64,000 nt of DNA from Negaprion brevirostris (Eukaryota). The position numbers and the translations under genes were made by a program. Positions 1 through 64,000 of this stretch are shown here, one piece after another. Numbering within the stretch: the first letter of the stretch is position 1; the number at the start of each line of letters is the position of its first letter. Under the pieces are notes generated by a model, which did not search any database, was not told where the DNA came from, and saw only the letters and a program-made list of their open reading frames with translations. The stretch covers positions 93,112,417 to 93,176,416 of the forward strand of contig JARDVH010000084.1 of NCBI GenBank assembly GCA_030324005.1, written 5' to 3'.

Positions 1-759
1 CTTGACNNNNNNNNNNNNNNNNNNNNNNNNNNNNNNNNNCCTGACAGGTCTATATCTCGGTCACGCTTCTGCAGTTGCAAATGTGTTTGTGCGGCCACAG
101 AAGTCTGCACAAGCGTAATAGCTCCCTCTGCTTCTTGATCAAACTGGCCGGCATGTAAAGCCCCGTCCACTTTCTCTGCTGGCTGTAATGATCTGGTCTA
201 TTCTTTTCATGTACGGAGTGGATCAGATTGAAAGTAAAGGATTGTCCAAAAATGTGATCTGAAACATTCCCATTTTCACGCTGGTTGGACAATTAGATTT
301 TTTCTCATAAAATTTTTCCATCAAAGTGTCGAATCTCTCAAAAACGAAACTAAAATAAATGCTCCCTACGCAGCGAAAGGTTTTGAAATATGTGTTCAGG
401 ACTTAAACTATACACTCATAGCGTTGCATCTTCGAGTAAATTTTCATTGCCAAATGGCGAATGCGTTTTCTAAACAGTGAAGCGTTCGTGTGTGTGCCTG
501 ATTCGTCTTGAACATTTCAACTTTAGAATTTGACAAAGTTGTTTTTGATAACACCAAAGCGGAATGTAAAATTGGAATTTACGTTCAAGAAGATTTAAAT
601 AAATTGGATTGGAAATGAAAAAAAGAAACAATACTGGTTAATAACTCTTCATTAGTAATCTTGCTGACGGAATGTTAATCCTATCGGTTTATTTGGATTA
701 CATCATCACAAGAACACGACATCACTCCGAAAAAAGAAACAAAACATTTCTGAATCTCT

Positions 760-1660
760 TGGTGACGTGGTGGCTGCACAGTAACAGTCACACGGCACAA
801 ATGCCTCACTGAAACAGACACTGTAACCGCCACCCTTTAACATTCAATGGTGTTACCAACACTGAATACCCCACGTCAATATCCTGGGCAGTGAGTTGAC
901 AAGAAAATCAACTGGACCACCACATAAACTCAATGGCTGCAAGAGCTGCTCAGAGGCTTGGAATATTGTGGCGAGTAATTCATCTCATGCTACCGCAAAG
1001 CATTTCCGCCTTCTGCAAAACAGCAACATGGAAAAAAGATGACCCACTTGCCTCGATGGGTGCGGCTATAAAAGCAGTCATGACGTTTCTCACCATCCGG
1101 AATGAAAAAAAAACTGCCCACTTGCTCGGCATCACATCTACAGATGTTCACTCTTTCCAAAGCCGATGCTCAGTTTCAGCTATATACAAGCAATTCACCA
1201 ACGAACCTTTTCAGAACAACTTCCGAACCCGCCCTCACTTTTGCCCATAAAGGCAAGGGCAGCAGGTTAATGAAAAAAANNNNNNNNNNNNNNNNNNNNN
1301 NNNNNNNNNNNNNNNNNNNNNNNNNNNNNNNNNNNNNNNNNNNNNNNNNNNNNNNNNNNNNNNNNNNNNNNNNNNNNNNCCAGAAAGGCAAGGGCAGCAG
1401 GTTAATGAAAAAAAAAAGCAGCACCTGCACTTTCCCCTCCAAGCCACTTTCCTTCCTAACTTGAAAATATATCATTCGCATATGTCCCTTCACAGTCGTT
1501 GGGCCCAAATCGTGGAATTCGTCCCCTAGAGTTATTGAGAATCAATTCACGTCACATGGGCTACAGCGAATCAAGAGGCGGTTCAGCATCATCTGCTCAA
1601 GGGCAACTGAGAATGGACAAACAACGCTGGCCAGCTGGTGAGCCTATGTCTCATGAATTA
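760..1660 (+). mobile_element. Decayed 3' fragment of an L2/CR1-group LINE (same family as 22125-24895)
   Basis: ORF 933-1250 (AARAAQRLGILWRV...) matches the C-terminal RT region seen at 24270-24880. It shares the 3' end gggcaactgagaatggacaa...gctggcca. Confidence 0.75.
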
Positions 1661-2285
1661 TTCATAAACGTTTCGGCAGTGTGTGAAGAGCAAACCAAAC
1701 ATTCAAATAAAGCAAACATGTGGACAATTATAACCGGAATTTCATTTCGGATGCCCCAAGGAACACTAATTTCATTAATTTAGTTGTTTTTTTTTCCGCC
1801 AGCCAAATAGACATTTCTGCGCTGCTACATTCATGTGTGTGTGTGTGTGTGTGTGTGTGTATTGGGAAAATATTGCACTTATTCCTGGATAGACAATAAA
1901 CTTGAAATTACAACCTCGTTTTAAGCAAGAGTTGAAATACTGATTATTCTGGAAGAACTGGATGTGGGATTCATCGTGGTAAAGATTTTGGATCAATGCG
2001 AAAAGTTGTTTATTGATTCATTCAAACTTGCAGCGAGAATCAATCCCTGTGGGAAAACCTGAACTCTATACAATGTGTAACTGTGCAAAAGTCAAGTATT
2101 GCCACGATTATCGTTAAAAAATACATAAATAAACGAACATATCTGCAGTTCCAAATGGGATGATCTAAATAGTCAAACCTCTGTGTTTTAAGACAGTGAC
2201 TATTTTATGAAAAGATGCTCGGGATGTGGAGAGACACAGAACTTTGTAATGCAACTTTTATGTAGGATATAAAACGTGTCCTTAC

Positions 2286-2308
2286 CGATGTGTTGATGGT
2301 AGCATTTT
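2286..2308 (-). pseudogene. Candidate 23-bp cytoplasmic micro-exon of receptor unit A
   Basis: tattttatcag|AAAATGCTACCATCAACACATCG|gtaagg has canonical AG/GT and lies downstream of the TM and 36-bp exons. The frame is uncertain. Confidence 0.3.
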
Positions 2309-3440
2309 CTGATAAAATATGTTTTTTTAACAGCAAAAATGGAACCTGATAGTTGCCTAAAATATATATTCAATGCACAGGGTGCTCGCTTTCTATCTTG
2401 TTCCAACTCAGCTCAAAACTTTTACTACCTGTAGATCTGCAGACACGTTTTGCCATTCTCTATACCCACCCTGTGAATCCATCTCAAGGTTAACTTCTGT
2501 TTTTTTTGCTACTGCTTTCAACATTTTGTGCTACGTATGTCTTTCCAATATTCATTTTGACATTAAAAATGGATGTATCTCTTCACTTGTCTGATGCAAT
2601 GTATATTATTTTTCAATTTGCAACTCAGCATATTTGGACGGCCTTTTTTTTCTCTCATAGATAACTTCTTTTATTTTCCAGTCTTCCAATGCACCTAATA
2701 ACATCGCTATATTGTACACTCTTATGTGCTTCTTCAATCGTTATATGCCCGAGGTTTCGTTCCATTAATCAGTTATTTTTAGGTTCAAGAAATGTCTTCC
2801 GCCTGAAACTATCTGCCTTCTGTGTTGAACATCACATCTGCTCTCTTTTGTCAAAAATAGACTGAATTACATGTCTTTCCCCCATGATACAATATCCTTA
2901 AATATAGACCATTATTTTCACGTAATATATTTATTCCGAATACGAAACTCGTTCAGAAGGTTTTTTATTCATCTTGTAGATTTCAATTGAAGTGTATTTT
3001 CATGCCCCCTGCTACATTGGAGCGCAGTGTCCTGAAACGCCGGGTTATTTTGTTTGTTCAGATCTTATTGAATAAAATAGTGATGCATTCCTGATATAAA
3101 TCATAGGCATGAGTGATATTGCTCTTTGTGACTAAATATAAACTCTGAATAAAGACCAATGTTTAATTGCTTTCTTCATAGTTATCTATTGGAATTTTGA
3201 CAATACATTTTAAAATACAAACTCTTAACGTGGAACAAAGATGTGTGTTTAACTTCAGCAGAAATGGGTAATGAATATGTCTGATTTCATCAGAAATGTT
3301 ATGTCCGTTACCTGCCACGCCCTACCTTTTGGCTCTCATTACCTTCGTTAATGCTCTTTTGCTTTTTGCTTGCAGGAACACTTGTTATTTTAAAAATTGT
3401 ATGCAAGTGCACATTTTTCGTGTACAAATTATTGCCTTAC

Positions 3441-3476
3441 CAGCTTTTTGCAGGGCTTTTTTCAAGTTTTCTAACT
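3441..3476 (-). pseudogene. 36-bp phase 1-1 micro-exon (ELENLKKALQKA), unit A juxtamembrane cytoplasmic helix
   Basis: ttgcttgttttag|AGTTAGAAAACTTGAAAAAAGCCCTGCAAAAAGCTG|gtaagg. The frame is open and it is paralogous to 10970-11005 and 51288-51323. Confidence 0.65.
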
Positions 3477-4119
3477 CTAAAACAAGCAATTATATAAATC
3501 CTGTTAGTAACTAATATTTGGATTTAATCAGATATATCCCAGTGCCATGACAATTTCTGGATAGATCATTGCAGCTGCGGAGCTTTTACGCAGAATTGAA
3601 ACATATGTTGTGTATGTGGAGAAGATTTGACATCTTGAGGTACTGTAAGTGAAAACTAATTCTTTATCAAAAGAAATGGCATCCAGAATACTTGATTATT
3701 GCCCTACATCTTCTAGAAACAGTACACTACATGATAAACAGAGAAAAATTACGGGAATATTCACAACAACTTATTCATAATTTGTGCCTGATACATCAAG
3801 ACTTTAAAACAATTTGTAATTATACGCTATCATATTGGTCTGGTTAATCTACTTAAAATGAATTTTCATTCATGTCTTAACATGAGTAATCTATAGAGAT
3901 GATGTTTCTCGGCTAATGTGGTTTATGTATATTGTTCTACCCTATTCGACATGATTGCTAAAATGTTCACTTTGTGAATAATTTGGGCTGACATATTTTG
4001 GAATGTATGTTCCTTAAGCAATCAACTAGGCGAAGTTAAGACGTGTTTCTTTATTATATGTTTACTATAACAGATCATAAGAACTGTCCAATTATGCAAA
4101 TTTCGATAAATGACATTAC

Positions 4120-4229
4120 CGGAAGCTTTCGTTGAATTCACGAAAAGGCACAGGAATGCAAAACAAAATGCACATATACAAATGGTTAATATGATTACGA
4201 TGGTCATGCAGTTCATGTTTTACATTCTA
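4120..4229 (-). pseudogene. Transmembrane-like exon, unit A
   Basis: Encodes MTIVIILTICICAFCFAFLCLFVNSTKAS then a phase-1 donor G|gtaatg. The upstream acceptor (tttgtag) is out of frame, implying a frameshift. Confidence 0.55.
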
Positions 4230-5099
4230 CTACAAATTATGTAACATAACATTAAGAATAGTCCATAGCAAACTTAAAACAAAAACCCAGTTGCTTAACT
4301 AACTTGCATGAGTGTTGTTGTGCCAACTTCATGAACTATTTTTGTACGTTGTTTTATGAAGTTCGTCTGCGCTGGAATCAGAAGTGAAATCCTGTGGCAG
4401 AACTGAAGTCAGGATTTCTCATTACAATCAATACGCCGTCGAACCGATTATGTCGTGCATATAATTGACAATAAGTCACATTTTAAAACGTTTACGACGA
4501 AACCATAATGTGCTTCTACAACATGCTTTCATTAGGAGATGTCTTTCTACGTTGCTTCCACAAGTCCAATTATCTACCGACTGTTATTAAAGAACGGGCT
4601 TTACAAGTCAACTTTACAAAGTTATCCTGTGTCCACATTGCCTCAACATGTATGTGGCTTGCAATGCACCGCTGGTTTTAACATTCAACGTCCCTTAGAA
4701 ATGCCTTACAAAGTAATTGTTCTAGGGGACTCATATATGTTGTAGCCACGTAGTCATTAATATATAAATATGATTCAAAAGGTAGAAACTGGCGGTTAAT
4801 ATATTTTTCTCTACAGAAATTTAGAGCNNNNNNNNNNTCGGCAACTAATTAGGATGTTTTCTTCCAGCAAATTCTAAAACAAACACTTGGAGTGACTATA
4901 TGGAATGAAGAATGTCGTGTTAGTCATGAGATGATGTCATTAGTATTAACAACCTATAGGACTCCGGCGTGTAACTGTATTACAAAAGAAGTTTGAAAAC
5001 GTTGACCAAAGTTGATTTCTTTAAAAAAAGGGCAACACAGAGACATTTGTTTTTAAAATGTTTATTTATTAGTGTCACAATAAGGCTTACATTAACACT

Positions 5100-6370
5100 G
5101 CAGTTAGGTTACTGTGAAACTAACAAATTTGATTGATTTCTTTTGAGGAGTTGACCACGTATGTAGACGAGGGTAATACAGTTGATGTAGTTTAGATGGA
5201 TTGCAGCATAGCCTTTGACAATGTCTGACGTGGGGAATTTGTAAAGACGATACATGCATATGCGATACAGAAAACATGTGAGAGAAAATTGGCTCGATTG
5301 TAGGAGAGGGACGGAAGGCTGTTTTAGAAACGGAAGGTCAGTATCCACTGGTGTACCAAAGGGACTATGTTCTATCCCCTATTACTTGTATTATTCGTCA
5401 GTGATATAAATGGCATTATTGACTGTGTGTGTGTGCGTGCGTGTGGGCGCGCGCGCGTTGGGGGGGTGGACATGTAGGGAGTGCGGGGACTCTGGTAGTA
5501 ATAATAAGTTTGCAGCCGGCACAATGTTTGGTTTGTTGGCTCTCAGAGAGGCTGAGTGTCATTATCAAAAGTACGATATAGACGGAATGCTAAATCGTGC
5601 GGGCAGTTGGCTGATGGGATTTAATATTGAGACGTGTTAGATAATACACGTTGGTTGGGGAAATTTGACAAATATTTGTTCAATGAATGAGAGAACTTTA
5701 TAATTGTATTTGGAATAAAATGTCTGTAAAGTTGGCATTTTAGTTGGTTGATTACAATTGCATTTGGGACACTTGCCTCAACAATCGAGACATAGGCTAA
5801 CCTTGTTGAGGCCACAGCTAGAGTAGTGTGTGCATTTCTGATCGCCACAAATTATGGGAGAATATGATTGGTGTGGAGGGGGTGCAGAGGAGTTTTACCA
5901 GGATGCTACCAGTGATGGGACATTTAAGTTATCAGGAAAGGTTGGGTAGGCGTTGTTTGTTGTCGATGGAGCAGGAATAGCTAAAGGCGACCTGATCGAG
6001 GTACATCAGATTATGGGGGGCGTGGACAGAGTAATTTGGGAACAGTTGTTTCCCTGGTTGAATGATCAGCTATAAAACGACAAACCCTCAAGATCAGGGG
6101 CGTGAGGTTCAGGATGGACGTGAGGTAAAACGTTTTTGCCCAGTAAGCGGTGATGCTCTGGAGCGTGGTGGCTAGAAGTGTTGCAGAAGCGGGTTCTCTC
6201 ATGATTTCTTTAAAAAAGCACTGAAATGGGAACTTGACACGTCATAAGGCTATGGGCCAAGTTCTTGTAAACTGGATAAGAGGGAAGTTCAGGAGTTTCT
6301 CGCACATCGATACAGGCTCGGTGGTTGGAAGGTGCTCTTCTGCACCGAACGATTATTTAATTCTAATATT
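5100..6370 (+). mobile_element. Decayed CR1-clade LINE RT/3' fragments
   Basis: Degenerate DVVxxDxxxAFDxV, GVPxG, YPLVE...KIRG and CR1 3' tail-like sequence, interrupted by a (TG)n/(GC)n microsatellite near 5425-5460. Confidence 0.7.
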
Positions 6371-8000
6371 CTAGGACTACCTAGAAAAAGCGGGGGGGTT
6401 TACGGACAGTTGAAAGTAATACAATCGGCTGCATGTCGAATGCTGCTAGGACAGCAGTTTTTCTTCAGATATATTAATGTCGCAGAGTTGGGTTTTCTGG
6501 ACATAATATAAATCTTTCTGGGTCATGCAAAATTTGAAACCATTGTCAACTATCAGGAGCATGTCAGTAGTCACCAAGAATATCCAGGCAGTCTGAACCA
6601 TTAGCCCAGGCCTATTAGATAATTGGATTGCACAGAAGTATGAACAGATGCGTTTTCACAGAACAATGCAAGTAAATAGGAAACAAATGATGCAAGTGTA
6701 AATGGAGTTTAGGAGCATGAGGACATCGTTGTGCAAGTGACCTATTGACTAAAGAGGAAAGCAACATTGAGAAAATATTCAATTTTCCAGTTTACGTATT
6801 ACAGTTGGAATTTTACTAAGAAATACAACATCAAAACACATTATACATAAGACAAGCATTTAAAGCAACACGTTTTCCAATGCAAATGCAGCCTGCCTCG
6901 GCCACTATTAAGGATCAGCCTTTGGGAGAGAAAAAAAACAAGAAGAAAGGTGCGTTGAAACTGAAAACGTCCGAAAGCCGCTCGAAAAATAGAAGAAAAG
7001 AAAGTTCGATATGTTTAACGTTTCGAAATAACTTTGCAAATACCAATTCAATACTGTGGCAGCAGCGAGCCCCGTGGGGGAGATTTAAATTGCGTCTTCG
7101 AAAAACAAAAAGGCGTTGTGTATGATGCGGTGAGAGAGGGTGTGGTCACCCTTGCCGTCAAAGTTAAAGACTATTGATTGATAGGTCAAGGATAATCCGG
7201 GGATTATGCGTTAGTTTGCAATGTTCAGTTACATTTTTGAGTAGATATATGATCAGGACACATTTGAAGCTCCCACACCAGAACTCGAGTGTCTAAATAT
7301 TTGAAATAATAGCTACCATCGGGTACAGAGAGGGCACTATTTTTTAGAAAGCGAGTGAGAGAATATTGTTGAGGGAACAGTCTTTGGTCACATTCAGAAA
7401 ACAAAATGAAGCAGGTGAAGGAACAAACTAAAGCATGCAAAGCAAAAGGATGGGAGCTCAAGGCTAGGACAGAAAGTATCTTAGAAATGCTTTTTCTTTT
7501 CTCTCGAACAAGCATAGAAATACCATGATTGACTGAAAGCTTGGCTTAAGTGTTAGTAACAAAAAGTGCATATGTGCATTGAAAGTTTTCAAAGAGGTGA
7601 AGTTGAGGAGGCAGTTACAACTGCTGTATCAACGTTATTTGTATCAGATACTTTAAAAAATCCACCATAGGACTGTCCTTGAGTGGGATTTTTTGCTGTT
7701 CTGTAACCACTTTTGCACCGAATACCTGATACACTTTCACACCAGAAGTTTCGAGATATTAAGTTTCAGAGAGGGGCAAATTGGACGAGGCTTTGTTAAC
7801 TTCCAACATTGTGAGGTAACTCCAGGTGAACATTACATTAGAGCTTAATTGATATTTGTAATTGTGAGGAGAATGATGGTAATTGAATGCACAACGAAGC
7901 ATAATGCGTTATTGCATCTTACCCGAGCCAACTTTGCCGTCTGTGAAATATAAATTGGATTTTAAAAATATATTTTTTTAAATCGCAAATTACTTGCTAC

Positions 8001-8368
8001 CATTAAGATGACAAATGTCCACAAACGATACTATCGTTTTAACCTGTTGGCGCAATTTGAATTGAATTGAATTTTCAGGATATCTTGGAACAAACTTATA
8101 TCGGAATTCGAGGCACGCAGGAAACAAGAGTCTTTCAATCAAAGAATGATTATATGGAGGAAAACAATATTTTGGTTTGACACATCGTTTCAAGCTATGG
8201 AATGTGAGCTACATCCGTTCTATGCGAGATTTAGTGGTGAAAAGTATTGGACTGACACTGGAACCAGGAGGTCACAGTTCATTTTTAATTCCAGTAGTTA
8301 AGTGTCAGGCAATTGCCTCAATATCTTCCAGTAGTGGAACGTAAAAAAATGAGAGAGGCTATGGGACA
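8001..8368 (-). pseudogene. Decayed Ig-like exon, membrane-proximal domain of unit A
   Basis: Phase-1 acceptor ttttcttttcatattatcag|TG. Reads LELKMNC-x17-LNLA*(TAG for W), later RLLFPACLEFRYKFV. Possible phase-1 donor AATG|gtagca. Contains stops and a frameshift. Confidence 0.45.
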
Positions 8369-8489
8369 CTGATAATATGAAAAGAAAATTTGAAAGGACA
8401 CGGCCACTTCTCATTGCCCCTAAACAAAATCGTAAAATCGTATCAACGTCAATAATGGTAGTGTGGGTGTCAGTTTACTGTAGAATCGG

Positions 8490-8915
8490 TTTGGAGCGGA
8501 ATGGAGCTGGAAGCAGTGGTTGCATATAAGTGCAGTCTAAGATTAATTCGGGACCTCCGTGTTTGGGGGTCACAGTCCTTGGATTTGCATTCTGGTAGAA
8601 AACGAAACAAGCTTAAATGACAATGAAAATATGCTTTCCGTATTTCTACCCTCGAATGTTGGATACTGGCCAGATGACTGTAAGCTAACAGCCTTTTTCC
8701 GAAAAAAAAATGTTGAATTCGCTTTGATCCGGAACATTGACATGAACATTTTGTACAATCCCAAATGCAGATAACCCAGCATCATTACAGCGCGTTTCAG
8801 CACCTTTGCTGAATGAAAAGGATGATGCCGCAGCGCTGTTCACATCACCTGGGCTGCTCTCATTCTTGAAAACAGCAGTGTCATCAGCATCGCGTGCTTC
8901 GCTTTAGGCTTTCTG
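8490..8915 (-). pseudogene. Decayed Ig-like exon, unit A
   Basis: Across frameshifts: PGDV/EQRCG...ICIWDC/VQNVHVNV and QYPTFEGR, sharing motifs with neighbouring domains. Confidence 0.35.
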
Positions 8916-9209
8916 TACTTTGTTGCAGACAAAAAGTAGGGCCAATTTAACCTGCCCGGAATACTTCAACACTCCGTCCGTCAACAGAACGCTGATTTTA
9001 TTTAATTTTCTCGTTTTCCCATTAAGAAATGCAAATATTTCCCCCAGCTCTTACATTTGAAAATGTTTCACTACTAAAGAATTCCTCAGCGAAAGTGGTC
9101 AGATCAAAATAAAAGTTTGCTTTATTTTGTGTTTATACACTGACACGGCGAAAGTTGTTTCGCCATGTTCATCCTTTTCAACTCGCACACAGTAATGAGG
9201 AATTAGCAA

Positions 9210-9560
9210 ACATGAAGAGTGTTCATGCAGTTGTCGCAATTAAAATACAAGTCGGCTTGACAAGTGTCCAGAGTCCTGAATCCTGAGTTGACGAGAATAT
9301 TCCATCCAACGCAAGAGTACTGATTGCAGAATGTGTTGTCTTAAAATAATGAGGCCGGTCAAGACGTGAAGAATGAGTTCGCTTGGAGACACGAGTTCTA
9401 ACGTTTACGTAGTTGGCAGGTTTGAAAAATGCCACAGTCTATCTGTAGGCACCAGCTCGCCGTTACGCCGTGCAAGGTCGTGCCCGAAATGCCGGACAAA
9501 CTGGAATTGCCGCAGTTTTGTTCCAACGGGCTTATTATTGTTCACCTTAATGGGAGGATG
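9210..9560 (-). pseudogene. Decayed Ig-like exon, unit A
   Basis: LEQNC-x19-W (VTASW), NYVNV, STLALDG, and F-strand QDSGLWT/CQA, which is restored by removing 2 nt. Confidence 0.5.
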
Positions 9561-9949
9561 TCATGTCACAGATTCTCGATTTTGGACTCAGTGTCTATAT
9601 TTCCAAGGCCGGAATCTAGGTGTTTAACTGGAGTGGGGACATATTGTGTAGTTGGGATCGCTCGTGTCAGGTTAACTAACTTCTGCTCTCTTTATCGAAA
9701 TCGTGGTTTTAAATGTGACAGCTTTGGTCATGAGCTGCATTTATGGGGCCTTAAGTCGAATGAAAATTTTCGTTTGTGTGGAGGTTGATGGACAAGACTG
9801 CGCTTCAACGTGGTCATTTTTTTTAACTTCGAAACAGATACAAGGAATTAAATTATTGATTGAAAACAAAAGCCAGTCAACCAGTTTCTATGTTAACAGC
9901 AAAACACTGTGGAAAATATTTCAGATCAGCTGGATAGCCAATTCATTTT

Positions 9950-10255
9950 CCCAAATGCAGGAAAGTCTAAAACTAGAAGGCATAGGTTTAAGGTGAGTGG
10001 GGGGAAATACATAAGAGTCCAAAGGGGCAATTATTTCACACAGAGGGTGATGAGTGTCTGCAACAAGCTGCCACAGATAGTAGTAGAGGTCGCTACAATC
10101 TTATCTTCTAAAAAGCATTTGGACAGTTACATTGGTAAAATGACTATAGAGGGACATGGGCCAAAAGCGGCCAATTGGGACTAGCTTATTGGTTAAACAT
10201 AAAGGGATGGCATGAACAAGTTTGGTATTGCATATTCCCTGTCATGTTGTCATTG
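9950..10255 (+). mobile_element. CR1 LINE 3' fragment
   Basis: SKTRRHRFKVSG...NYFTQRVMSVCNKLP is a typical CR1 ORF2 C-terminus. Confidence 0.85.
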
Positions 10256-10274
10256 CTTAGAAATTGGTAGATAC

Positions 10275-10673
10275 CTTTTTGAGAGGTTGCGATCGGCAAA
10301 GCAAACAACCAATCAACTGAACACTTAAGGATTCTGATGACAACGTTAAAAGAAATTATTCTGATGCAACAGCAGTATCCCCAAATTTGGACCAGCGCTA
10401 GGCCTTTAAGTGAACCACGAAGTTGTTCAGAAATTGATGCCGATGGTGCCTTTGTAATATAGTTAAACATGGTAACGATCAGTCTTTAAATTCACCACAA
10501 TACGGCTCATAGTAACTGGTAACGTTCGGAAGTGTGACCTGTCCAATCATACTTAAGAAGCCAACGGCAAACCGTTACAGTGATTTGCAAGCATAAGCAT
10601 GAATTGATGCAATCATTTCCGGTTTTGCTGTTTGACCTGAAGGATCTCGAGGATTGATTGTCAAACCCGTGGT
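10275..10673 (-). pseudogene. Decayed Ig-like exon, first domain of unit A
   Basis: Phase-1 acceptor cacttttccag|AC and phase-1 donor AAAG|gtatct. Motifs GNDCINSC-x17-W, PNVTS, VNLKTDRYHV and GYCCC fall in shifting frames. Confidence 0.4.
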
Positions 10674-10969
10674 CTGGAAAAGTGCGGAGACGAATAACCC
10701 GCAAATATTCAGAATGTAACAGCAGGAAGAACACCAGCATAGTTAGGACCATGCACATGCCGGTATTACTTACATTTCGAGATGAGTTTATAATAATTTG
10801 GTATTATCGGTTTCTATTCGTTTAATGATGCCACGTTTATTGAAAAAAAAACTGAACTGACTCCACCTCTGCACTCATCAGTACGCCATCACCCCAATAA
10901 ATCTTAAGTAAGCAGGAAGGTGCAATGTGCATATCTTAATAAAATCTCTCTAATGGTGCATTTCCTTAC

Positions 10970-11005
10970 CGGCATGAGCGACCTTTAATTTCAGGATTTC
11001 AATCT
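10970..11005 (-). pseudogene. 36-bp phase 1-1 micro-exon (EIEILKLKVAHA), unit B
   Basis: tttctaccccttcag|AGATTGAAATCCTGAAATTAAAGGTCGCTCATGCCG|gtaagg. Same length, phase, donor and E-x-E-x-L-K...A pattern as 3441-3476. Confidence 0.65.
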
Positions 11006-12084
11006 CTGAAGGGGTAGAAATGGAAATGTTATTCCATTATACTAAATAGTTGTTTCAATAAATGACGTGCATATTGCAGAAATAAGATTTCAAACATGCT
11101 TCGACTTTTAGCCGGGCACAAAACTGTGAAACTTAAAGCATCAGCCTTGTTCAGTTTAAAGTTCCGTGTAAGTCTGCTTAACTAAAATCTTACAATGGTA
11201 AAAGCTCTCTCAAAGCGAAGGTCAGCATGCATTTCGGCAGCATTGACACAGCGAAAGCAACTGCAATGTATTTCTGAGTTTCAAAATAATTACTATTAAG
11301 CCTGAATTCAACTAAGAGTAAATTACACCACACAATTTAAATAAAAAGCCAAGGAGAGCGAGAAGATTTTTCGAAATGAAAACCAGGATTTATTTCCGAT
11401 GCAGAGTTAAAATGTGAAAGTGGGACTGTTCACGGAAAATTTATCTGAAGTCATGTAATGTTACACGCAGGCGCAGACTGACAGGACACATTGAGAGTCA
11501 TTTAATAGTCTACCATAAACTACGCTCTAGACAGTTTGTACGTCAAATATGTTCGTGCCATCGTAAGGATGTTTTATTCTTTTGATGTCATACCCGTATG
11601 GAACTTCGTTTGTGTTTTTTTTTTTCTCTTTTAGTGCACATTTCGTCCGTTAACATGAGTCATGTTAAAATCTGCCGATTTCTAACATCTGTGGTCCACC
11701 AATGCCACACTTCAGTGTGGATTGTATCCTGCAAATTGGAATGTTTCCACTTAACGCCTTTCTTTTAAATCAAAGGTCTACAACGTTAATCGAATGTGAT
11801 CCTTTCGATCAATGCTAATGAGATGAAGAGAAACACTAAACACTGATCTCCAGCTGAAGATATCCTACAGGATCGAATGTTAATCCGGATGCAACATGTT
11901 CGTAAGTCCCCACATGATATTAAAGAAGTGGTTAAATTCTCCACTGAATAGGAAGAAGAACGCAGAATTAGCAGATAGCGGGCAGAGTTATCATATGAAA
12001 AATGTTGTCGTTGTCCAGATTCGGTCTATATGTATATATGTATATATAGGCATTGCATATTGGTAACAATATATTTGCGTAATA

Positions 12085-12170
12085 TTAACGGTAGCATGTT
12101 TGTACAAAACGCCATGTAAAACCAGCAACTAAAATTGAAAAAAAAACAAAACAATCTAAATAATAGCGAT
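12085..12170 (-). pseudogene. Transmembrane-like exon, unit B
   Basis: Strong phase-1 acceptor ctgtctttttcttcag|AT. Reads DRYYLDCFVFFSILVAGFTWRFVQTCYR*. The donor is lost. Confidence 0.45.
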
Positions 12171-12554
12171 CTGAAGAAAAAGACAGTAAATTCTAGAAAT
12201 CCTCATATGCCCTGGCAGAAACTTTGAGGAGATAAATTAACTTTTCTTTTCAGATGAAAGTTTATCATTCTGAACTTCTTCTCTCCGACAATGCTGACGC
12301 ATATAGTGAGTATTTTGCAGTATTCAGTTGTATATATTTAAACACAGTTTTAAAAGTTGATCAAACGAACATATTACTAAAATCAAATAATTAAAAATCA
12401 ATGAATGGGGAGATTATTTAACATAGTTACCGATATCTTTTGCCAACATCTGCTTCACTGTAAGAAAGTCACACAAAATCGATCTTAATACGATCCGTTT
12501 GGCATATATTTCAGCAAGCCAATAGATGAATGTTTTGGGCATAAGTATTTACTT

Positions 12555-12893
12555 AAAATTGATTTTGAGTGTTATCGTTTCTTCAGATTCCCGATGATCA
12601 TGAGTATTACTCTGATGACAAAGAAAAGAGTAAAGTCCATCCAACATTTGAAATTTGTAACTGGTTATCTCCATTTTTCTTGCAAGAAGTTGAAGCGGAA
12701 ATCGTCTAGTCGTAACCATGCTATGATAGCCCCAATACAAATTAACATTAACATTTCGGAAACATGATTGCCAAACAAATGTTAAACTTCCTGCGCTGAT
12801 TCTAGCCTGACTACAGAGCGAATGTAAAGGAGGACATTCTAATGCCATAGAGTCACTTTAATTGAGGACAACTGAACGTTAACCGGGTCGGCC
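12555..12893 (-). pseudogene. Ig-like (V-type spacing) exon, membrane-proximal domain of unit B
   Basis: PG*RSVVLN*SDSMALEC-x20-W (LTFVW)...RFPLQLLARKMEITSYKF...DGLYSFLC...TITLKI, with about 71 aa between the Cys residues and two in-frame stops at the 5' end. Confidence 0.6.
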
Positions 12894-13689
12894 CTGCATT
12901 TTATTTCACTGTATTTGCAATGCTCATTATTACCAAAGTCTAAAGTTTCAGTCCGAACCATGCCGCATGAATAAACAATATCGATGCGATACAATCCCAA
13001 ACCAATATCTAAAAGTGTGCATTACAACCAAACAATTGTTGAGTCGTCATAGTAAGTGTTCAGATCGAGGCCCAATTGTTTAATGTCCGAGACAGTTTTT
13101 TTGCTCCGTCGGGAGAACGAAAATTTCAGCAGAAATCCTCTATCACATTTTAGGAACATTCAACGAAATGCATGTTAATAAAGTAGCCACCGTCATCCAC
13201 CAACGCATGCCCCATGTCGCCAACCACTGATGCATGTCCCCGCTCGCCCCAGCCACGAATTACCGACCCCCGTTATCCACTTCCATTTCCAGCTCAATTC
13301 CTTCCATAGCACCCAATGGACCCAACTCATGGGAAGCTCCAATCGACCTCTCTCTCCCTGAATCTGAACTGCCGAACGGCCTCAATGGGCTTGGTCAACC
13401 AACTCGATCACGCCTGCTGTCACGCATCCCACCACCCCCTCCCCCCCACCACCGCCACAAGCCTCCACTGAACCCCCCCCCCTCCCCCCACCCCACCTCC
13501 CAGTCCACAACATTGATTTCGATCAGCTTNNNNNNNNNNNNNNNNNNNNNNNNNNNNNNNNNNNNNNNNNNNNNNNNNNNNNNNNNNNNNNNNNNNNNNN
13601 NNNNNNNNNNNNNNNNNNNNNNNNNNNNNTGGTGGGAACCTCTCCACGTGGCGTCAGTGGACATTAGCTGACCGGGCGTCGCTAACATC

Positions 13690-14430
13690 GAGACGCAGGA
13701 ACGTAGAAATTGGAAGCAGGAGTAGGCCAATTCATCCTTCGAAACTGCTACACCATTTATTTTGATCATGGTTGATCATCAAATTCAACACCCTTTTCCC
13801 CGCGTCCCACTATACTCCTTGATCCCTTTAGCTCCAGGAGCTATATCGATCTTTTTTTTTCTTGAAATCCGACAACATATTGGCCTCATCTACATTCCGT
13901 GTTAGTAAATGCGTCACATTCATCACTCTCTAGATGAAGAAATTCCTCATCACCTCAGATCTAAACGATTTACTCACTATCCTCAACTAAGACCCCTGGT
14001 TCTAAACACCACCACTGTTGGGAACATTGTTTCTGAAACTAAATCCCTGCTAGAACATTATTGATTTCCATGAGATTCCCTCTTACTTTTAAACAGCAGT
14101 GAATATAATACGAACCGAATTGGCATCTCCTCATATCAGACATCTGCCATCCCAGGAATCAGCCTGGTAAACCTCTATAGCAAGGACATCCTTCCTCAGA
14201 TAAGGACACCAAAAATGTAAACAAAACTCCAGGTGTGTCCTCAGCAACGCCCTATACAATTGCCACAAAACATCCATATAGTCACATCCTCTTGCTATGA
14301 AGGCAGCATACAATTCACCTTCTTTATTCCCTCTTGTATCTGTGCGCTTACTTTCAGAGACGGGTGCCCTTCAATGTCTTGTTCAGTATCCACCTTTGTC
14401 AATTCACACGTATTCAAAAAGTATTTTTTT
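13690..14430 (-). mobile_element. CR1 LINE 3' fragment
   Basis: ORF 14131-14313 QLYRALLRTHLEFCLHFWCPYLRKD, plus the CR1 3' tail at 13700. Confidence 0.85.
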
Positions 14431-14829
14431 TCCTAATAAAATGTAAATTCTGATGTTGGCATGATAATCAGCCTCATGTTTATTTCCGGCGCCTGGGAAA
14501 ACGTCTGGGAAAGTCGTGGTCGCCTGGATTCCGGGCGTTAGACGGTGTCCCTGAAAAGGAAGGAATTGATACCGCAATGCATGATTTTTTTTCAATCAAA
14601 TGAAAATATTTAGTCAGTTCTTGCACTCGGCATGGCTGACGCAATCCGACAATTTACCCTCTATGTGGCTGTCAAACACTCCAGCTAAAGCGCAGTCCCA
14701 ATGCAGTAGATGAGCGGTCTCAATGTGTCGGTATTAGCCGCGTCCAGTCACATCACAGAGGCAGAGAAGGGATACTTATTTTATCTTCGCGACCCAGTAG
14801 CCAGCTTTTGGGCAGTGACTCATGAAGTA

Positions 14830-15250
14830 GACGATATGCACGTTTTAGTGACTGCGAAAATCCTGGTGAATTCCGAGTCATAGCTATGGTCCGTTATGAT
14901 GCACCCTCAGTAATGAGGTAAACCGTCACAGGACTCGATGTACTTAAAATCTAATATTTAAGCGATGATGTCACCCAAAGACAACGAATCTATCCTCTTT
15001 AAATAACGTCACTTTGCTGGGCCTCTGGGGCACAGAAAGTTCCGTCCACGTGTTAAGTGTTACGTTTTAACTCCACTGCCATCGGAAATACTTCATTCAT
15101 CTGTAGCGTTTCCAATTAAGGTGGGAGTGGGTTCTTAGTATTGGCACTAGGAGGAATTTCATGAGTAACTCTGACACATTGGCGTTCCAAGATGCCAATT
15201 CTGCCCCTTGATTTACGTCCCCGTTCTTGTTACCGACCAACCTCAAATCA
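14830..15250 (-). pseudogene. Decayed Ig-like exon, unit B
   Basis: VNQG.../LERQC.../LNWKR...NVTLNTW...KEDRFVV...LNI/DFKY...DGLPHY*GC...SE. Motif order parallels 12555-12893. Confidence 0.45.
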
Positions 15251-15599
15251 CGTTTGGAAGGAGCCTTTCAACTATTAATGTAAGAATATTCATTCACGTT
15301 CTTGAACATTTAATGAATACCATTCAGCAAAAGCGTATTGTCGAGGGGACGACCGTCAGCCGAAAGGAAAATCCTGTATTTGCAAAATCCAACTTGAACA
15401 CTGTTCAAAGTTATAGAATAAAAACGGATCATTTCGAGGTGAGGAAATTCCTTTCGATGGGTAACAATAAGTGGGTCCTCCGCCGGTTCAGCCTAATGGC
15501 CGCTGACCTAAGATGGTAGTTTAGCAGGGAAGTAAATAAAGCAGAATTACTAGATCATAGATCAGGTAACGTGGCTTTCATTCCATAAAACTAAACACG

Positions 15600-15900
15600 T
15601 CCATCCGGAGTTTCTCCTGTCTCGGACTCCCTGTCAGTCAAAGAAACCCCCTGTAAATTGCAAATATGCCTCCCTCGAGCATTATTCTGCGAGATATATT
15701 CGATATCTGCCTTGCTCTTTAGGTTGGCAATCGGCAACAATAGCGTCCACTTGTCAGTCATGCATTGTGATGCCCCATTCAGGAATAGACTGCTGATACG
15801 TGGGAGTCTCATGGCGGATTAACCCAGAAATGAGGCTACATCACAAGAGAGCAAATCTATGGTTCAGAATTTGCCAGGATGTTGACAGTCACGAGAGAAA
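15600..15900 (-). pseudogene. Possible decayed Ig-like exon (3' part)
   Basis: ADIEYISQNNARGRHIC...DRESET resembles the ends of the 16.4 kb and 12.6 kb domains. Confidence 0.25.
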
Positions 15901-15914
15901 AAAATAAATTTCAT

Positions 15915-16238
15915 AGCATAGCATCATACAGGCCAGGAGGAGTTCATTCGGCACATCGAGTTTGCATCGGCCACAGTCCCACGCAGGCCCGACTCTTACC
16001 TCATGCATTTACCATAGCCACCCCCACCCCACCAAGGTGCCAGGCCAATCTACCTAACATGGCCAATCTACCTAACCCTCACATCTTTGGACCGTGGGAG
16101 GATACAGGAGAACCTACAGAAAATTCATGCAGTCACGGAGAGAATGTGCAAACTCCATACAGACACTGCCCCAAGCCGTGATTCGGATCCGGGATCCTGG
16201 TATTGTGAGTGCTAACCACGGTGTCTCCGCGACACCCT
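15915..16238 (-). mobile_element. HE1-related tRNA-derived SINE, old copy
   Basis: The reverse complement matches the 48433 SINE core (ctgtatggagtttgcacattctctccgtgactgcatg...). Confidence 0.8.
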
Positions 16239-16339
16239 TTTGTGCAAAAAAAAAAATCTGTGATCCTGATAACCGCCTTTGCAAAAAATCGAATCCTTCC
16301 AGTAGATTGATAAGGGATGTTCACTGTCAGCGGTGCAAC

Positions 16340-16700
16340 CATTTGAACCTGGAGATTTAAAACCCCTTAGCAGCGGTTTGGCAGCTATGGTCAAGATCCG
16401 TCATTAGAATACATATACTCGATATGTTTCATCCATTCATCGAGGGACAAGATGCAGTTGTGGATCATCTCAGCCCCGAACTGTATTCTGTTCAGCTGCG
16501 CAAGTGAACAAACTGGTTGTGTATCAATCACATGAAGCTGTATCAGACAAGCAAATTGAACAGAAGCCTTGCGCTTTGGCGAAATCAAATCCCTACCACA
16601 ATTTGGTAATTTCAAGTCGAATTTAAAAAATAAATAATAATGAAGCCTCAATCCAACATTTTTAGTTATCATGAATGATACACCCATTAACAATAATCCG
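16340..16700 (-). pseudogene. Decayed Ig-like exon
   Basis: DLKLPNC-x16-C (VQFAC, TGT where the family has W)...LSLDE...IEYMYSNDGS/HSCQT. Confidence 0.3.
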
Positions 16701-17024
16701 GATACTGACACCTGAACATTAGGACACATGCTTCAAATGGCAGCTCGAAGTCCTAGCATTTAGAGCTTTGGTGGCACAATTCTTATGACATAGAGTGCTA
16801 ATGCAACTCTGAAAACGGCAAACAGGGTAAGAAAGCATACGTCGGATCCTCATTTTATGTGTCATTTAGGCCAATTGTATGTAATTTAAATACATATGTG
16901 ACCAATTTCGTCACAGGTTTCGTTTTTGTTTGTTTTGGAAGACTGTGCTAACAGAATTGTGGCTAATAATGTCTGGATAGAACATTAATGTTTCAAGATC
17001 ATCAGGCAGGTCAGGGTAATTTTT

Positions 17025-17370
17025 TTTTCATTCATGGAAAATAGGCGTCACTGGCTGGATCAACATTTAAAGATTGTACCTAGTTGACCGTGGAGGGCAG
17101 GTGAAATTCAACGACATTGATTTCACTCTGGAATCACATGTAGGCCAGACCAGGTAAGGACGCCTGGATCCCTCCACTGAAAGGCATTGGTGAACGAAAT
17201 GTTTCTGGATTGGACAGCCGACAGTGGTTATCACTGACTTCTTAATTCCAGATCATTTATTTAATTGAATTAAAACTGCACTATCTGCAGTGGTGGGTTC
17301 GAACCACGGTCCCCATGGGCTGACTTTCCGGATCTCGTGATAATACCACGAAGGCATCTACCTCCCCATT
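17025..17370 (-). mobile_element. Retroposon 3' fragment (SINE/LINE tail)
   Basis: tttttttcattcatgg...ggcgtcactggctgg is the reverse of the 3' tail at 24830-24895. Confidence 0.6.
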
Positions 17371-17749
17371 AGGATTATAAATTTATCGCCTCAATCCCAC
17401 TAAAAACCTGAGCTGAGCTAGGTTTGCACATCAAAGACTAAAGTGTGCGAAGTTCAACTGCATTGCATACTTTTCGGGAATTAAACAATACGGGAGTTTA
17501 GCAATGTCAACACATTCTGGCAATTCTCGGAGTGAAAAAAAAAGTTATGCGTCATATATGGTCTATCTGAAAGAACGACGAAGGAAATAAGGCTGTCTTC
17601 GTTTTAACGAGAAAGTGATTGGATAATGGCACACAGTAGATCAATGGCATCCGCAGATATTACTAATTCATTTGGGTTCCCAAAGGGAAGTTTGGTTACA
17701 TTGGAGAGCCATGTGCAGCGAAAGAAATGACGCACAAATTTCATTTATG

Positions 17750-17990
17750 TGCGTCATAAATGTGGGCGTTGATGCCAGGGCTAGTATGTGCTGCCCATAA
17801 CGACCGTGATCAGTGGTTGGTCCTGGCTTCAGTCAAGTTACTATGAAAATCAGAGCCTTGAAGTAACTCTATTTTCTCAACTGTTGGAATGGGAGAAATG
17901 CATCGGCTAAGTTTTATGTGGTACAGTCCAGCTATAGACAAGACATGCCTGTCTGCTTGTGACTGCACCGTGGCATTATAGGCACGCCAA
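17750..17990 (-). pseudogene. Possible decayed C-type Ig exon following the V exon
   Basis: FGVPIMPRC.../LVYSW.../TTDHGRY in shifting frames. Confidence 0.3.
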
Positions 17991-18057
17991 AGCTAATTCA
18001 TTGACTGAGGGAGGATAATCGAGATAAGAGAGCATTTTGTCAAATTGCACCGGGTCC

Positions 18058-18390
18058 AAATAACTTGTTGGTTGCGATTCCCGTAGGCGTGGCACCATGT
18101 CATGCTGTGCACCACGAGACACTGGCAATAATGATTATTTTAGCAGATTTGTTTTCTTTTTCCTCTGATGAAATAATCCTTATATCAGTGTCGAATACAA
18201 TTTTGAAGATTAGTTCTTCCGAAATAGTGATGTGCATAGCCATGTTATCCCAGTGCATCGACAGCATTGGCAGCAAACTGGACACATTGAAGATTATTTG
18301 GATATGTACGGCCCAAAAGAAAACAAGACAAGGTGAATGTCGCACCTATCACCGCACATCTACGCCTTTGCACGTGCTGCACAGTGAAAA
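18058..18390 (-). pseudogene. Decayed IgV exon with B7/butyrophilin-like motifs
   Basis: One frame with 3 stops: FTVQHVQRRRCAVIGATFTLSCFLLGRTYPNNLQCVQF...HYFGRTNL...*NNHYCQCLV...QQV. The acceptor AG appears mutated. Confidence 0.55.
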
Positions 18391-19469
18391 TATATGCAAT
18401 CAATAAACAAAGTTACACAGGCTCCACATCTGCTGCCGGATGCGAACGTTGGGCCTCACTTATCAGGAAATACTATTTAAAAAAAAAATCCCAGCCTATT
18501 TCCCTAGTGGGTTAATAGCTGCTCAGCCACATATAACCCCTTTAAACCCGAATATGACGAAGTCCACCTCTCCTCGAGTGTTTCACCTGCCGGTACTCGA
18601 TTAACAGCAAGTGGTAGAAGGTGTCATCTGTCGCGTTTTTATGCAGCAGATAAATCACCGCAAAAAGTTCACTACAACTCGATTGTTTTCCACCATTGTC
18701 ACTCAAATTCTGAGCTTATTGCAGCCTTGTCAACAAAATAAGTAAACGAAGGGTGTGGTGGAAGAGACAATAGATCCATAGTTCATAAGATCTAGGAGCA
18801 CAACTGGGCCTTTTGTGAGAAACGGTCAGATACTCACTTTTATGATCCCCCCCTTGAATCAAAGACACGGATGAGTTCAGCTNNNNNNNNNNNNNNNNNN
18901 NNNNNNNNNNNNNNNNNNNNNNNNNNNNNNNNNNNNNNNNNNNNNNNNNNNNNNNNNNNNNNNNNNNNNNNNNNNNNNNNNNCTAACACATTTATTTTAT
19001 ATGGTGTAAATTAGTTTGTTTTCCTATCTCTTTTAAGCTATGCTGAAGACCCCGGGCGCGCCTGCCAGTCTCATGATTTTTTTTCTTCTTTTTCTATGTG
19101 TTTCATCATCTGCTGGTCTTAGCGTTTAACCCCTTAGGTTACAATAACGGTTCTGTCATGGTTTCCGCCCCACATGGTTTGACTCAAAAATTACACTACC
19201 ATCCCTTACACTTTGGGCTAATCAGATCTTCTCCACCATTCAATCATGGATTATAAACTTCTCGACCCCATTCTTCGCTAATTCCCCATCACTTTTGACT
19301 CTTTTCCATTTAAGAACCTATCTGCCTCTGTCTTAAAAACTGGCCTCTACAGCATTCTGAGAAAAAGAATTGGATGTGAAAACGATGACACTTGATAGAA
19401 ATGAAACTTTTGGGGCCACTGGAGCACTTAAAATCTGAGCACGAACAAAGGGCTCAGCACGTATCTCAA

Positions 19470-19950
19470 TACAGACTGGAGTCATACCTCATCCAAAGGC
19501 AGATAGTGGTTGTTGGTGGTGGCTGATCAGTCCCGTGACATCCATGCAGGGCTTCCTCAGTGTACTGCCAGTGACTCAAGCGTATGCAACTGATATGCAA
19601 ATGACTTTCTTCCCTTCAGGTCAGAAAGTGAGATGCACTCTGCTCATAGTATGCATTTGGCATCATCCATTATTGCTCAGGTGCTGATGAATCTGTGTCT
19701 ATATTCAACCGAAATTTATAAGCTGTTCAGTTATGGCTCAAAACAGTAACCTAATATTCCTTCAGCAAACCAACGTACAACTTAAATAACAAGAGAAATT
19801 ATAGCCACTTGAAAGTCGGTGTAATTTCAATCACTGCATCTACAACTATCACCTTGCGATTTTATTGATCATAAACAAAACTGAAATGGCCAGGAAAATA
19901 GGGGTGCAGAACGAGCAGATCAGAACCTTGAACTTTTAATAAGGGCAAAT
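19470..19950 (+). mobile_element. Highly decayed L2/CR1-group RT fragment
   Basis: Similar to 23620-24030 (gtggttgttggtggt...cag...gcagggcttcctcag). Confidence 0.55.
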
Positions 19951-20066
19951 CAACACTTTTCCACATAAAAGTTGCAAAANNNNNNNNNNNNNNNNNNNNN
20001 NNNNNNNNNNNNNNNNNNNNNNNNNNNNNNNNNNNNNNNNNNNNNNNNNNNNNNNNNNNNNNNNNN

Positions 20067-20237
20067 NTTTCAGGACAACATAGCCAGATTAATGTATACC
20101 CCATCTGCAAATATAAACATTTGCTTTTTGCACGAGCCATATGGCAGTGGGAATAGTTCGTGCCATTTAAAGCACATAATTCAGCAAGTCACAACTGCTT
20201 CGGCAATAGTACGATATACATCTGCGATCGTTTCTAC
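20067..20237 (-). pseudogene. Decayed Ig-like exon, truncated by an assembly gap
   Basis: Phase-1 acceptor ttttgcatttccag|GT. Reads SCDLL...(C-x17-W) TAIW LVQKANVYICRWGIH, compared with NVNLYWGYH at 12.7 kb. Confidence 0.5.
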
Positions 20238-20439
20238 CTGGAAATGCAAAAGTAACCAACACGTGGGATCCTTGCTGGTGTGCTGAAGAACCGAATTAGC
20301 AGCCAGTGACGGATTCAATTCCGAATCATAGTGCGGAGATTATCAAAACGTTCGTTAATAATTCGCATGATTGTACTGATCCCGACAACTAGTCACGATT
20401 GTAATTAATATATATGTCTACACTATTCGAAACAATCGA

Positions 20440-20714
20440 CTTCTGCCATTTCAAAGCACACGGACCGCAAATGCATGTGGCTTCCTTACACAGATGTGTG
20501 GGACACCATTACATACAGATTTCCTTCCAGCCACAGCACTGTGTGCCAAACCCTCTACCCTTGTTCGCTCAGAGTTTTGAAATTCGCTCCTAACTGTGTT
20601 TTCGCTCCACATGAGCAAATGTTCTTTATTGTTTTGCGATCTTATTCCAGCACGAAATTGTTACTGACAATAAGAGAGGTTGGCCCTTGTTAACAATAAG
20701 GTGATGCTCACATC
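20440..20714 (-). pseudogene. Decayed Ig-like exon
   Basis: Strong phase-1 acceptor ttttttttcaacag|GA. Reads LIVNKGQPLLLSVTISC.../LLMW...RTRV...CNGVPHIC. Confidence 0.45.
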
Positions 20715-20809
20715 CTGTTGAAAAAAAAATAGAAAAAAATAAATCTACTCACTGCTCTCCGCAATAAGTTGTTCCAATTCTAGAAAAAAGTAAATGCAAA
20801 TCATTATTT

Positions 20810-21060
20810 AGGTTAGATTTAAAAGCAATGGCATCACGAACATACGAGTATTGACGGTGGGAATCGATTTACTGAATGGCAGTTGTAGCTCTGATATCAC
20901 CGTGTCCAATATTGTGTTGCGCTGAAAATAGCTCGCCTCGCCACAGAAAAAGTTTCTGTCAAGTGGCGTTGACCGAAATTTTCTTTCCTAAATGGTCAGC
21001 CCAAAACAGCATATGGACTTCCAGATGTCAGGACACGGGCAAAACAGTAAATGGAAGTAG
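20810..21060 (-). pseudogene. Decayed Ig-like exon
   Basis: LLFC-x16-LTI*(W)...VISELQL/DSHRQYSY. Confidence 0.3.
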
Positions 21061-21459
21061 AACAAAAACATAATTAGTAAATCATTGCGGAGAATGAATG
21101 ACACCAGTAAATGGTACAGAAAAAGATGAAATTAAACATTTTGCATGGATTGAATTGTAAGTCCAGTGCCTGCGAGAGTATATTAGCTAAGTTCCCGCAG
21201 ATCTTATTTTTAGAGAGGAGGGAGTGGGGGGTACATTTGCAGCAAAGCTAATTAATCCATTAATTGGGGAGGAGGAATGACACATTAGTCAAGCACAATG
21301 TTGAGAACTGATGGATCAGGAGGAAATGGATGAGCGTTGGCAGAGAGGCTGGCAACAATATGAGGGGAGAAATCAACGTTCTGGCTAAAGAGGCAGGAGA
21401 GAAAACGTATAAAGTTGGGAAACAGGAACAGCATGATAACATTGGTTATTCTACACAAA

Positions 21460-22125
21460 GAAACATCGAACATAGAAAATAGAAGCAGGGGTAGGACATT
21501 CAGCCTTTCGAGTCTTCTCCATCATTCATTTTTATCATGGCAAATCATCGAATTAATTATCCCGATCTTCCATTTCATCCATGTATCTTGATCGTTTTTG
21601 CTCCAAGAGCTGTAACGAATTTGTCTTTGAGATCAGACCACATTTTTGCCTAATAAAATTCTATGGTGTTGAATTTCACACATTCACCACTCTCTGGGTG
21701 AAGGAATTTCACCTTAGTTCAGATGCAAAAAATTTACTGATTATCCTCCATCTATGACCATTACTTCTGACTCCCCTCCATTAGGAACTTGTTGTCTGAA
21801 TTTACCATGCCTAATAATATATAATATTCTGTAAGTTTCTATGAGATCTCTCTCACTCTTCTAAACTCCAGTGAATATAATCATAAGCAATTTTGTCTCT
21901 TCTCACATGACAGACCTTCCAACCCAGTAATCAGCTTTGCAAAACTTTGCTATGCTTCCCCTATAGCAAGCATATCCTTCCACAGACAAGAACACCAAAA
22001 CTACACATAAAACTTCAGGTTTAGCCTCAGCTATACAAATGCAGCAAACACATCCCGTCATGGTGGCCAACACGCAAGCTAATTTCTTTACAGCCTGTTG
22101 TACCTGCCCGCTTACTTTCAACGAA
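21460..22125 (-). mobile_element. CR1 LINE, 3' part (continues at 24895-25430)
   Basis: CR1 3' tail (agaa...catagaaaatagaagcaggggtagg) and KVSGQVQQAVKK. Confidence 0.8.
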
Positions 22126-24895
22126 ATCTCTCATTGGTTACCAAGTACGGTCCCCTTTTGGCTGATGAATCAATAATCAATGTTGAACAACACTTGAATT
22201 AAGCACTGTGGATGGGAAGGGTGCAAAATGTACTCTGGGTGGGAGATTTCAATGTCCAAGAAGAGTGGCTTGGTAGCAGCACTACTGATCGAGCTGATCG
22301 GGTTCTGAAGCGTACAACTGCTAGACTGGGTCAGCAGCAGACTGTGAAGGAATGAACAAGAGGAAAAACACACTTGACCTCATTCTTACCAATCTGCCGG
22401 CTACAGATGCATCTGTCCATGATAATATCGGTAAGTGTGACCACAGCACAGTTCTTGTGCGGACGAAGTCCCACCAACACATTGAGAATAACCTTCATTG
22501 TGTTGAGTGGCATTATAAATGTATTCAATGGGAGCGAATTGAAACAGATCTACAGAATCAAAACTGGGTATCTAGAGGCGCTGTGGGGCATGCACAGTAG
22601 CGGAACTGTATTCCAGTACAATCTGCGAACGTACGGTCCGACATATTTCTCACTCAACCATTACCATCAAGTCAGGGGATCAGCTCTGAATCAATGGAGT
22701 CTGCAGGAGGGCATGTCAGGAGCAGCACTAGGTCTATGTGAAAATGAGGTGTCAACCAGGTGAGGATGCGAAAGAGAACTACCTGCACTCCGAACGACAA
22801 AAATCAGCAAGTGATATACAGGGATTAGCTATCTCAAAACCACGGAGCAGATCTTAGTATTGCAGTCCTTCCATCCTTTCGTCAACAGTGGTGGACAACT
22901 AAAACATTCAAATTTATGCATCCCCAATGATGGACGAGGTCAGCACATATGTACAAAAGACAAGGCTGAAGCACTCGCAACAATCTTCAACCAGAAGTGC
23001 CAAGTGGATGATCCATCTCAGCGTCCTCCAGTGATACCCAACGCCTCAGATGTCAGCCTCCAGCCAATTCGATTCACTCCACAAGATACGAAGAAACGTT
23101 TGGAGGCACTGGTCACTGCAGAAGCAATGGGTCCTGATAATATCCTGGAATCTGAAGTCAAGACTTGTACTCCAGAACTTGATACCCCCATGGCCAAGCA
23201 CTTTGACGACAATTGTAACACTGGCATCAAACCAACAATGTAGACAATTTTGCAGGTATGTCCTGCACACAAGAAGTAGGATAAATCCAACCAAGCCAAT
23301 TACCGGCCAATCCATCTATTTCTGATCATCAGTAAAGTGATGGAGGGATCATCAACAATGATATCAAGCAGCACCTGCTCAGCAATAACCTGCTCAGTGA
23401 CGGCCAGTTTGGGTTTTGCCATGGCCGCTCAGGCCTTGGTCTCATTACAGCTTTGGATGAAATATTGACAAAAGAACTGAATTCCAGAGATGATATGAGA
23501 GTGATAGAACTTTACATCAGGACCACACTCAAACGAATGTGGTATCTCGGAGACCTCGTAAAAGTGGAATCAATGGTTATGAGTGGACAAACACTCCACT
23601 TGTTGATACCATGCCTGCTCCATGGAAAGATGGTTGTGGTTGTGGAAAGTCAGTCATCTCAGCTCCAGGAATTTTCTGTCGGAGTCCTTCAGGATAGTGC
23701 CTGCGGTCCAACAATCTTCAGTTGCTTCATCAAAGACCTTCCCTCCATCATAACGTCCAAAGTGTGGATGCTTATGGGATGGTTGTGTAATGTTTGGCGT
23801 CATTAGAAACTCCTCAGATAATGAAACAATCCATGTCCACATGCAACAATTCTGGACAAAATCCAGTCTTGGACTGACGTGTGGAATATATAACATTTGC
23901 ACCACACAAATGCCACGCAATTACCATCATCAGTAAGGGGCATTCTAACCACCCCTCCCCCCTCCCCCCTGACATGGAATTATGTGACCTTCACTGAAAA
24001 CCCCACTGTCAACATCCTTTGGGTTACCATTGACCAGAATTACCTCTGGAATTGTCGGCCCATTGATGTGGTGGAGGCCACCTCGTTGAATGTACTTAAG
24101 TCATGGGTAGTTAGATTTCTGATAGACAAGGGAATTAAGGGTTATGGGGAGAAAGCGGGACAGTGGAACTGATTCACTTCAGATCAGCCATGATCTTATT
24201 GAAAGGCGAGGCAGGCTCGAAGGGCTAGATGGCCTACTCCTGCTCCTTTTTCTTATGTTCTTAGAAAATCAACCGGACAAAAATCCAGTGGCTAACAGAT
24301 CAGATAAGATCGAGGAATACTGTGGTGAGTAACTCATCTCCTGCCTCCGCAAAGTCTATCCACTATCTACATGCTACAAGTCAAAATAGACATTCCTCAC
24401 ATGCCCGGATGGTTACAGCTCCAACAAGCAGTCAAGAAGCTTCACACCATTCAGAACAAAACAGCCCACATGATTGATACCATATCTACAAACAACAACT
24501 CCCTCCACCACCGGCGCACAATAGCAGCAGTGTGTACTATACCAGATTCACAGCAGCAATTCACCAAAGATCCTTCGACAGCATCTTCCGAACCCACGAG
24601 ACCTTCCACCCCGAAGGACAAGGGCAGCAGATACATGAGTGCAGCACCATCTGCAGGTTTCCCTCGAAGCCGCTCACTGTCTGGATTTGGAATTATATCG
24701 CCGTGCCTTCACAGTCACTAAGACAATGTCCTGGAAGTCACTCCCATAACGACACTCTAAGTCACCCCACAGCACTTGAACTGCAGCGATTCAAGGAGGC
24801 AGTTCACCACCACTTTCTCAAGGGCAATTAGCGATGGTCAATAAATGCTGGCCAACCAATTACGCCCATTTCCCATGAATGGCTAAAAAAAAAAC
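22125..24895 (+). mobile_element. L2/CR1-group LINE, ~2.7 kb degenerate ORF2 (APE endonuclease + RT) with A-rich 3' end
   Basis: NTLDLILTN...GKCDH (APE end), MGPDNI...KTCTPEL, GVLQDS..GPTIFSCFIKDL (RT), many frameshifts, A-run near 24885. Confidence 0.9.
24040..24262 (+). mobile_element. 5'-truncated CR1 tail nested in the LINE
   Basis: LWN...DVVEATSLN...KGIKGYGEKAG plus the tail ggcctactcctgctcc...tatgttctt. The host resumes after a short agaa duplication. Confidence 0.8.
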
Positions 24896-25430
24896 AGTTA
24901 GCACCCTAGCACAGATCTCTGCTGGACCCCACTGGTTGCAGCCGAAAAGAAAAGGACCCATAATGCCAAGTCTTCGCATACTATCTGCTGACCAGATTTC
25001 TACCGATCTGAAGGCATTGCGTGCAATTCCATGGGCTTTAAATTTGCATTGTGGTCTGCTATGTGGGAACTTGTTGAAAGACTTCTGAAATTCCAAATAA
25101 ACAAAGTCCACTGATTCTCCTCCATCAGCGTTATTAAGTCCACGTGCAAAGAATTCCAATGCATTCGCCAAGCATCATTTCCTTTTTTCAATCCATGTTG
25201 ACTTTGCGTGATTAGCCCACTGTCTTCTAAATTCTGAGTCATGAAATCATTGATAAGGTACATAAGCGACTTCCCCTACATCAACGTTCGGCTCATTGGT
25301 AAAGAGTTCCTTGTTTTCTCCCTAACTCACTTCATGAATAGCGGTCTTGCATTATCTTCCCTCCAATCTGTACTAACCGTAGCAGAGTCCAAAGAAATAT
25401 GGAGAATATTTACCAAAAGATGGTTTATTT
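24895..25430 (-). mobile_element. CR1 RT fragment (5' continuation of 21460-22125)
   Basis: QSQHGLKKG and NALEFF...VDFVYLEFQKSFNKFPH. Confidence 0.85.
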
Positions 25431-25479
25431 GCTGGTCCACTTCCTCAAGTGTTCTTTTGATTTGATTCTGATTTGTTTT

Positions 25480-26060
25480 AAGATTGTCAAATGTATTCCT
25501 ATACAGTGAAACACATTGCTTATTACGTGCTTTTCAGAGAAAGTATGCCGTTCATAGAAAAGGAAACGAGAGTTTGCAGAATATAGTGTTACAGCCACAG
25601 CTACGTTGTAGACAAAGGTCAACTTAACGCAAGTTAGGCTCATTCAACAGTCTGATGGCACGAAGGAAGAATCTGTTCTTGCGTTGGTTGGTTGGAGACC
25701 TCAAACTTTTATATTTTTTTCGGATGAAGTTGGAAGAAAGAATGACCGGGAGCTCTGCGGTCCTTAATTAGGTTAGCTGTTTTGCAGATGCAACAGGAAG
25801 TGTATGAAGAGTCAATGAATAGTTGATTTGGGTGCTGGATTGGGATAAATTCAGTTTATATTGCGGTTTATTTTGTTCTTGGGTAGAGTAGGAGCCATAC
25901 AACCGGAAAGCATGTTTCCATTGTGCATCTGTTAAAGTTGTTGAGAGTCTTAGCTGGCATATCAAATTTCCTGAGTCATCTGAGAAAGTAGTGGCGTTGG
26001 TGAGCTTTCTTAACTGTAGTGTCGGTATGGGGGACCAGAGCTCTTGTATGAATTTCATCA
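25480..26060 (-). mobile_element. Rex/Babar-like LINE 3' fragment
   Basis: Same family as 51700-52560. Degenerate ..KKAHQRxYFLR..RKF RT C-terminal motif. Confidence 0.65.
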
Positions 26061-26510
26061 CAACATAGAAATTAAGCCACCATCAGTCCCATAAATTTCC
26101 CCAAAACCATTTCNNNNNNNNNNNNNNNNNNNNNNNNNNNNNNNNNNNNNNNNNNNNNNNNNNNNNNNNNNNNNNNNNNNNNNNNNNNNNNNNNNNNNNN
26201 NNNNNNNNNNNNNNNNNNNNNNNNNNNNNNNNNNNNNNNNNNNNNNNNNNNNNNNNNNNNNNNNNNNNNNNNNNNNNNNNNNNNNNNNNNNNNNNNNNNN
26301 NNNNNNNNNNNNNNNNNNNNNNNNNNNNNNNNNNNNNNNNNNNNNNNNNNNNNNNNNNNNNNNNNNNNNNNNNNNNNNNNNNNNNNNNNNNNNNNNNNNN
26401 NNNNNNNNNNNNNNNNNNNNNNNNNNNNNNNNNNNNNNNNNNNNNNNNNNNNNNNNNNNNNNNNNNNNNNNNNNNNNNNNNNNNNNNNNNNNNNNNNNNN
26501 NNNNNNNNNN

Positions 26511-26650
26511 CCCTTACCTTCTGCAATAACCTCTTGTGAGGTACCTTGTCAAACGCCTTCTGAAAATCAAGAGAGACCACATCCACCGGCTCTCCTCTAT
26601 CCTTCGCCCTAGACACACCCTCATAGAACTCCAATAAATTTGTTGGCATC
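26511..26650 (-). mobile_element. Young CR1 RT fragment next to a gap
   Basis: TNLLEFYEGVS...VDVVSLDFQKAFDKVPHKRLLQKV. Confidence 0.9.
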
Positions 26651-27432
26651 TAATTATGACGACCATAGTTAAGACGGTTGCATAACATGTATGCAACAGA
26701 TGTGCAATCTCGCTGTTCAACATTGCTAATTAATTAGATTTATTTTCTATCGGATTAAAACTAACTGTCGACATGTTTTACTATTTTGCACAAAAGTCGG
26801 AAGTAAATCGTATGATCAGTCATCATACTTACTGTTACCATTCTCCACTAGCCAATATGTTTCTCCGCGCTGGTCATGTAGACCTTGTTTACCACACTTC
26901 TTATTTTGTTTAATGCTCCATATAATCTGTTGTTAAGTGTCACAGTTTTGCACAGATACTTGCATTTCCTTTTGTAATTTTGAAAGTTTGAGTCTCCACT
27001 TTCATTATCTCTATTTCCCCTTCGAAAATATCGACTTTTGTATTTGTTTCAATATCTGCTTAAATCTCTACCATCACACCATTATTGTCTTTGTATTTCA
27101 ATTAACGTGTCACACCACTATAGCTCGAATTTTGCTAAGATATTGTCCTCCTTTAACGTCTATGTTCTCTTCGTAGACCTGCACTTCTCTCTCTCAATTG
27201 CATGTCGCATTCATTCATATTCAGATTAATTAATTGTGCCTTTTCCACAAAATCATTTTCTGTGCGCTTTGCTTTCTGGTTGCCGCTAGCATATGCGATT
27301 TTAAGAAACTATCATGAATAATACCCATTAATTCTCTTTTTTGACAATGTTTGCTCAGCTGTTTTGTTTTCAACCTGATATGCGGATTGATGGTCCCTTC
27401 CTGCGCAAACCCACTTCCCACTCATCCAACCC

Positions 27433-27434
<2 letters not shown>

Positions 27435-27468
<34 letters not shown>
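27435..27468. repeat. (CA)n microsatellite
   Basis: Pure CA run. A (TG)n run is also present near 1834-1861. Confidence 0.95.
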
Positions 27469-27469
<1 letters not shown>

Positions 27470-27771
27470 CCTCCTACCAGATGGTGGCAACCTTTTTGGG
27501 AATGCCCATTAATTTTGATGTTATACCCAACCGTCCTGGCTTATACAGTTATGGGAGATGTTGATGACGTGGAGGTATTTGTGGGACTATACATCCATCT
27601 CACAAGTGACTAAATGTTTATTTCCTTGATCATTTCCATTTTCAGCATAATGTTTCAAATTAACCTAAGTGGAACGGAGAGACAAGCTTGGAATATTACT
27701 TAATTTGCCTCCTTATTTCATAACTGGAGCACAATTTTACAAATATATAATAAAGTATATTGTTGCCTTAC

Positions 27772-27880
27772 CTGCATTTCTCTGTTGCAGTGAGGCTAGT
27801 GATCAGGCAAAAGCAAAGAAAATGCAAGACGCAATTAATACCAACGTGGTGGTATAACGTGAAATAAATTAAATACATTT
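27772..27880 (-). pseudogene. Transmembrane-like exon, unit D
   Basis: tttcag|AA ATG TAT TTA...; after a frameshift TTLVLIASCIFFAFA*SLASLQQRNA, then strong phase-1 donor G|gtaagg. Shares FAF with the 4.2 kb TM exon. Confidence 0.55.
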
Positions 27881-28244
27881 CTGAAACTGTTAACATGATG
27901 GGGCCACAGATGTTATTCCTTTTCTGAAATTATGTGTTACATAAGACGACATATTGCCCAATTTGTTTTGAACCAAAAGGCAGAACCCCGCTACCAATTC
28001 TACATCAAGAGGAGGCCAGCAATTTCACAATTTCACTCAGTCAGTTACTGTCGTGGTCTTTTCACTGAAGCTAACAAACAAACAATGTATATTTCAGCTA
28101 AATCTCAACCAGTTCGTCAACATTCTTAGGCTTCAAAATGTCATTCTCCAATATCAAAATTTTCCCAATACTTCTCTTCGCTCACTTTGAAATGCACAAA
28201 CATTAATTTTAAATCATTGACAAAACAGTTCACATTTCACTTAC

Positions 28245-28440
28245 CGTATTGAGTGGTGCGCAGGTTCAGGGTTTTTTTTGCTCGACGTTCTTGCACTGTC
28301 TCTGCATCCCCGACTTCGACGCTACTTCTTCGCTGATGATGTATTGTGACGCATTCAATATCCTGCTAAACGAATTTGGATCATTCAAATGATCGGAATT
28401 CCCATGAAATCGTGAATATTTTCGTCCTCTTCATGGATAT
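28245..28440 (-). pseudogene. 3' part of the membrane-proximal Ig exon of unit D
   Basis: FTISWEF...SVEVGDAET...KTLNLRTTQY with consensus phase-1 donor G|gtaagt. The 5' part is displaced by a LINE tail. Confidence 0.45.
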
Positions 28441-28444
28441 TCTG

Positions 28445-28900
28445 AACCACAGATTCACAGAATTTCTACGATGCAGCAGCAGTCCATTTAGCTCGTTGTT
28501 TGTGCACAGGTTCACCAAAAGAACTTCATTACTTACTCAAATCACCCTGTATTTGCCACATGCCCCTGCGCATTGTTTCCATTCAAAAAATATTTAATTT
28601 TCTATTTAATGCTTCTTTTGAAACTGCCTCCACAAGACTTCCACGAAGTGCATTCCAGACCCGAAAAACGTTGAACTTGTTTGCCTTGCTTTGCATTTTC
28701 TTTTGGAATTCTGTCCATAACTATACCCTTGTCACTTTGTTCTTTATTTTACAGGAGTTGGAATTTCATCCCTTTGGACTTTCTTAATCACGACCATGAC
28801 TTTAACCACCTATATAAAATCTTCTTTGACGCGCGTCCCTCCGATGAGAACAGCCCCGGCCTATCCAATCTACCCATGCAACTGAATATTCTGAACTCTG
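28445..28900 (-). mobile_element. Decayed CR1 3' fragment
   Basis: acagattcacagaattt...ccatttagc tail and gagaacagccccggcctatccaatct. Confidence 0.55.
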
Positions 28901-28929
28901 GACGCTTTGTTACAGGAGCTCAGTAAAGC

Positions 28930-29490
28930 ACATTTGTTATCAGTGGCGTGTCGTGACCGAGTTCCGAGTCAGACGATTTATTATCCTGTATCTTGTTTTG
29001 GATATAAGAACAGCATTTCTTGGCAAATGGGGCTGCGTGTGGTGGGGCGATTGCTTTCGAATTTGTACTGCTGTTGGATGACGTTTCTTGCCTTGGATTT
29101 AGGAGATCTTGAAGTTTTTTTTTTGCACCTTCTTTTGGGCATAAATATACATACATGCTTTGCCCACATCTTCGCAATGTAGGAACCAGGGAATAAATTA
29201 TTTTCGCTGTCGAATGAGATCATTATCCTCAAGTATTAGCCGGCTGAACTAGGCAGGTGCTGACCTGGTATGTTGTAGCACAAGAAAGGCTTTGCGACAT
29301 TTGTCCACATTCCTCCAGACTAAATTCCATCAATATGCAGAATGGAACACTTTTATCTGGGACTTCAACAACTCACATCGTTCAATGGTCATGGCAGTTG
29401 GCAGTATGCATGCAAAGTTATTTGGGAGCACTGGGCAGGAACTTCGTTCGACAGAATTGAGTGAATTGCTTATTTTCCACGTGTTTTGGA
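28930..29490 (-). pseudogene. One or two decayed Ig-like exons, unit D
   Basis: MTIERC-x19-W (NLVWRNV), LRIMISF...PGSYI, then ARNVIQQ...KQDTG**IV*. Confidence 0.4.
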
Positions 29491-30259
29491 AACAAAAAGA
29501 CTTGATGCTGAACAAGCGTACAAATTCTGATTGAATGCATGCAAACGTGCCAGTTGCATACTAGAGCTCAATAGTTGGCATTAGAACAAATGTATCTTAC
29601 AATACTGTTAAGTTAGCTTTGAAGCCGTCTAATAAGATAAAGGCACCAATATACTAGAGCAGCAGAATTTATACAAAAACACAGGCACAAAATTTTCAAA
29701 GCTAAAGTTGCTATCATGGAGTTAACTTGAGGCAATGTAAAGTACCAGGATTCACTATTCAGGTACCCGACTCCCCGACACTTTAGTCAAAGGAACAAGT
29801 CTATTTTTTTTTCACTGTAAAATGGTGCACTCTCTCTGCATAACTTATCTACCTTGGTAGACAGTGGGCCCATGTTGTCGGACAACAAATTTTATGAAAT
29901 TGGGCACACAAAATGGAAGCAAACTAAAGCTATCCTCAGAGCCCTCCATTAAAATCACAAAGTAACAGACACTGATCAGTAGACAAGAGCATGCTTTTAG
30001 AATGCAAATGAGCGCTAGCACATAAGGGAAATTGGACAGGATGGCACCTACAGGAACTAAATTAAAGAACACATCCCCAGCCCATCAAAATCAGCACTTC
30101 TAAACCAGTCAAACAACCCATGGAGACACCTAAAATTAACACAGTTAAGGAAGCGTCNNNNNNNNNNNNNNNNNNNNNNNNNNNNNNNNNNNNNNNNNNN
30201 NNNNNNNNNNNNNNNNNNNNNNNNNNNNNNNNNNNNNNNNNNNNNNNNNNNNNNNNNAA

Positions 30260-30500
30260 CACTCGAAAACATCGAAACAGGATGGCTGAAGTCAAATACT
30301 GTAAATAAAGGATTAGCATTTGAAACGCGAAGTTTAGGTATAACCGTAGCCCTTTGTGGGGGAGTCTTTAGAGCACCTTCGAGACAGTGCGATTGTATGG
30401 CCTGACTGTGCTTCTCCGTCGGCGTAAAGAAAATAAAGCTGTGCCGTTATTGAACTTCACTCTGAGTCCATAGTGGTCGTTTCGTCCACTCGCGCTAACA
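30260..30500 (+). mobile_element. Possible LTR 3' half
   Basis: TATA-like site, AATAAA near 30432 and a ...ctaaCA end. No matching TSD found. Confidence 0.3.
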
Positions 30501-31029
30501 CCTGAAAATTTCCTACAAAAACATATAAGTAATCGAACAAAAAATTTATGAAGAGCTATATTTCAGAACCTCTCCGTCCTCCTTTCTGATTCTGAAGATG
30601 GACGTTTAAGTTAGTTTAATAGCATTATTTCGTTCATCTGAATTCGTTCATCATGGTCTTACCAATAACGTAGCATTTTAGCACTCAGAACAATAGAGTT
30701 ATCGGCAAAGGGTCACAATTAATGTGTAGTAATTGGATTGATGCATTCACAGATGATGTCAGTCAACGATTATTTTTATATATTTTTGTTTTCGTCTCAG
30801 TTCTTCGAAGAATTTGCCACAGAACAGCAGGCTTGAAATCGAACTGATTTTTTTTTTAAAGTGCTAAAAATCATGGAATATTAGAATTATAATAGTTGTT
30901 ACGAAACAATCAATAGATTTGCAGTGGACATATCTTCTCCTGAGGCCAGTTGAATCGCAAATAGAGGAAACGGGATATGCATATTTAGTTTTACTTTCGT
31001 GAATCTCACCCGAAAGCATCAGTTGGTCA

Positions 31030-31445
31030 GGATCAACGGAATATTGGAAAGTCATAGTTCCTCTAACATTCTTAGCTGGTAAGAAGCTCCGTTCATTTCA
31101 AGACGATGCACATTTCAATTAAGCTTCGACGGCACCACTATGAATTACAGGCTGAAGAATGAAATGGAACGGGAATACGTTCCAGGCCAGAAGTTTTTGA
31201 TAACGTTTTGCATGCTCATGATATCTGTCCTCCTTCTTTATATTGAGAGACTTACCACCCATAGTAGATAGAAATAAATGCATTTTGTCAAGATAGAGAG
31301 GGAAAACAATCATATAGGATGCCTTTGTGAGAAATATCCTCTCTCTGAAGATGCTGCAGTAGTCATTGACAAGGAAATCACCTATAAAGACTCTTTTTTT
31401 CCCCCCTATGACAGCCGTTTGCTGCCCCATGTGGCAATTATCAGG
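31030..31445 (-). pseudogene. Ig-like exon, largely open frame
   Basis: KRVFIGDFLVNDYC...LNIKKEDRYH...HSGAVEA*LKC. KEDRYH matches 10.5 kb (KTDRYH) and 15.0 kb (KEDRF). Confidence 0.45.
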
Positions 31446-31599
31446 AAAACGTTGGGCATAGCAGCAAAGTAACCACCTACCAGTAAACAATAGTGGCATG
31501 TAAACAATTCACATATGTTACTTCCTTTTTCCACCGTGTCAGATAATCTAACCCTTGACCATGAAGACAACACGTTCAAAATGGAATATTAACTACAAT

Positions 31600-31900
31600 A
31601 GATTGGTTCACAAAACATTCAGAGAATTGCTATCTGTTGGTTTATGAAACTGGCTTTCTTGATACATTTTTTTCCATTGATGTGAGTTCGGAAAACTTAC
31701 AAGTATGAAGAAAGAAATTGCAAGAATTAAGCCATCGTAAACACATGGAAGTTCAAAATCACAAAATGCCATTTCGTTCAAGGGGAGCATATTGCCTATA
31801 TTCTTGCGCATACCCGGAAAGGTATGCTTCGCTGGATCAAGCGTGTGCACAGGAGAGATTATTCTAAAGGATTTTCTGTATTCCCGCATTAACATTCATA
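31600..31900 (-). pseudogene. Possible decayed Ig-like exon
   Basis: EYRKSFRIISP...HTFPGMRKN...YDGL. The core Cys and Trp are lost. Confidence 0.25.
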
Positions 31901-31949
31901 AGCCCAGTGTAATGTCCAAAAATTGGTTTCAAGAATTGTTGCAAATATA

Positions 31950-32200
31950 GCATGTGTGATATCAACGTTGATTTCCACTCATAAGTCGATACTAGACCGC
32001 TACAAAAGAACAAGACGGCATCAGCCAAGCGTGTAGCATCGTAGTAAACTTGACTACAACAACTTAACAACATCTAAACAGCTCCACGTAATAGCACTTG
32101 CCGAACATTCAATGGGCAAGCCCTGTCCCAAAATCAGGCTCTCACGACTTGTAATATGCAACTGTGAGCAGAACAGAATTGTTTGAAACTCTCCTAGCCT
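31950..32200 (-). pseudogene. Decayed Ig-like exon
   Basis: SLILGQGLPIECSASAITWS, then after a frameshift ATRLADAVLFFCSG (DxGxYxC-like). Confidence 0.55.
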
Positions 32201-32289
32201 TAATGCATTTGTTGTATGAATCTCAATTTTGTCAGATGGCAAGATATGAAGTGCTAATTGATGCAGTGCATACGGATGGAGGTGGATTC

Positions 32290-32600
32290 ATCTTCCTCTT
32301 CCTGCGTCTGTGGAACAGAACCTCACTTAAACCGTTGCAGATCTTTGCCCTGAAGCACTGAAAAATGCCTGTGGCATATTCTATTTTAAACACCTCGATT
32401 AAATATGCACTTTCCGCCTTCGAGAAGCGCGTTGCACACACACAAAAAAGTTGTTCCTATGTTGTTGCCGTTGCTGCTTTTGACAGTCAACTCTTTTCTG
32501 GGTCTCCTGTGAACAGGGGGAAGGAAATATACATCTACACTCTTATCCTGGCCTGATCCCTCAGAATTGTGAAAAGAGTTTTCAACTTTCTTCTGAACCT
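32290..32600 (-). pseudogene. Decayed Ig-like exon
   Basis: TRFSKAESAYLIEVFKIEYATGIFQCF gives a D-E-F strand pattern. Confidence 0.45.
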
Positions 32601-33481
32601 CCACTACTCAAAGACATATAATTCAAGCATCGTCCATTAAGTTTTTGCTGTTTGCGTACATACTGACTCAATCTAACAAAGGTTGGATACTACAACAGCA
32701 AAAGTAAACAATTACAATTATAGTGGTTCTTGAAAGTTCGCAGTTCGTTACTTGTGCTTTTTTATTTGCTTTTTCGGACTTGTATCTAGAATTGTCTTCC
32801 AGATACAATTCGGGAGCAGTATGAAATCAATATTTCAGTCGACATACAACTCACCATAAGAGAAAACATGAAATCACGCACAACACTAAGTTTTCAAGCT
32901 TTTCTACTGCTTATGGTATCATGTAATACCAAATACATGCTTTAGATCTAAAAAAAATTAGGTCACACTGACTGCTTCAAAACAGAGCGGATTTAAGAGC
33001 AATGAGTAACTGTTTGGTTGACCCTATATTTGCAGACACAACCTCTATTTTTCGAAGCATTTTCTCACCAACATCAGCAAGGAGTTTCTGAAGTCTGTCC
33101 GAGTCTAGTTCCGTGAAAAGAAACAATAACTTTTGCATTAAAAGGTAAATCGTTTGACCAACCGGGAAGAAACAAAAAAAACCAATAATATAAGAAAAAT
33201 TGGATTTTGGGGGGAAAATCTAACAATTAATAATCATCATGACGCATGGTGAAATAAGCAAAGTGGCGCATGTGTGGCTAAACTGTTGAGAGGAATCTGC
33301 AAATAATAGAAAATCGATAAGCCGGCGGATAAGGAGGCGGGTCGGGAATCGTTTATTGGCGATTGGATGGGCTATGAAATGTTTGTTTGCCCACTAGGAG
33401 TGCTGTGATTCTAAAGGCAATGGAAAGGAATCCTTCCAAAAAAAACGTTTACGATTGTATATCTTAAAAGAGCAAGGTTAC

Positions 33482-33531
33482 CGGGACAATTGATAAAATG
33501 CAAAACCAAAATACTTAAACATGTTTTCCAT
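33482..33531 (-). pseudogene. Candidate leader (signal peptide) exon with a 1-nt insertion
   Basis: Removing one G after ATG gives the 49-nt MKTCLSILVLHFINCP G|gtaacc, the usual IgSF leader size and phase. Confidence 0.3.
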
Positions 33532-34519
33532 TTGTTTGTTTTTTTTTAATTCAGCTGTGGCGAGTGGAGTTTGTACACAATGAATAATCATAGAATAAGC
33601 TCTGTAACCAGATAAGTGCCGATGCACCCACATCAGTGCTTGTGGAATATATTCATACTCAGTTTTATTGTACCTTTGATAATTCCATAAATTATGAGAG
33701 GCAGCATCTCGTTAAGAATACAAACATGTGCCTTCAAAGATCTGTCGGGCACATAGAATTGCTCCTCAGGGCAAAGACTGTTTTTGACGTAACTATATGG
33801 TGGAAGAATTTAACTGGTGTAAAGGGCAATTGTGGAAAAATCTTATTGCAGTGCCTTTATTGTGCATTTGAAATCATATCTGAAGCAATTTTAGGGACCA
33901 TTTAATCCTCGCCATTGATTTCTTAATGACCTTTTGAAATTGTGCATTCCACAATTGGTTGCTACATTACTTTGGCCAACGCAGGCATCAACAATTGGGT
34001 ATTTTCAAATTCTAGTTTAAATATTGTAACAGATATTTACTTTCTTTAGAAACTACAAGGCCACTAATGTTGTTGTAAAATTTCTATAAGTGTCTTGCAA
34101 ATTCTTCTATCAGGATAATAAAATTACCACGTCATATTCAGTTGACTATTCAGTGCATGAAATATTTGCAGTTAGGTATCCTACTGTCCCAAATGTTGCA
34201 GGGTCTTTTTGATGGCGAAATATTAGCATTGACTGGCATCAAATCTTTGATCTGACAGAAAATATGACACATCACTGACATAAATTGACGCGTGAAAATG
34301 CTAAATTTACATTCTATGATTCATTGTTCTACCCCTGCCCACACTGTGGAAAACATCCTTCCCTGGCTAGTTAACATGACATCAATTGACGTGGCTGAAT
34401 TTCACCAATGTCATATAATCGTTGAATTGTTATAGCTCAGAAGAGACAATTCGATTCATTAGGACAATAATAAATCCGTGTAAGTGAAATCTAGCAAGAT
34501 TTTCTTTTTTGTATGTCTT

Positions 34520-34790
34520 AATATAGAACATTGAACATACAAAAACTACAGCACAAACAGACCCTTCGGCCCACAAGTTGCATCGATCATATCTTCTGCC
34601 TCCTAGGCTTACCTATTACCCTCAATCCTATTAAGTCCCATGCAATCATCCAGAATTCTTTTTAAAAAACATCGAATTTGCCTCCACCTCCACCGACGGC
34701 AATCGATTCCACTCACCCATTACGCTCTGAGTGAAAAACTTACCCCTGACTTATCCTCTGTGCCTACTCCCCAGCACCTTAAACCTTTCT
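34520..34790 (-). mobile_element. CR1 3' tail
   Basis: tagaacattgaacat...cagacccttcggcccacaag and ctctgagtgaaaaacttacccctga. Confidence 0.75.
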
Positions 34791-35309
34791 TCGAGACAAC
34801 ATTGAACTTGTCTGTGAGCGAAATGACTGATGGTTGTGTTTACAGTGCCATTTCAGGCAGATTAGTTTCTTTATTTTTATTTTATTTCGGTTTAGCAATG
34901 GAGAAAAAAAAATACAACTAGTTTTCCCAGAAACTGAAGGACTTCGTTCCTGGTACCTTATTTAAATATATTTTGCATTCTCTCTGAATCCTTTGCAGCT
35001 TCAATTTATCGTACATCCCAGGATTAGATATCACACGGAAGCAGTGTTTCATAAAGATTCAGGAGATCTGCATGCTTCTGCTATCTATGTATCAAAATAA
35101 AACTCATAATGGTATGTTAAGTTAAAAAAACTCACAACTGCCAGGCAATGGAGAACGCACTCCTACAGCCTGCCGTTGAGAATTATGAACGGTATGTCCT
35201 CATGCCTCTGATCATTCATTCCACCTCTGCTGCGGGAAATCACGTACGAAGACGTACTTTCTCAATGCGAAGAACAAAGATTTCGAGGGCGATGCGTGCA
35301 TTAAGTTTC

Positions 35310-35608
35310 AGTTATTTGTGTCACAAATAGGTTGACATTAACGCTGCAATGAAGTTGCTGTGAAAATCGCCCAACCACCGCATTCCAGCATCTGATCGGA
35401 CACTCTGAGGGAGAATTTAGCATGTGAAATGAGCATAACGAGCACGATTTTCGGACTATGAGAGGAAACCAGAACGCCTGGAGGAAACCTACGCAGCCAC
35501 AGGGAGAATATGAAGGCTCCAAATAGATCGTGACCCAAGCCGGGAATCGAAACACTGTCCCAAGCATTATGAGGAAGCAATGCTAACCATTGTGCCTCCG
35601 TGTCGCCT
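35310..35608 (-). mobile_element. HE1-related SINE
   Basis: tRNA-like head (ggcgacacggaggcacaatggttagcattgc...tcgattcccggcttgggtcac) and core match 48433. Its tail also occurs near 5060-5120. Confidence 0.85.
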
Positions 35609-37084
35609 AAAACAAAATCAAGTAACAGCATTCCTGGAAAATTATTACGATTGAAATTTTCGTTAATAATAATATTAATATCATATCCTTTGGAAAATTA
35701 TTAAATCTCCAAACTTATACTTAACTTCGTACTTTATTTCAATTCAAAAATCATGTTCAATTTTTTTTTTAAGATCTTCGGGACATTTGGCTTCAACTTC
35801 CCCAACTGCCTTTCATTGTATTTCGGCCTTACTGTTCTTAATTTCATGGCAGTGATAATCCGTTCTCGTAGTTACCAATAGTGGCCAGAGAGTCATGGCC
35901 AGACTGTAGAGATGTTTCACATGATGAAGTGCGGTTTTGCGAGGATATACAGAGAGTGACTATATGGATTGCTCGGGATTGTTCAGGTCGCAATAGCCAT
36001 GCAAATGAAGGTTTCCAAAAACTCGATTTAATTGGAAGAAACCTTCAACTTTTCAAGACTACTAGTGGCAAGTGTGAATAGTTGCCGATGAAATATCGGT
36101 CGAGCTAACGTCAATTTTATTCCAGTGTTATGTGTTGCACCTCGGGCTGGTAACCCCCTCCCCTAACATCCTGCCGTAAGTTTTAACCACAGAATGCCCC
36201 GCACAGCAAAATAACGACACGCCATATTCTTTGAATCAGCAGATCACTTTGTCCAACTAACTGTGAGCCAGAATGGTCAATTATTTTTCACTCCTCGGCT
36301 CGATGACTTTGAAACTCGCAGTCTGAATAATTATTGTCATTACAACTCGGTTCCACCTCCCCAGAATTCCCTCCACCCTACGGTCAAAATAGCATTGCCA
36401 TCACCTGAGGAACTTCTACGCACATGCTGTGCTGAGAACCGGACTACCACTCATCATTGAGTTAACCTCGATCACCACACTAAACCAACTACGAAAAAAT
36501 ACCAATCTTTTTCATGTCTTTCAGGCTACCTCAACTTCAAGCCCAAGGCCTGATAGCAGTACGTCCAATCGACTCTATCACCACTCTGAACGTACAATAG
36601 TATTAGGCAGTGCTTCCACCTATGTATGCACTTGAATGTCCATCAGGTCCATGTACCAACGACACACAATCTTCTCAGCACACGAAAGTGGCTAATCCCC
36701 AACTCCACAACGATCAGCTGACCACCCTGTCTCCTCGACCACGCCATCCCTAAATCCACCCCTCATCCCCGCCCAACAGACCCCACCCCCACCACCCGAA
36801 CTCCCGTGCCCGCCGCAAATACCCCACCCTCAACTGCAGCCAATTAAGAGTACCTCAAATTAACTCATAAAGCCCCTTGAACACCAGACAATAAAAAAGC
36901 CCCCAAACTGCCCGAAATCCCCCAAATCATCCAACGCATCTATCTTCTCGCCTGTCAAATTGACTGTAACTATTATTATTACGGGCTATGTCAGATACCA
37001 GCATTAAAACAAGATGAATTGTCACTATCCTACCGATAGAATAATGCAAAGTGGGAAGGGGGGGGGGGCAAACAGCAGGACATT

Positions 37085-37390
37085 TTAAGGAGGCCTGTGC
37101 CGGAGGTCAAGGCTCGACATATTGAGCTCCGCCTTGGAGTAAGGGACAAAGAGAAAGTTGGTAATTGATGAAGATTTTCTCTTCGGGTACAGCTCGACTC
37201 TAATTCTGCCCTCTATGCTTCCTATGTAATGCAAAGAGTTGTTTGCAAAGTTTAATGATATAGCTACAGTTTCAAGATATGAACCCCAATTAAAACGAGG
37301 GACATTGCTTTGCAGGCGAGATAAGCTCGTAATCTGCCTATAAAGAGCTCCATACTTAACCGAGATATGCTCTATTTTAGAAGTCAAATG
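37085..37390 (-). pseudogene. V-like Ig exon, open frame but both Cys lost
   Basis: EHISVKYG...RFNW...EGRIRVELYPKRKSSSITNF. Confidence 0.45.
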
Positions 37391-40199
37391 AGTTCAGTTG
37401 ACTCTTTATCTAAAATGCAAGATAATTATGTGCGGTGATGAAATGTTGGAATGTGAACTGAAAGTAACCAGTGTGATGAATAGAACTCCTAAGGATGATG
37501 TGTGCGGTAGACATCTGNNNNNNNNNNNAGGTCGATGACTGCAATCAGAAACAATATAAAGAAGCGAGTTGCCACATTTTTCTGTCATCAAAACTGGCTC
37601 TGTTTTATCATATGTTATGGCTAAATATGTGAAGACAATAATTATTACATTTGCAATAAAGAAAACTATGATTGATAGTATACCTCACCATTGATCTGAC
37701 TTCTATTACAAATGAATAATGGTTATAGAGATGATAATACTAAGAATAATGCTATACATTTTATGTTCTTAGTTGAACAGTTTAAAATTATCAAGAGTGT
37801 ACTTCTACCAATTCAAATAATATTTACGAGTTATGCGTGTCTACGTGTGTATTTGCACGTGACTTTGTTTTTATGCGCTTGTATTTGTACTTCTCTTTAT
37901 GTTGGTGGTTTATTTGTCTCATATATTATGTTGCACAAAATTTCGCACAGCCATTTAATCCTTCACTGTTTACGTTCAAATTGATGGGAAAGGGAAGAAC
38001 TTAGGGCCATCGATAAAACGTGGTCGCCAAAAAATCCAGCTGGTTGTTCAGAAAAGAAACATGTATCTGGATATTGACGCGAAGCTGCAATTTGCCATCA
38101 CAATCATGGTATCGAGATTGTTGTCAACACGTGCAGAGTGAAGTTCTGGAAACATTTGAATGAGAAGAACTACGTTGATAGATTTAGGTTTGAGAATGTA
38201 GAGCGGATTCACTGAAGCATAAACCGTAGGGATTAATTAGGTCGAAAGCCATGTTTCCACATCACGGAACGTGCTGTGCATTCCCATGCTTTCCTCTGGA
38301 GTCTATTCCGTGAATCATTCACGTTAATGTCAATCTGTCGTCTTTTTAAAGATAGGTCGAACCGTTATTACCTGAGAAATTTTGGAGTCCTATGCTAGTA
38401 TCGCCTTCATTTGCTTGGCGTCAGTGCTAACGACGCCAATGAATGTCGGAACTGCGTTCTGACATCTTCGCAATGAAGCATGTTAATTTTAACTAACTTT
38501 GATGTCCCACTCCATTCCCCCTTTAATTCAATACTTTAAACTAGAAAACACGCAAATGTTCTAACGGTAAACAGCTCAAAATCAACAGTTTACTGATTTG
38601 ATAAATGTTAAAGCACCGCGTGCATTACATGTAATGTTATCGTGTTGGCAGTCAGTGAATTACGGAGCACTGTAAGATAAATCGCACTCCGCTTTAGCTT
38701 GCGTACAATAATTTCAGCCAATACCAGCTGAAGTCGTTTGCTTTAACNNNNNNNNNNNNNNNNNNNNNNNNNNNNNNNNNNNNNNNNNNNNNNNNNNNNN
38801 NNNNNNNNNNNNNNNNNNNNNNNNNNNNNNNNNNNNNNNNNNNNNNNCGAAGCAAAATATGTTCATAGTTTGGAAGGGCTTTCATACAGCGTTCAACATT
38901 AGATATTATTAACTGCGTTAAGTGTAAGAAATTACAGAAAACACATCCGATTTTTATCCGAACAAAACAGAGATATAACTGATTATGTTGAGTGCATACC
39001 TGTAGAAGTCATTGTATCTTTTGTTCAATGATTAAAAACAAAGAGATTGTGGTTATTTTAAATTTGACCACCCTTTCAAATACATTATTTTTGCACAATT
39101 CTACAGAAAAACTTTTTATCATGAAAAAATGAAATGTTCCATTGAATTCTATCTAACAATTCGCTATGAGTCCAATTATTTCTATTGTATTCGAATAATT
39201 ATGTCCCATAATATAGATAACAGATCAGTGACGATCGCCAGCAAATGCAGTTATTTCTGTGTCTCTCAGCAGCGATCCCATTCTGATAGAAATGTAGATA
39301 TGAATATTTTATTTTATCATGTCATGGTGCGGACTGAACGCCAGTGGGCTATCAGCCAACGAAATTCTATTTCAAGGAGTCGTAGAATAATGAAGTCAGG
39401 TGTGATGTTAAGCTGGCTGACGTTTTATTATAACACAATTTACGGTAGAAAGTTAAAAAAAATGCCGAAATAATTCCACAGTCATATAAACTAATGGGTA
39501 ATAATGGGTAATAGATTGTGACGTTATTCCTAAATTTTATTTTCTGTGCTTGATGTGTAAAAATCAGTATGACCGAATTCTGAAAGCGTCTATTCACATT
39601 TCTTTCAAAGGTCGATATGCACGCATTTACTGATTCTTCCTCCACTTACGATTGGAGATATAGAACCAGTTTGCTGCGTGACATGCATAAAAAAGCCGGA
39701 GAATAATTTTGGAAGTGTTCAAAATAACAGGGTATCCGGTTGACCGAAGTGGAGACCTCGAACACAATGATGATCGATTTCGATAAGGGGTCAGTGACTA
39801 GTCAAATACAATTACTTTGTGATGACATAAAGTGTTAGAAAAGGAAAATTACGTCAAAAAATCTATTATTTTCCTCTCCCTCTTCGCTTTCAGTAATATG
39901 CACTTGGCAACAAAAAACCAGCACAGATTTGACCCTGTCTTTCCAGAAAATAAATGCATAACAATATCGTGGTCTGATTCATCCAAATTACATTAAAATA
40001 CGAAAGAAAAAGGGAACTGTGATACGATCGATGAAAGGAACATTATATAAGTTCATATTTTGCGGAAACTATTACCTTTGCCTTTTGCTTTTCAATATTG
40101 TCCACTTGCCCGATTTCTTATACCAACTGCTTGGTATTATCCGGATCAAAGCACTGAAGAGGACTGAGCAGGCAAGAGACGATCCTGCTCCTCTGATTA

Positions 40200-40920
40200 A
40201 AGCTCAGAATGGAAATTGTGCAACAGTAACTTACTTACATGCAACAGTGACACGAAAGATAGGCTATGTGTCATGCAGTAAAACGATGAAACAAAGGTTT
40301 AATTTAGCAACTATTTTCCGTCTATGTTGCAAGTGAAACACCATATTTGAAGTTAAATGGAAAAGTGTTGTCAGAGAGATTGTCGTCAATGTGTGATTTG
40401 ATACATTTGTTGACGTGGTCCATAAATGCTGACGAAGCGCTAGAACATTTGTGCAAACATCTAAAGAGTTTCCGTTCATATTCGAAGAGCAATATAATTT
40501 GTTTTCCCGCTATCACTAAAGAAATTCAGCAACGTCTTGCATTTAATGGTTTGTTAATATGTTTCACATAACATTAGCGTATACTTTGTCTTGTAACCTG
40601 AAGTCAATCACTCGAGCACTTTACGACTCTTTGAGATTGTTTTTTTTACTCAGAGCCAGTTTGCTCTCGGGGTTGTTCAACACTTGAGTTGATAACTCGA
40701 ATCCGCAGAATTTAGTTGTCTCCCGATTTTTATCCTAGCAGCAAAAAAAGGAAAGAAGAGCGCAACTCACCTTCACAGGATGTGCTTCATTATTTGAAAA
40801 TACAGATTTACAGATATCTACATTCTTATATATCACGTGATGTCGGTAAGTAGAACGGAAGTTTCACAATTCAGATCAAGATAAATTAGAATAATTGTTC
40901 CAAGTTTGACTGACCAAATC
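40200..40920 (-). pseudogene. Two possible decayed Ig-like exons
   Basis: Acceptor ttgtttcttttgcag near 40921, SVKLGTIILIYLDLNCE and donor AAG|gtgagt near 40771. A second segment reads VIAGKQIILLFEYE near 40516. Confidence 0.3.
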
Positions 40921-42699
40921 TGCAAAAGAAACAATTCTGCATGAAGAATTAGGGTCAAAAATACCGACGAAGTTGTCAAATGTCGGCAGCACCACGGGAG
41001 CAGAGCAATACTTGAAAAGAGGGAAGCCTGAATTTTGTATTGCATTTATTAATGCATAACCTAGATGCACAAATGTGCAATAACTATTAAGTTGCTGCTC
41101 ACATCCCTGTCAGGGTATTAAAAAAAAACGTGCATGCATGTTTCCAAGCCAATCCTTGCGAACTACCTGTGTGTTATGACTTTTTTCAATTCCCGCAAGA
41201 AGATCCTTATTTCGGTTATTCCAACTGAATTACGGCTAATGAAATGACCCAGACTCCGCTAAAAGCAGGTTATATATGCTCGTCAAAATTGCCTTTGCAG
41301 ACAAAAAAAAACCTTAGCGAGCCCCAACACAAGTAAGTCAAAATAATCCACGAAAAACAACCAGTGAATTTGTCCAATTTGTTTGGGGGTAAAATAGTAT
41401 TTCTTAAATAGCGAGAGGTTGGAACGGCTTATGTCCAAAGAGACATACATTTCTATCTTCATCAGTAAAAGGAAGTGACTATGCAGGGTCAGCCAGCAAT
41501 TAGCGATAAAACGGTATTTCAACCGCCGCTGGAATCGCCCAGCCGTCGTCCAGCCATCGTCTCGGAGGAGCCGGAATGCATGCTAGTTAGAAAGATAAAC
41601 TTATTAATTCGTACAGCCTCGGTGCGATTGCATTGGCATTGTTGTGTGAAGTTGGGGATATTTATTCTATGGACGGATGCATTTGTTAAACAGGACTTGC
41701 AATGGAACTTTGCCAGGCTACCAAAAATAATTATGATTTGCCTAATGAGTAGTGATTAAGGACATTCTCAATTGTGTCCACTGAAAGGTGAGAAATTCTT
41801 AGAGTGGTGGTAGTGATATGATATGTTGTTTAGCTAATGAGTCTAGAACCAACGGACGTCGTGGAATGCGGATGACATTTTCAGGGTTAGCTGAGAAGCA
41901 ATTTCTTCTCTCGGCAGCTGGTGAATTTTTGAAAATCCCAAGTCAGTGCAAGTTCAGTCATTGATTGCGATCAAAAGAGGTATCGATAGATTTCTCAGCA
42001 ATTGTAACAGAATAATATGTGGACATAGTGGAAAAATAATGTATGNNNNNNNNNNCTCCAACTATAAATTGGCCTACTCTTGCTCTTATTTCCTATAGTC
42101 ATATCTTTGTATCCAATTATTACACACTATTTGCCTAAGCATACAGACGATACCCTGCCAACAGGTAAGGGATTCCCAAAGGTTTATTCCAAGCGTTGGG
42201 ATATTTTGCGTAGCAGGTGAATGTTAAAATTATACACCACAACTCAATTAAAATATGCATTAACAACTGACAATTGTCTCACCAGATTCAGTTTCTGAAA
42301 AACAATTCGGAAGCATCACACCAACATTAGTAAGCACGATTATGAATTTCCCATACATTTTTGCATTTCAAAATGTCTCAAGGAAATACTTTGGCATGAA
42401 TATTCTTTTTTTTTTAGTTGTTTGTTTAAATCTATTGACATTCCTACATATACAGGAAAATGAATGAAAACAAAACCATGATTGAGCACATGAGACACAT
42501 CAAAGCTTTGACAAACGGTCATCTGGGCTTGAAACGTCAGCTCTTTTCCCTCCTTACAACTGCTGCCAGACCTTCTGAGATATTCTAGCGTTCATTTTTT
42601 TTGGTTTCAGATTCCAGCATTCACAGTATTATGCTTTTATCCAGAGATAGTGAGTACATTAATTTCTGATGTTGAAAAGTTCCCGGGTTTCCGGAAATG

Positions 42700-43570
42700 T
42701 TTCAGTTGATTGGAACCATACGAATCTGACTCCCTTAATCAAGAAAAGAACGAGATAAAATATGAGAAATTATAGACCAGTCAGCTTGACCTCTGTAGCG
42801 GGAACGTTGCTGGAGTAAATCATTAAGGAGAAGGTGACTGAGCACCTGGAAAAACTAAGCTCAGTTCACTAGTGTCAGCACGGGGTTCTGAAGGGAAAAT
42901 TTTCTTTGACAAACCTGTTGAAGTTCTTTGAGGATACAACCAGTAAGATTGATAACGGGGCTCCTTTGGAGGTGATTTTTCTGGACTTTCAAAAGACATT
43001 TTATAAGGTGCCACCCAGGAGACTGATCCAAAAGGTTAAATCCGACGGCGCTCGGCAGAAGAGTGGCTTGGATTCATAATTGGCTGACTGAAGGAAAGCT
43101 AATGGTTGGGATACCTGGGTCCTTCTCCAGTTGAAGATCTGTAGCAAGTGGGGTCAGACCTGGTTCAATTCAGAAGAAAAGGAAAGGAGGTGGGGAGGGG
43201 GTGGATATTTGATTGAGGTGTATAAAATAATCAACGGGATTCATAAACTAAATCTTAACCAAATGTTTACCATCCACAACAGTCTGAGACAAGATGCCAT
43301 GGTTTTAGGATAATAGGGTGGAGCTTCAAGGCAGAGATAAGGAGCAGCAAATTCTCAACGAAAGTTACGAATGAGTTACACTCACTGCCCCAGGATGTGG
43401 TGGTTGCCGAATTAATCAATGTATTCAAGAACGAAATATACAAACAACTGATCAATAGTGGGATGAAGTGCGACAGAGAAAAGGAAGGCAAGTAGAGTTA
43501 GGAAAGATGATATAGAATGTGAGAGCGGACTCGAAAGGCTGAATTGACTCCACTCGCTCTAATTCCTATT
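42700..43570 (+). mobile_element. Internally deleted CR1 LINE
   Basis: NYRPVSLTS, QHGF..GK...TNLLKF, DFQKTFYKVP, LIEVYKIING and the CR1 tail. Confidence 0.85.
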
Positions 43571-44419
43571 TAATGTTATCTGTACTTTTAAAGGCTACAC
43601 ATATTCAATTCGTAGTTATGAATCAGCAAAAATTTGCTTTACCTCTCTTATATCCAGAGAACAAATCCTCCATTTCTCCCGCAGCTGGGATTTTCAAGTC
43701 CCACAGGGGTGAACAAAGAATTGAACAAGTGGCACATTCTCCGTTCTAACCGGCAGTGCAGGCAGGGTGTGAAAAATGGTAGAATTCCGACCATAAGATT
43801 GCAAGCATATTGGCAAGTTTAACATAGTTCACATAATTTATGTTCAAGATGAATAAAATATCTAAATCAAACAAGACAATTCTTTAAAAATATGGTAAAG
43901 CGAATAAATGCTCATGATTATTATTAGAGAAAACCAATTCTTTTCTTTTGTTTTTCTTTGAAAACTGTTGAAATGTCACATTGCACTCATTTTCAATGTT
44001 TTGTCAGGTCACCAAACTGATGCTTCACATTATTGACGACTGTATCTTTATGTTTCTCCGCACAACTCTATTATTATGCATTATTTATATTTATCATACA
44101 TCTGCATATTTTGATATGTTGCATAACAAATAAGATCTCCGAATTAAACATAGCTGGCACTTACCTTTGCAGAAGTAAACATCATTTGTTACTACACTTT
44201 ACGGGTCCGAGTAAATTCGGCGTGTGGGCAGCAGTCCATGTAATTACAAGAAGTTGTCTTACTCAGGGTTATGCATGACCTTTTAGGTTGGAAACTATCG
44301 TCCTTACTTGGTTTTGTCTCCAAGTGACTCCACACTCTCATCAATGTGTTTCACTCTTCATTGCCGTCGGGAATGTCCCAGCAAGTTACTCAATTGTATT
44401 GAATCACTGCAGGGGGGTC

Positions 44420-45290
44420 GGGGGGGGGGGGGGGGGTGGTGGAGGATGAAGCTCCGTGGGCCATGTAGCATCGCCCTATGCATTGGGGACCACAATGACA
44501 AACTCAGTCATATCGGTCCTGCCAAGTGTTCTTTATTAACACCTTTGGGCTTCTACAAAAGTTGGGGAGATGTCCGACAAATTAGTCAAGAAACAGCCTG
44601 ATGAATTCATGTTCAGAGAAAAATACCTGTAAGATAATCCCATACCTGAAAGATAATCCCCCAGATTTCACATCAGCGTTCCTAGATACGCCATACCCCA
44701 CGGGTCTACTCAGTAAAATAATCGAAGGGGTCAAGAACATTGCTATTAAGTGGCACATTTTCAGCAATAACTTGCTCACCAAGGTGAACCAACTCCTGGC
44801 ATCATTGAAACAGCCTTGGTTCAGACATGGAACAATAAATTAAAACACCAGAGGTGAGACGCGAGTGACTGTCCTGCACAGTCAGGGAACATTTAATACG
44901 TATAGGATCAAGGAGCCTAAACGAACCTGAAGTCTCCAAGATTCTCCAAGGCAAGAATATCTGTCACCACTTGATACTCAATGAAACTCTCTTGTCTTCC
45001 TGTGTGTTATCATTGACCAGAAACTGAACTCGACTTGCCATATAAATTCTGTGGCTACCATTGCAGGACACAGGCTATGAATCCTTTGGCAAAACAGAAG
45101 GTTTCTGTCTCCTCTTGACTCCAAAAAGCCAGACAACCATCTACAAAGTGTCAGTTAAAAGTGGAATGTAATGCGTCCCAAATGCCTGAAACTCCTCGAG
45201 AATAGGACTGTGGGTGCAAGGAAGTCTCGGAGATGGGCATGGACAATAAAAATGCTGGTCTAAACAGCAGCGCCCACACTCCATAAAATT
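44420..45290 (+). mobile_element. Fragmented L2/CR1-group LINE
   Basis: LSKIIEG..NIAIKWHIFSNNLLT and the same 3' end as 24830-24880. Confidence 0.7.
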
Positions 45291-48200
45291 AATAGGAAAT
45301 GTTAGTGTGGAGTAAATTGAGTTTGTGAAGGCATAATCAGACTTGACTTGCCTGATTCTGATGTATTACTACATATTCCGAATCTTGTCTTATCCGAGGT
45401 ACGATGATAGGCGAGGCAGAGCTTCGATTATGTATGTTTCCTGACATGAATCCGCTCATCTCGACTGCTTTGGTATCTTACACCTGCATATTGGATCACG
45501 GGCCATTCCCGCTCGCTCTCCATCATAAACCCCGTAAAGCAGTTCAGGCCGTCAGATCAGATCACTCACCACCTCATTGACTGATGAAACAAACTCCATT
45601 AGCTTAAATCCTGACCTTTGCTTGTGCATCTTTTGTTCTTCTGATCTCTTGAGTCGCCAATCATTGGCAACTCAGTGGCTGTTTCCGGCTAGCTTCAGTT
45701 GTTAAGCTGGCACAAGGGCATCAGAGCATCAATTAGTCCAGTTCAGCTTTCAAGCTCAGGACAAAAAGTTGAGAAGAGGAGGGCCGCCTCCATCAGCAAC
45801 ACCGGTTTCACATTTTGTGACCCAAATGTCAACGACAACAACTTTCAACATTGCCGAGTTAAATTGCTTTAGCCAAAGAAGGGTTTTATCAATGAGGTCG
45901 GACATAAATTCGCATTCCATTTAATGCAGATATTGCCGTTTAAAATTTCTGAAAAGTGGCTAACATCTGAAGTGCAAACATTCAAGCAGCTAAGAAGATA
46001 ATTGAATTCAAGAAGAATGAAACATGATTCAGAATAGAATCGAAGAAGGTATTTGAAGGAAGATGACTATTTAAGGAAAATAAACTGCTGAATTAAGAAA
46101 CCGTATATGCTGACTGAGCAAGCCGAAGAACAAGTTAAGAACAGTGACAAACATAAATAAAGAGCGCCTCAAAACGCAAAAGAGAATTTGTTGAGAAATT
46201 GGGAAAGAAAAAGAGAGTGCATGCTGCAGGAAGAGAACACCAGAAGACAGTAGAAAATATCACTTAGCAGATCTCTGGGAATGAAACACGAATCCCACCA
46301 TGCCAGTCGGGGACTAATAATGAAGTTTGATTAAAACAAAGCAGAGATAAACAAGTTGATTGGTACGGTCAGCCCTTTGAAAAGTTATTAGCCGTCCTGA
46401 GCATGATAACTGCCTTCTGTTGACATTGTTTGTATTGAAACACACCTTTCAAAAAAAAATCAAATATTGTGCAGCTCCAAAGCCTGGAAAAAGCAAAAGC
46501 CATTCGAGTTAACTCTTCAGGCGAAGTTGCTGCCAGCAAATCGGACAAAAGGAGTGGAATTGTACTTTTTTCGATCCCCACCCTCATCTGCCAACTTATG
46601 ATGAAGCAATTGACAACATCATTGACAGCATGTTTGGGACAGAACAAGTTGAGTATCTTTTTGTCAAATTTTCAAGGTAGGCCTACCTCCGAGGGAAGTC
46701 TGACAGACTGAGCATGCGTGCAAAATAGTCTGATCTGCATTTCAAAAATCAGGAAATGCAAGTCATTCACAACAAAATAGCAGAAGATTTCCCATAACCA
46801 ATGCTGACAGAGTGGTTAGTTGAGGATACTTGCTTAACACACAGCCATCTCAGCAACAACCGAGGAGCTGGAAAGGAGGTCAAGGTTCAGTTGAACAACA
46901 CCTGAGCTGTACGCCAAAGACTCCGAAAAATCTCGAAATCCAAGGAATATAGTCCTAAGAACAAAATCAGATGATACAACAGAAATCGGAATTCAGCTTT
47001 GCTCCATTGTTGGTGGTGAAGCCTGATAACCTTTTTATCTGGGGGTTGGTGGAGCCTGGGAGGCATATTTTGCAATATTTTCTTACATAAGATCTGCAGC
47101 AGCTATAACACATTTTCAAATTCGGCATGTTCAAGATCAATGGTTTCTTTTATAGAGTTAGCCTCTCGATTAAGAAGCCGTGGATTAGAATGGCCAGAAC
47201 GCGTGTTAAGAACGACCCGAGGACAAATTGCGCATGCTGCTCTAAAATGGACAGCATTATGGAAGCATAAACGGGGCAGGCCAAAAATAATATGCTTAGG
47301 ACTGTGCTGGCAGAAAGGGAAAAGATTTACCACATATGTCGCAAAGCACAAGCTAGACGGGAAAACCAAACGTACATTGCTACGTCTAGAATTCACATCG
47401 GGACTGCGATGATCCTTCACAAAACTAACTTGTCCTGGTTGAGGGGGAAACATCTACCTGAAGCAAATTCCGTTTTGTTAGAGATGAATGTTTCTGGTCA
47501 GCTAACATCGATCTGAATGTCTTCTCCATCGATCACTTATGTGGCGGAAATGGAAAGCGGGACATTCAAACAATTCTAGTCATATTATTATTGAATTTGC
47601 TTATTTTTGCCGACGAATTATTTTGGAAAATTCGATATAGGTAATGTTTGCTGGAGAAGCCTACTTCCCAGGAATAAAGCTTGGCTTTGATAATATAAAA
47701 CAAAAGAATACCATGCAAAATATGGTAAGTGTCATGATTGTGTAACTAACATGTAAATGTTTTCTGTTACAGAAGAAAAAAATATAGGGAGGCTAGAAGC
47801 AGATGGTGTGCGGGCGTGGGAAGAGATCTTAGAAAAGAAATATTGCCTGTTATACATAGCTGTCATAACGATATTTCCTTAAACTGCAAATTAGCAGCAG
47901 GTGCTAACGAGTTATCGTCGTGCTTTTGATTCATTATTCTCGCATTTAAAGTAATTTAAGCACGGCGAAGAGATACGGTGTGCTGCGTTGATCATATATT
48001 TGACTCAAGTTAGCACAACGTAAATTTATTGTAATGCTGTCAACAAAGGAAAAAAAAGAAATGCTATGCGTTTTAATTTGTTTGCTAGGTAACCTTTCTT
48101 TTCACGATTATTACATACGTGTGCCTATTTCGTCTCCTGCAAGGAACAAAATGTAGTATATTTTTCACGGTCCTTTGAAGCAGGGAACTAAATAAGTGAG

Positions 48201-48432
48201 GCAAACATTACTGCACTTTCAACAACAGCGGAATTTCTGTAAATAAATAAACTTGCTCTTTCCCCAGGTTGCAGTGTTTTTTTTTTCTGATTCTTAAGGA
48301 AGGAAGTGCTTATGACGTTGTTTTAAGCACGATAAATGATAGACGTAGATGCGCAAAGATAAAAGGCAAACTGTGAACCCCCAGTTGAAGGCCAAATAAA
48401 GCAAAATTATTTGATGCCACAATATAAAGCAC

Positions 48433-48749
48433 GGGCGGCACGGTAGCACAGTGGTTAGCACTGCTTCTTCACAGCTCCAGGGTCCTGGGTTCGATTCCCG
48501 GCTCGGGTCACTGCCTGTGTGGAGTTTGCACGCTCTCCTCATGTCTGCGTGGGTTTCCTCTGGATGCTCCAGTTTCCTCCCACAGTCCAAAGAGGTGAGG
48601 GTTAGGTTGATTGGCCATGCTAAAATTGCCCCTTAGAGTCCTGGGATTAGTGGGTAGACGTGTGGGGATAGGGCCTGGGTGCGATTGTGCTTGGTGCAGA
48701 TTCGATGGGCCAAAGGCCCTGTTTCTGCACTGTAGGGTTCTATGTTCTA
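48433..48749 (+). mobile_element. HE1-type SINE, near full length and relatively young
   Basis: Pol III A box (tagcacagtgg) and B box (ggttcgattcc), central core, and CR1-like tail ...ctgtagggttctatgttcta. HE1 is an elasmobranch SINE. Confidence 0.92.
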
Positions 48750-49094
48750 ATATATAAGGTGCATTTCAAAATCAACAAGCAAGCATTCTATCCGTAAACA
48801 GCTGGATCTTCCATTCGATTTACAACAATTTTTGACACAGCAAAAGTTACTGTTAGGAAGCTCACGACAGACTTCAAGTAGTCATGCTACGCCAATGAAT
48901 GGATGGGGCACAGAGTTCGGGAGATACTTTTTTTAGGGAAAGGGAAGAGAGACTTTATAACTTATTGAGCCGCAGAAGAACAAAATTCCTGGGCTGAATA
49001 TGTTTAAGCGACGGGGAGAAAATGCAGTATGTTTGTGGCTTTAGGGAGCAGTGGTAAAAGTATGTAAGAACACCATGCCCTATCCTTTTCTATT

Positions 49095-49512
49095 TATAAG
49101 AACATAAGAAGTAGGAGCAGGAGTAGGCCATCTAGCCCTTCGAACCTGCCCCGCCATTCAATAAGATCATGGNNNNNNNNNNNNNNNNNNNNNNNNNNNN
49201 NNNNNNNNNNNNNNNNNNNNNNNNNNNNNNNNNNNNNNNNNNNNNNNNNNNNNNNNNNNNNNNNNNNNNNNNGGTAGTTATAGGACGGATGTCAGGGGTA
49301 GGTTCTTTACCCAGAGGGTGGTGAGGGATTGGAATGCCCTGCCTGCTGTTGTTGTAAATGCGCCTAGTTTGGGGGCGTTTAAGAGATCCGTGGATCGGTT
49401 TATGGGTGGAAAGGGATTGGTTTAGGTTAGAGGGTCATTGCTTTTTGATTGGTCGGTGCAACATCGTGGGCCGAAGGGCCTGTTCTGCGCTGTAATGTTC
49501 TATGTTCTATGG
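49095..49512. mobile_element. Two young CR1 3' tails in opposite orientation around a gap
   Basis: Minus-strand tail ataagaacataagaagtaggagcagg at 49095-49172. Plus-strand FFTQRVVRDWNALP...gttctatgttctat at 49273-49512. Confidence 0.85.
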
Positions 49513-50409
49513 TAACTTAGAACTTTCTTCATATTTTTTATTGGCTATATCCAGAAATACATCCTGAGCATACGCTATGACGCAACCTCACCAAATTTAG
49601 ATCTCGAGAATCGTGGAGATGTATTGTATTTTGAGTTTTGAAAACCGTCCTCATCTCAGAGAAAAAATGGCCTTCCTCCAACTTTGTGACTGTGTTGATC
49701 AATTGTAAAATGTCCTATCCAGAGTGAAATCTACTCTACAGGTAACGTGACTGAAAATAATTCATGTTTCAAGGAGACCGTGTCTCATAGGAAATTCAGC
49801 TCAATTTCGCAGAATATTTCCCAAACTCACTCGTTCAAAAAGTGCTCTGTCCCGACTTATATGGTACAAATGTGTTTATTTTGTGTGTGTTTCACTCTCC
49901 TTCGCTCGCTATCTATCAGACCAACTTTCTGCTCACTTACATTCCCCAAATGAAATGAGCCTACGCTATTACTCACGCAAGCACATCAGTGGTTTGCATA
50001 TGCATTGTAATATCAGCACGAGGGAATTCCCTCCTTAATAGCTGTTTACATTAGGACTGTGTCTTCCCTAATTCTTCAATGCTTCCTCGTGCCGTCATCA
50101 CGCTGCTGAAATACTGACGAAATTAATTGCCGTCTGACCGAAAGCACAATGTCCTCCACTTTTTTTATCACGTCATCCCTGTTCTGAGTTTTGCTACAGC
50201 GCTACTTTTCCATCTCTGAAAGTAATTATAATAACATAGTAATTCTGCGTATCCACGAAAGCCGTTAATATATTTCAGATGCACATTACGTTTGGCTGCC
50301 AATGAAGAAAAACTTGTGTCAATTGAAAGCTATGTGGCTTCGAACTTTCTCATTAGGTAAAATACGACGTTTGAGATTAACGAATGTGCTTTCGACTGAA
50401 TTGGCCTTT

Positions 50410-50760
50410 ATTAATGGAATATGGAATAACAAAGGACTACATTCATTTCCAAATATTGTTCTGCGATCCTTAGCTGGCAATTTCCAGACTTGATTGCAAT
50501 TAACTTTAACTTGTTGATGAAATACGACGTTTTCCAGAGCGACGTATTACCTAAGGGGATTGATAATGTCTCTCGGCCAGTTATCATCAGCACCCATCTA
50601 ATTATGCAAAACGTTCTGTCTCAGGGGATCAGTAAAATTTCCTAAATTATCGTAGTACTATTAAGCGAGTTCTGTGCTGTGAAGCTTGCGAGCTCTAGTT
50701 GTGTTTTCTCCGAAGTTTGTCAACTAAATATCGCGTTTTCCTTTGCTACTTCTTTTCTGT
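50410..50760 (-). pseudogene. Decayed IgV exon (B7/BTN-like D-E strands)
   Basis: Phase-1 acceptor tgatttccag|AC. One frame with stops: QLELASF...TTII*(W)...TGRETLSIPLGNTSLW...KSGNCQL. Preceded by a consensus phase-1 donor AAAG|gtaagt at 50909 (possible leader end). Confidence 0.45.
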
Positions 50761-51287
50761 CTGGAAATCATATGATGAACAAAAAGTTAAAATCATACTA
50801 ATGTTAATACAGCTCTGATTAAAATTTCATATTGTGATAGAATTGATGTTCTATGTTTTGAAAGTGGCATTTACCCTATAACTTCCTGCTTAACCCCTGA
50901 AAACTTACCTTTGCTGGTAGCTGTTCCAGAGGAATAAAAGAATAGTTGGTAATGCCAAAAAAGACAACAATGTAAAAACAGGCAATCAACAAAATTAATA
51001 TGCCATTAATTGCAATGCATATGTCCAATTGACAAAATATCGTAGACGCCAAAAACTAATGGCAAATTATACTTCGTTGAAATAGCTTAAATGTAACAAA
51101 TTCAGTGTATGTAAAAGATGAGCTTGAGTAATTTCTAATGCTGGAACAGTTATTGATGATTAGTATCAACATGCATTTATAATCGTTTTCAAAGTTTACT
51201 AATGTTTTGCTATTATGAATGTCTTGAAATATTTAGCGCAAATTCAAAACAAATTTAAACCATTTTGCAGTTGTTTTTTTCTCTTAC

Positions 51288-51323
51288 AGTGCATTCCCAG
51301 TTTGTGCAGAATGTTATCAATAT
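51288..51323 (-). pseudogene. 36-bp phase 1-1 micro-exon (DIDNILHKLGMH), unit C
   Basis: ctttctgtttctcttttatttcttcag|ATATTGATAACATTCTGCACAAACTGGGAATGCACT|gtaaga. Confidence 0.6.
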
Positions 51324-51699
51324 CTGAAGAAATAAAAGAGAAACAGAAAGTTCAACTTTTTTTATTGTTTCAGAAAATAGGCAAGCATCTGTAAATTGAT
51401 TCAGACAGCGATCATTCTGGTTTTGTGTTAATGTTTCAGAAGATAATCTATTAACGGCCCTATTGTTGGGCTACCGATGAAATGAAAATGAAAATATTAT
51501 CAATTTCCTGACAATAAGCTCAAAAACACGTACAAAAATAATGGAACATAAGCATTCGGATTTTCAGCAACCTTTGTTTTATTCGGTTTATTATTGTCAC
51601 GTGTAATGTGATCCACTGAAATGTGTTGTTAAGGACATAGAGTATATGGGGGAGAAGCAAATAATAGGGTATCGAAGATAATCTTGCAGTTTCAGGTAA

Positions 51700-54010
51700 A
51701 GTGAAGAAAAACATCGACTTTATATAGTACAGGTTCATTCAAAAAGCAGGAAAGATGTTGTTCTCAAATCGGTTGGTCCAACGGAAGAAGGTAGAAGAGA
51801 GTATGTCCAGGGAGCGTGGGGTGCTTGATTCGGCTGGCTGCTTTCCGGAGGCAGTGAGAAATGTAGACCGAATCAATGATAAGAGGCTAAACTGAGTGAT
51901 GGACTGTTCTTCGCTCACAATCCTTTCTCATTCCTTGTCGTCTTGGTCAGAACAAGAGTCATTTCAACCTATTATACTTCCAGATAGGATGGTTTCTATG
52001 GTGCATCTGTAATAAATGGTGAGAGTCGTAGTGGACATAACCGAATTTCCTTCGCCTTCTGAGAATGTCGAGGTGTTGTCTTTTTTTTTAAATAATTTTG
52101 CCGGAGGGAACAAGGAAGATTGTTAGTAGTCTGAACGCCAAGTAACTTAAAGCTTTCGACTGTTGCCATTTCCGCGTCATCGATGAAGAGAACGGCATGC
52201 CTATCCCTACGTTTCTTGAAATTCATGAGTATGTAATTATCTACTGACATTGAGGGATAGACCATTGCACGTTTTCCCCAGATTGTCTAGCTCTTCCCCT
52301 TACTCCATCAGGTCGTTATTTGAGATCTTATCCAATACAGTGGTGTCATCAGCAAAGCTGAAGGATGAGTTGGAACATAATTTCGCCATGTACTCGTAAG
52401 TGTTTGAGGACTATATTAAGGGGCTGAGAATGGAGGTGTGTGGGGATCTGGTTTTCAAGATAATCATCGAGGGGGTGAGTTAATTGTCCTTGCAGACTGT
52501 GGTGTCTGGGTTCAGAGGTTGAAGACCCAGTCACAGCTGGAGGCTCAACGGCATTGGCCACAAAANNNNNNNNNNNNNNNNNNNNNNNNNNNNNNNNNNN
52601 NNNNNNNNNNNNNNNNNNNNNNNNNNNNNNNNNNNNNNNNNNNNNNNNNNNNNNNNNNNNNNNNNNNNNNNNNNNNNNNNNNNNNNNNNNNNNNNNNNNN
52701 NNNNNNNNNNNNNNNNNNNNNNNNNNNNNNNNNNNNNNNNNNNNNNNNNNNNNNNNNNNNNNNNNNNNNNNNNNNNNNNNNNNNNNNNNNNNNNNNNNNN
52801 NNNNNNNNNNNNNNNNNNNNNNNNNNNNNNNNNNNNNNNNNNNNNNNNNNNNNNNNNNNNNNNNNNNNNNNNNNNNNNNNNNNNNNNNNNNNNNNNNNNN
52901 NNNNNNNNNNNNNNNNNNNNNNNNNNNNNNNNNNNNNNNNNNNNNNNNNNNNNNNNNNNNNNNNNNNNNNNNNNNNNNNNNNNNNNNNNNNNNNNNNNNN
53001 NNNNNNNNNNNNNNNNNNNNNNNNNNNNNNNNNNNNNNNNNNNNNNNNNNNNNNNNNNNNNNNNNNNNNNNNNNNNNNNNNNNNNNNNNNNNNNNNNNNN
53101 NNNNNNNNNNNNNNNNNNNNNNNNNNNNNNNNNNNNNNNNNNNNNNNNNNNNNNNNNNNNNNNNNNNNNNNNNNNNNNNNNNNNNNNNNNNNNNNNNNNN
53201 NNNNNNNNNNNNNNNNNNNNNNNNNNNNNNNNNNNNNNNNNNNNNNNNNNNNNNNNNNNNNNNNNNNNNNNNNNNNNNNNNNNNNNNNNNNNNNNNNNNN
53301 NNNNNNNNNNNNNNNNNNNNNNNNNNNNNNNNNNNNGTTATGACGTGCAGACATTGTCCGAATCGATGGGTGTTCAGGTGGCTAGACTGAAGCTCTAGCT
53401 TGGTGTGGTATTGCCAGTTGCCATTTCTGATGGTTGTGCATCGATCATATCCGATATTCTGGTTTCTTGTTGGCACACAGTTTTCTACGTACTTGCTAAT
53501 GCATTCAGCCACTGTGGTGCTATCCGCATTTAGGATGATCGTTCAGTTGATGAATAGGGGCAACTGACTCAAAACGCTTGTGCAGGGGTTCATCCATTAT
53601 TTTTCAAAATTGCACATTATCTTGATCGACTCCTTCCTTCACTACTTGCTTGTAAGCTGAAGGCAGGAGCGCAAAAGATGTGCTCTGGTTTGACAAAGTA
53701 TGGGCGGGAAATAGAGCGGTAGACATATCTGACGTTTTGTAGCAATGGTCGAGGATGTTTGGGCGAATGGTGGAGCAGGAGATGTTTGATTATATCTTGG
53801 TAGGACGCTGTTGTGATTAGCCTGATTGACATCAACAGCCACGGTGAACAAACCTTGGAATATTTTGCCTGATTGATACGTGTTGTGGTATATATTTCAG
53901 TGAGCACAGTATTCACATCCACATGTGGACGATACTAAACTGATTTGAGGATAACAGCGAGACCGAAGTATTTCTTAGTCTTAATATGGTAAGTAGCAGA
54001 TGCCATAGTT
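51700..54010 (-). mobile_element. Rex/Babar-like LINE, degenerate, with an internal gap
   Basis: VESFKLLGVQTTNNL, FADDTT (cagctttgctgatgacaccac) and ECISKYVENCVPT. Confidence 0.75.
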
Positions 54011-54164
54011 CACGTCTTGTATGATGTCCAGCAGGACTAACTAGACTAGCAAGGACACATTTTGCTTTTACTTACAGCTGACATGATGTGCCTGGAGAAA
54101 GGGACAACTTTACGCTCAGCTTCTCGGAGGCTCATTGCGTATCAATTATTATTGTAAAAATATA

Positions 54165-54460
54165 GGGCCACACGTGGCACAGTTTTTATCACTGCTGCCA
54201 CTCAGCGCCAGACACAAGGTTCAATTTCTCCCTCGGGTTCTCCCTTTGCCTGCATGGGTTTCCTCCGGGGGCTATGGTTTATTTTCCCAGCACAAAGATG
54301 TGCCGTTCGCTTTGAGTAATCATGAAAATTCCACTTAGAGACAGGGGGATTAGCAGTTTAATTAACTGGGTAAGCCGGATTAGTGCCAGGTTGGGTTTGT
54401 TGTTGATGCAGGCTCGATGGGCATAGTGGCTTCCTTCTGCATTGTGGGGCTTCTAAGCTT
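54165..54460 (+). mobile_element. Decayed HE1-related SINE
   Basis: gggccacacgtggcacagt...cactgctgcc...gggtttcctccggg...cacaaagatgtgc. Confidence 0.75.
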
Positions 54461-54918
54461 AGCTGCTTAGTGCACTGAACTCAAAATGTGTTCGCTATTT
54501 CACGTTCTAATTGTTTGAGTTAAACATTAATACATTGTCAAGATTTGAACTCTACATCCAATTTGCCAAGTGAGTCTAGCCAACACAAGTATTTACCTTT
54601 TTCATGCAGTAATTAGCCTGCATTTCAGGTAAGCATTTATGAACCAATGAGGATTGTTTGCTTTCAACTACCAATATTGTGAGCCTCTGTAATGCAACTT
54701 TATTGGTATAGTACTTTTAGTGGTTTGAGTGTTTCGATGTACATACGATCATTTGTGAAGGAAATAAAGCAATTTCATGGGCTCAACGGGATATGGAGCA
54801 AATGGACAAAATTTTGCTTACACCATATCTAAAGATAACTTTTAGCTGTGAGACAAACTGACAAAATTATACATCGTCGATGAATGGATATCATTTGATG
54901 ATATAACTTGATTTTCAC

Positions 54919-55007
54919 CTGTTTCAAAACCATTGAAAGAAGCAAGGCCAGAGCGCAAATCATCTTTGCGAAAGCAACATAACATTTAAACAAGAGATTC
55001 AGACGTT
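54919..55007 (-). pseudogene. Transmembrane-like exon, unit C
   Basis: Phase-1 acceptor actttgtag|AA. Reads ERLNLLFKCYVAFAKMICALALLLSMVLKQ. The donor position is uncertain. Confidence 0.4.
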
Positions 55008-55389
55008 CTACAAAGTTTTAAGCCATATAATTGACAAAACTGAAAATTGACAAAGCAAATGCATCATGGGGAAGTGAAAAAAAAATACTAAAATGGACAT
55101 AAACTTGTGAAAGAGATAAGAATCTATACAAAAAACTACTTCCCGTTACTTAGAAAGAAAAGGCTAACAAGAAGCATTATATAATTCACTTGAAATATAT
55201 GCCTGTTTTAACACAAACAAATTTAAGTAATGTTTCTATGCCTCGATGACACTATGACTAAACTAAATTAAGTTAATATTCTGCAACAAGAATTGGTAGA
55301 AAGGAAAATATTTTACATTCATTCAGACTGAAACAATTACTGAAACTCGTCAATCTGAGCGTTGAAAAGGCAATAGCATAGTAACTTAG

Positions 55390-55754
55390 TATTTTGACCT
55401 GAACGATTAACACAATACAAGGATGATGTTGTTTCAATCCAAGATCTTTACAGGAAGTAATCGTAACATAAACTGAGAAATTATAGCAAACATGTCCGAA
55501 TTTCTTGAAGTTTATGAATTATAGTCTGGTAGTGAATAATTGAAACGTAATATCATTACTTGAGGACAGTGGGGCCGACATCATAAAATGAATTTAATTT
55601 AAATTGGGGGAGATATTTTGCAGCTAGAAATAAGTTCTAGTACTGAGAACTTCTGGGACATTTGAACTGAGCAGTGGGGCCTGTATGGATTGCAAACACT
55701 TTGTGAAGAATAATAAATTTCCTGACAAGTTAACTAAATATTCTCAGCAGGGTG
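55390..55754 (-). pseudogene. Decayed membrane-proximal Ig exon, unit C
   Basis: Strong phase-1 acceptor tttctgtttgtgtttctag|CA. Reads PC*EYLVNLSGNLLFFTKC-x23-*(W)LQNISPNL and FQLFTTRL*FINFKKF...YNF, matching 12.6 kb. Confidence 0.5.
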
Positions 55755-56051
55755 CTAGAAACACAAACAGAAAGCATAACATAATCAACTAGAATGCAAC
55801 AGCGAAGGTTCATGCGTACGAATTTGTTCGATTGACATCCAAGCTGAAGGAAGCATCATTTGGTGCATGAAAACCTCAATCATAAATACTTTATATCAAC
55901 AGATTAAATCTTTTCAGTTTCTAGCACCCTGCTGAGAATATTTAGTTAACTTGTCAGGAAATTAATTATTCTTCAAAAAGTATTCGAAATCCATACAGGC
56001 TCCACAGCTCACTTCAAATGTCCCAGATGTTCTCAGTACAAGCACTTATTT
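55628..56051. repeat. 135-bp inverted repeat with 154-bp spacer
   Basis: Arms 55628-55762 and 55917-56051, with 11 substitutions and no indels by manual alignment. Confidence 0.95.
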
Positions 56052-56289
56052 ATATTTCTTGGTGCCTCGTTGACATATGATGCAAAACAAAAGAAGAGAT
56101 ATGTGCATGCAATGGCGCATGTGGTTTAATTCTAACAATTCGCTTTGCTGGTGAATGAATGCAGAAATAGCACGGTCGTGAACGCTCTAGAAATTAATGA
56201 CAATTTACTCGGTCTCGTTGTCCGAAACCTAGTTACGGAAGATCTGATCTCTGATTGCCTCGAGAAAATGTTGTTCTCGGAAAGTATTG

Positions 56290-57085
56290 GTCAATGAGGC
56301 CATCATTTCCCAACCTTCCTCCCATATTCTTTGATCGCTTTTTCCTCAAGAGTTATATCTACTTTTTCCTTAAATCAGGCAATATTTAGATCTCAACTAC
56401 ACTCGGCGACAGCGAGTTCTACACATTAACCAGCCTCCGGGTGAAGAAATTTCGACCCACCTCCGATCTAAATGGTTTACCCGTTACCCCCAAACAATGA
56501 CCGCTAGCTCTCGGCTTCCCCACCATTGGGAACACTATTTCAGAATCTACGTTGTCGAACCATGTTAGATTTTTATACATTTCTATAACATCTTCTCTCA
56601 GCCTTCCAAACCCAGTTCATGTATTATCGACAGACTGAGCCTCTCCTCATATGACCGATCTGCCATTCCAGAAATCTGCCTGGTAAACCTTCCCTAAACT
56701 CCCTCTATAGCAAGGATATTCTTCCTCAGATAAGGACACCAGCAATGCGCACAATGCTCCAGGTTGGGCTTCACCAACAGCCTATAAAATTACAGCAAAA
56801 CACCCCTGTTCCTATACTCAAATCGTCTCGCTATGAAGGCCAACATACCATTTACTTTCCTTACTGCCTGCTGTACCTGCACTCTTACTTCCAGCGACAG
56901 ATGCACAAGGAGTCCCTCTCCACCTCTCTCAATTTATACCCATTCAAGTCACAATCTATCTTGCTATTATTGCTGCCAAAGTAGATATCCTCATTCATCC
57001 AAATTATTCCGCATCTGCCATGCAAATGTCACGCCGCCAGCCTGTCCAAATCGCGGCGAAGCATATCGGCATCCTCCTCACATAT
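56290..57085 (-). mobile_element. CR1 LINE 3' fragment
   Basis: Nearly collinear with 13790-14430 (ttcctcagataaggacacc..., ctatgaaggc). Confidence 0.85.
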
Positions 57086-57177
57086 GTTTCAGCCATGACC
57101 CTGCTCTAATCATGTGGTAAGAAGGCGAGATACTCTCTGATGATTCAATGAAAGCTAACATCATTCACAAATTCTCA

Positions 57178-57650
57178 CGTATTGAACCCATATTGTGGAG
57201 CAGGCGAGGAAACATGGAGACTCTTTTTTTTAAGCAGCAAGTGTATTAACTGTCATTACCATCGCCGGTGTTCAGAGTTCAGAGTGCAGACTTTGGTTTA
57301 TTTTAAGGTGAACTTGTGTTTGCTTATTATCGTTTTGTTGTTGCATACAGATGCCGTTACAAACAACGTTGAATTGTGACCCAGTTGAGCGTCTTCTCGA
57401 ATCTAAAACGTCACGATCTTACCGCAAAGGAAATTTCTGACGGCGTCCTTACGCTAGACCAGGAAAACCTCAGAAAATAAGTAATGGGAAGATAAGTTCC
57501 GTGCGACGTACAAACACGCGGTCTACTTTTTTTTTTAAAGAAAACTACGCGTGAAGAAGGAGCGTCACAAGGAAACTTCATGGACAATTTTGAATGAACA
57601 CCAGGCGAGTTACTGCATCTATTGGTGAGCAATGATTTTGCACCAGTGAA
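57178..57650 (-). pseudogene. Decayed Ig-like exon, unit C
   Basis: LSMKFPCD...LRFSW, VHLKIN, NDS*YTCC and donor-like AC|gtgaga. Confidence 0.45.
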
Positions 57651-58839
57651 GAACCAGGAGGATATAATAGTCGGTGTAAAACTATAACTTAGTTGTGACT
57701 CGTGCAGCCACATCCAGAGGGAAATGGAAATTGGCTTCAAGACTGAGTGCATTTAAAAGCACAGCAGAGTGAAAACCATATTGCAAGGTTTAAATAGTAC
57801 CATATTTTCTGATTGAGTTCATATTGTTATGGTTCAGGTTGGAACTCCGAAGTGTTCTACGGAGTCCACCTAGAACATAAGTTTTGCATTTTGAATTTGG
57901 CAAGGATAAACATGATTGCAGTGACCTGCTGTGGAGCTTATATCAAGCAAAGTCATTTAACAATATAGTTAATATCTATAGAAAGAAAATTAGCAAGAAC
58001 TTCTATCAATTACAAACAAGATACCTAAAGTGACATTAAATTTTACAGCCCTTAACAAATATATTTAATGTCTTCGAACCTAAACCAAAATCCNNNNNNN
58101 NNNNNNNNNNNNNNNNNNNNNNNNNNNNNNNNNNNNNNNNNNNNNNNNNNNNNNNNNNNNNNNNNNNATCCAAAACAATACCGATCTGGGAACGCCATTT
58201 CTTTTTAGCGTTCTGGTACTTCTAACCTTAAACATTGCTACAGCCAAACAAAAACTGATACCTTAGACACACTCAACAAAGTACTGTTCAAAGCAAATGA
58301 CTGCTTCTTAACAATGAAAAATCATAAAATCAATCCCAAAGTAAACACAAACAGCCCAATTTAAGACACTTATGTAGCAATAAAACGACATTTCCAGTCG
58401 AGCTAGCAAGAGTAACATCTCTGAAGCTGTGAGCTAAGACACGACTGAAGCGGAGAGATCTGCAGAAATGACGATTGTTTAAAACAAATATAGAAATACT
58501 AACTTCACAATGCATACGCTCAAATTGCTTACACTCATTACAGTCATGCCGAATGTGGCCATTTAGTCATTTTACCTCCAGTATCTATACTAAATCTACT
58601 TTTTTTTGTTGTTTTTGAATTTATTTCCATGGCCCATGCACTTGATTGTTTACGAATTTCATTATTACGACTACTGTGATCTATCAAGTAAAGATTTGTT
58701 ATTAATCATTTCCAAACTCTCATAATCGGGGTCATAACAACACAGCGATGTGCGCCCACTACTTATAGACATTGATCATCTCCAGCAAAACGAAAAACAC
58801 ACCATCTCCATTTGTCATGAATCTCTGAAGTTTCCGTCT

Positions 58840-59260
58840 TCAACGCATGGTTTACCGTTTTCTGAGAAACAAACTACAACAGGCATACAAAGACGATACG
58901 ATTGTGCCACATAATGGGAATTGTGAAGACTTTTTCCAGCGCACTCAATCCCAAATATCTATGCGAAATCTACAAGCTACAAATCAGGAATATGAAGGAA
59001 TATATTCCATTTTATTTGATGAATGGACCATCAACATGACTGAACAGATCTCAACAACCCACAAGAAAATCTACAGTCTACAACATCAGAGCTCCATCTA
59101 ACAACATATTCACCACTGATACACATTTGTAGCACATGTGTTATGTGTCCATGATTCAACGCATCAACTCTAATTTCATAGCGTTTTCCAATTCTGCAAA
59201 TTTTACTATCGAGATAAGAGGGTTAGATGACATATGACATCCAACAACATTTCATTTCCC
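58840..59260 (+). mobile_element. Very old L2/CR1-group LINE 3' fragment
   Basis: Weak collinear similarity to 24270-24660. Confidence 0.5.
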
Positions 59261-59469
59261 CATTCCTCCTCGTTTTTCACAAGCATGAATTTAGCTATTT
59301 ATGGAAAATTGTGGTTTGGCACTGAGCAGGAACCAATAAGTTTAACGCGAGAATCGGAACGTCTGAAATCATATGGTTAATTTATTGCAAAACACCTACA
59401 GCCAGGTTAGGATTGAACACTTTACAATAATTTAATCTTAACCTTAATTTCAGACCTAATTGGGGACAA

Positions 59470-59820
59470 ATATGCACCGGACTGACGTGAGATTCATGTT
59501 CACGTAATTAGTTCAAAATAGTTTCTCGAGAGAGGTGCATGGTTTAGTTATATGAATGTCAAATAATATGAATATATGCGGTCTTAATAAACAACGGAGA
59601 CAAACAAACGAGAACGTATCATTTCCAGACATAGCTTTACCTTGGGATTGCGATTGTTGCGTGAATTCGATGACAAGGGGAAATTGTCGAATTCCAGATA
59701 TGTTGCACGCAAGAAAGCGAACCACAGATTCGATCGCCAGAATCATAGATAAAATGAATAGGTAGGGACGTATTTGGCGAGATTGCGGTTTTTCTTTAAC
59801 TAGGAAGGGCAGTACTTTAA
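59470..59820 (-). pseudogene. Ig-like exon, open except a stop at the second Cys position
   Basis: Phase-1 acceptor cgttttgcag|TT. Reads ESVVRFLACNISG...VIEF...FDIHITK...EKLF*(TGA), with 63 aa between the first Cys and the stop. An internal phase-1 donor CAAG|gtaaag at 59641 could give a 180-bp exon. Confidence 0.45.
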
Positions 59821-59978
59821 CTGCAAAACGGCAATTTATGTTTTGCATTACATTTCTCACTTCTTCATGTAAACCATTTTAAGTTACTACTGGTTAGTAA
59901 TTCAAGTAAGCACCATGTATAAATGCAATAAATCAGGGGAAGAAAAATGTAAATGGCGGAGACGTGAATGTGTCATAC

Positions 59979-60250
59979 CTGAAGTAAATGAAAGCCAGTA
60001 CACTCCTATGTGATCCATAACAACATCTGCAGTCGGCAAGTTCTGCTTGTCGAACTTCAGCTCTAATCGGAGATGGAAACACTGAGGCAACGGAGAGGCG
60101 AGATTTTAATTGAACAATTGTTCGGGGGCCGGGGGGCGGTGTAGTTACCTCAGGCAAGTTATTTGAAAAGTGACAGAACCAGCAATCCAAAATATACCAC
60201 TGTAGAAAATTAACCTATCTGATATTTTCAACAGCCTTGACCTGCGTGTA
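59979..60250 (-). pseudogene. Decayed Ig-like exon
   Basis: WF...KSRLSV...EVRQAELADCRCCY and donor CAG|gtatga at 59979. Confidence 0.35.
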
Positions 60251-61897
60251 TCTTTCGTTAATGACAAAACATGGAAAATGAGTCATTGACAACAAGGCGC
60301 CTGGATACGTCTAAGTTTACATGGACGTCTCTTCCAGTAGAAAGGAGTGGCAAGGCAATAATCTCCTTGGTTAAAATAGATCAGTCTTGAGTGCAATGTT
60401 ATATNNNNNNNNNNNNNNNNNNNNNNNNNNNNNNNNNNNNNNNNNNNNNNNNNNNNNNNNNNNNNNNNNNNNNNNNNNNNNNNNNNNNNNNNNNNNNNNN
60501 NNNNGAGCAAAGCCAAGGTCTTGTTCTCTGTGCCGGAGAGGAACCTTGACATACATAGTGGCAATCCAATTGTGGTTGCCAGCGTAGGCATCAATTGCAT
60601 AAGCACAAAGAAGGCGTCCTCACTCTGAGCAGAGTGGGGAGAAAATACAAACCACTGACGTCAAATTAGTATTCAACTGATTGTCTGCAGGTACAGATTA
60701 TCGCTTTGACATGGCGTAGCATGGCTCCTTCATTTTCTCTCGGATGATCCTCCTTCCCATTACCACTTGCCCTGCCCTGTCATTTATGTTTGATTTTGCG
60801 ATTTTATGTTAGTCTTGCTAATGTTAAGACTGTTTTGCAACGCGTTATCTGGACATTTTTCAGGACAGGGAAAACTGTTGTCATAATCTCATAAATGATT
60901 GCATTGATCTCATCTTCTCAGACATCGTCCAATCTTTAATAAATCAAATCCCCCTTCCTGACTATTTATGATGATAATTTCTGGGTGAATATTTTTCTCT
61001 GCGTTGTTCTGAGGAGTGTGTTTATTTACAATTCAAACAAATGATAGAGTATATTTGTTAATATAAATGTAAAATAATAAGTGGATATTACAAATGATTC
61101 ACATGGGAGATGTATAGATTTCAGTACGAATGGGCTTCATGGCTACTTAGGTTAGATGCGACGACATGCTGAATTGATCTATATGCAGTAGTATACCTTC
61201 CAGAACTTCATGTAAATAGCTACTGGGAAGAGATATTTTGCAGCAATATATGTTGTTGTAATTTTCACTGTCTGATATCATTCATGAAAACACGGAATTG
61301 TTTTACAAGACTTACAAAGTTACAGAAATTTTTTTTAAAAAGTTTATATATAAAACATATAATACTAGTTCTTGAAAGCTACTTGTGTAATAAATAAATC
61401 ACAGGAAATTAAATTAACAAATAAACTTAAGCAATGGAGATTACAATACAGAGTTACAGAAGCTAATTACAAAAAAAATTCTAATCTTAAAATGTCAAAA
61501 GAAGTTAAATATTATGAATAAAAATGAAATCTCCTTTCCAACATCACAAGTTAAACAATTTGTTCCGTGCAAAAAGGCTGAAGGTTTATCATATTCATTC
61601 ATTGAACATGTGGTCACTGAAATCAGAGAATGCAGCTGATACGTTTAATTACTAATGGGATGAGTGGTTCCACGTCAGTTATTATTATTTAATCGTGATG
61701 CCTAGCAAAACTCGTGGAACACCCATTAAGATTTTTTTTCTGCCTTGTCAATTATTGGTAATTTAATGATCATGATTTGTGACAAGCGTGTGACCAGAAA
61801 TTAGCATGAACTGGAATTGGATTAGAATTTTCATTATTTAACTAATACGCTTAAAAACTACAATCTATTTTCGAATATGTATCTAATGCATCATTTT

Positions 61898-62140
61898 CCA
61901 CGCAGTATCAAAATGATATGTGAGGCTAGCCAACATTTAGGTGTGAATGAATCTGTTGAATGGTAGTAAGGATCTATCTTATTTTCAACATTCGTCAAAT
62001 CTGCGATTGATGTGCATGGGAGAACTGTGGACAATCTTGAAAATGTCTTGCAGAAAATCACGAAAGCAGCTTCGACAGCACAATGCAGACCTAAGCTCGC
62101 CACTCCCGATGTGCTCACAAGCAGCATATAAATGAGAACA
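61898..62140 (-). pseudogene. Decayed Ig-like exon
   Basis: LVSTSGVASLGLHCAVE...ADLTNVENKIDPYYHS...HIILILRGK*. Confidence 0.4.
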
Positions 62141-64000
62141 CCAGAATCTGATGCACATCAAAACTCCACTCCATTTCAGATGGGAACAATTGTGCTTATG
62201 GATCACTGTCATTGGATGGCATTTTGGAATTCCTTTCATACCAGCACTCTTGTGTACCTGTCGCCAATGGACTGCATAAGGCGACAAATTGATAACTGAT
62301 CAATGGGGATTAGGCTAGGCTAGATTCCCACCCCACCTCCCCCCCCCCCAACAATATCCATAGTTTCATAAGGGAATCACAAAACGCGAACATTTCTAAA
62401 ATGGCTAGATGATCCTGGTAGTCACAATTGTATGTTGTTACTGCACACACACGTATTATTGTGATATCTTATACAGAAGAAATTAAGTTGCAAACAAGTG
62501 CAAACATTATATTAGTGCGCTACCTGCCAGTGCATAGCAACAAGATGAAGTTGATGGTGTACACCACCGTTTACCTTATCAATCGGTTTGGATGGTCACC
62601 AATTATCGTAACAACACCATGTAGACGCCTTACTGTATCAGCAAATCTCTGCATCATGCGACAGCATGCTGTCCCAGATCCAAAAGAGAGACTAGCGTCA
62701 TGTAATATAATGCATCAAAAGGAATACTCTTGATAGAATGAAAATAATGCAATGCTGCTTTTCAACAAGTGTTACTTTTCATTTATTCCTCAACGAAAAT
62801 GATTCACAGAAAACTGCCATCATTTTTCAGAAATACGTAATAACATGAAATGGGCAACAGGCAATGGAAAAACGGCCTTTCCCTGATACATCAGTGGCCA
62901 TTGGACAAATAGGAGCTGACCTGCATCCTAGATATTCTGCTAACCAAGTAAATGTTATTCTACTTCATTTTAGCATTGTGCGATGACAGTAAACGTGAAT
63001 CATTGTATGTATTCTACTATGGTAAAAGTAACTGTTGCAATGGTTAAATCAACAATATTGGTCCAGTGCAATAGCTTCAGCAACTTACCACTCTTTGTGG
63101 TCTGGAACCGATCCACTATACGAAAGAAAATAAATGAAAACAAGCATTGGCTGATGTTTTATCATTCCTGAAACATGAGAACAGCGCAATTTTGGAAGTG
63201 TTTAAGATTTTCACTATTAATTGTCACCTTCAATTTTATAACGAAATTTATAACGCAATTAACAGCAGCATTCCTGCGTCTTCAGAATATTATGTAATCG
63301 TTCACCTATGTGGGGGAATGCTGTAAATTTACTGGCTATACTTGTTCGTTCATCTGCTGTACAGAATAAAATAAATGCACCAACAACTATTTTCAACCTG
63401 CAGTAGTAAAGAAATGTATGATCCATGCGAAAAAAGATCCATATGTCCAGTTATCAGAATTCAAAGCATTGNNNNNNNNNNNNNNNNNNNNNNNNNNNNN
63501 NNNNNNNNNNNNNNNNNNNNNNNNNNNNNNNNNNNNNNNNNNNNNNNNNNNNNNNNNNNNNNNNNNNNNNNTGTCGTATTTTAAATGCATCAATGCACGT
63601 GTTTGATGTGTTGTATAAGTAATAATTATTGCTGGCTGTTTTAAGAGTTGATGCTGTTTTTGATGGTGACATCATTAGTTTGTCTGTGGACGAAGTTTTT
63701 TTCTTGGATTTTGTTCTTGGAGCAGCACAAAAAGCAACTCGTTAATAAAACTTGGTATGTGTTAGATTGAACCTACATGTGCAAACTAAGTTTTCATGTT
63801 TTCTGTTAAAAGCCACAACGCCTAACATAGTTTCGGNNNNNNNNNNGCAGAATAAAACTGGCAGCAAGTCGGAAATTTGATTCTTCAGAACAACATTAAA
63901 AATAAAGATCTTGTGGCTATTCAAACTCCAAATATTAGAAGACTGGCAAAAAAAATCAACAACAAAATTAAAGATGCAAGTGCCAATTCCGGGTGGACAA

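What the first reader, a model, noticed from the sequence alone, without database searches (positions are those of the whole stretch)
3441..3476. Three paralogous 36-bp micro-exons stay intact while neighbouring exons are broken
Seen: 3441-3476 (ELENLKKALQKA), 10970-11005 (EIEILKLKVAHA) and 51288-51323 (DIDNILHKLGMH) have identical length, phase 1-1, open frames, pyrimidine-rich acceptors and GTAAG donors, and each lies downstream of a TM-like exon. They encode amphipathic acidic-then-basic helices, reminiscent of the short coiled-coil exons after the TM in butyrophilin/BG genes. This is the strongest marker of the repeated gene unit. The preservation may reflect continued splicing or only a small mutational target.
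Basis: partly seen in the sequence, partly recalled or inferred. Interest (0 to 1): 0.7.

Follow-up and report, generated by a model that had tools for sequence, protein, structure and literature searches.

The report
Giant shark micro-exon coiled-coil gene
The tiny 36-base segments are likely exons from the middle of one enormous cartilaginous-fish gene that would build a long helical rod from over a hundred such pieces and likely ends in an immune-type B30.2 binding domain; they are not markers of three broken butyrophilin genes.

Summary
The three minus-strand 36-nt AG..GTAAG phase-1 segments are there. They do not mark three paralogous transmembrane genes. They belong to an array of 27/36/18-nt phase-1 micro-exons running more than 490 kb on one strand: 109 catalogued, about 1,090 codons, one junction stop. 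The array is collinear with RefSeq coiled-coil proteins of catshark and electric ray. Neighbouring paralogues end in a B30.2 exon, and these domains form their own chondrichthyan branch apart from sampled TRIMs and butyrophilins. No Ig or RING/B-box exon was found in 1.06 Mb, and no homologue has a transmembrane segment. The true neighbours in the window are intact 27-nt exons. Two of the three segments score far above the antisense control; 51288-51323 does not and would put a stop at its junction, so it may be decayed or skipped. Not shown: RNA junctions (no RNA run listed), the first exon, and this gene's own B30.2 exon (gappy assembly). The scan already noted this family in at least six genomes. 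Verdict: real, BG/butyrophilin-tail-like in design but a distinct family; new variant of a known kind.

The parts
3441..3476 (-). 36-nt phase 1-1 micro-exon (12 codons, hydrophobic at a/d positions); strongest of the three
   Evidence: score 36.3 against plus-strand max 16.6
7923..7940 (-). candidate 18-nt phase 1-1 linker exon (Gly/Ser-rich), weak
   Evidence: fits the linker position after this module in homologues; not in the confident catalogue
10970..11005 (-). 36-nt phase 1-1 micro-exon; third exon of the family's conserved 27+27+36 module
   Evidence: score 26.5; unchanged in two related organisms
12431..12457 (-).
   Evidence: 21.2; 5 of 9 identical to P0004 256-264
20753..20779 (-). 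27-nt phase 1-1 micro-exon; first exon of the module; its last base with the next exon's first two gives the Met codon conserved in homologues
   Evidence: 18.3
27772..27795 (-). candidate 24-nt phase 1-1 exon: strong donor, weak acceptor; uncertain
33069..33104 (-). candidate fourth 36-nt exon (GTGAG donor), weak; if real it would remove the junction stop after 51288
   Evidence: below the trained thresholds
48119..48136 (-). candidate 18-nt exon, uncertain; would give a stop at the junction with 51288
51288..51323 (-). 36-nt phase 1-1 segment with strong acceptor and 1/4/8 hydrophobic pattern but atypical last base and residues; diverged, decaying or skipped exon, or chance
   Evidence: 5.1, inside null; only junction stop of 108
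63089..63115 (-). 27-nt phase 1-1 micro-exon
   Evidence: 15.6, just under the null maximum of 16.6
1..64000 (-). whole window = exon-sparse middle of 'unit A', a micro-exon array from about +292,000 to about -200,000 in window coordinates (G000:C84)

Best explanation
The segments are likely successive in-frame exons of one very long cartilaginous-fish gene (unit A, at least 490 kb, at least 109 micro-exons) that would encode a coiled-coil rod of about 1,100 residues and likely ends, like its tandem paralogues, in a B30.2 (PRY-SPRY) ligand-binding domain. SHOWN: the array, its one-strand bias, open frames, uniform phase 1, heptad pattern, collinearity with RefSeq proteins of other species, and B30.2 terminal exons on seven paralogous loci. 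INFERRED, how it works: a 36-nt exon supplies a-d-a-d core positions and a 27-nt exon the following a position, so a 36+27 pair makes exactly three heptads. The junction codon is nearly always Glu/Asp, so any exon can be duplicated, lost or skipped without frameshift, and the rod grew by tandem copying of exon-plus-intron cassettes. The rod would oligomerise (about 160 nm at a recalled 1.48 A per residue) and hold B30.2 heads together as a multivalent binder or scaffold, like a butyrophilin/BG cytoplasmic tail without Ig ectodomain, or a TRIM without RING/B-box. Location (cytosol probable), ligand and tissue are untested.
For: Untrained scan of 664 kb: 50 27-nt and 51 36-nt candidates on minus against 7 and 13 on plus; other lengths show no such excess. 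Untrained pattern over 1.064 Mb: 46 v 7 (36 nt) and 37 v 5 (27 nt). Hydrophobic fraction at positions 1/4/8 of 64 36-nt exons is 0.91/0.89/0.75; 54 of 108 neighbouring pairs in unit A are 36+27. Junction residue is E in 84 and D in 11 of 108. In 4 of 4 copies of the 27+27 module examined, including 20753|12431, the split codon rebuilds the Met that homologues have there, though only 10 of 152 exons end in A and 7 start TG. The conceptual unit-A chain aligns to S. canicula XP_038671249 (P0004) with score 666 against a maximum of 486 in 100 exon-order shuffles, and to Narcine XP_069775418 (P0013) with 550 against 378; 36% identity over 682 residues, so a paralogue. The upstream neighbour matches S. 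canicula XP_038672306-10 (B30.2 67% identical, micro-exons in order). The downstream gene matches P0004 (62%). Five loci on C121 have the same 27/36-nt exons before a B30.2 exon. RefSeq isoforms differ by 8-, 11-, 12- and 23-residue cassettes or 9 residues. P0004's rod has period 3.51; a low-confidence fold of the ray member P0025 gives long helices then a beta sandwich (pLDDT 62.5). A decayed duplicate at C84 ~91.62 Mb has a disrupted B30.2 and sparse, partly stop-bearing micro-exons, unlike unit A.
Against: No RNA evidence for this gene. No B30.2 exon for unit A or the next unit in the assembled 1.064 Mb; the ray and S. torazame models most like its rod carry no SPRY. No orthologous protein of unit A was found, and its 5' 42 exons are not collinear with any homologue beyond shuffles (275 v max 304). 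A first chaining test of unit A on P0004 was no better than shuffled (375 v mean 372). The first exon was not found, and P0004 starts about 40 micro-exons downstream of where its array begins, so RefSeq N-termini cannot exclude a distant Ig, TM or signal exon; one skate model (P0172) begins with a hydrophobic stretch. One junction stop follows 51288. In 9 duplicated cassettes exons are barely more conserved than flanks (220/278 = 79% v 2569/3430 = 75%). The trained splice model was seeded on 72 minus-strand exons, so one search is partly circular.
Confidence: 0.78

Rival explanations
1. Units A, B and further blocks are not separate genes but one gene of 1-1.8 Mb, built from internal block duplications, ending at a distant B30.2 exon (the decayed one at ~91.62 Mb or one not seen). 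This changes the gene's size, not the nature of the exons.
For: No B30.2 or terminal exon between units; micro-exons occur in every 50-kb bin from +300 kb to -600 kb and in most sampled blocks beyond; earlier scan notes read related loci this way.
Against: Unit B is collinear with P0004 from near its N-terminus (367 v shuffled max 282), as a separate paralogue would be; exon density drops at the A/B border (2 exons in -250 to -200 kb); gaps of 1.6-9.9 kb lie at the borders and the assembly appears to misplace pieces.
Confidence: 0.3
2. Unit A is a recently dead or partly decayed copy; the window's stretch (long introns, an exon that makes a junction stop) no longer yields a full rod.
For: Junction stop 51288 to 20753 and a 30.5-kb exon-free interval, the longest in unit A; no own B30.2; a decayed paralogue exists in the cluster; 2% neutral decay would give about 4.5 stops of 145 against 3 of 148 seen.
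Against: 107 of 108 junctions and all 109 catalogued exons are open (openness was a selection criterion for the catalogue); 5% decay predicts about 11 stops; exon 10970 and its acceptor are unchanged in two relatives while 19 sites vary in the 421-bp stretch (chance of none in the 36 nt is about 0.18, so weak). Skipping 51288 keeps the frame.
Confidence: 0.12
3. One reading: three tandem butyrophilin/BG-like transmembrane genes, mostly broken, each keeping one post-TM coiled-coil exon.
For: Phase-1 heptad exons and nearby B30.2 exons are butyrophilin-like (PMC5938342 passages); 3 hydrophobic splice-flanked sites on minus against 0 on plus.
Against: No IgV/IgC hit at E<1.7 in 1.064 Mb read through stops, while a held-out control scores E 2e-25; no coding paralogy inside the window; no TM in 10 homologues (max hydropathy 1.37); B30.2 tree separates the family from sampled BTNs.
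Confidence: 0.04
4. The matches are chance intronic look-alikes.
For: 51288 scores inside the antisense null; 7 plus-strand matches of the pattern exist in 1.064 Mb.
Against: Strand and length bias, module order and rebuilt Met codon; 0-1 candidates per strand in three unrelated 40-kb loci.
Confidence: 0.02

Closest known systems
Unnamed chondrichthyan coiled-coil-B30.2 proteins in RefSeq: S. canicula XP_038671249 ('zinc-binding protein A33-like') and XP_038672306-10 ('TRIM39-like'), Narcine XP_069775384-90 and XP_069775418-28 ('golgin A6-like'), Callorhinchus XP_042191566-8 ('TRIM58'), Leucoraja XP_055510696, Hemiscyllium XP_060706632 ('BTN3A1-like'), Cetorhinus, Rhincodon
   Same: Same rod modules in the same order, same 9/12-residue exon units; Pfam finds only SPRY (weak PRY) in those scanned.
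   Different: Names are automatic and misleading (no RING/B-box/Ig in those scanned); models are short or 5'-truncated; none is the orthologue of unit A.
Chicken BG genes and the zipper protein (PMC5938342, PMC4046983; passages read)
   Same: Long coiled-coil written in many tiny in-frame exons, variable in number, alternatively spliced, in a tandem cluster.
   Different: BG has signal, IgV and TM exons, 21-nt one-heptad exons (13-37 per gene) and a tail without B30.2; here 27/36/18-nt exons, more than 100, no Ig/TM found, B30.2 on paralogues.
Butyrophilins BTN/BTNL (PMC12841164, PMC4046983 passages; PDB BTN3A1 B30.2)
   Same: Heptad exons followed by a B30.2 exon; best PDB match of the neighbour's B30.2 is BTN3A1.
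   Different: BTNs have IgV, IgC, TM and only a few heptads; the family's B30.2 lies on a separate 100/100 branch from 7 sampled BTN-type and 19 TRIM-type domains.
Group 2 TRIM genes, RING-B2-CC-PRY/SPRY (PMC2533329, passages read)
   Same: Coiled coil then PRY-SPRY; lies in a SPRY-rich cluster on C84 85-102 Mb.
   Different: TRIM is defined by RING/B-box, not found; group 2 genes span 1.4-27 kb with mostly 6-7 exons, against more than 490 kb and more than 109 exons here.
Enterophilins (leucine-zipper plus B30.2 architecture recalled, not from a call; only a table row and a reference title on enterophilin-1/SNX1 seen in PMC13749957)
   Same: As recalled: soluble long heptad rod ending in B30.2.
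   Different: Mammalian intestinal proteins; relationship not tested here.

Membership tests
Butyrophilin (BTN/BTNL) | Extracellular IgV and IgC exons | tested here: not met
   No hit at E<1.7 in 1.064 Mb, six frames, stops read as X; held-out control E 2e-25; none listed upstream of six paralogous loci. Gaps (2-30% N per 50-kb bin) and the unfound first exon leave a loophole.
Butyrophilin (BTN/BTNL) | Transmembrane exon before the heptads | tested here: inconclusive
   None in 10 homologues; one frame-compatible, weakly flanked, single-copy hydrophobic candidate at 59641-59820; homologue models may be 5'-short.
Butyrophilin (BTN/BTNL) | Small in-frame heptad exons followed by a B30.2 exon | tested here: inconclusive
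   Met for seven paralogous loci; unit A's own B30.2 not found.
Butyrophilin (BTN/BTNL) | B30.2 groups with BTN B30.2 domains | tested here: not met
   13 family rows on one side of a 100/100 branch, apart from 7 BTN-type and 19 TRIM-type rows; midpoint root, bootstrap not settled.
Chicken BG | Signal + single IgV + TM exons | tested here: not met
Chicken BG | Tail of 21-nt one-heptad exons | tested here: not met
   Unit A: 47 of 27 nt, 44 of 36 nt, 11 of 18 nt, 1 of 21 nt among 109; same principle, different unit.
TRIM | RING and/or B-box | tested here: not met
   Best hit E 0.32 in 1.064 Mb; Pfam finds none in the family proteins scanned.
TRIM | TRIM-type coiled coil | tested here: not met
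   Own TRIM-CC profile best E 4.7 (short exons limit sensitivity); no Pfam TRIM_CC in family proteins.
Chondrichthyan micro-exon coiled-coil-B30.2 family (unnamed) | Array of 27/36-nt phase 1-1 exons with a/d heptad pattern | tested here: met
Chondrichthyan micro-exon coiled-coil-B30.2 family (unnamed) | Conserved modules in conserved order | tested here: met
   666 v shuffled max 486 (P0004); 550 v 378 (P0013); holds for the 3' 67 exons, which include the window, not for the 5' 42
Chondrichthyan micro-exon coiled-coil-B30.2 family (unnamed) | Terminal B30.2 exon of the family's type | tested here: inconclusive
   Not found for unit A
Chondrichthyan micro-exon coiled-coil-B30.2 family (unnamed) | Spliced transcript | not testable with these tools
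   No RNA holder listed

The most novel reading that the evidence does not exclude
One active gene of 1-1.8 Mb spells a coiled-coil rod of 2,000-3,000 residues in 200-300 frame-symmetric micro-exons and tips it with a B30.2 head. Cassette skipping sets rod length and heptad register isoform by isoform, giving cartilaginous fishes an undescribed, length-variable B30.2 sensor family that is neither TRIM nor butyrophilin and is older than the shark-chimaera split.
Probability: 0.2. Interest if true: 0.75.

Novelty: new variant of a known kind. Interest (0 to 1): 0.55.

Why it matters
If right, sharks, rays and chimaeras share a multi-gene family of B30.2 proteins with very long rods that annotation breaks up and misnames (TRIM39-like, A33-like, golgin-like, BTN3A1-like). 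It would show the BG/butyrophilin trick of writing a coiled coil in tiny frame-symmetric exons, used independently and at several times the scale with a 9+12-residue unit. It adds an unrecognised branch to B30.2 evolution in a TRIM/SPRY-rich cluster. Five full-text searches listed no paper whose title or abstract start describes it; the library lacks most subscription journals. For the finding as submitted, the three exons themselves are ordinary members of that array.

Tried and rejected
Self-comparison of the window for repeated gene units: only dispersed repeats. Motif scans for lectin, fibrinogen, C1q, TNF, Ig and RING exons (motifs recalled): noise only. Search for a signal-peptide first exon: 4 candidates sense v 5 antisense before unit A, 0 v 1 before the downstream gene. 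A match to the skate model's hydrophobic N-terminus falls in what looks like a LINE fragment. A 75-nt phase 1-1 exon just upstream of unit A could not be assigned. RNA: no RNA holder listed for the neighbour's B30.2 region; no evidence either way. Laying relatives' contigs on 3000-13000 showed about 95% identity, but the table of differences was cut (610 rows hidden), so exons 3441 and 12431 were not read out, and 51288 was not covered. No orthologue of unit A among 4 hits or 164 proteins screened. First cassette-versus-flank comparison used too loose a filter and was discarded, then redone. Salmon, bowfin and coelacanth coiled-coil-B30.2 proteins fall with TRIM/BTN, not with this family. Atlas search gave only SPRY/PRY clusters. 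No dimer prediction was obtained, so oligomer state is untested. Hedgehog adjacency first suggested a Shh-locus gene; rejected. Literature on a fourth shark hedgehog: nothing listed.

Full report
1. Observation. The three segments lie on the minus strand exactly as stated: 36 nt, AG after a pyrimidine tract, GTAAG donor, open in phase 1-1. In the window the pattern is found 3 times on minus and never on plus. Over 1.064 Mb it is found 46 times on minus (42 open) and 7 on plus (6 open), and only minus-strand matches have hydrophobic residues at positions 1, 4 and 8 (16 v 0). They are not a special trio: pairwise identity 19, 14 and 14 of 36 equals the average among 64 such exons nearby (15.8, sd 3.4) and exceeds random 36-mers (9.3). 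They are old copies of one exon type. Two score far above the antisense null; 51288-51323 does not (36.3, 26.5 and 5.1 v max 16.6).

2. What the window lacks. Self-comparison shows only dispersed repeats. Profiles for IgV, IgC, RING-B-box and TRIM coiled coil, built from proteins found here, hit nothing in 1.064 Mb read through stops (best E 0.32); a held-out IgV control scores E 2e-25. Hydrophobic 19-mers occur 32 times on minus and 20 on plus. Three sites on minus (none on plus) have splice-like flanks; one keeps the 1-1 frame and is single-copy. The recognisable neighbours are open 27-nt exons at 63089, 20753 and 12431.

3. The array. The window is G000:C84:93,112,417-93,176,416. An untrained scan of 664 kb gives 50 27-nt and 51 36-nt candidates on minus against 7 and 13 on plus. 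A model trained on 72 of them (partly circular) gives 84 and 64 on minus, 83 and 62 open, against 4 and 7 on plus. Between about +292 kb and -200 kb I catalogue 109 exons (47 of 27 nt, 44 of 36, 11 of 18, 7 others), 3,285 nt over 492 kb, median intron 3.2 kb: unit A. The window is its sparsest part. A second block, unit B (49 exons, -223 to -505 kb), follows, and micro-exons continue in sampled blocks to C84 91.20 Mb. I read 91.72-92.51 Mb only in 10-kb samples.

4. Identity. Upstream of unit A a gene of about 20 micro-exons ends in a B30.2 exon at +348.6 kb. Its match is S. canicula XP_038672306-10 (67%), whose sequence contains the micro-exon peptides in order. A second B30.2 exon at C84 91.196 Mb matches S. 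canicula XP_038671249 (P0004, 945 aa, 62%), again with micro-exons in order. Rod homologues occur in S. torazame and Narcine, B30.2 homologues in Callorhinchus, Leucoraja, Hemiscyllium, Cetorhinus and Rhincodon. Pfam finds SPRY or nothing in those scanned, and none of 10 has a transmembrane segment. Five loci on C121 repeat the design. In a tree of 42 B30.2 domains the 13 family rows stand on one side of a 100/100 branch, apart from 19 TRIM-type, 7 BTN-type and 3 other rows; the root is midpoint and the bootstrap had not settled. Unit A's conceptual chain aligns to P0004 at 666 (100 exon-order shuffles: mean 424, max 486) and to the ray protein P0013 at 550 (max 378), with 36-40% identity, so it is a paralogue. 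The signal comes from the 3' 67 exons, which include the window. An earlier exon-by-exon chaining of all of unit A on P0004 did not beat shuffles. Inside the window, 20753, 12431 and 10970 form the family's conserved 27+27+36 module, and the codon split across the first intron is the Met that homologues have there, as in 3 of 3 other copies examined.

5. How it most likely works. Shown: 36-nt exons are hydrophobic at codons 1, 4 and 8 (0.91, 0.89, 0.75), 27-nt exons at codon 3 (0.63); 54 of 108 neighbouring pairs are 36+27, which is 21 residues or three heptads; 95 of 108 junction codons are Glu or Asp; P0004's rod has period 3.51. Exon-plus-intron cassettes were copied in tandem (9 pairs with alignable flanks). 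RefSeq isoforms of relatives differ by whole cassettes of 8-23 residues; that such isoforms rest on transcript data is my assumption about RefSeq. Inferred: a long oligomeric coiled coil carrying B30.2 heads, acting as a multivalent binder or scaffold, probably cytosolic. Sequence constraint on the rod is loose (exons 79% v flanks 75% in duplicated cassettes), which fits a spacer. A low-confidence fold of a ray member shows long helices then a beta sandwich. Ligand, tissue and oligomer state are unknown.

6. Is it alive? Three of 148 splice-selected candidates carry a stop; neutral change of 2, 5 and 10% would give about 4.5, 11 and 19 of 145. Old decay is therefore excluded, very recent decay is not. 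A decayed duplicate in the same cluster looks different: disrupted B30.2 at ~91.622 Mb and 14 sparse candidates upstream, four with stops. Exon 10970-11005 is unchanged in two related organisms while 19 sites vary in 421 bp, none in 10967-11048; one change hits donor position +4 and leaves GT. That is weak alone. Against: exon 51288 ends in T and 120 of 145 exons begin AA, AG or GA, so it makes a stop with the next confident exon, the only one in 108 junctions. It is decayed, skipped, followed by an exon I score weakly (33069), or chance. No RNA run was listed.

7. Open ends. Unit A's first exon and B30.2 exon were not found. The assembly is gappy and seems to misplace pieces: a Shh-type exon 2 sits inside unit B while the Shh-type exon 3 lies on another contig. 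The genome search also did not list the decayed B30.2. P0004 begins about 40 micro-exons into its array, so database N-termini are unreliable and a distant signal, TM or Ig exon is not excluded. Whether A and B are two genes or one megabase gene stays open; I favour separate genes about 2 to 1.

8. Comparison. It works like a BG or butyrophilin tail: many small in-frame heptad exons (PMC5938342, PMC4046983, passages read), followed by B30.2 as in BTN (PMC12841164, passages). It fails membership of BTN and BG (no Ig found, different exon unit, separate B30.2 branch) and of TRIM (no RING/B-box; group 2 TRIM genes span 1.4-27 kb, PMC2533329, passages). Five searches listed no paper on the family. 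The scan's own notes describe it in at least six genomes; my reading was set down before I saw them, and they are not independent support.

9. Verdict. Observation partly confirmed, interpretation partly supported. A real, under-annotated gene family of cartilaginous fishes; new variant of a known kind; interest 0.55.

Noticed in passing
L061:1926-2187 (+), G000:C84 ~92.614 Mb, window coordinate about -498,000: Intact Sonic-hedgehog-type exon 2 (87 codons, one difference from the PDB SHH sequence) lying antisense inside unit B, with no N gap between it and family micro-exons 6 kb away. The genome has 3 such exons and 3 Hint exons, only one pair on the same contig; the Shh-type exon 3 is on C132 in gappy sequence with no exon 2 in the 33 kb read upstream. 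Probably a misplaced or chimeric assembly piece.
   Followed up: partly
G000:C84 ~91,621,500-91,622,000 (L160, minus): Decayed B30.2 exon with stops and frameshifts, close to the intact one at 91.196 Mb; ends a partial, decaying duplicate of that gene.
   Followed up: partly
window coordinates +232,000 to +136,000 (G000:C84 93.25-93.34 Mb): The 5' part of unit A uses 36+18-nt pairs (18 residues, 11+7) with Cys-bearing helices, instead of 36+27; this would change the supercoil locally.
   Followed up: no
L053:9220-9294 (minus), window coordinate +293,220 to +293,294: 75-nt phase 1-1 exon with strong splice sites directly upstream of unit A's first micro-exon; contains a Cys and a basic stretch; unassigned.
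   Followed up: partly
G000:C121 6.23, 8.31, 8.81, 8.85, 10.95 Mb: Five more loci with 27/36-nt micro-exons before a family-type B30.2 exon: a second cluster on another chromosome-scale contig.
   Followed up: partly
G000:C84 85-102 Mb: Dense cluster of SPRY exons, the largest share of the 143 matches in the genome.
   Followed up: no
window 55625-55767 and 55912-56054: 143-nt inverted repeat, 90% complementary, 144 nt apart; looks like a MITE-type element.
   Followed up: no
P0148 (Salmo salar XP_045550229) and P0113 (Amia calva): Bony-fish proteins with a hydrophobic N-terminal segment, very long repetitive coiled coil and C-terminal PRY-SPRY: same design, but their B30.2 groups with TRIM/BTN, so apparently independent.
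   Followed up: partly
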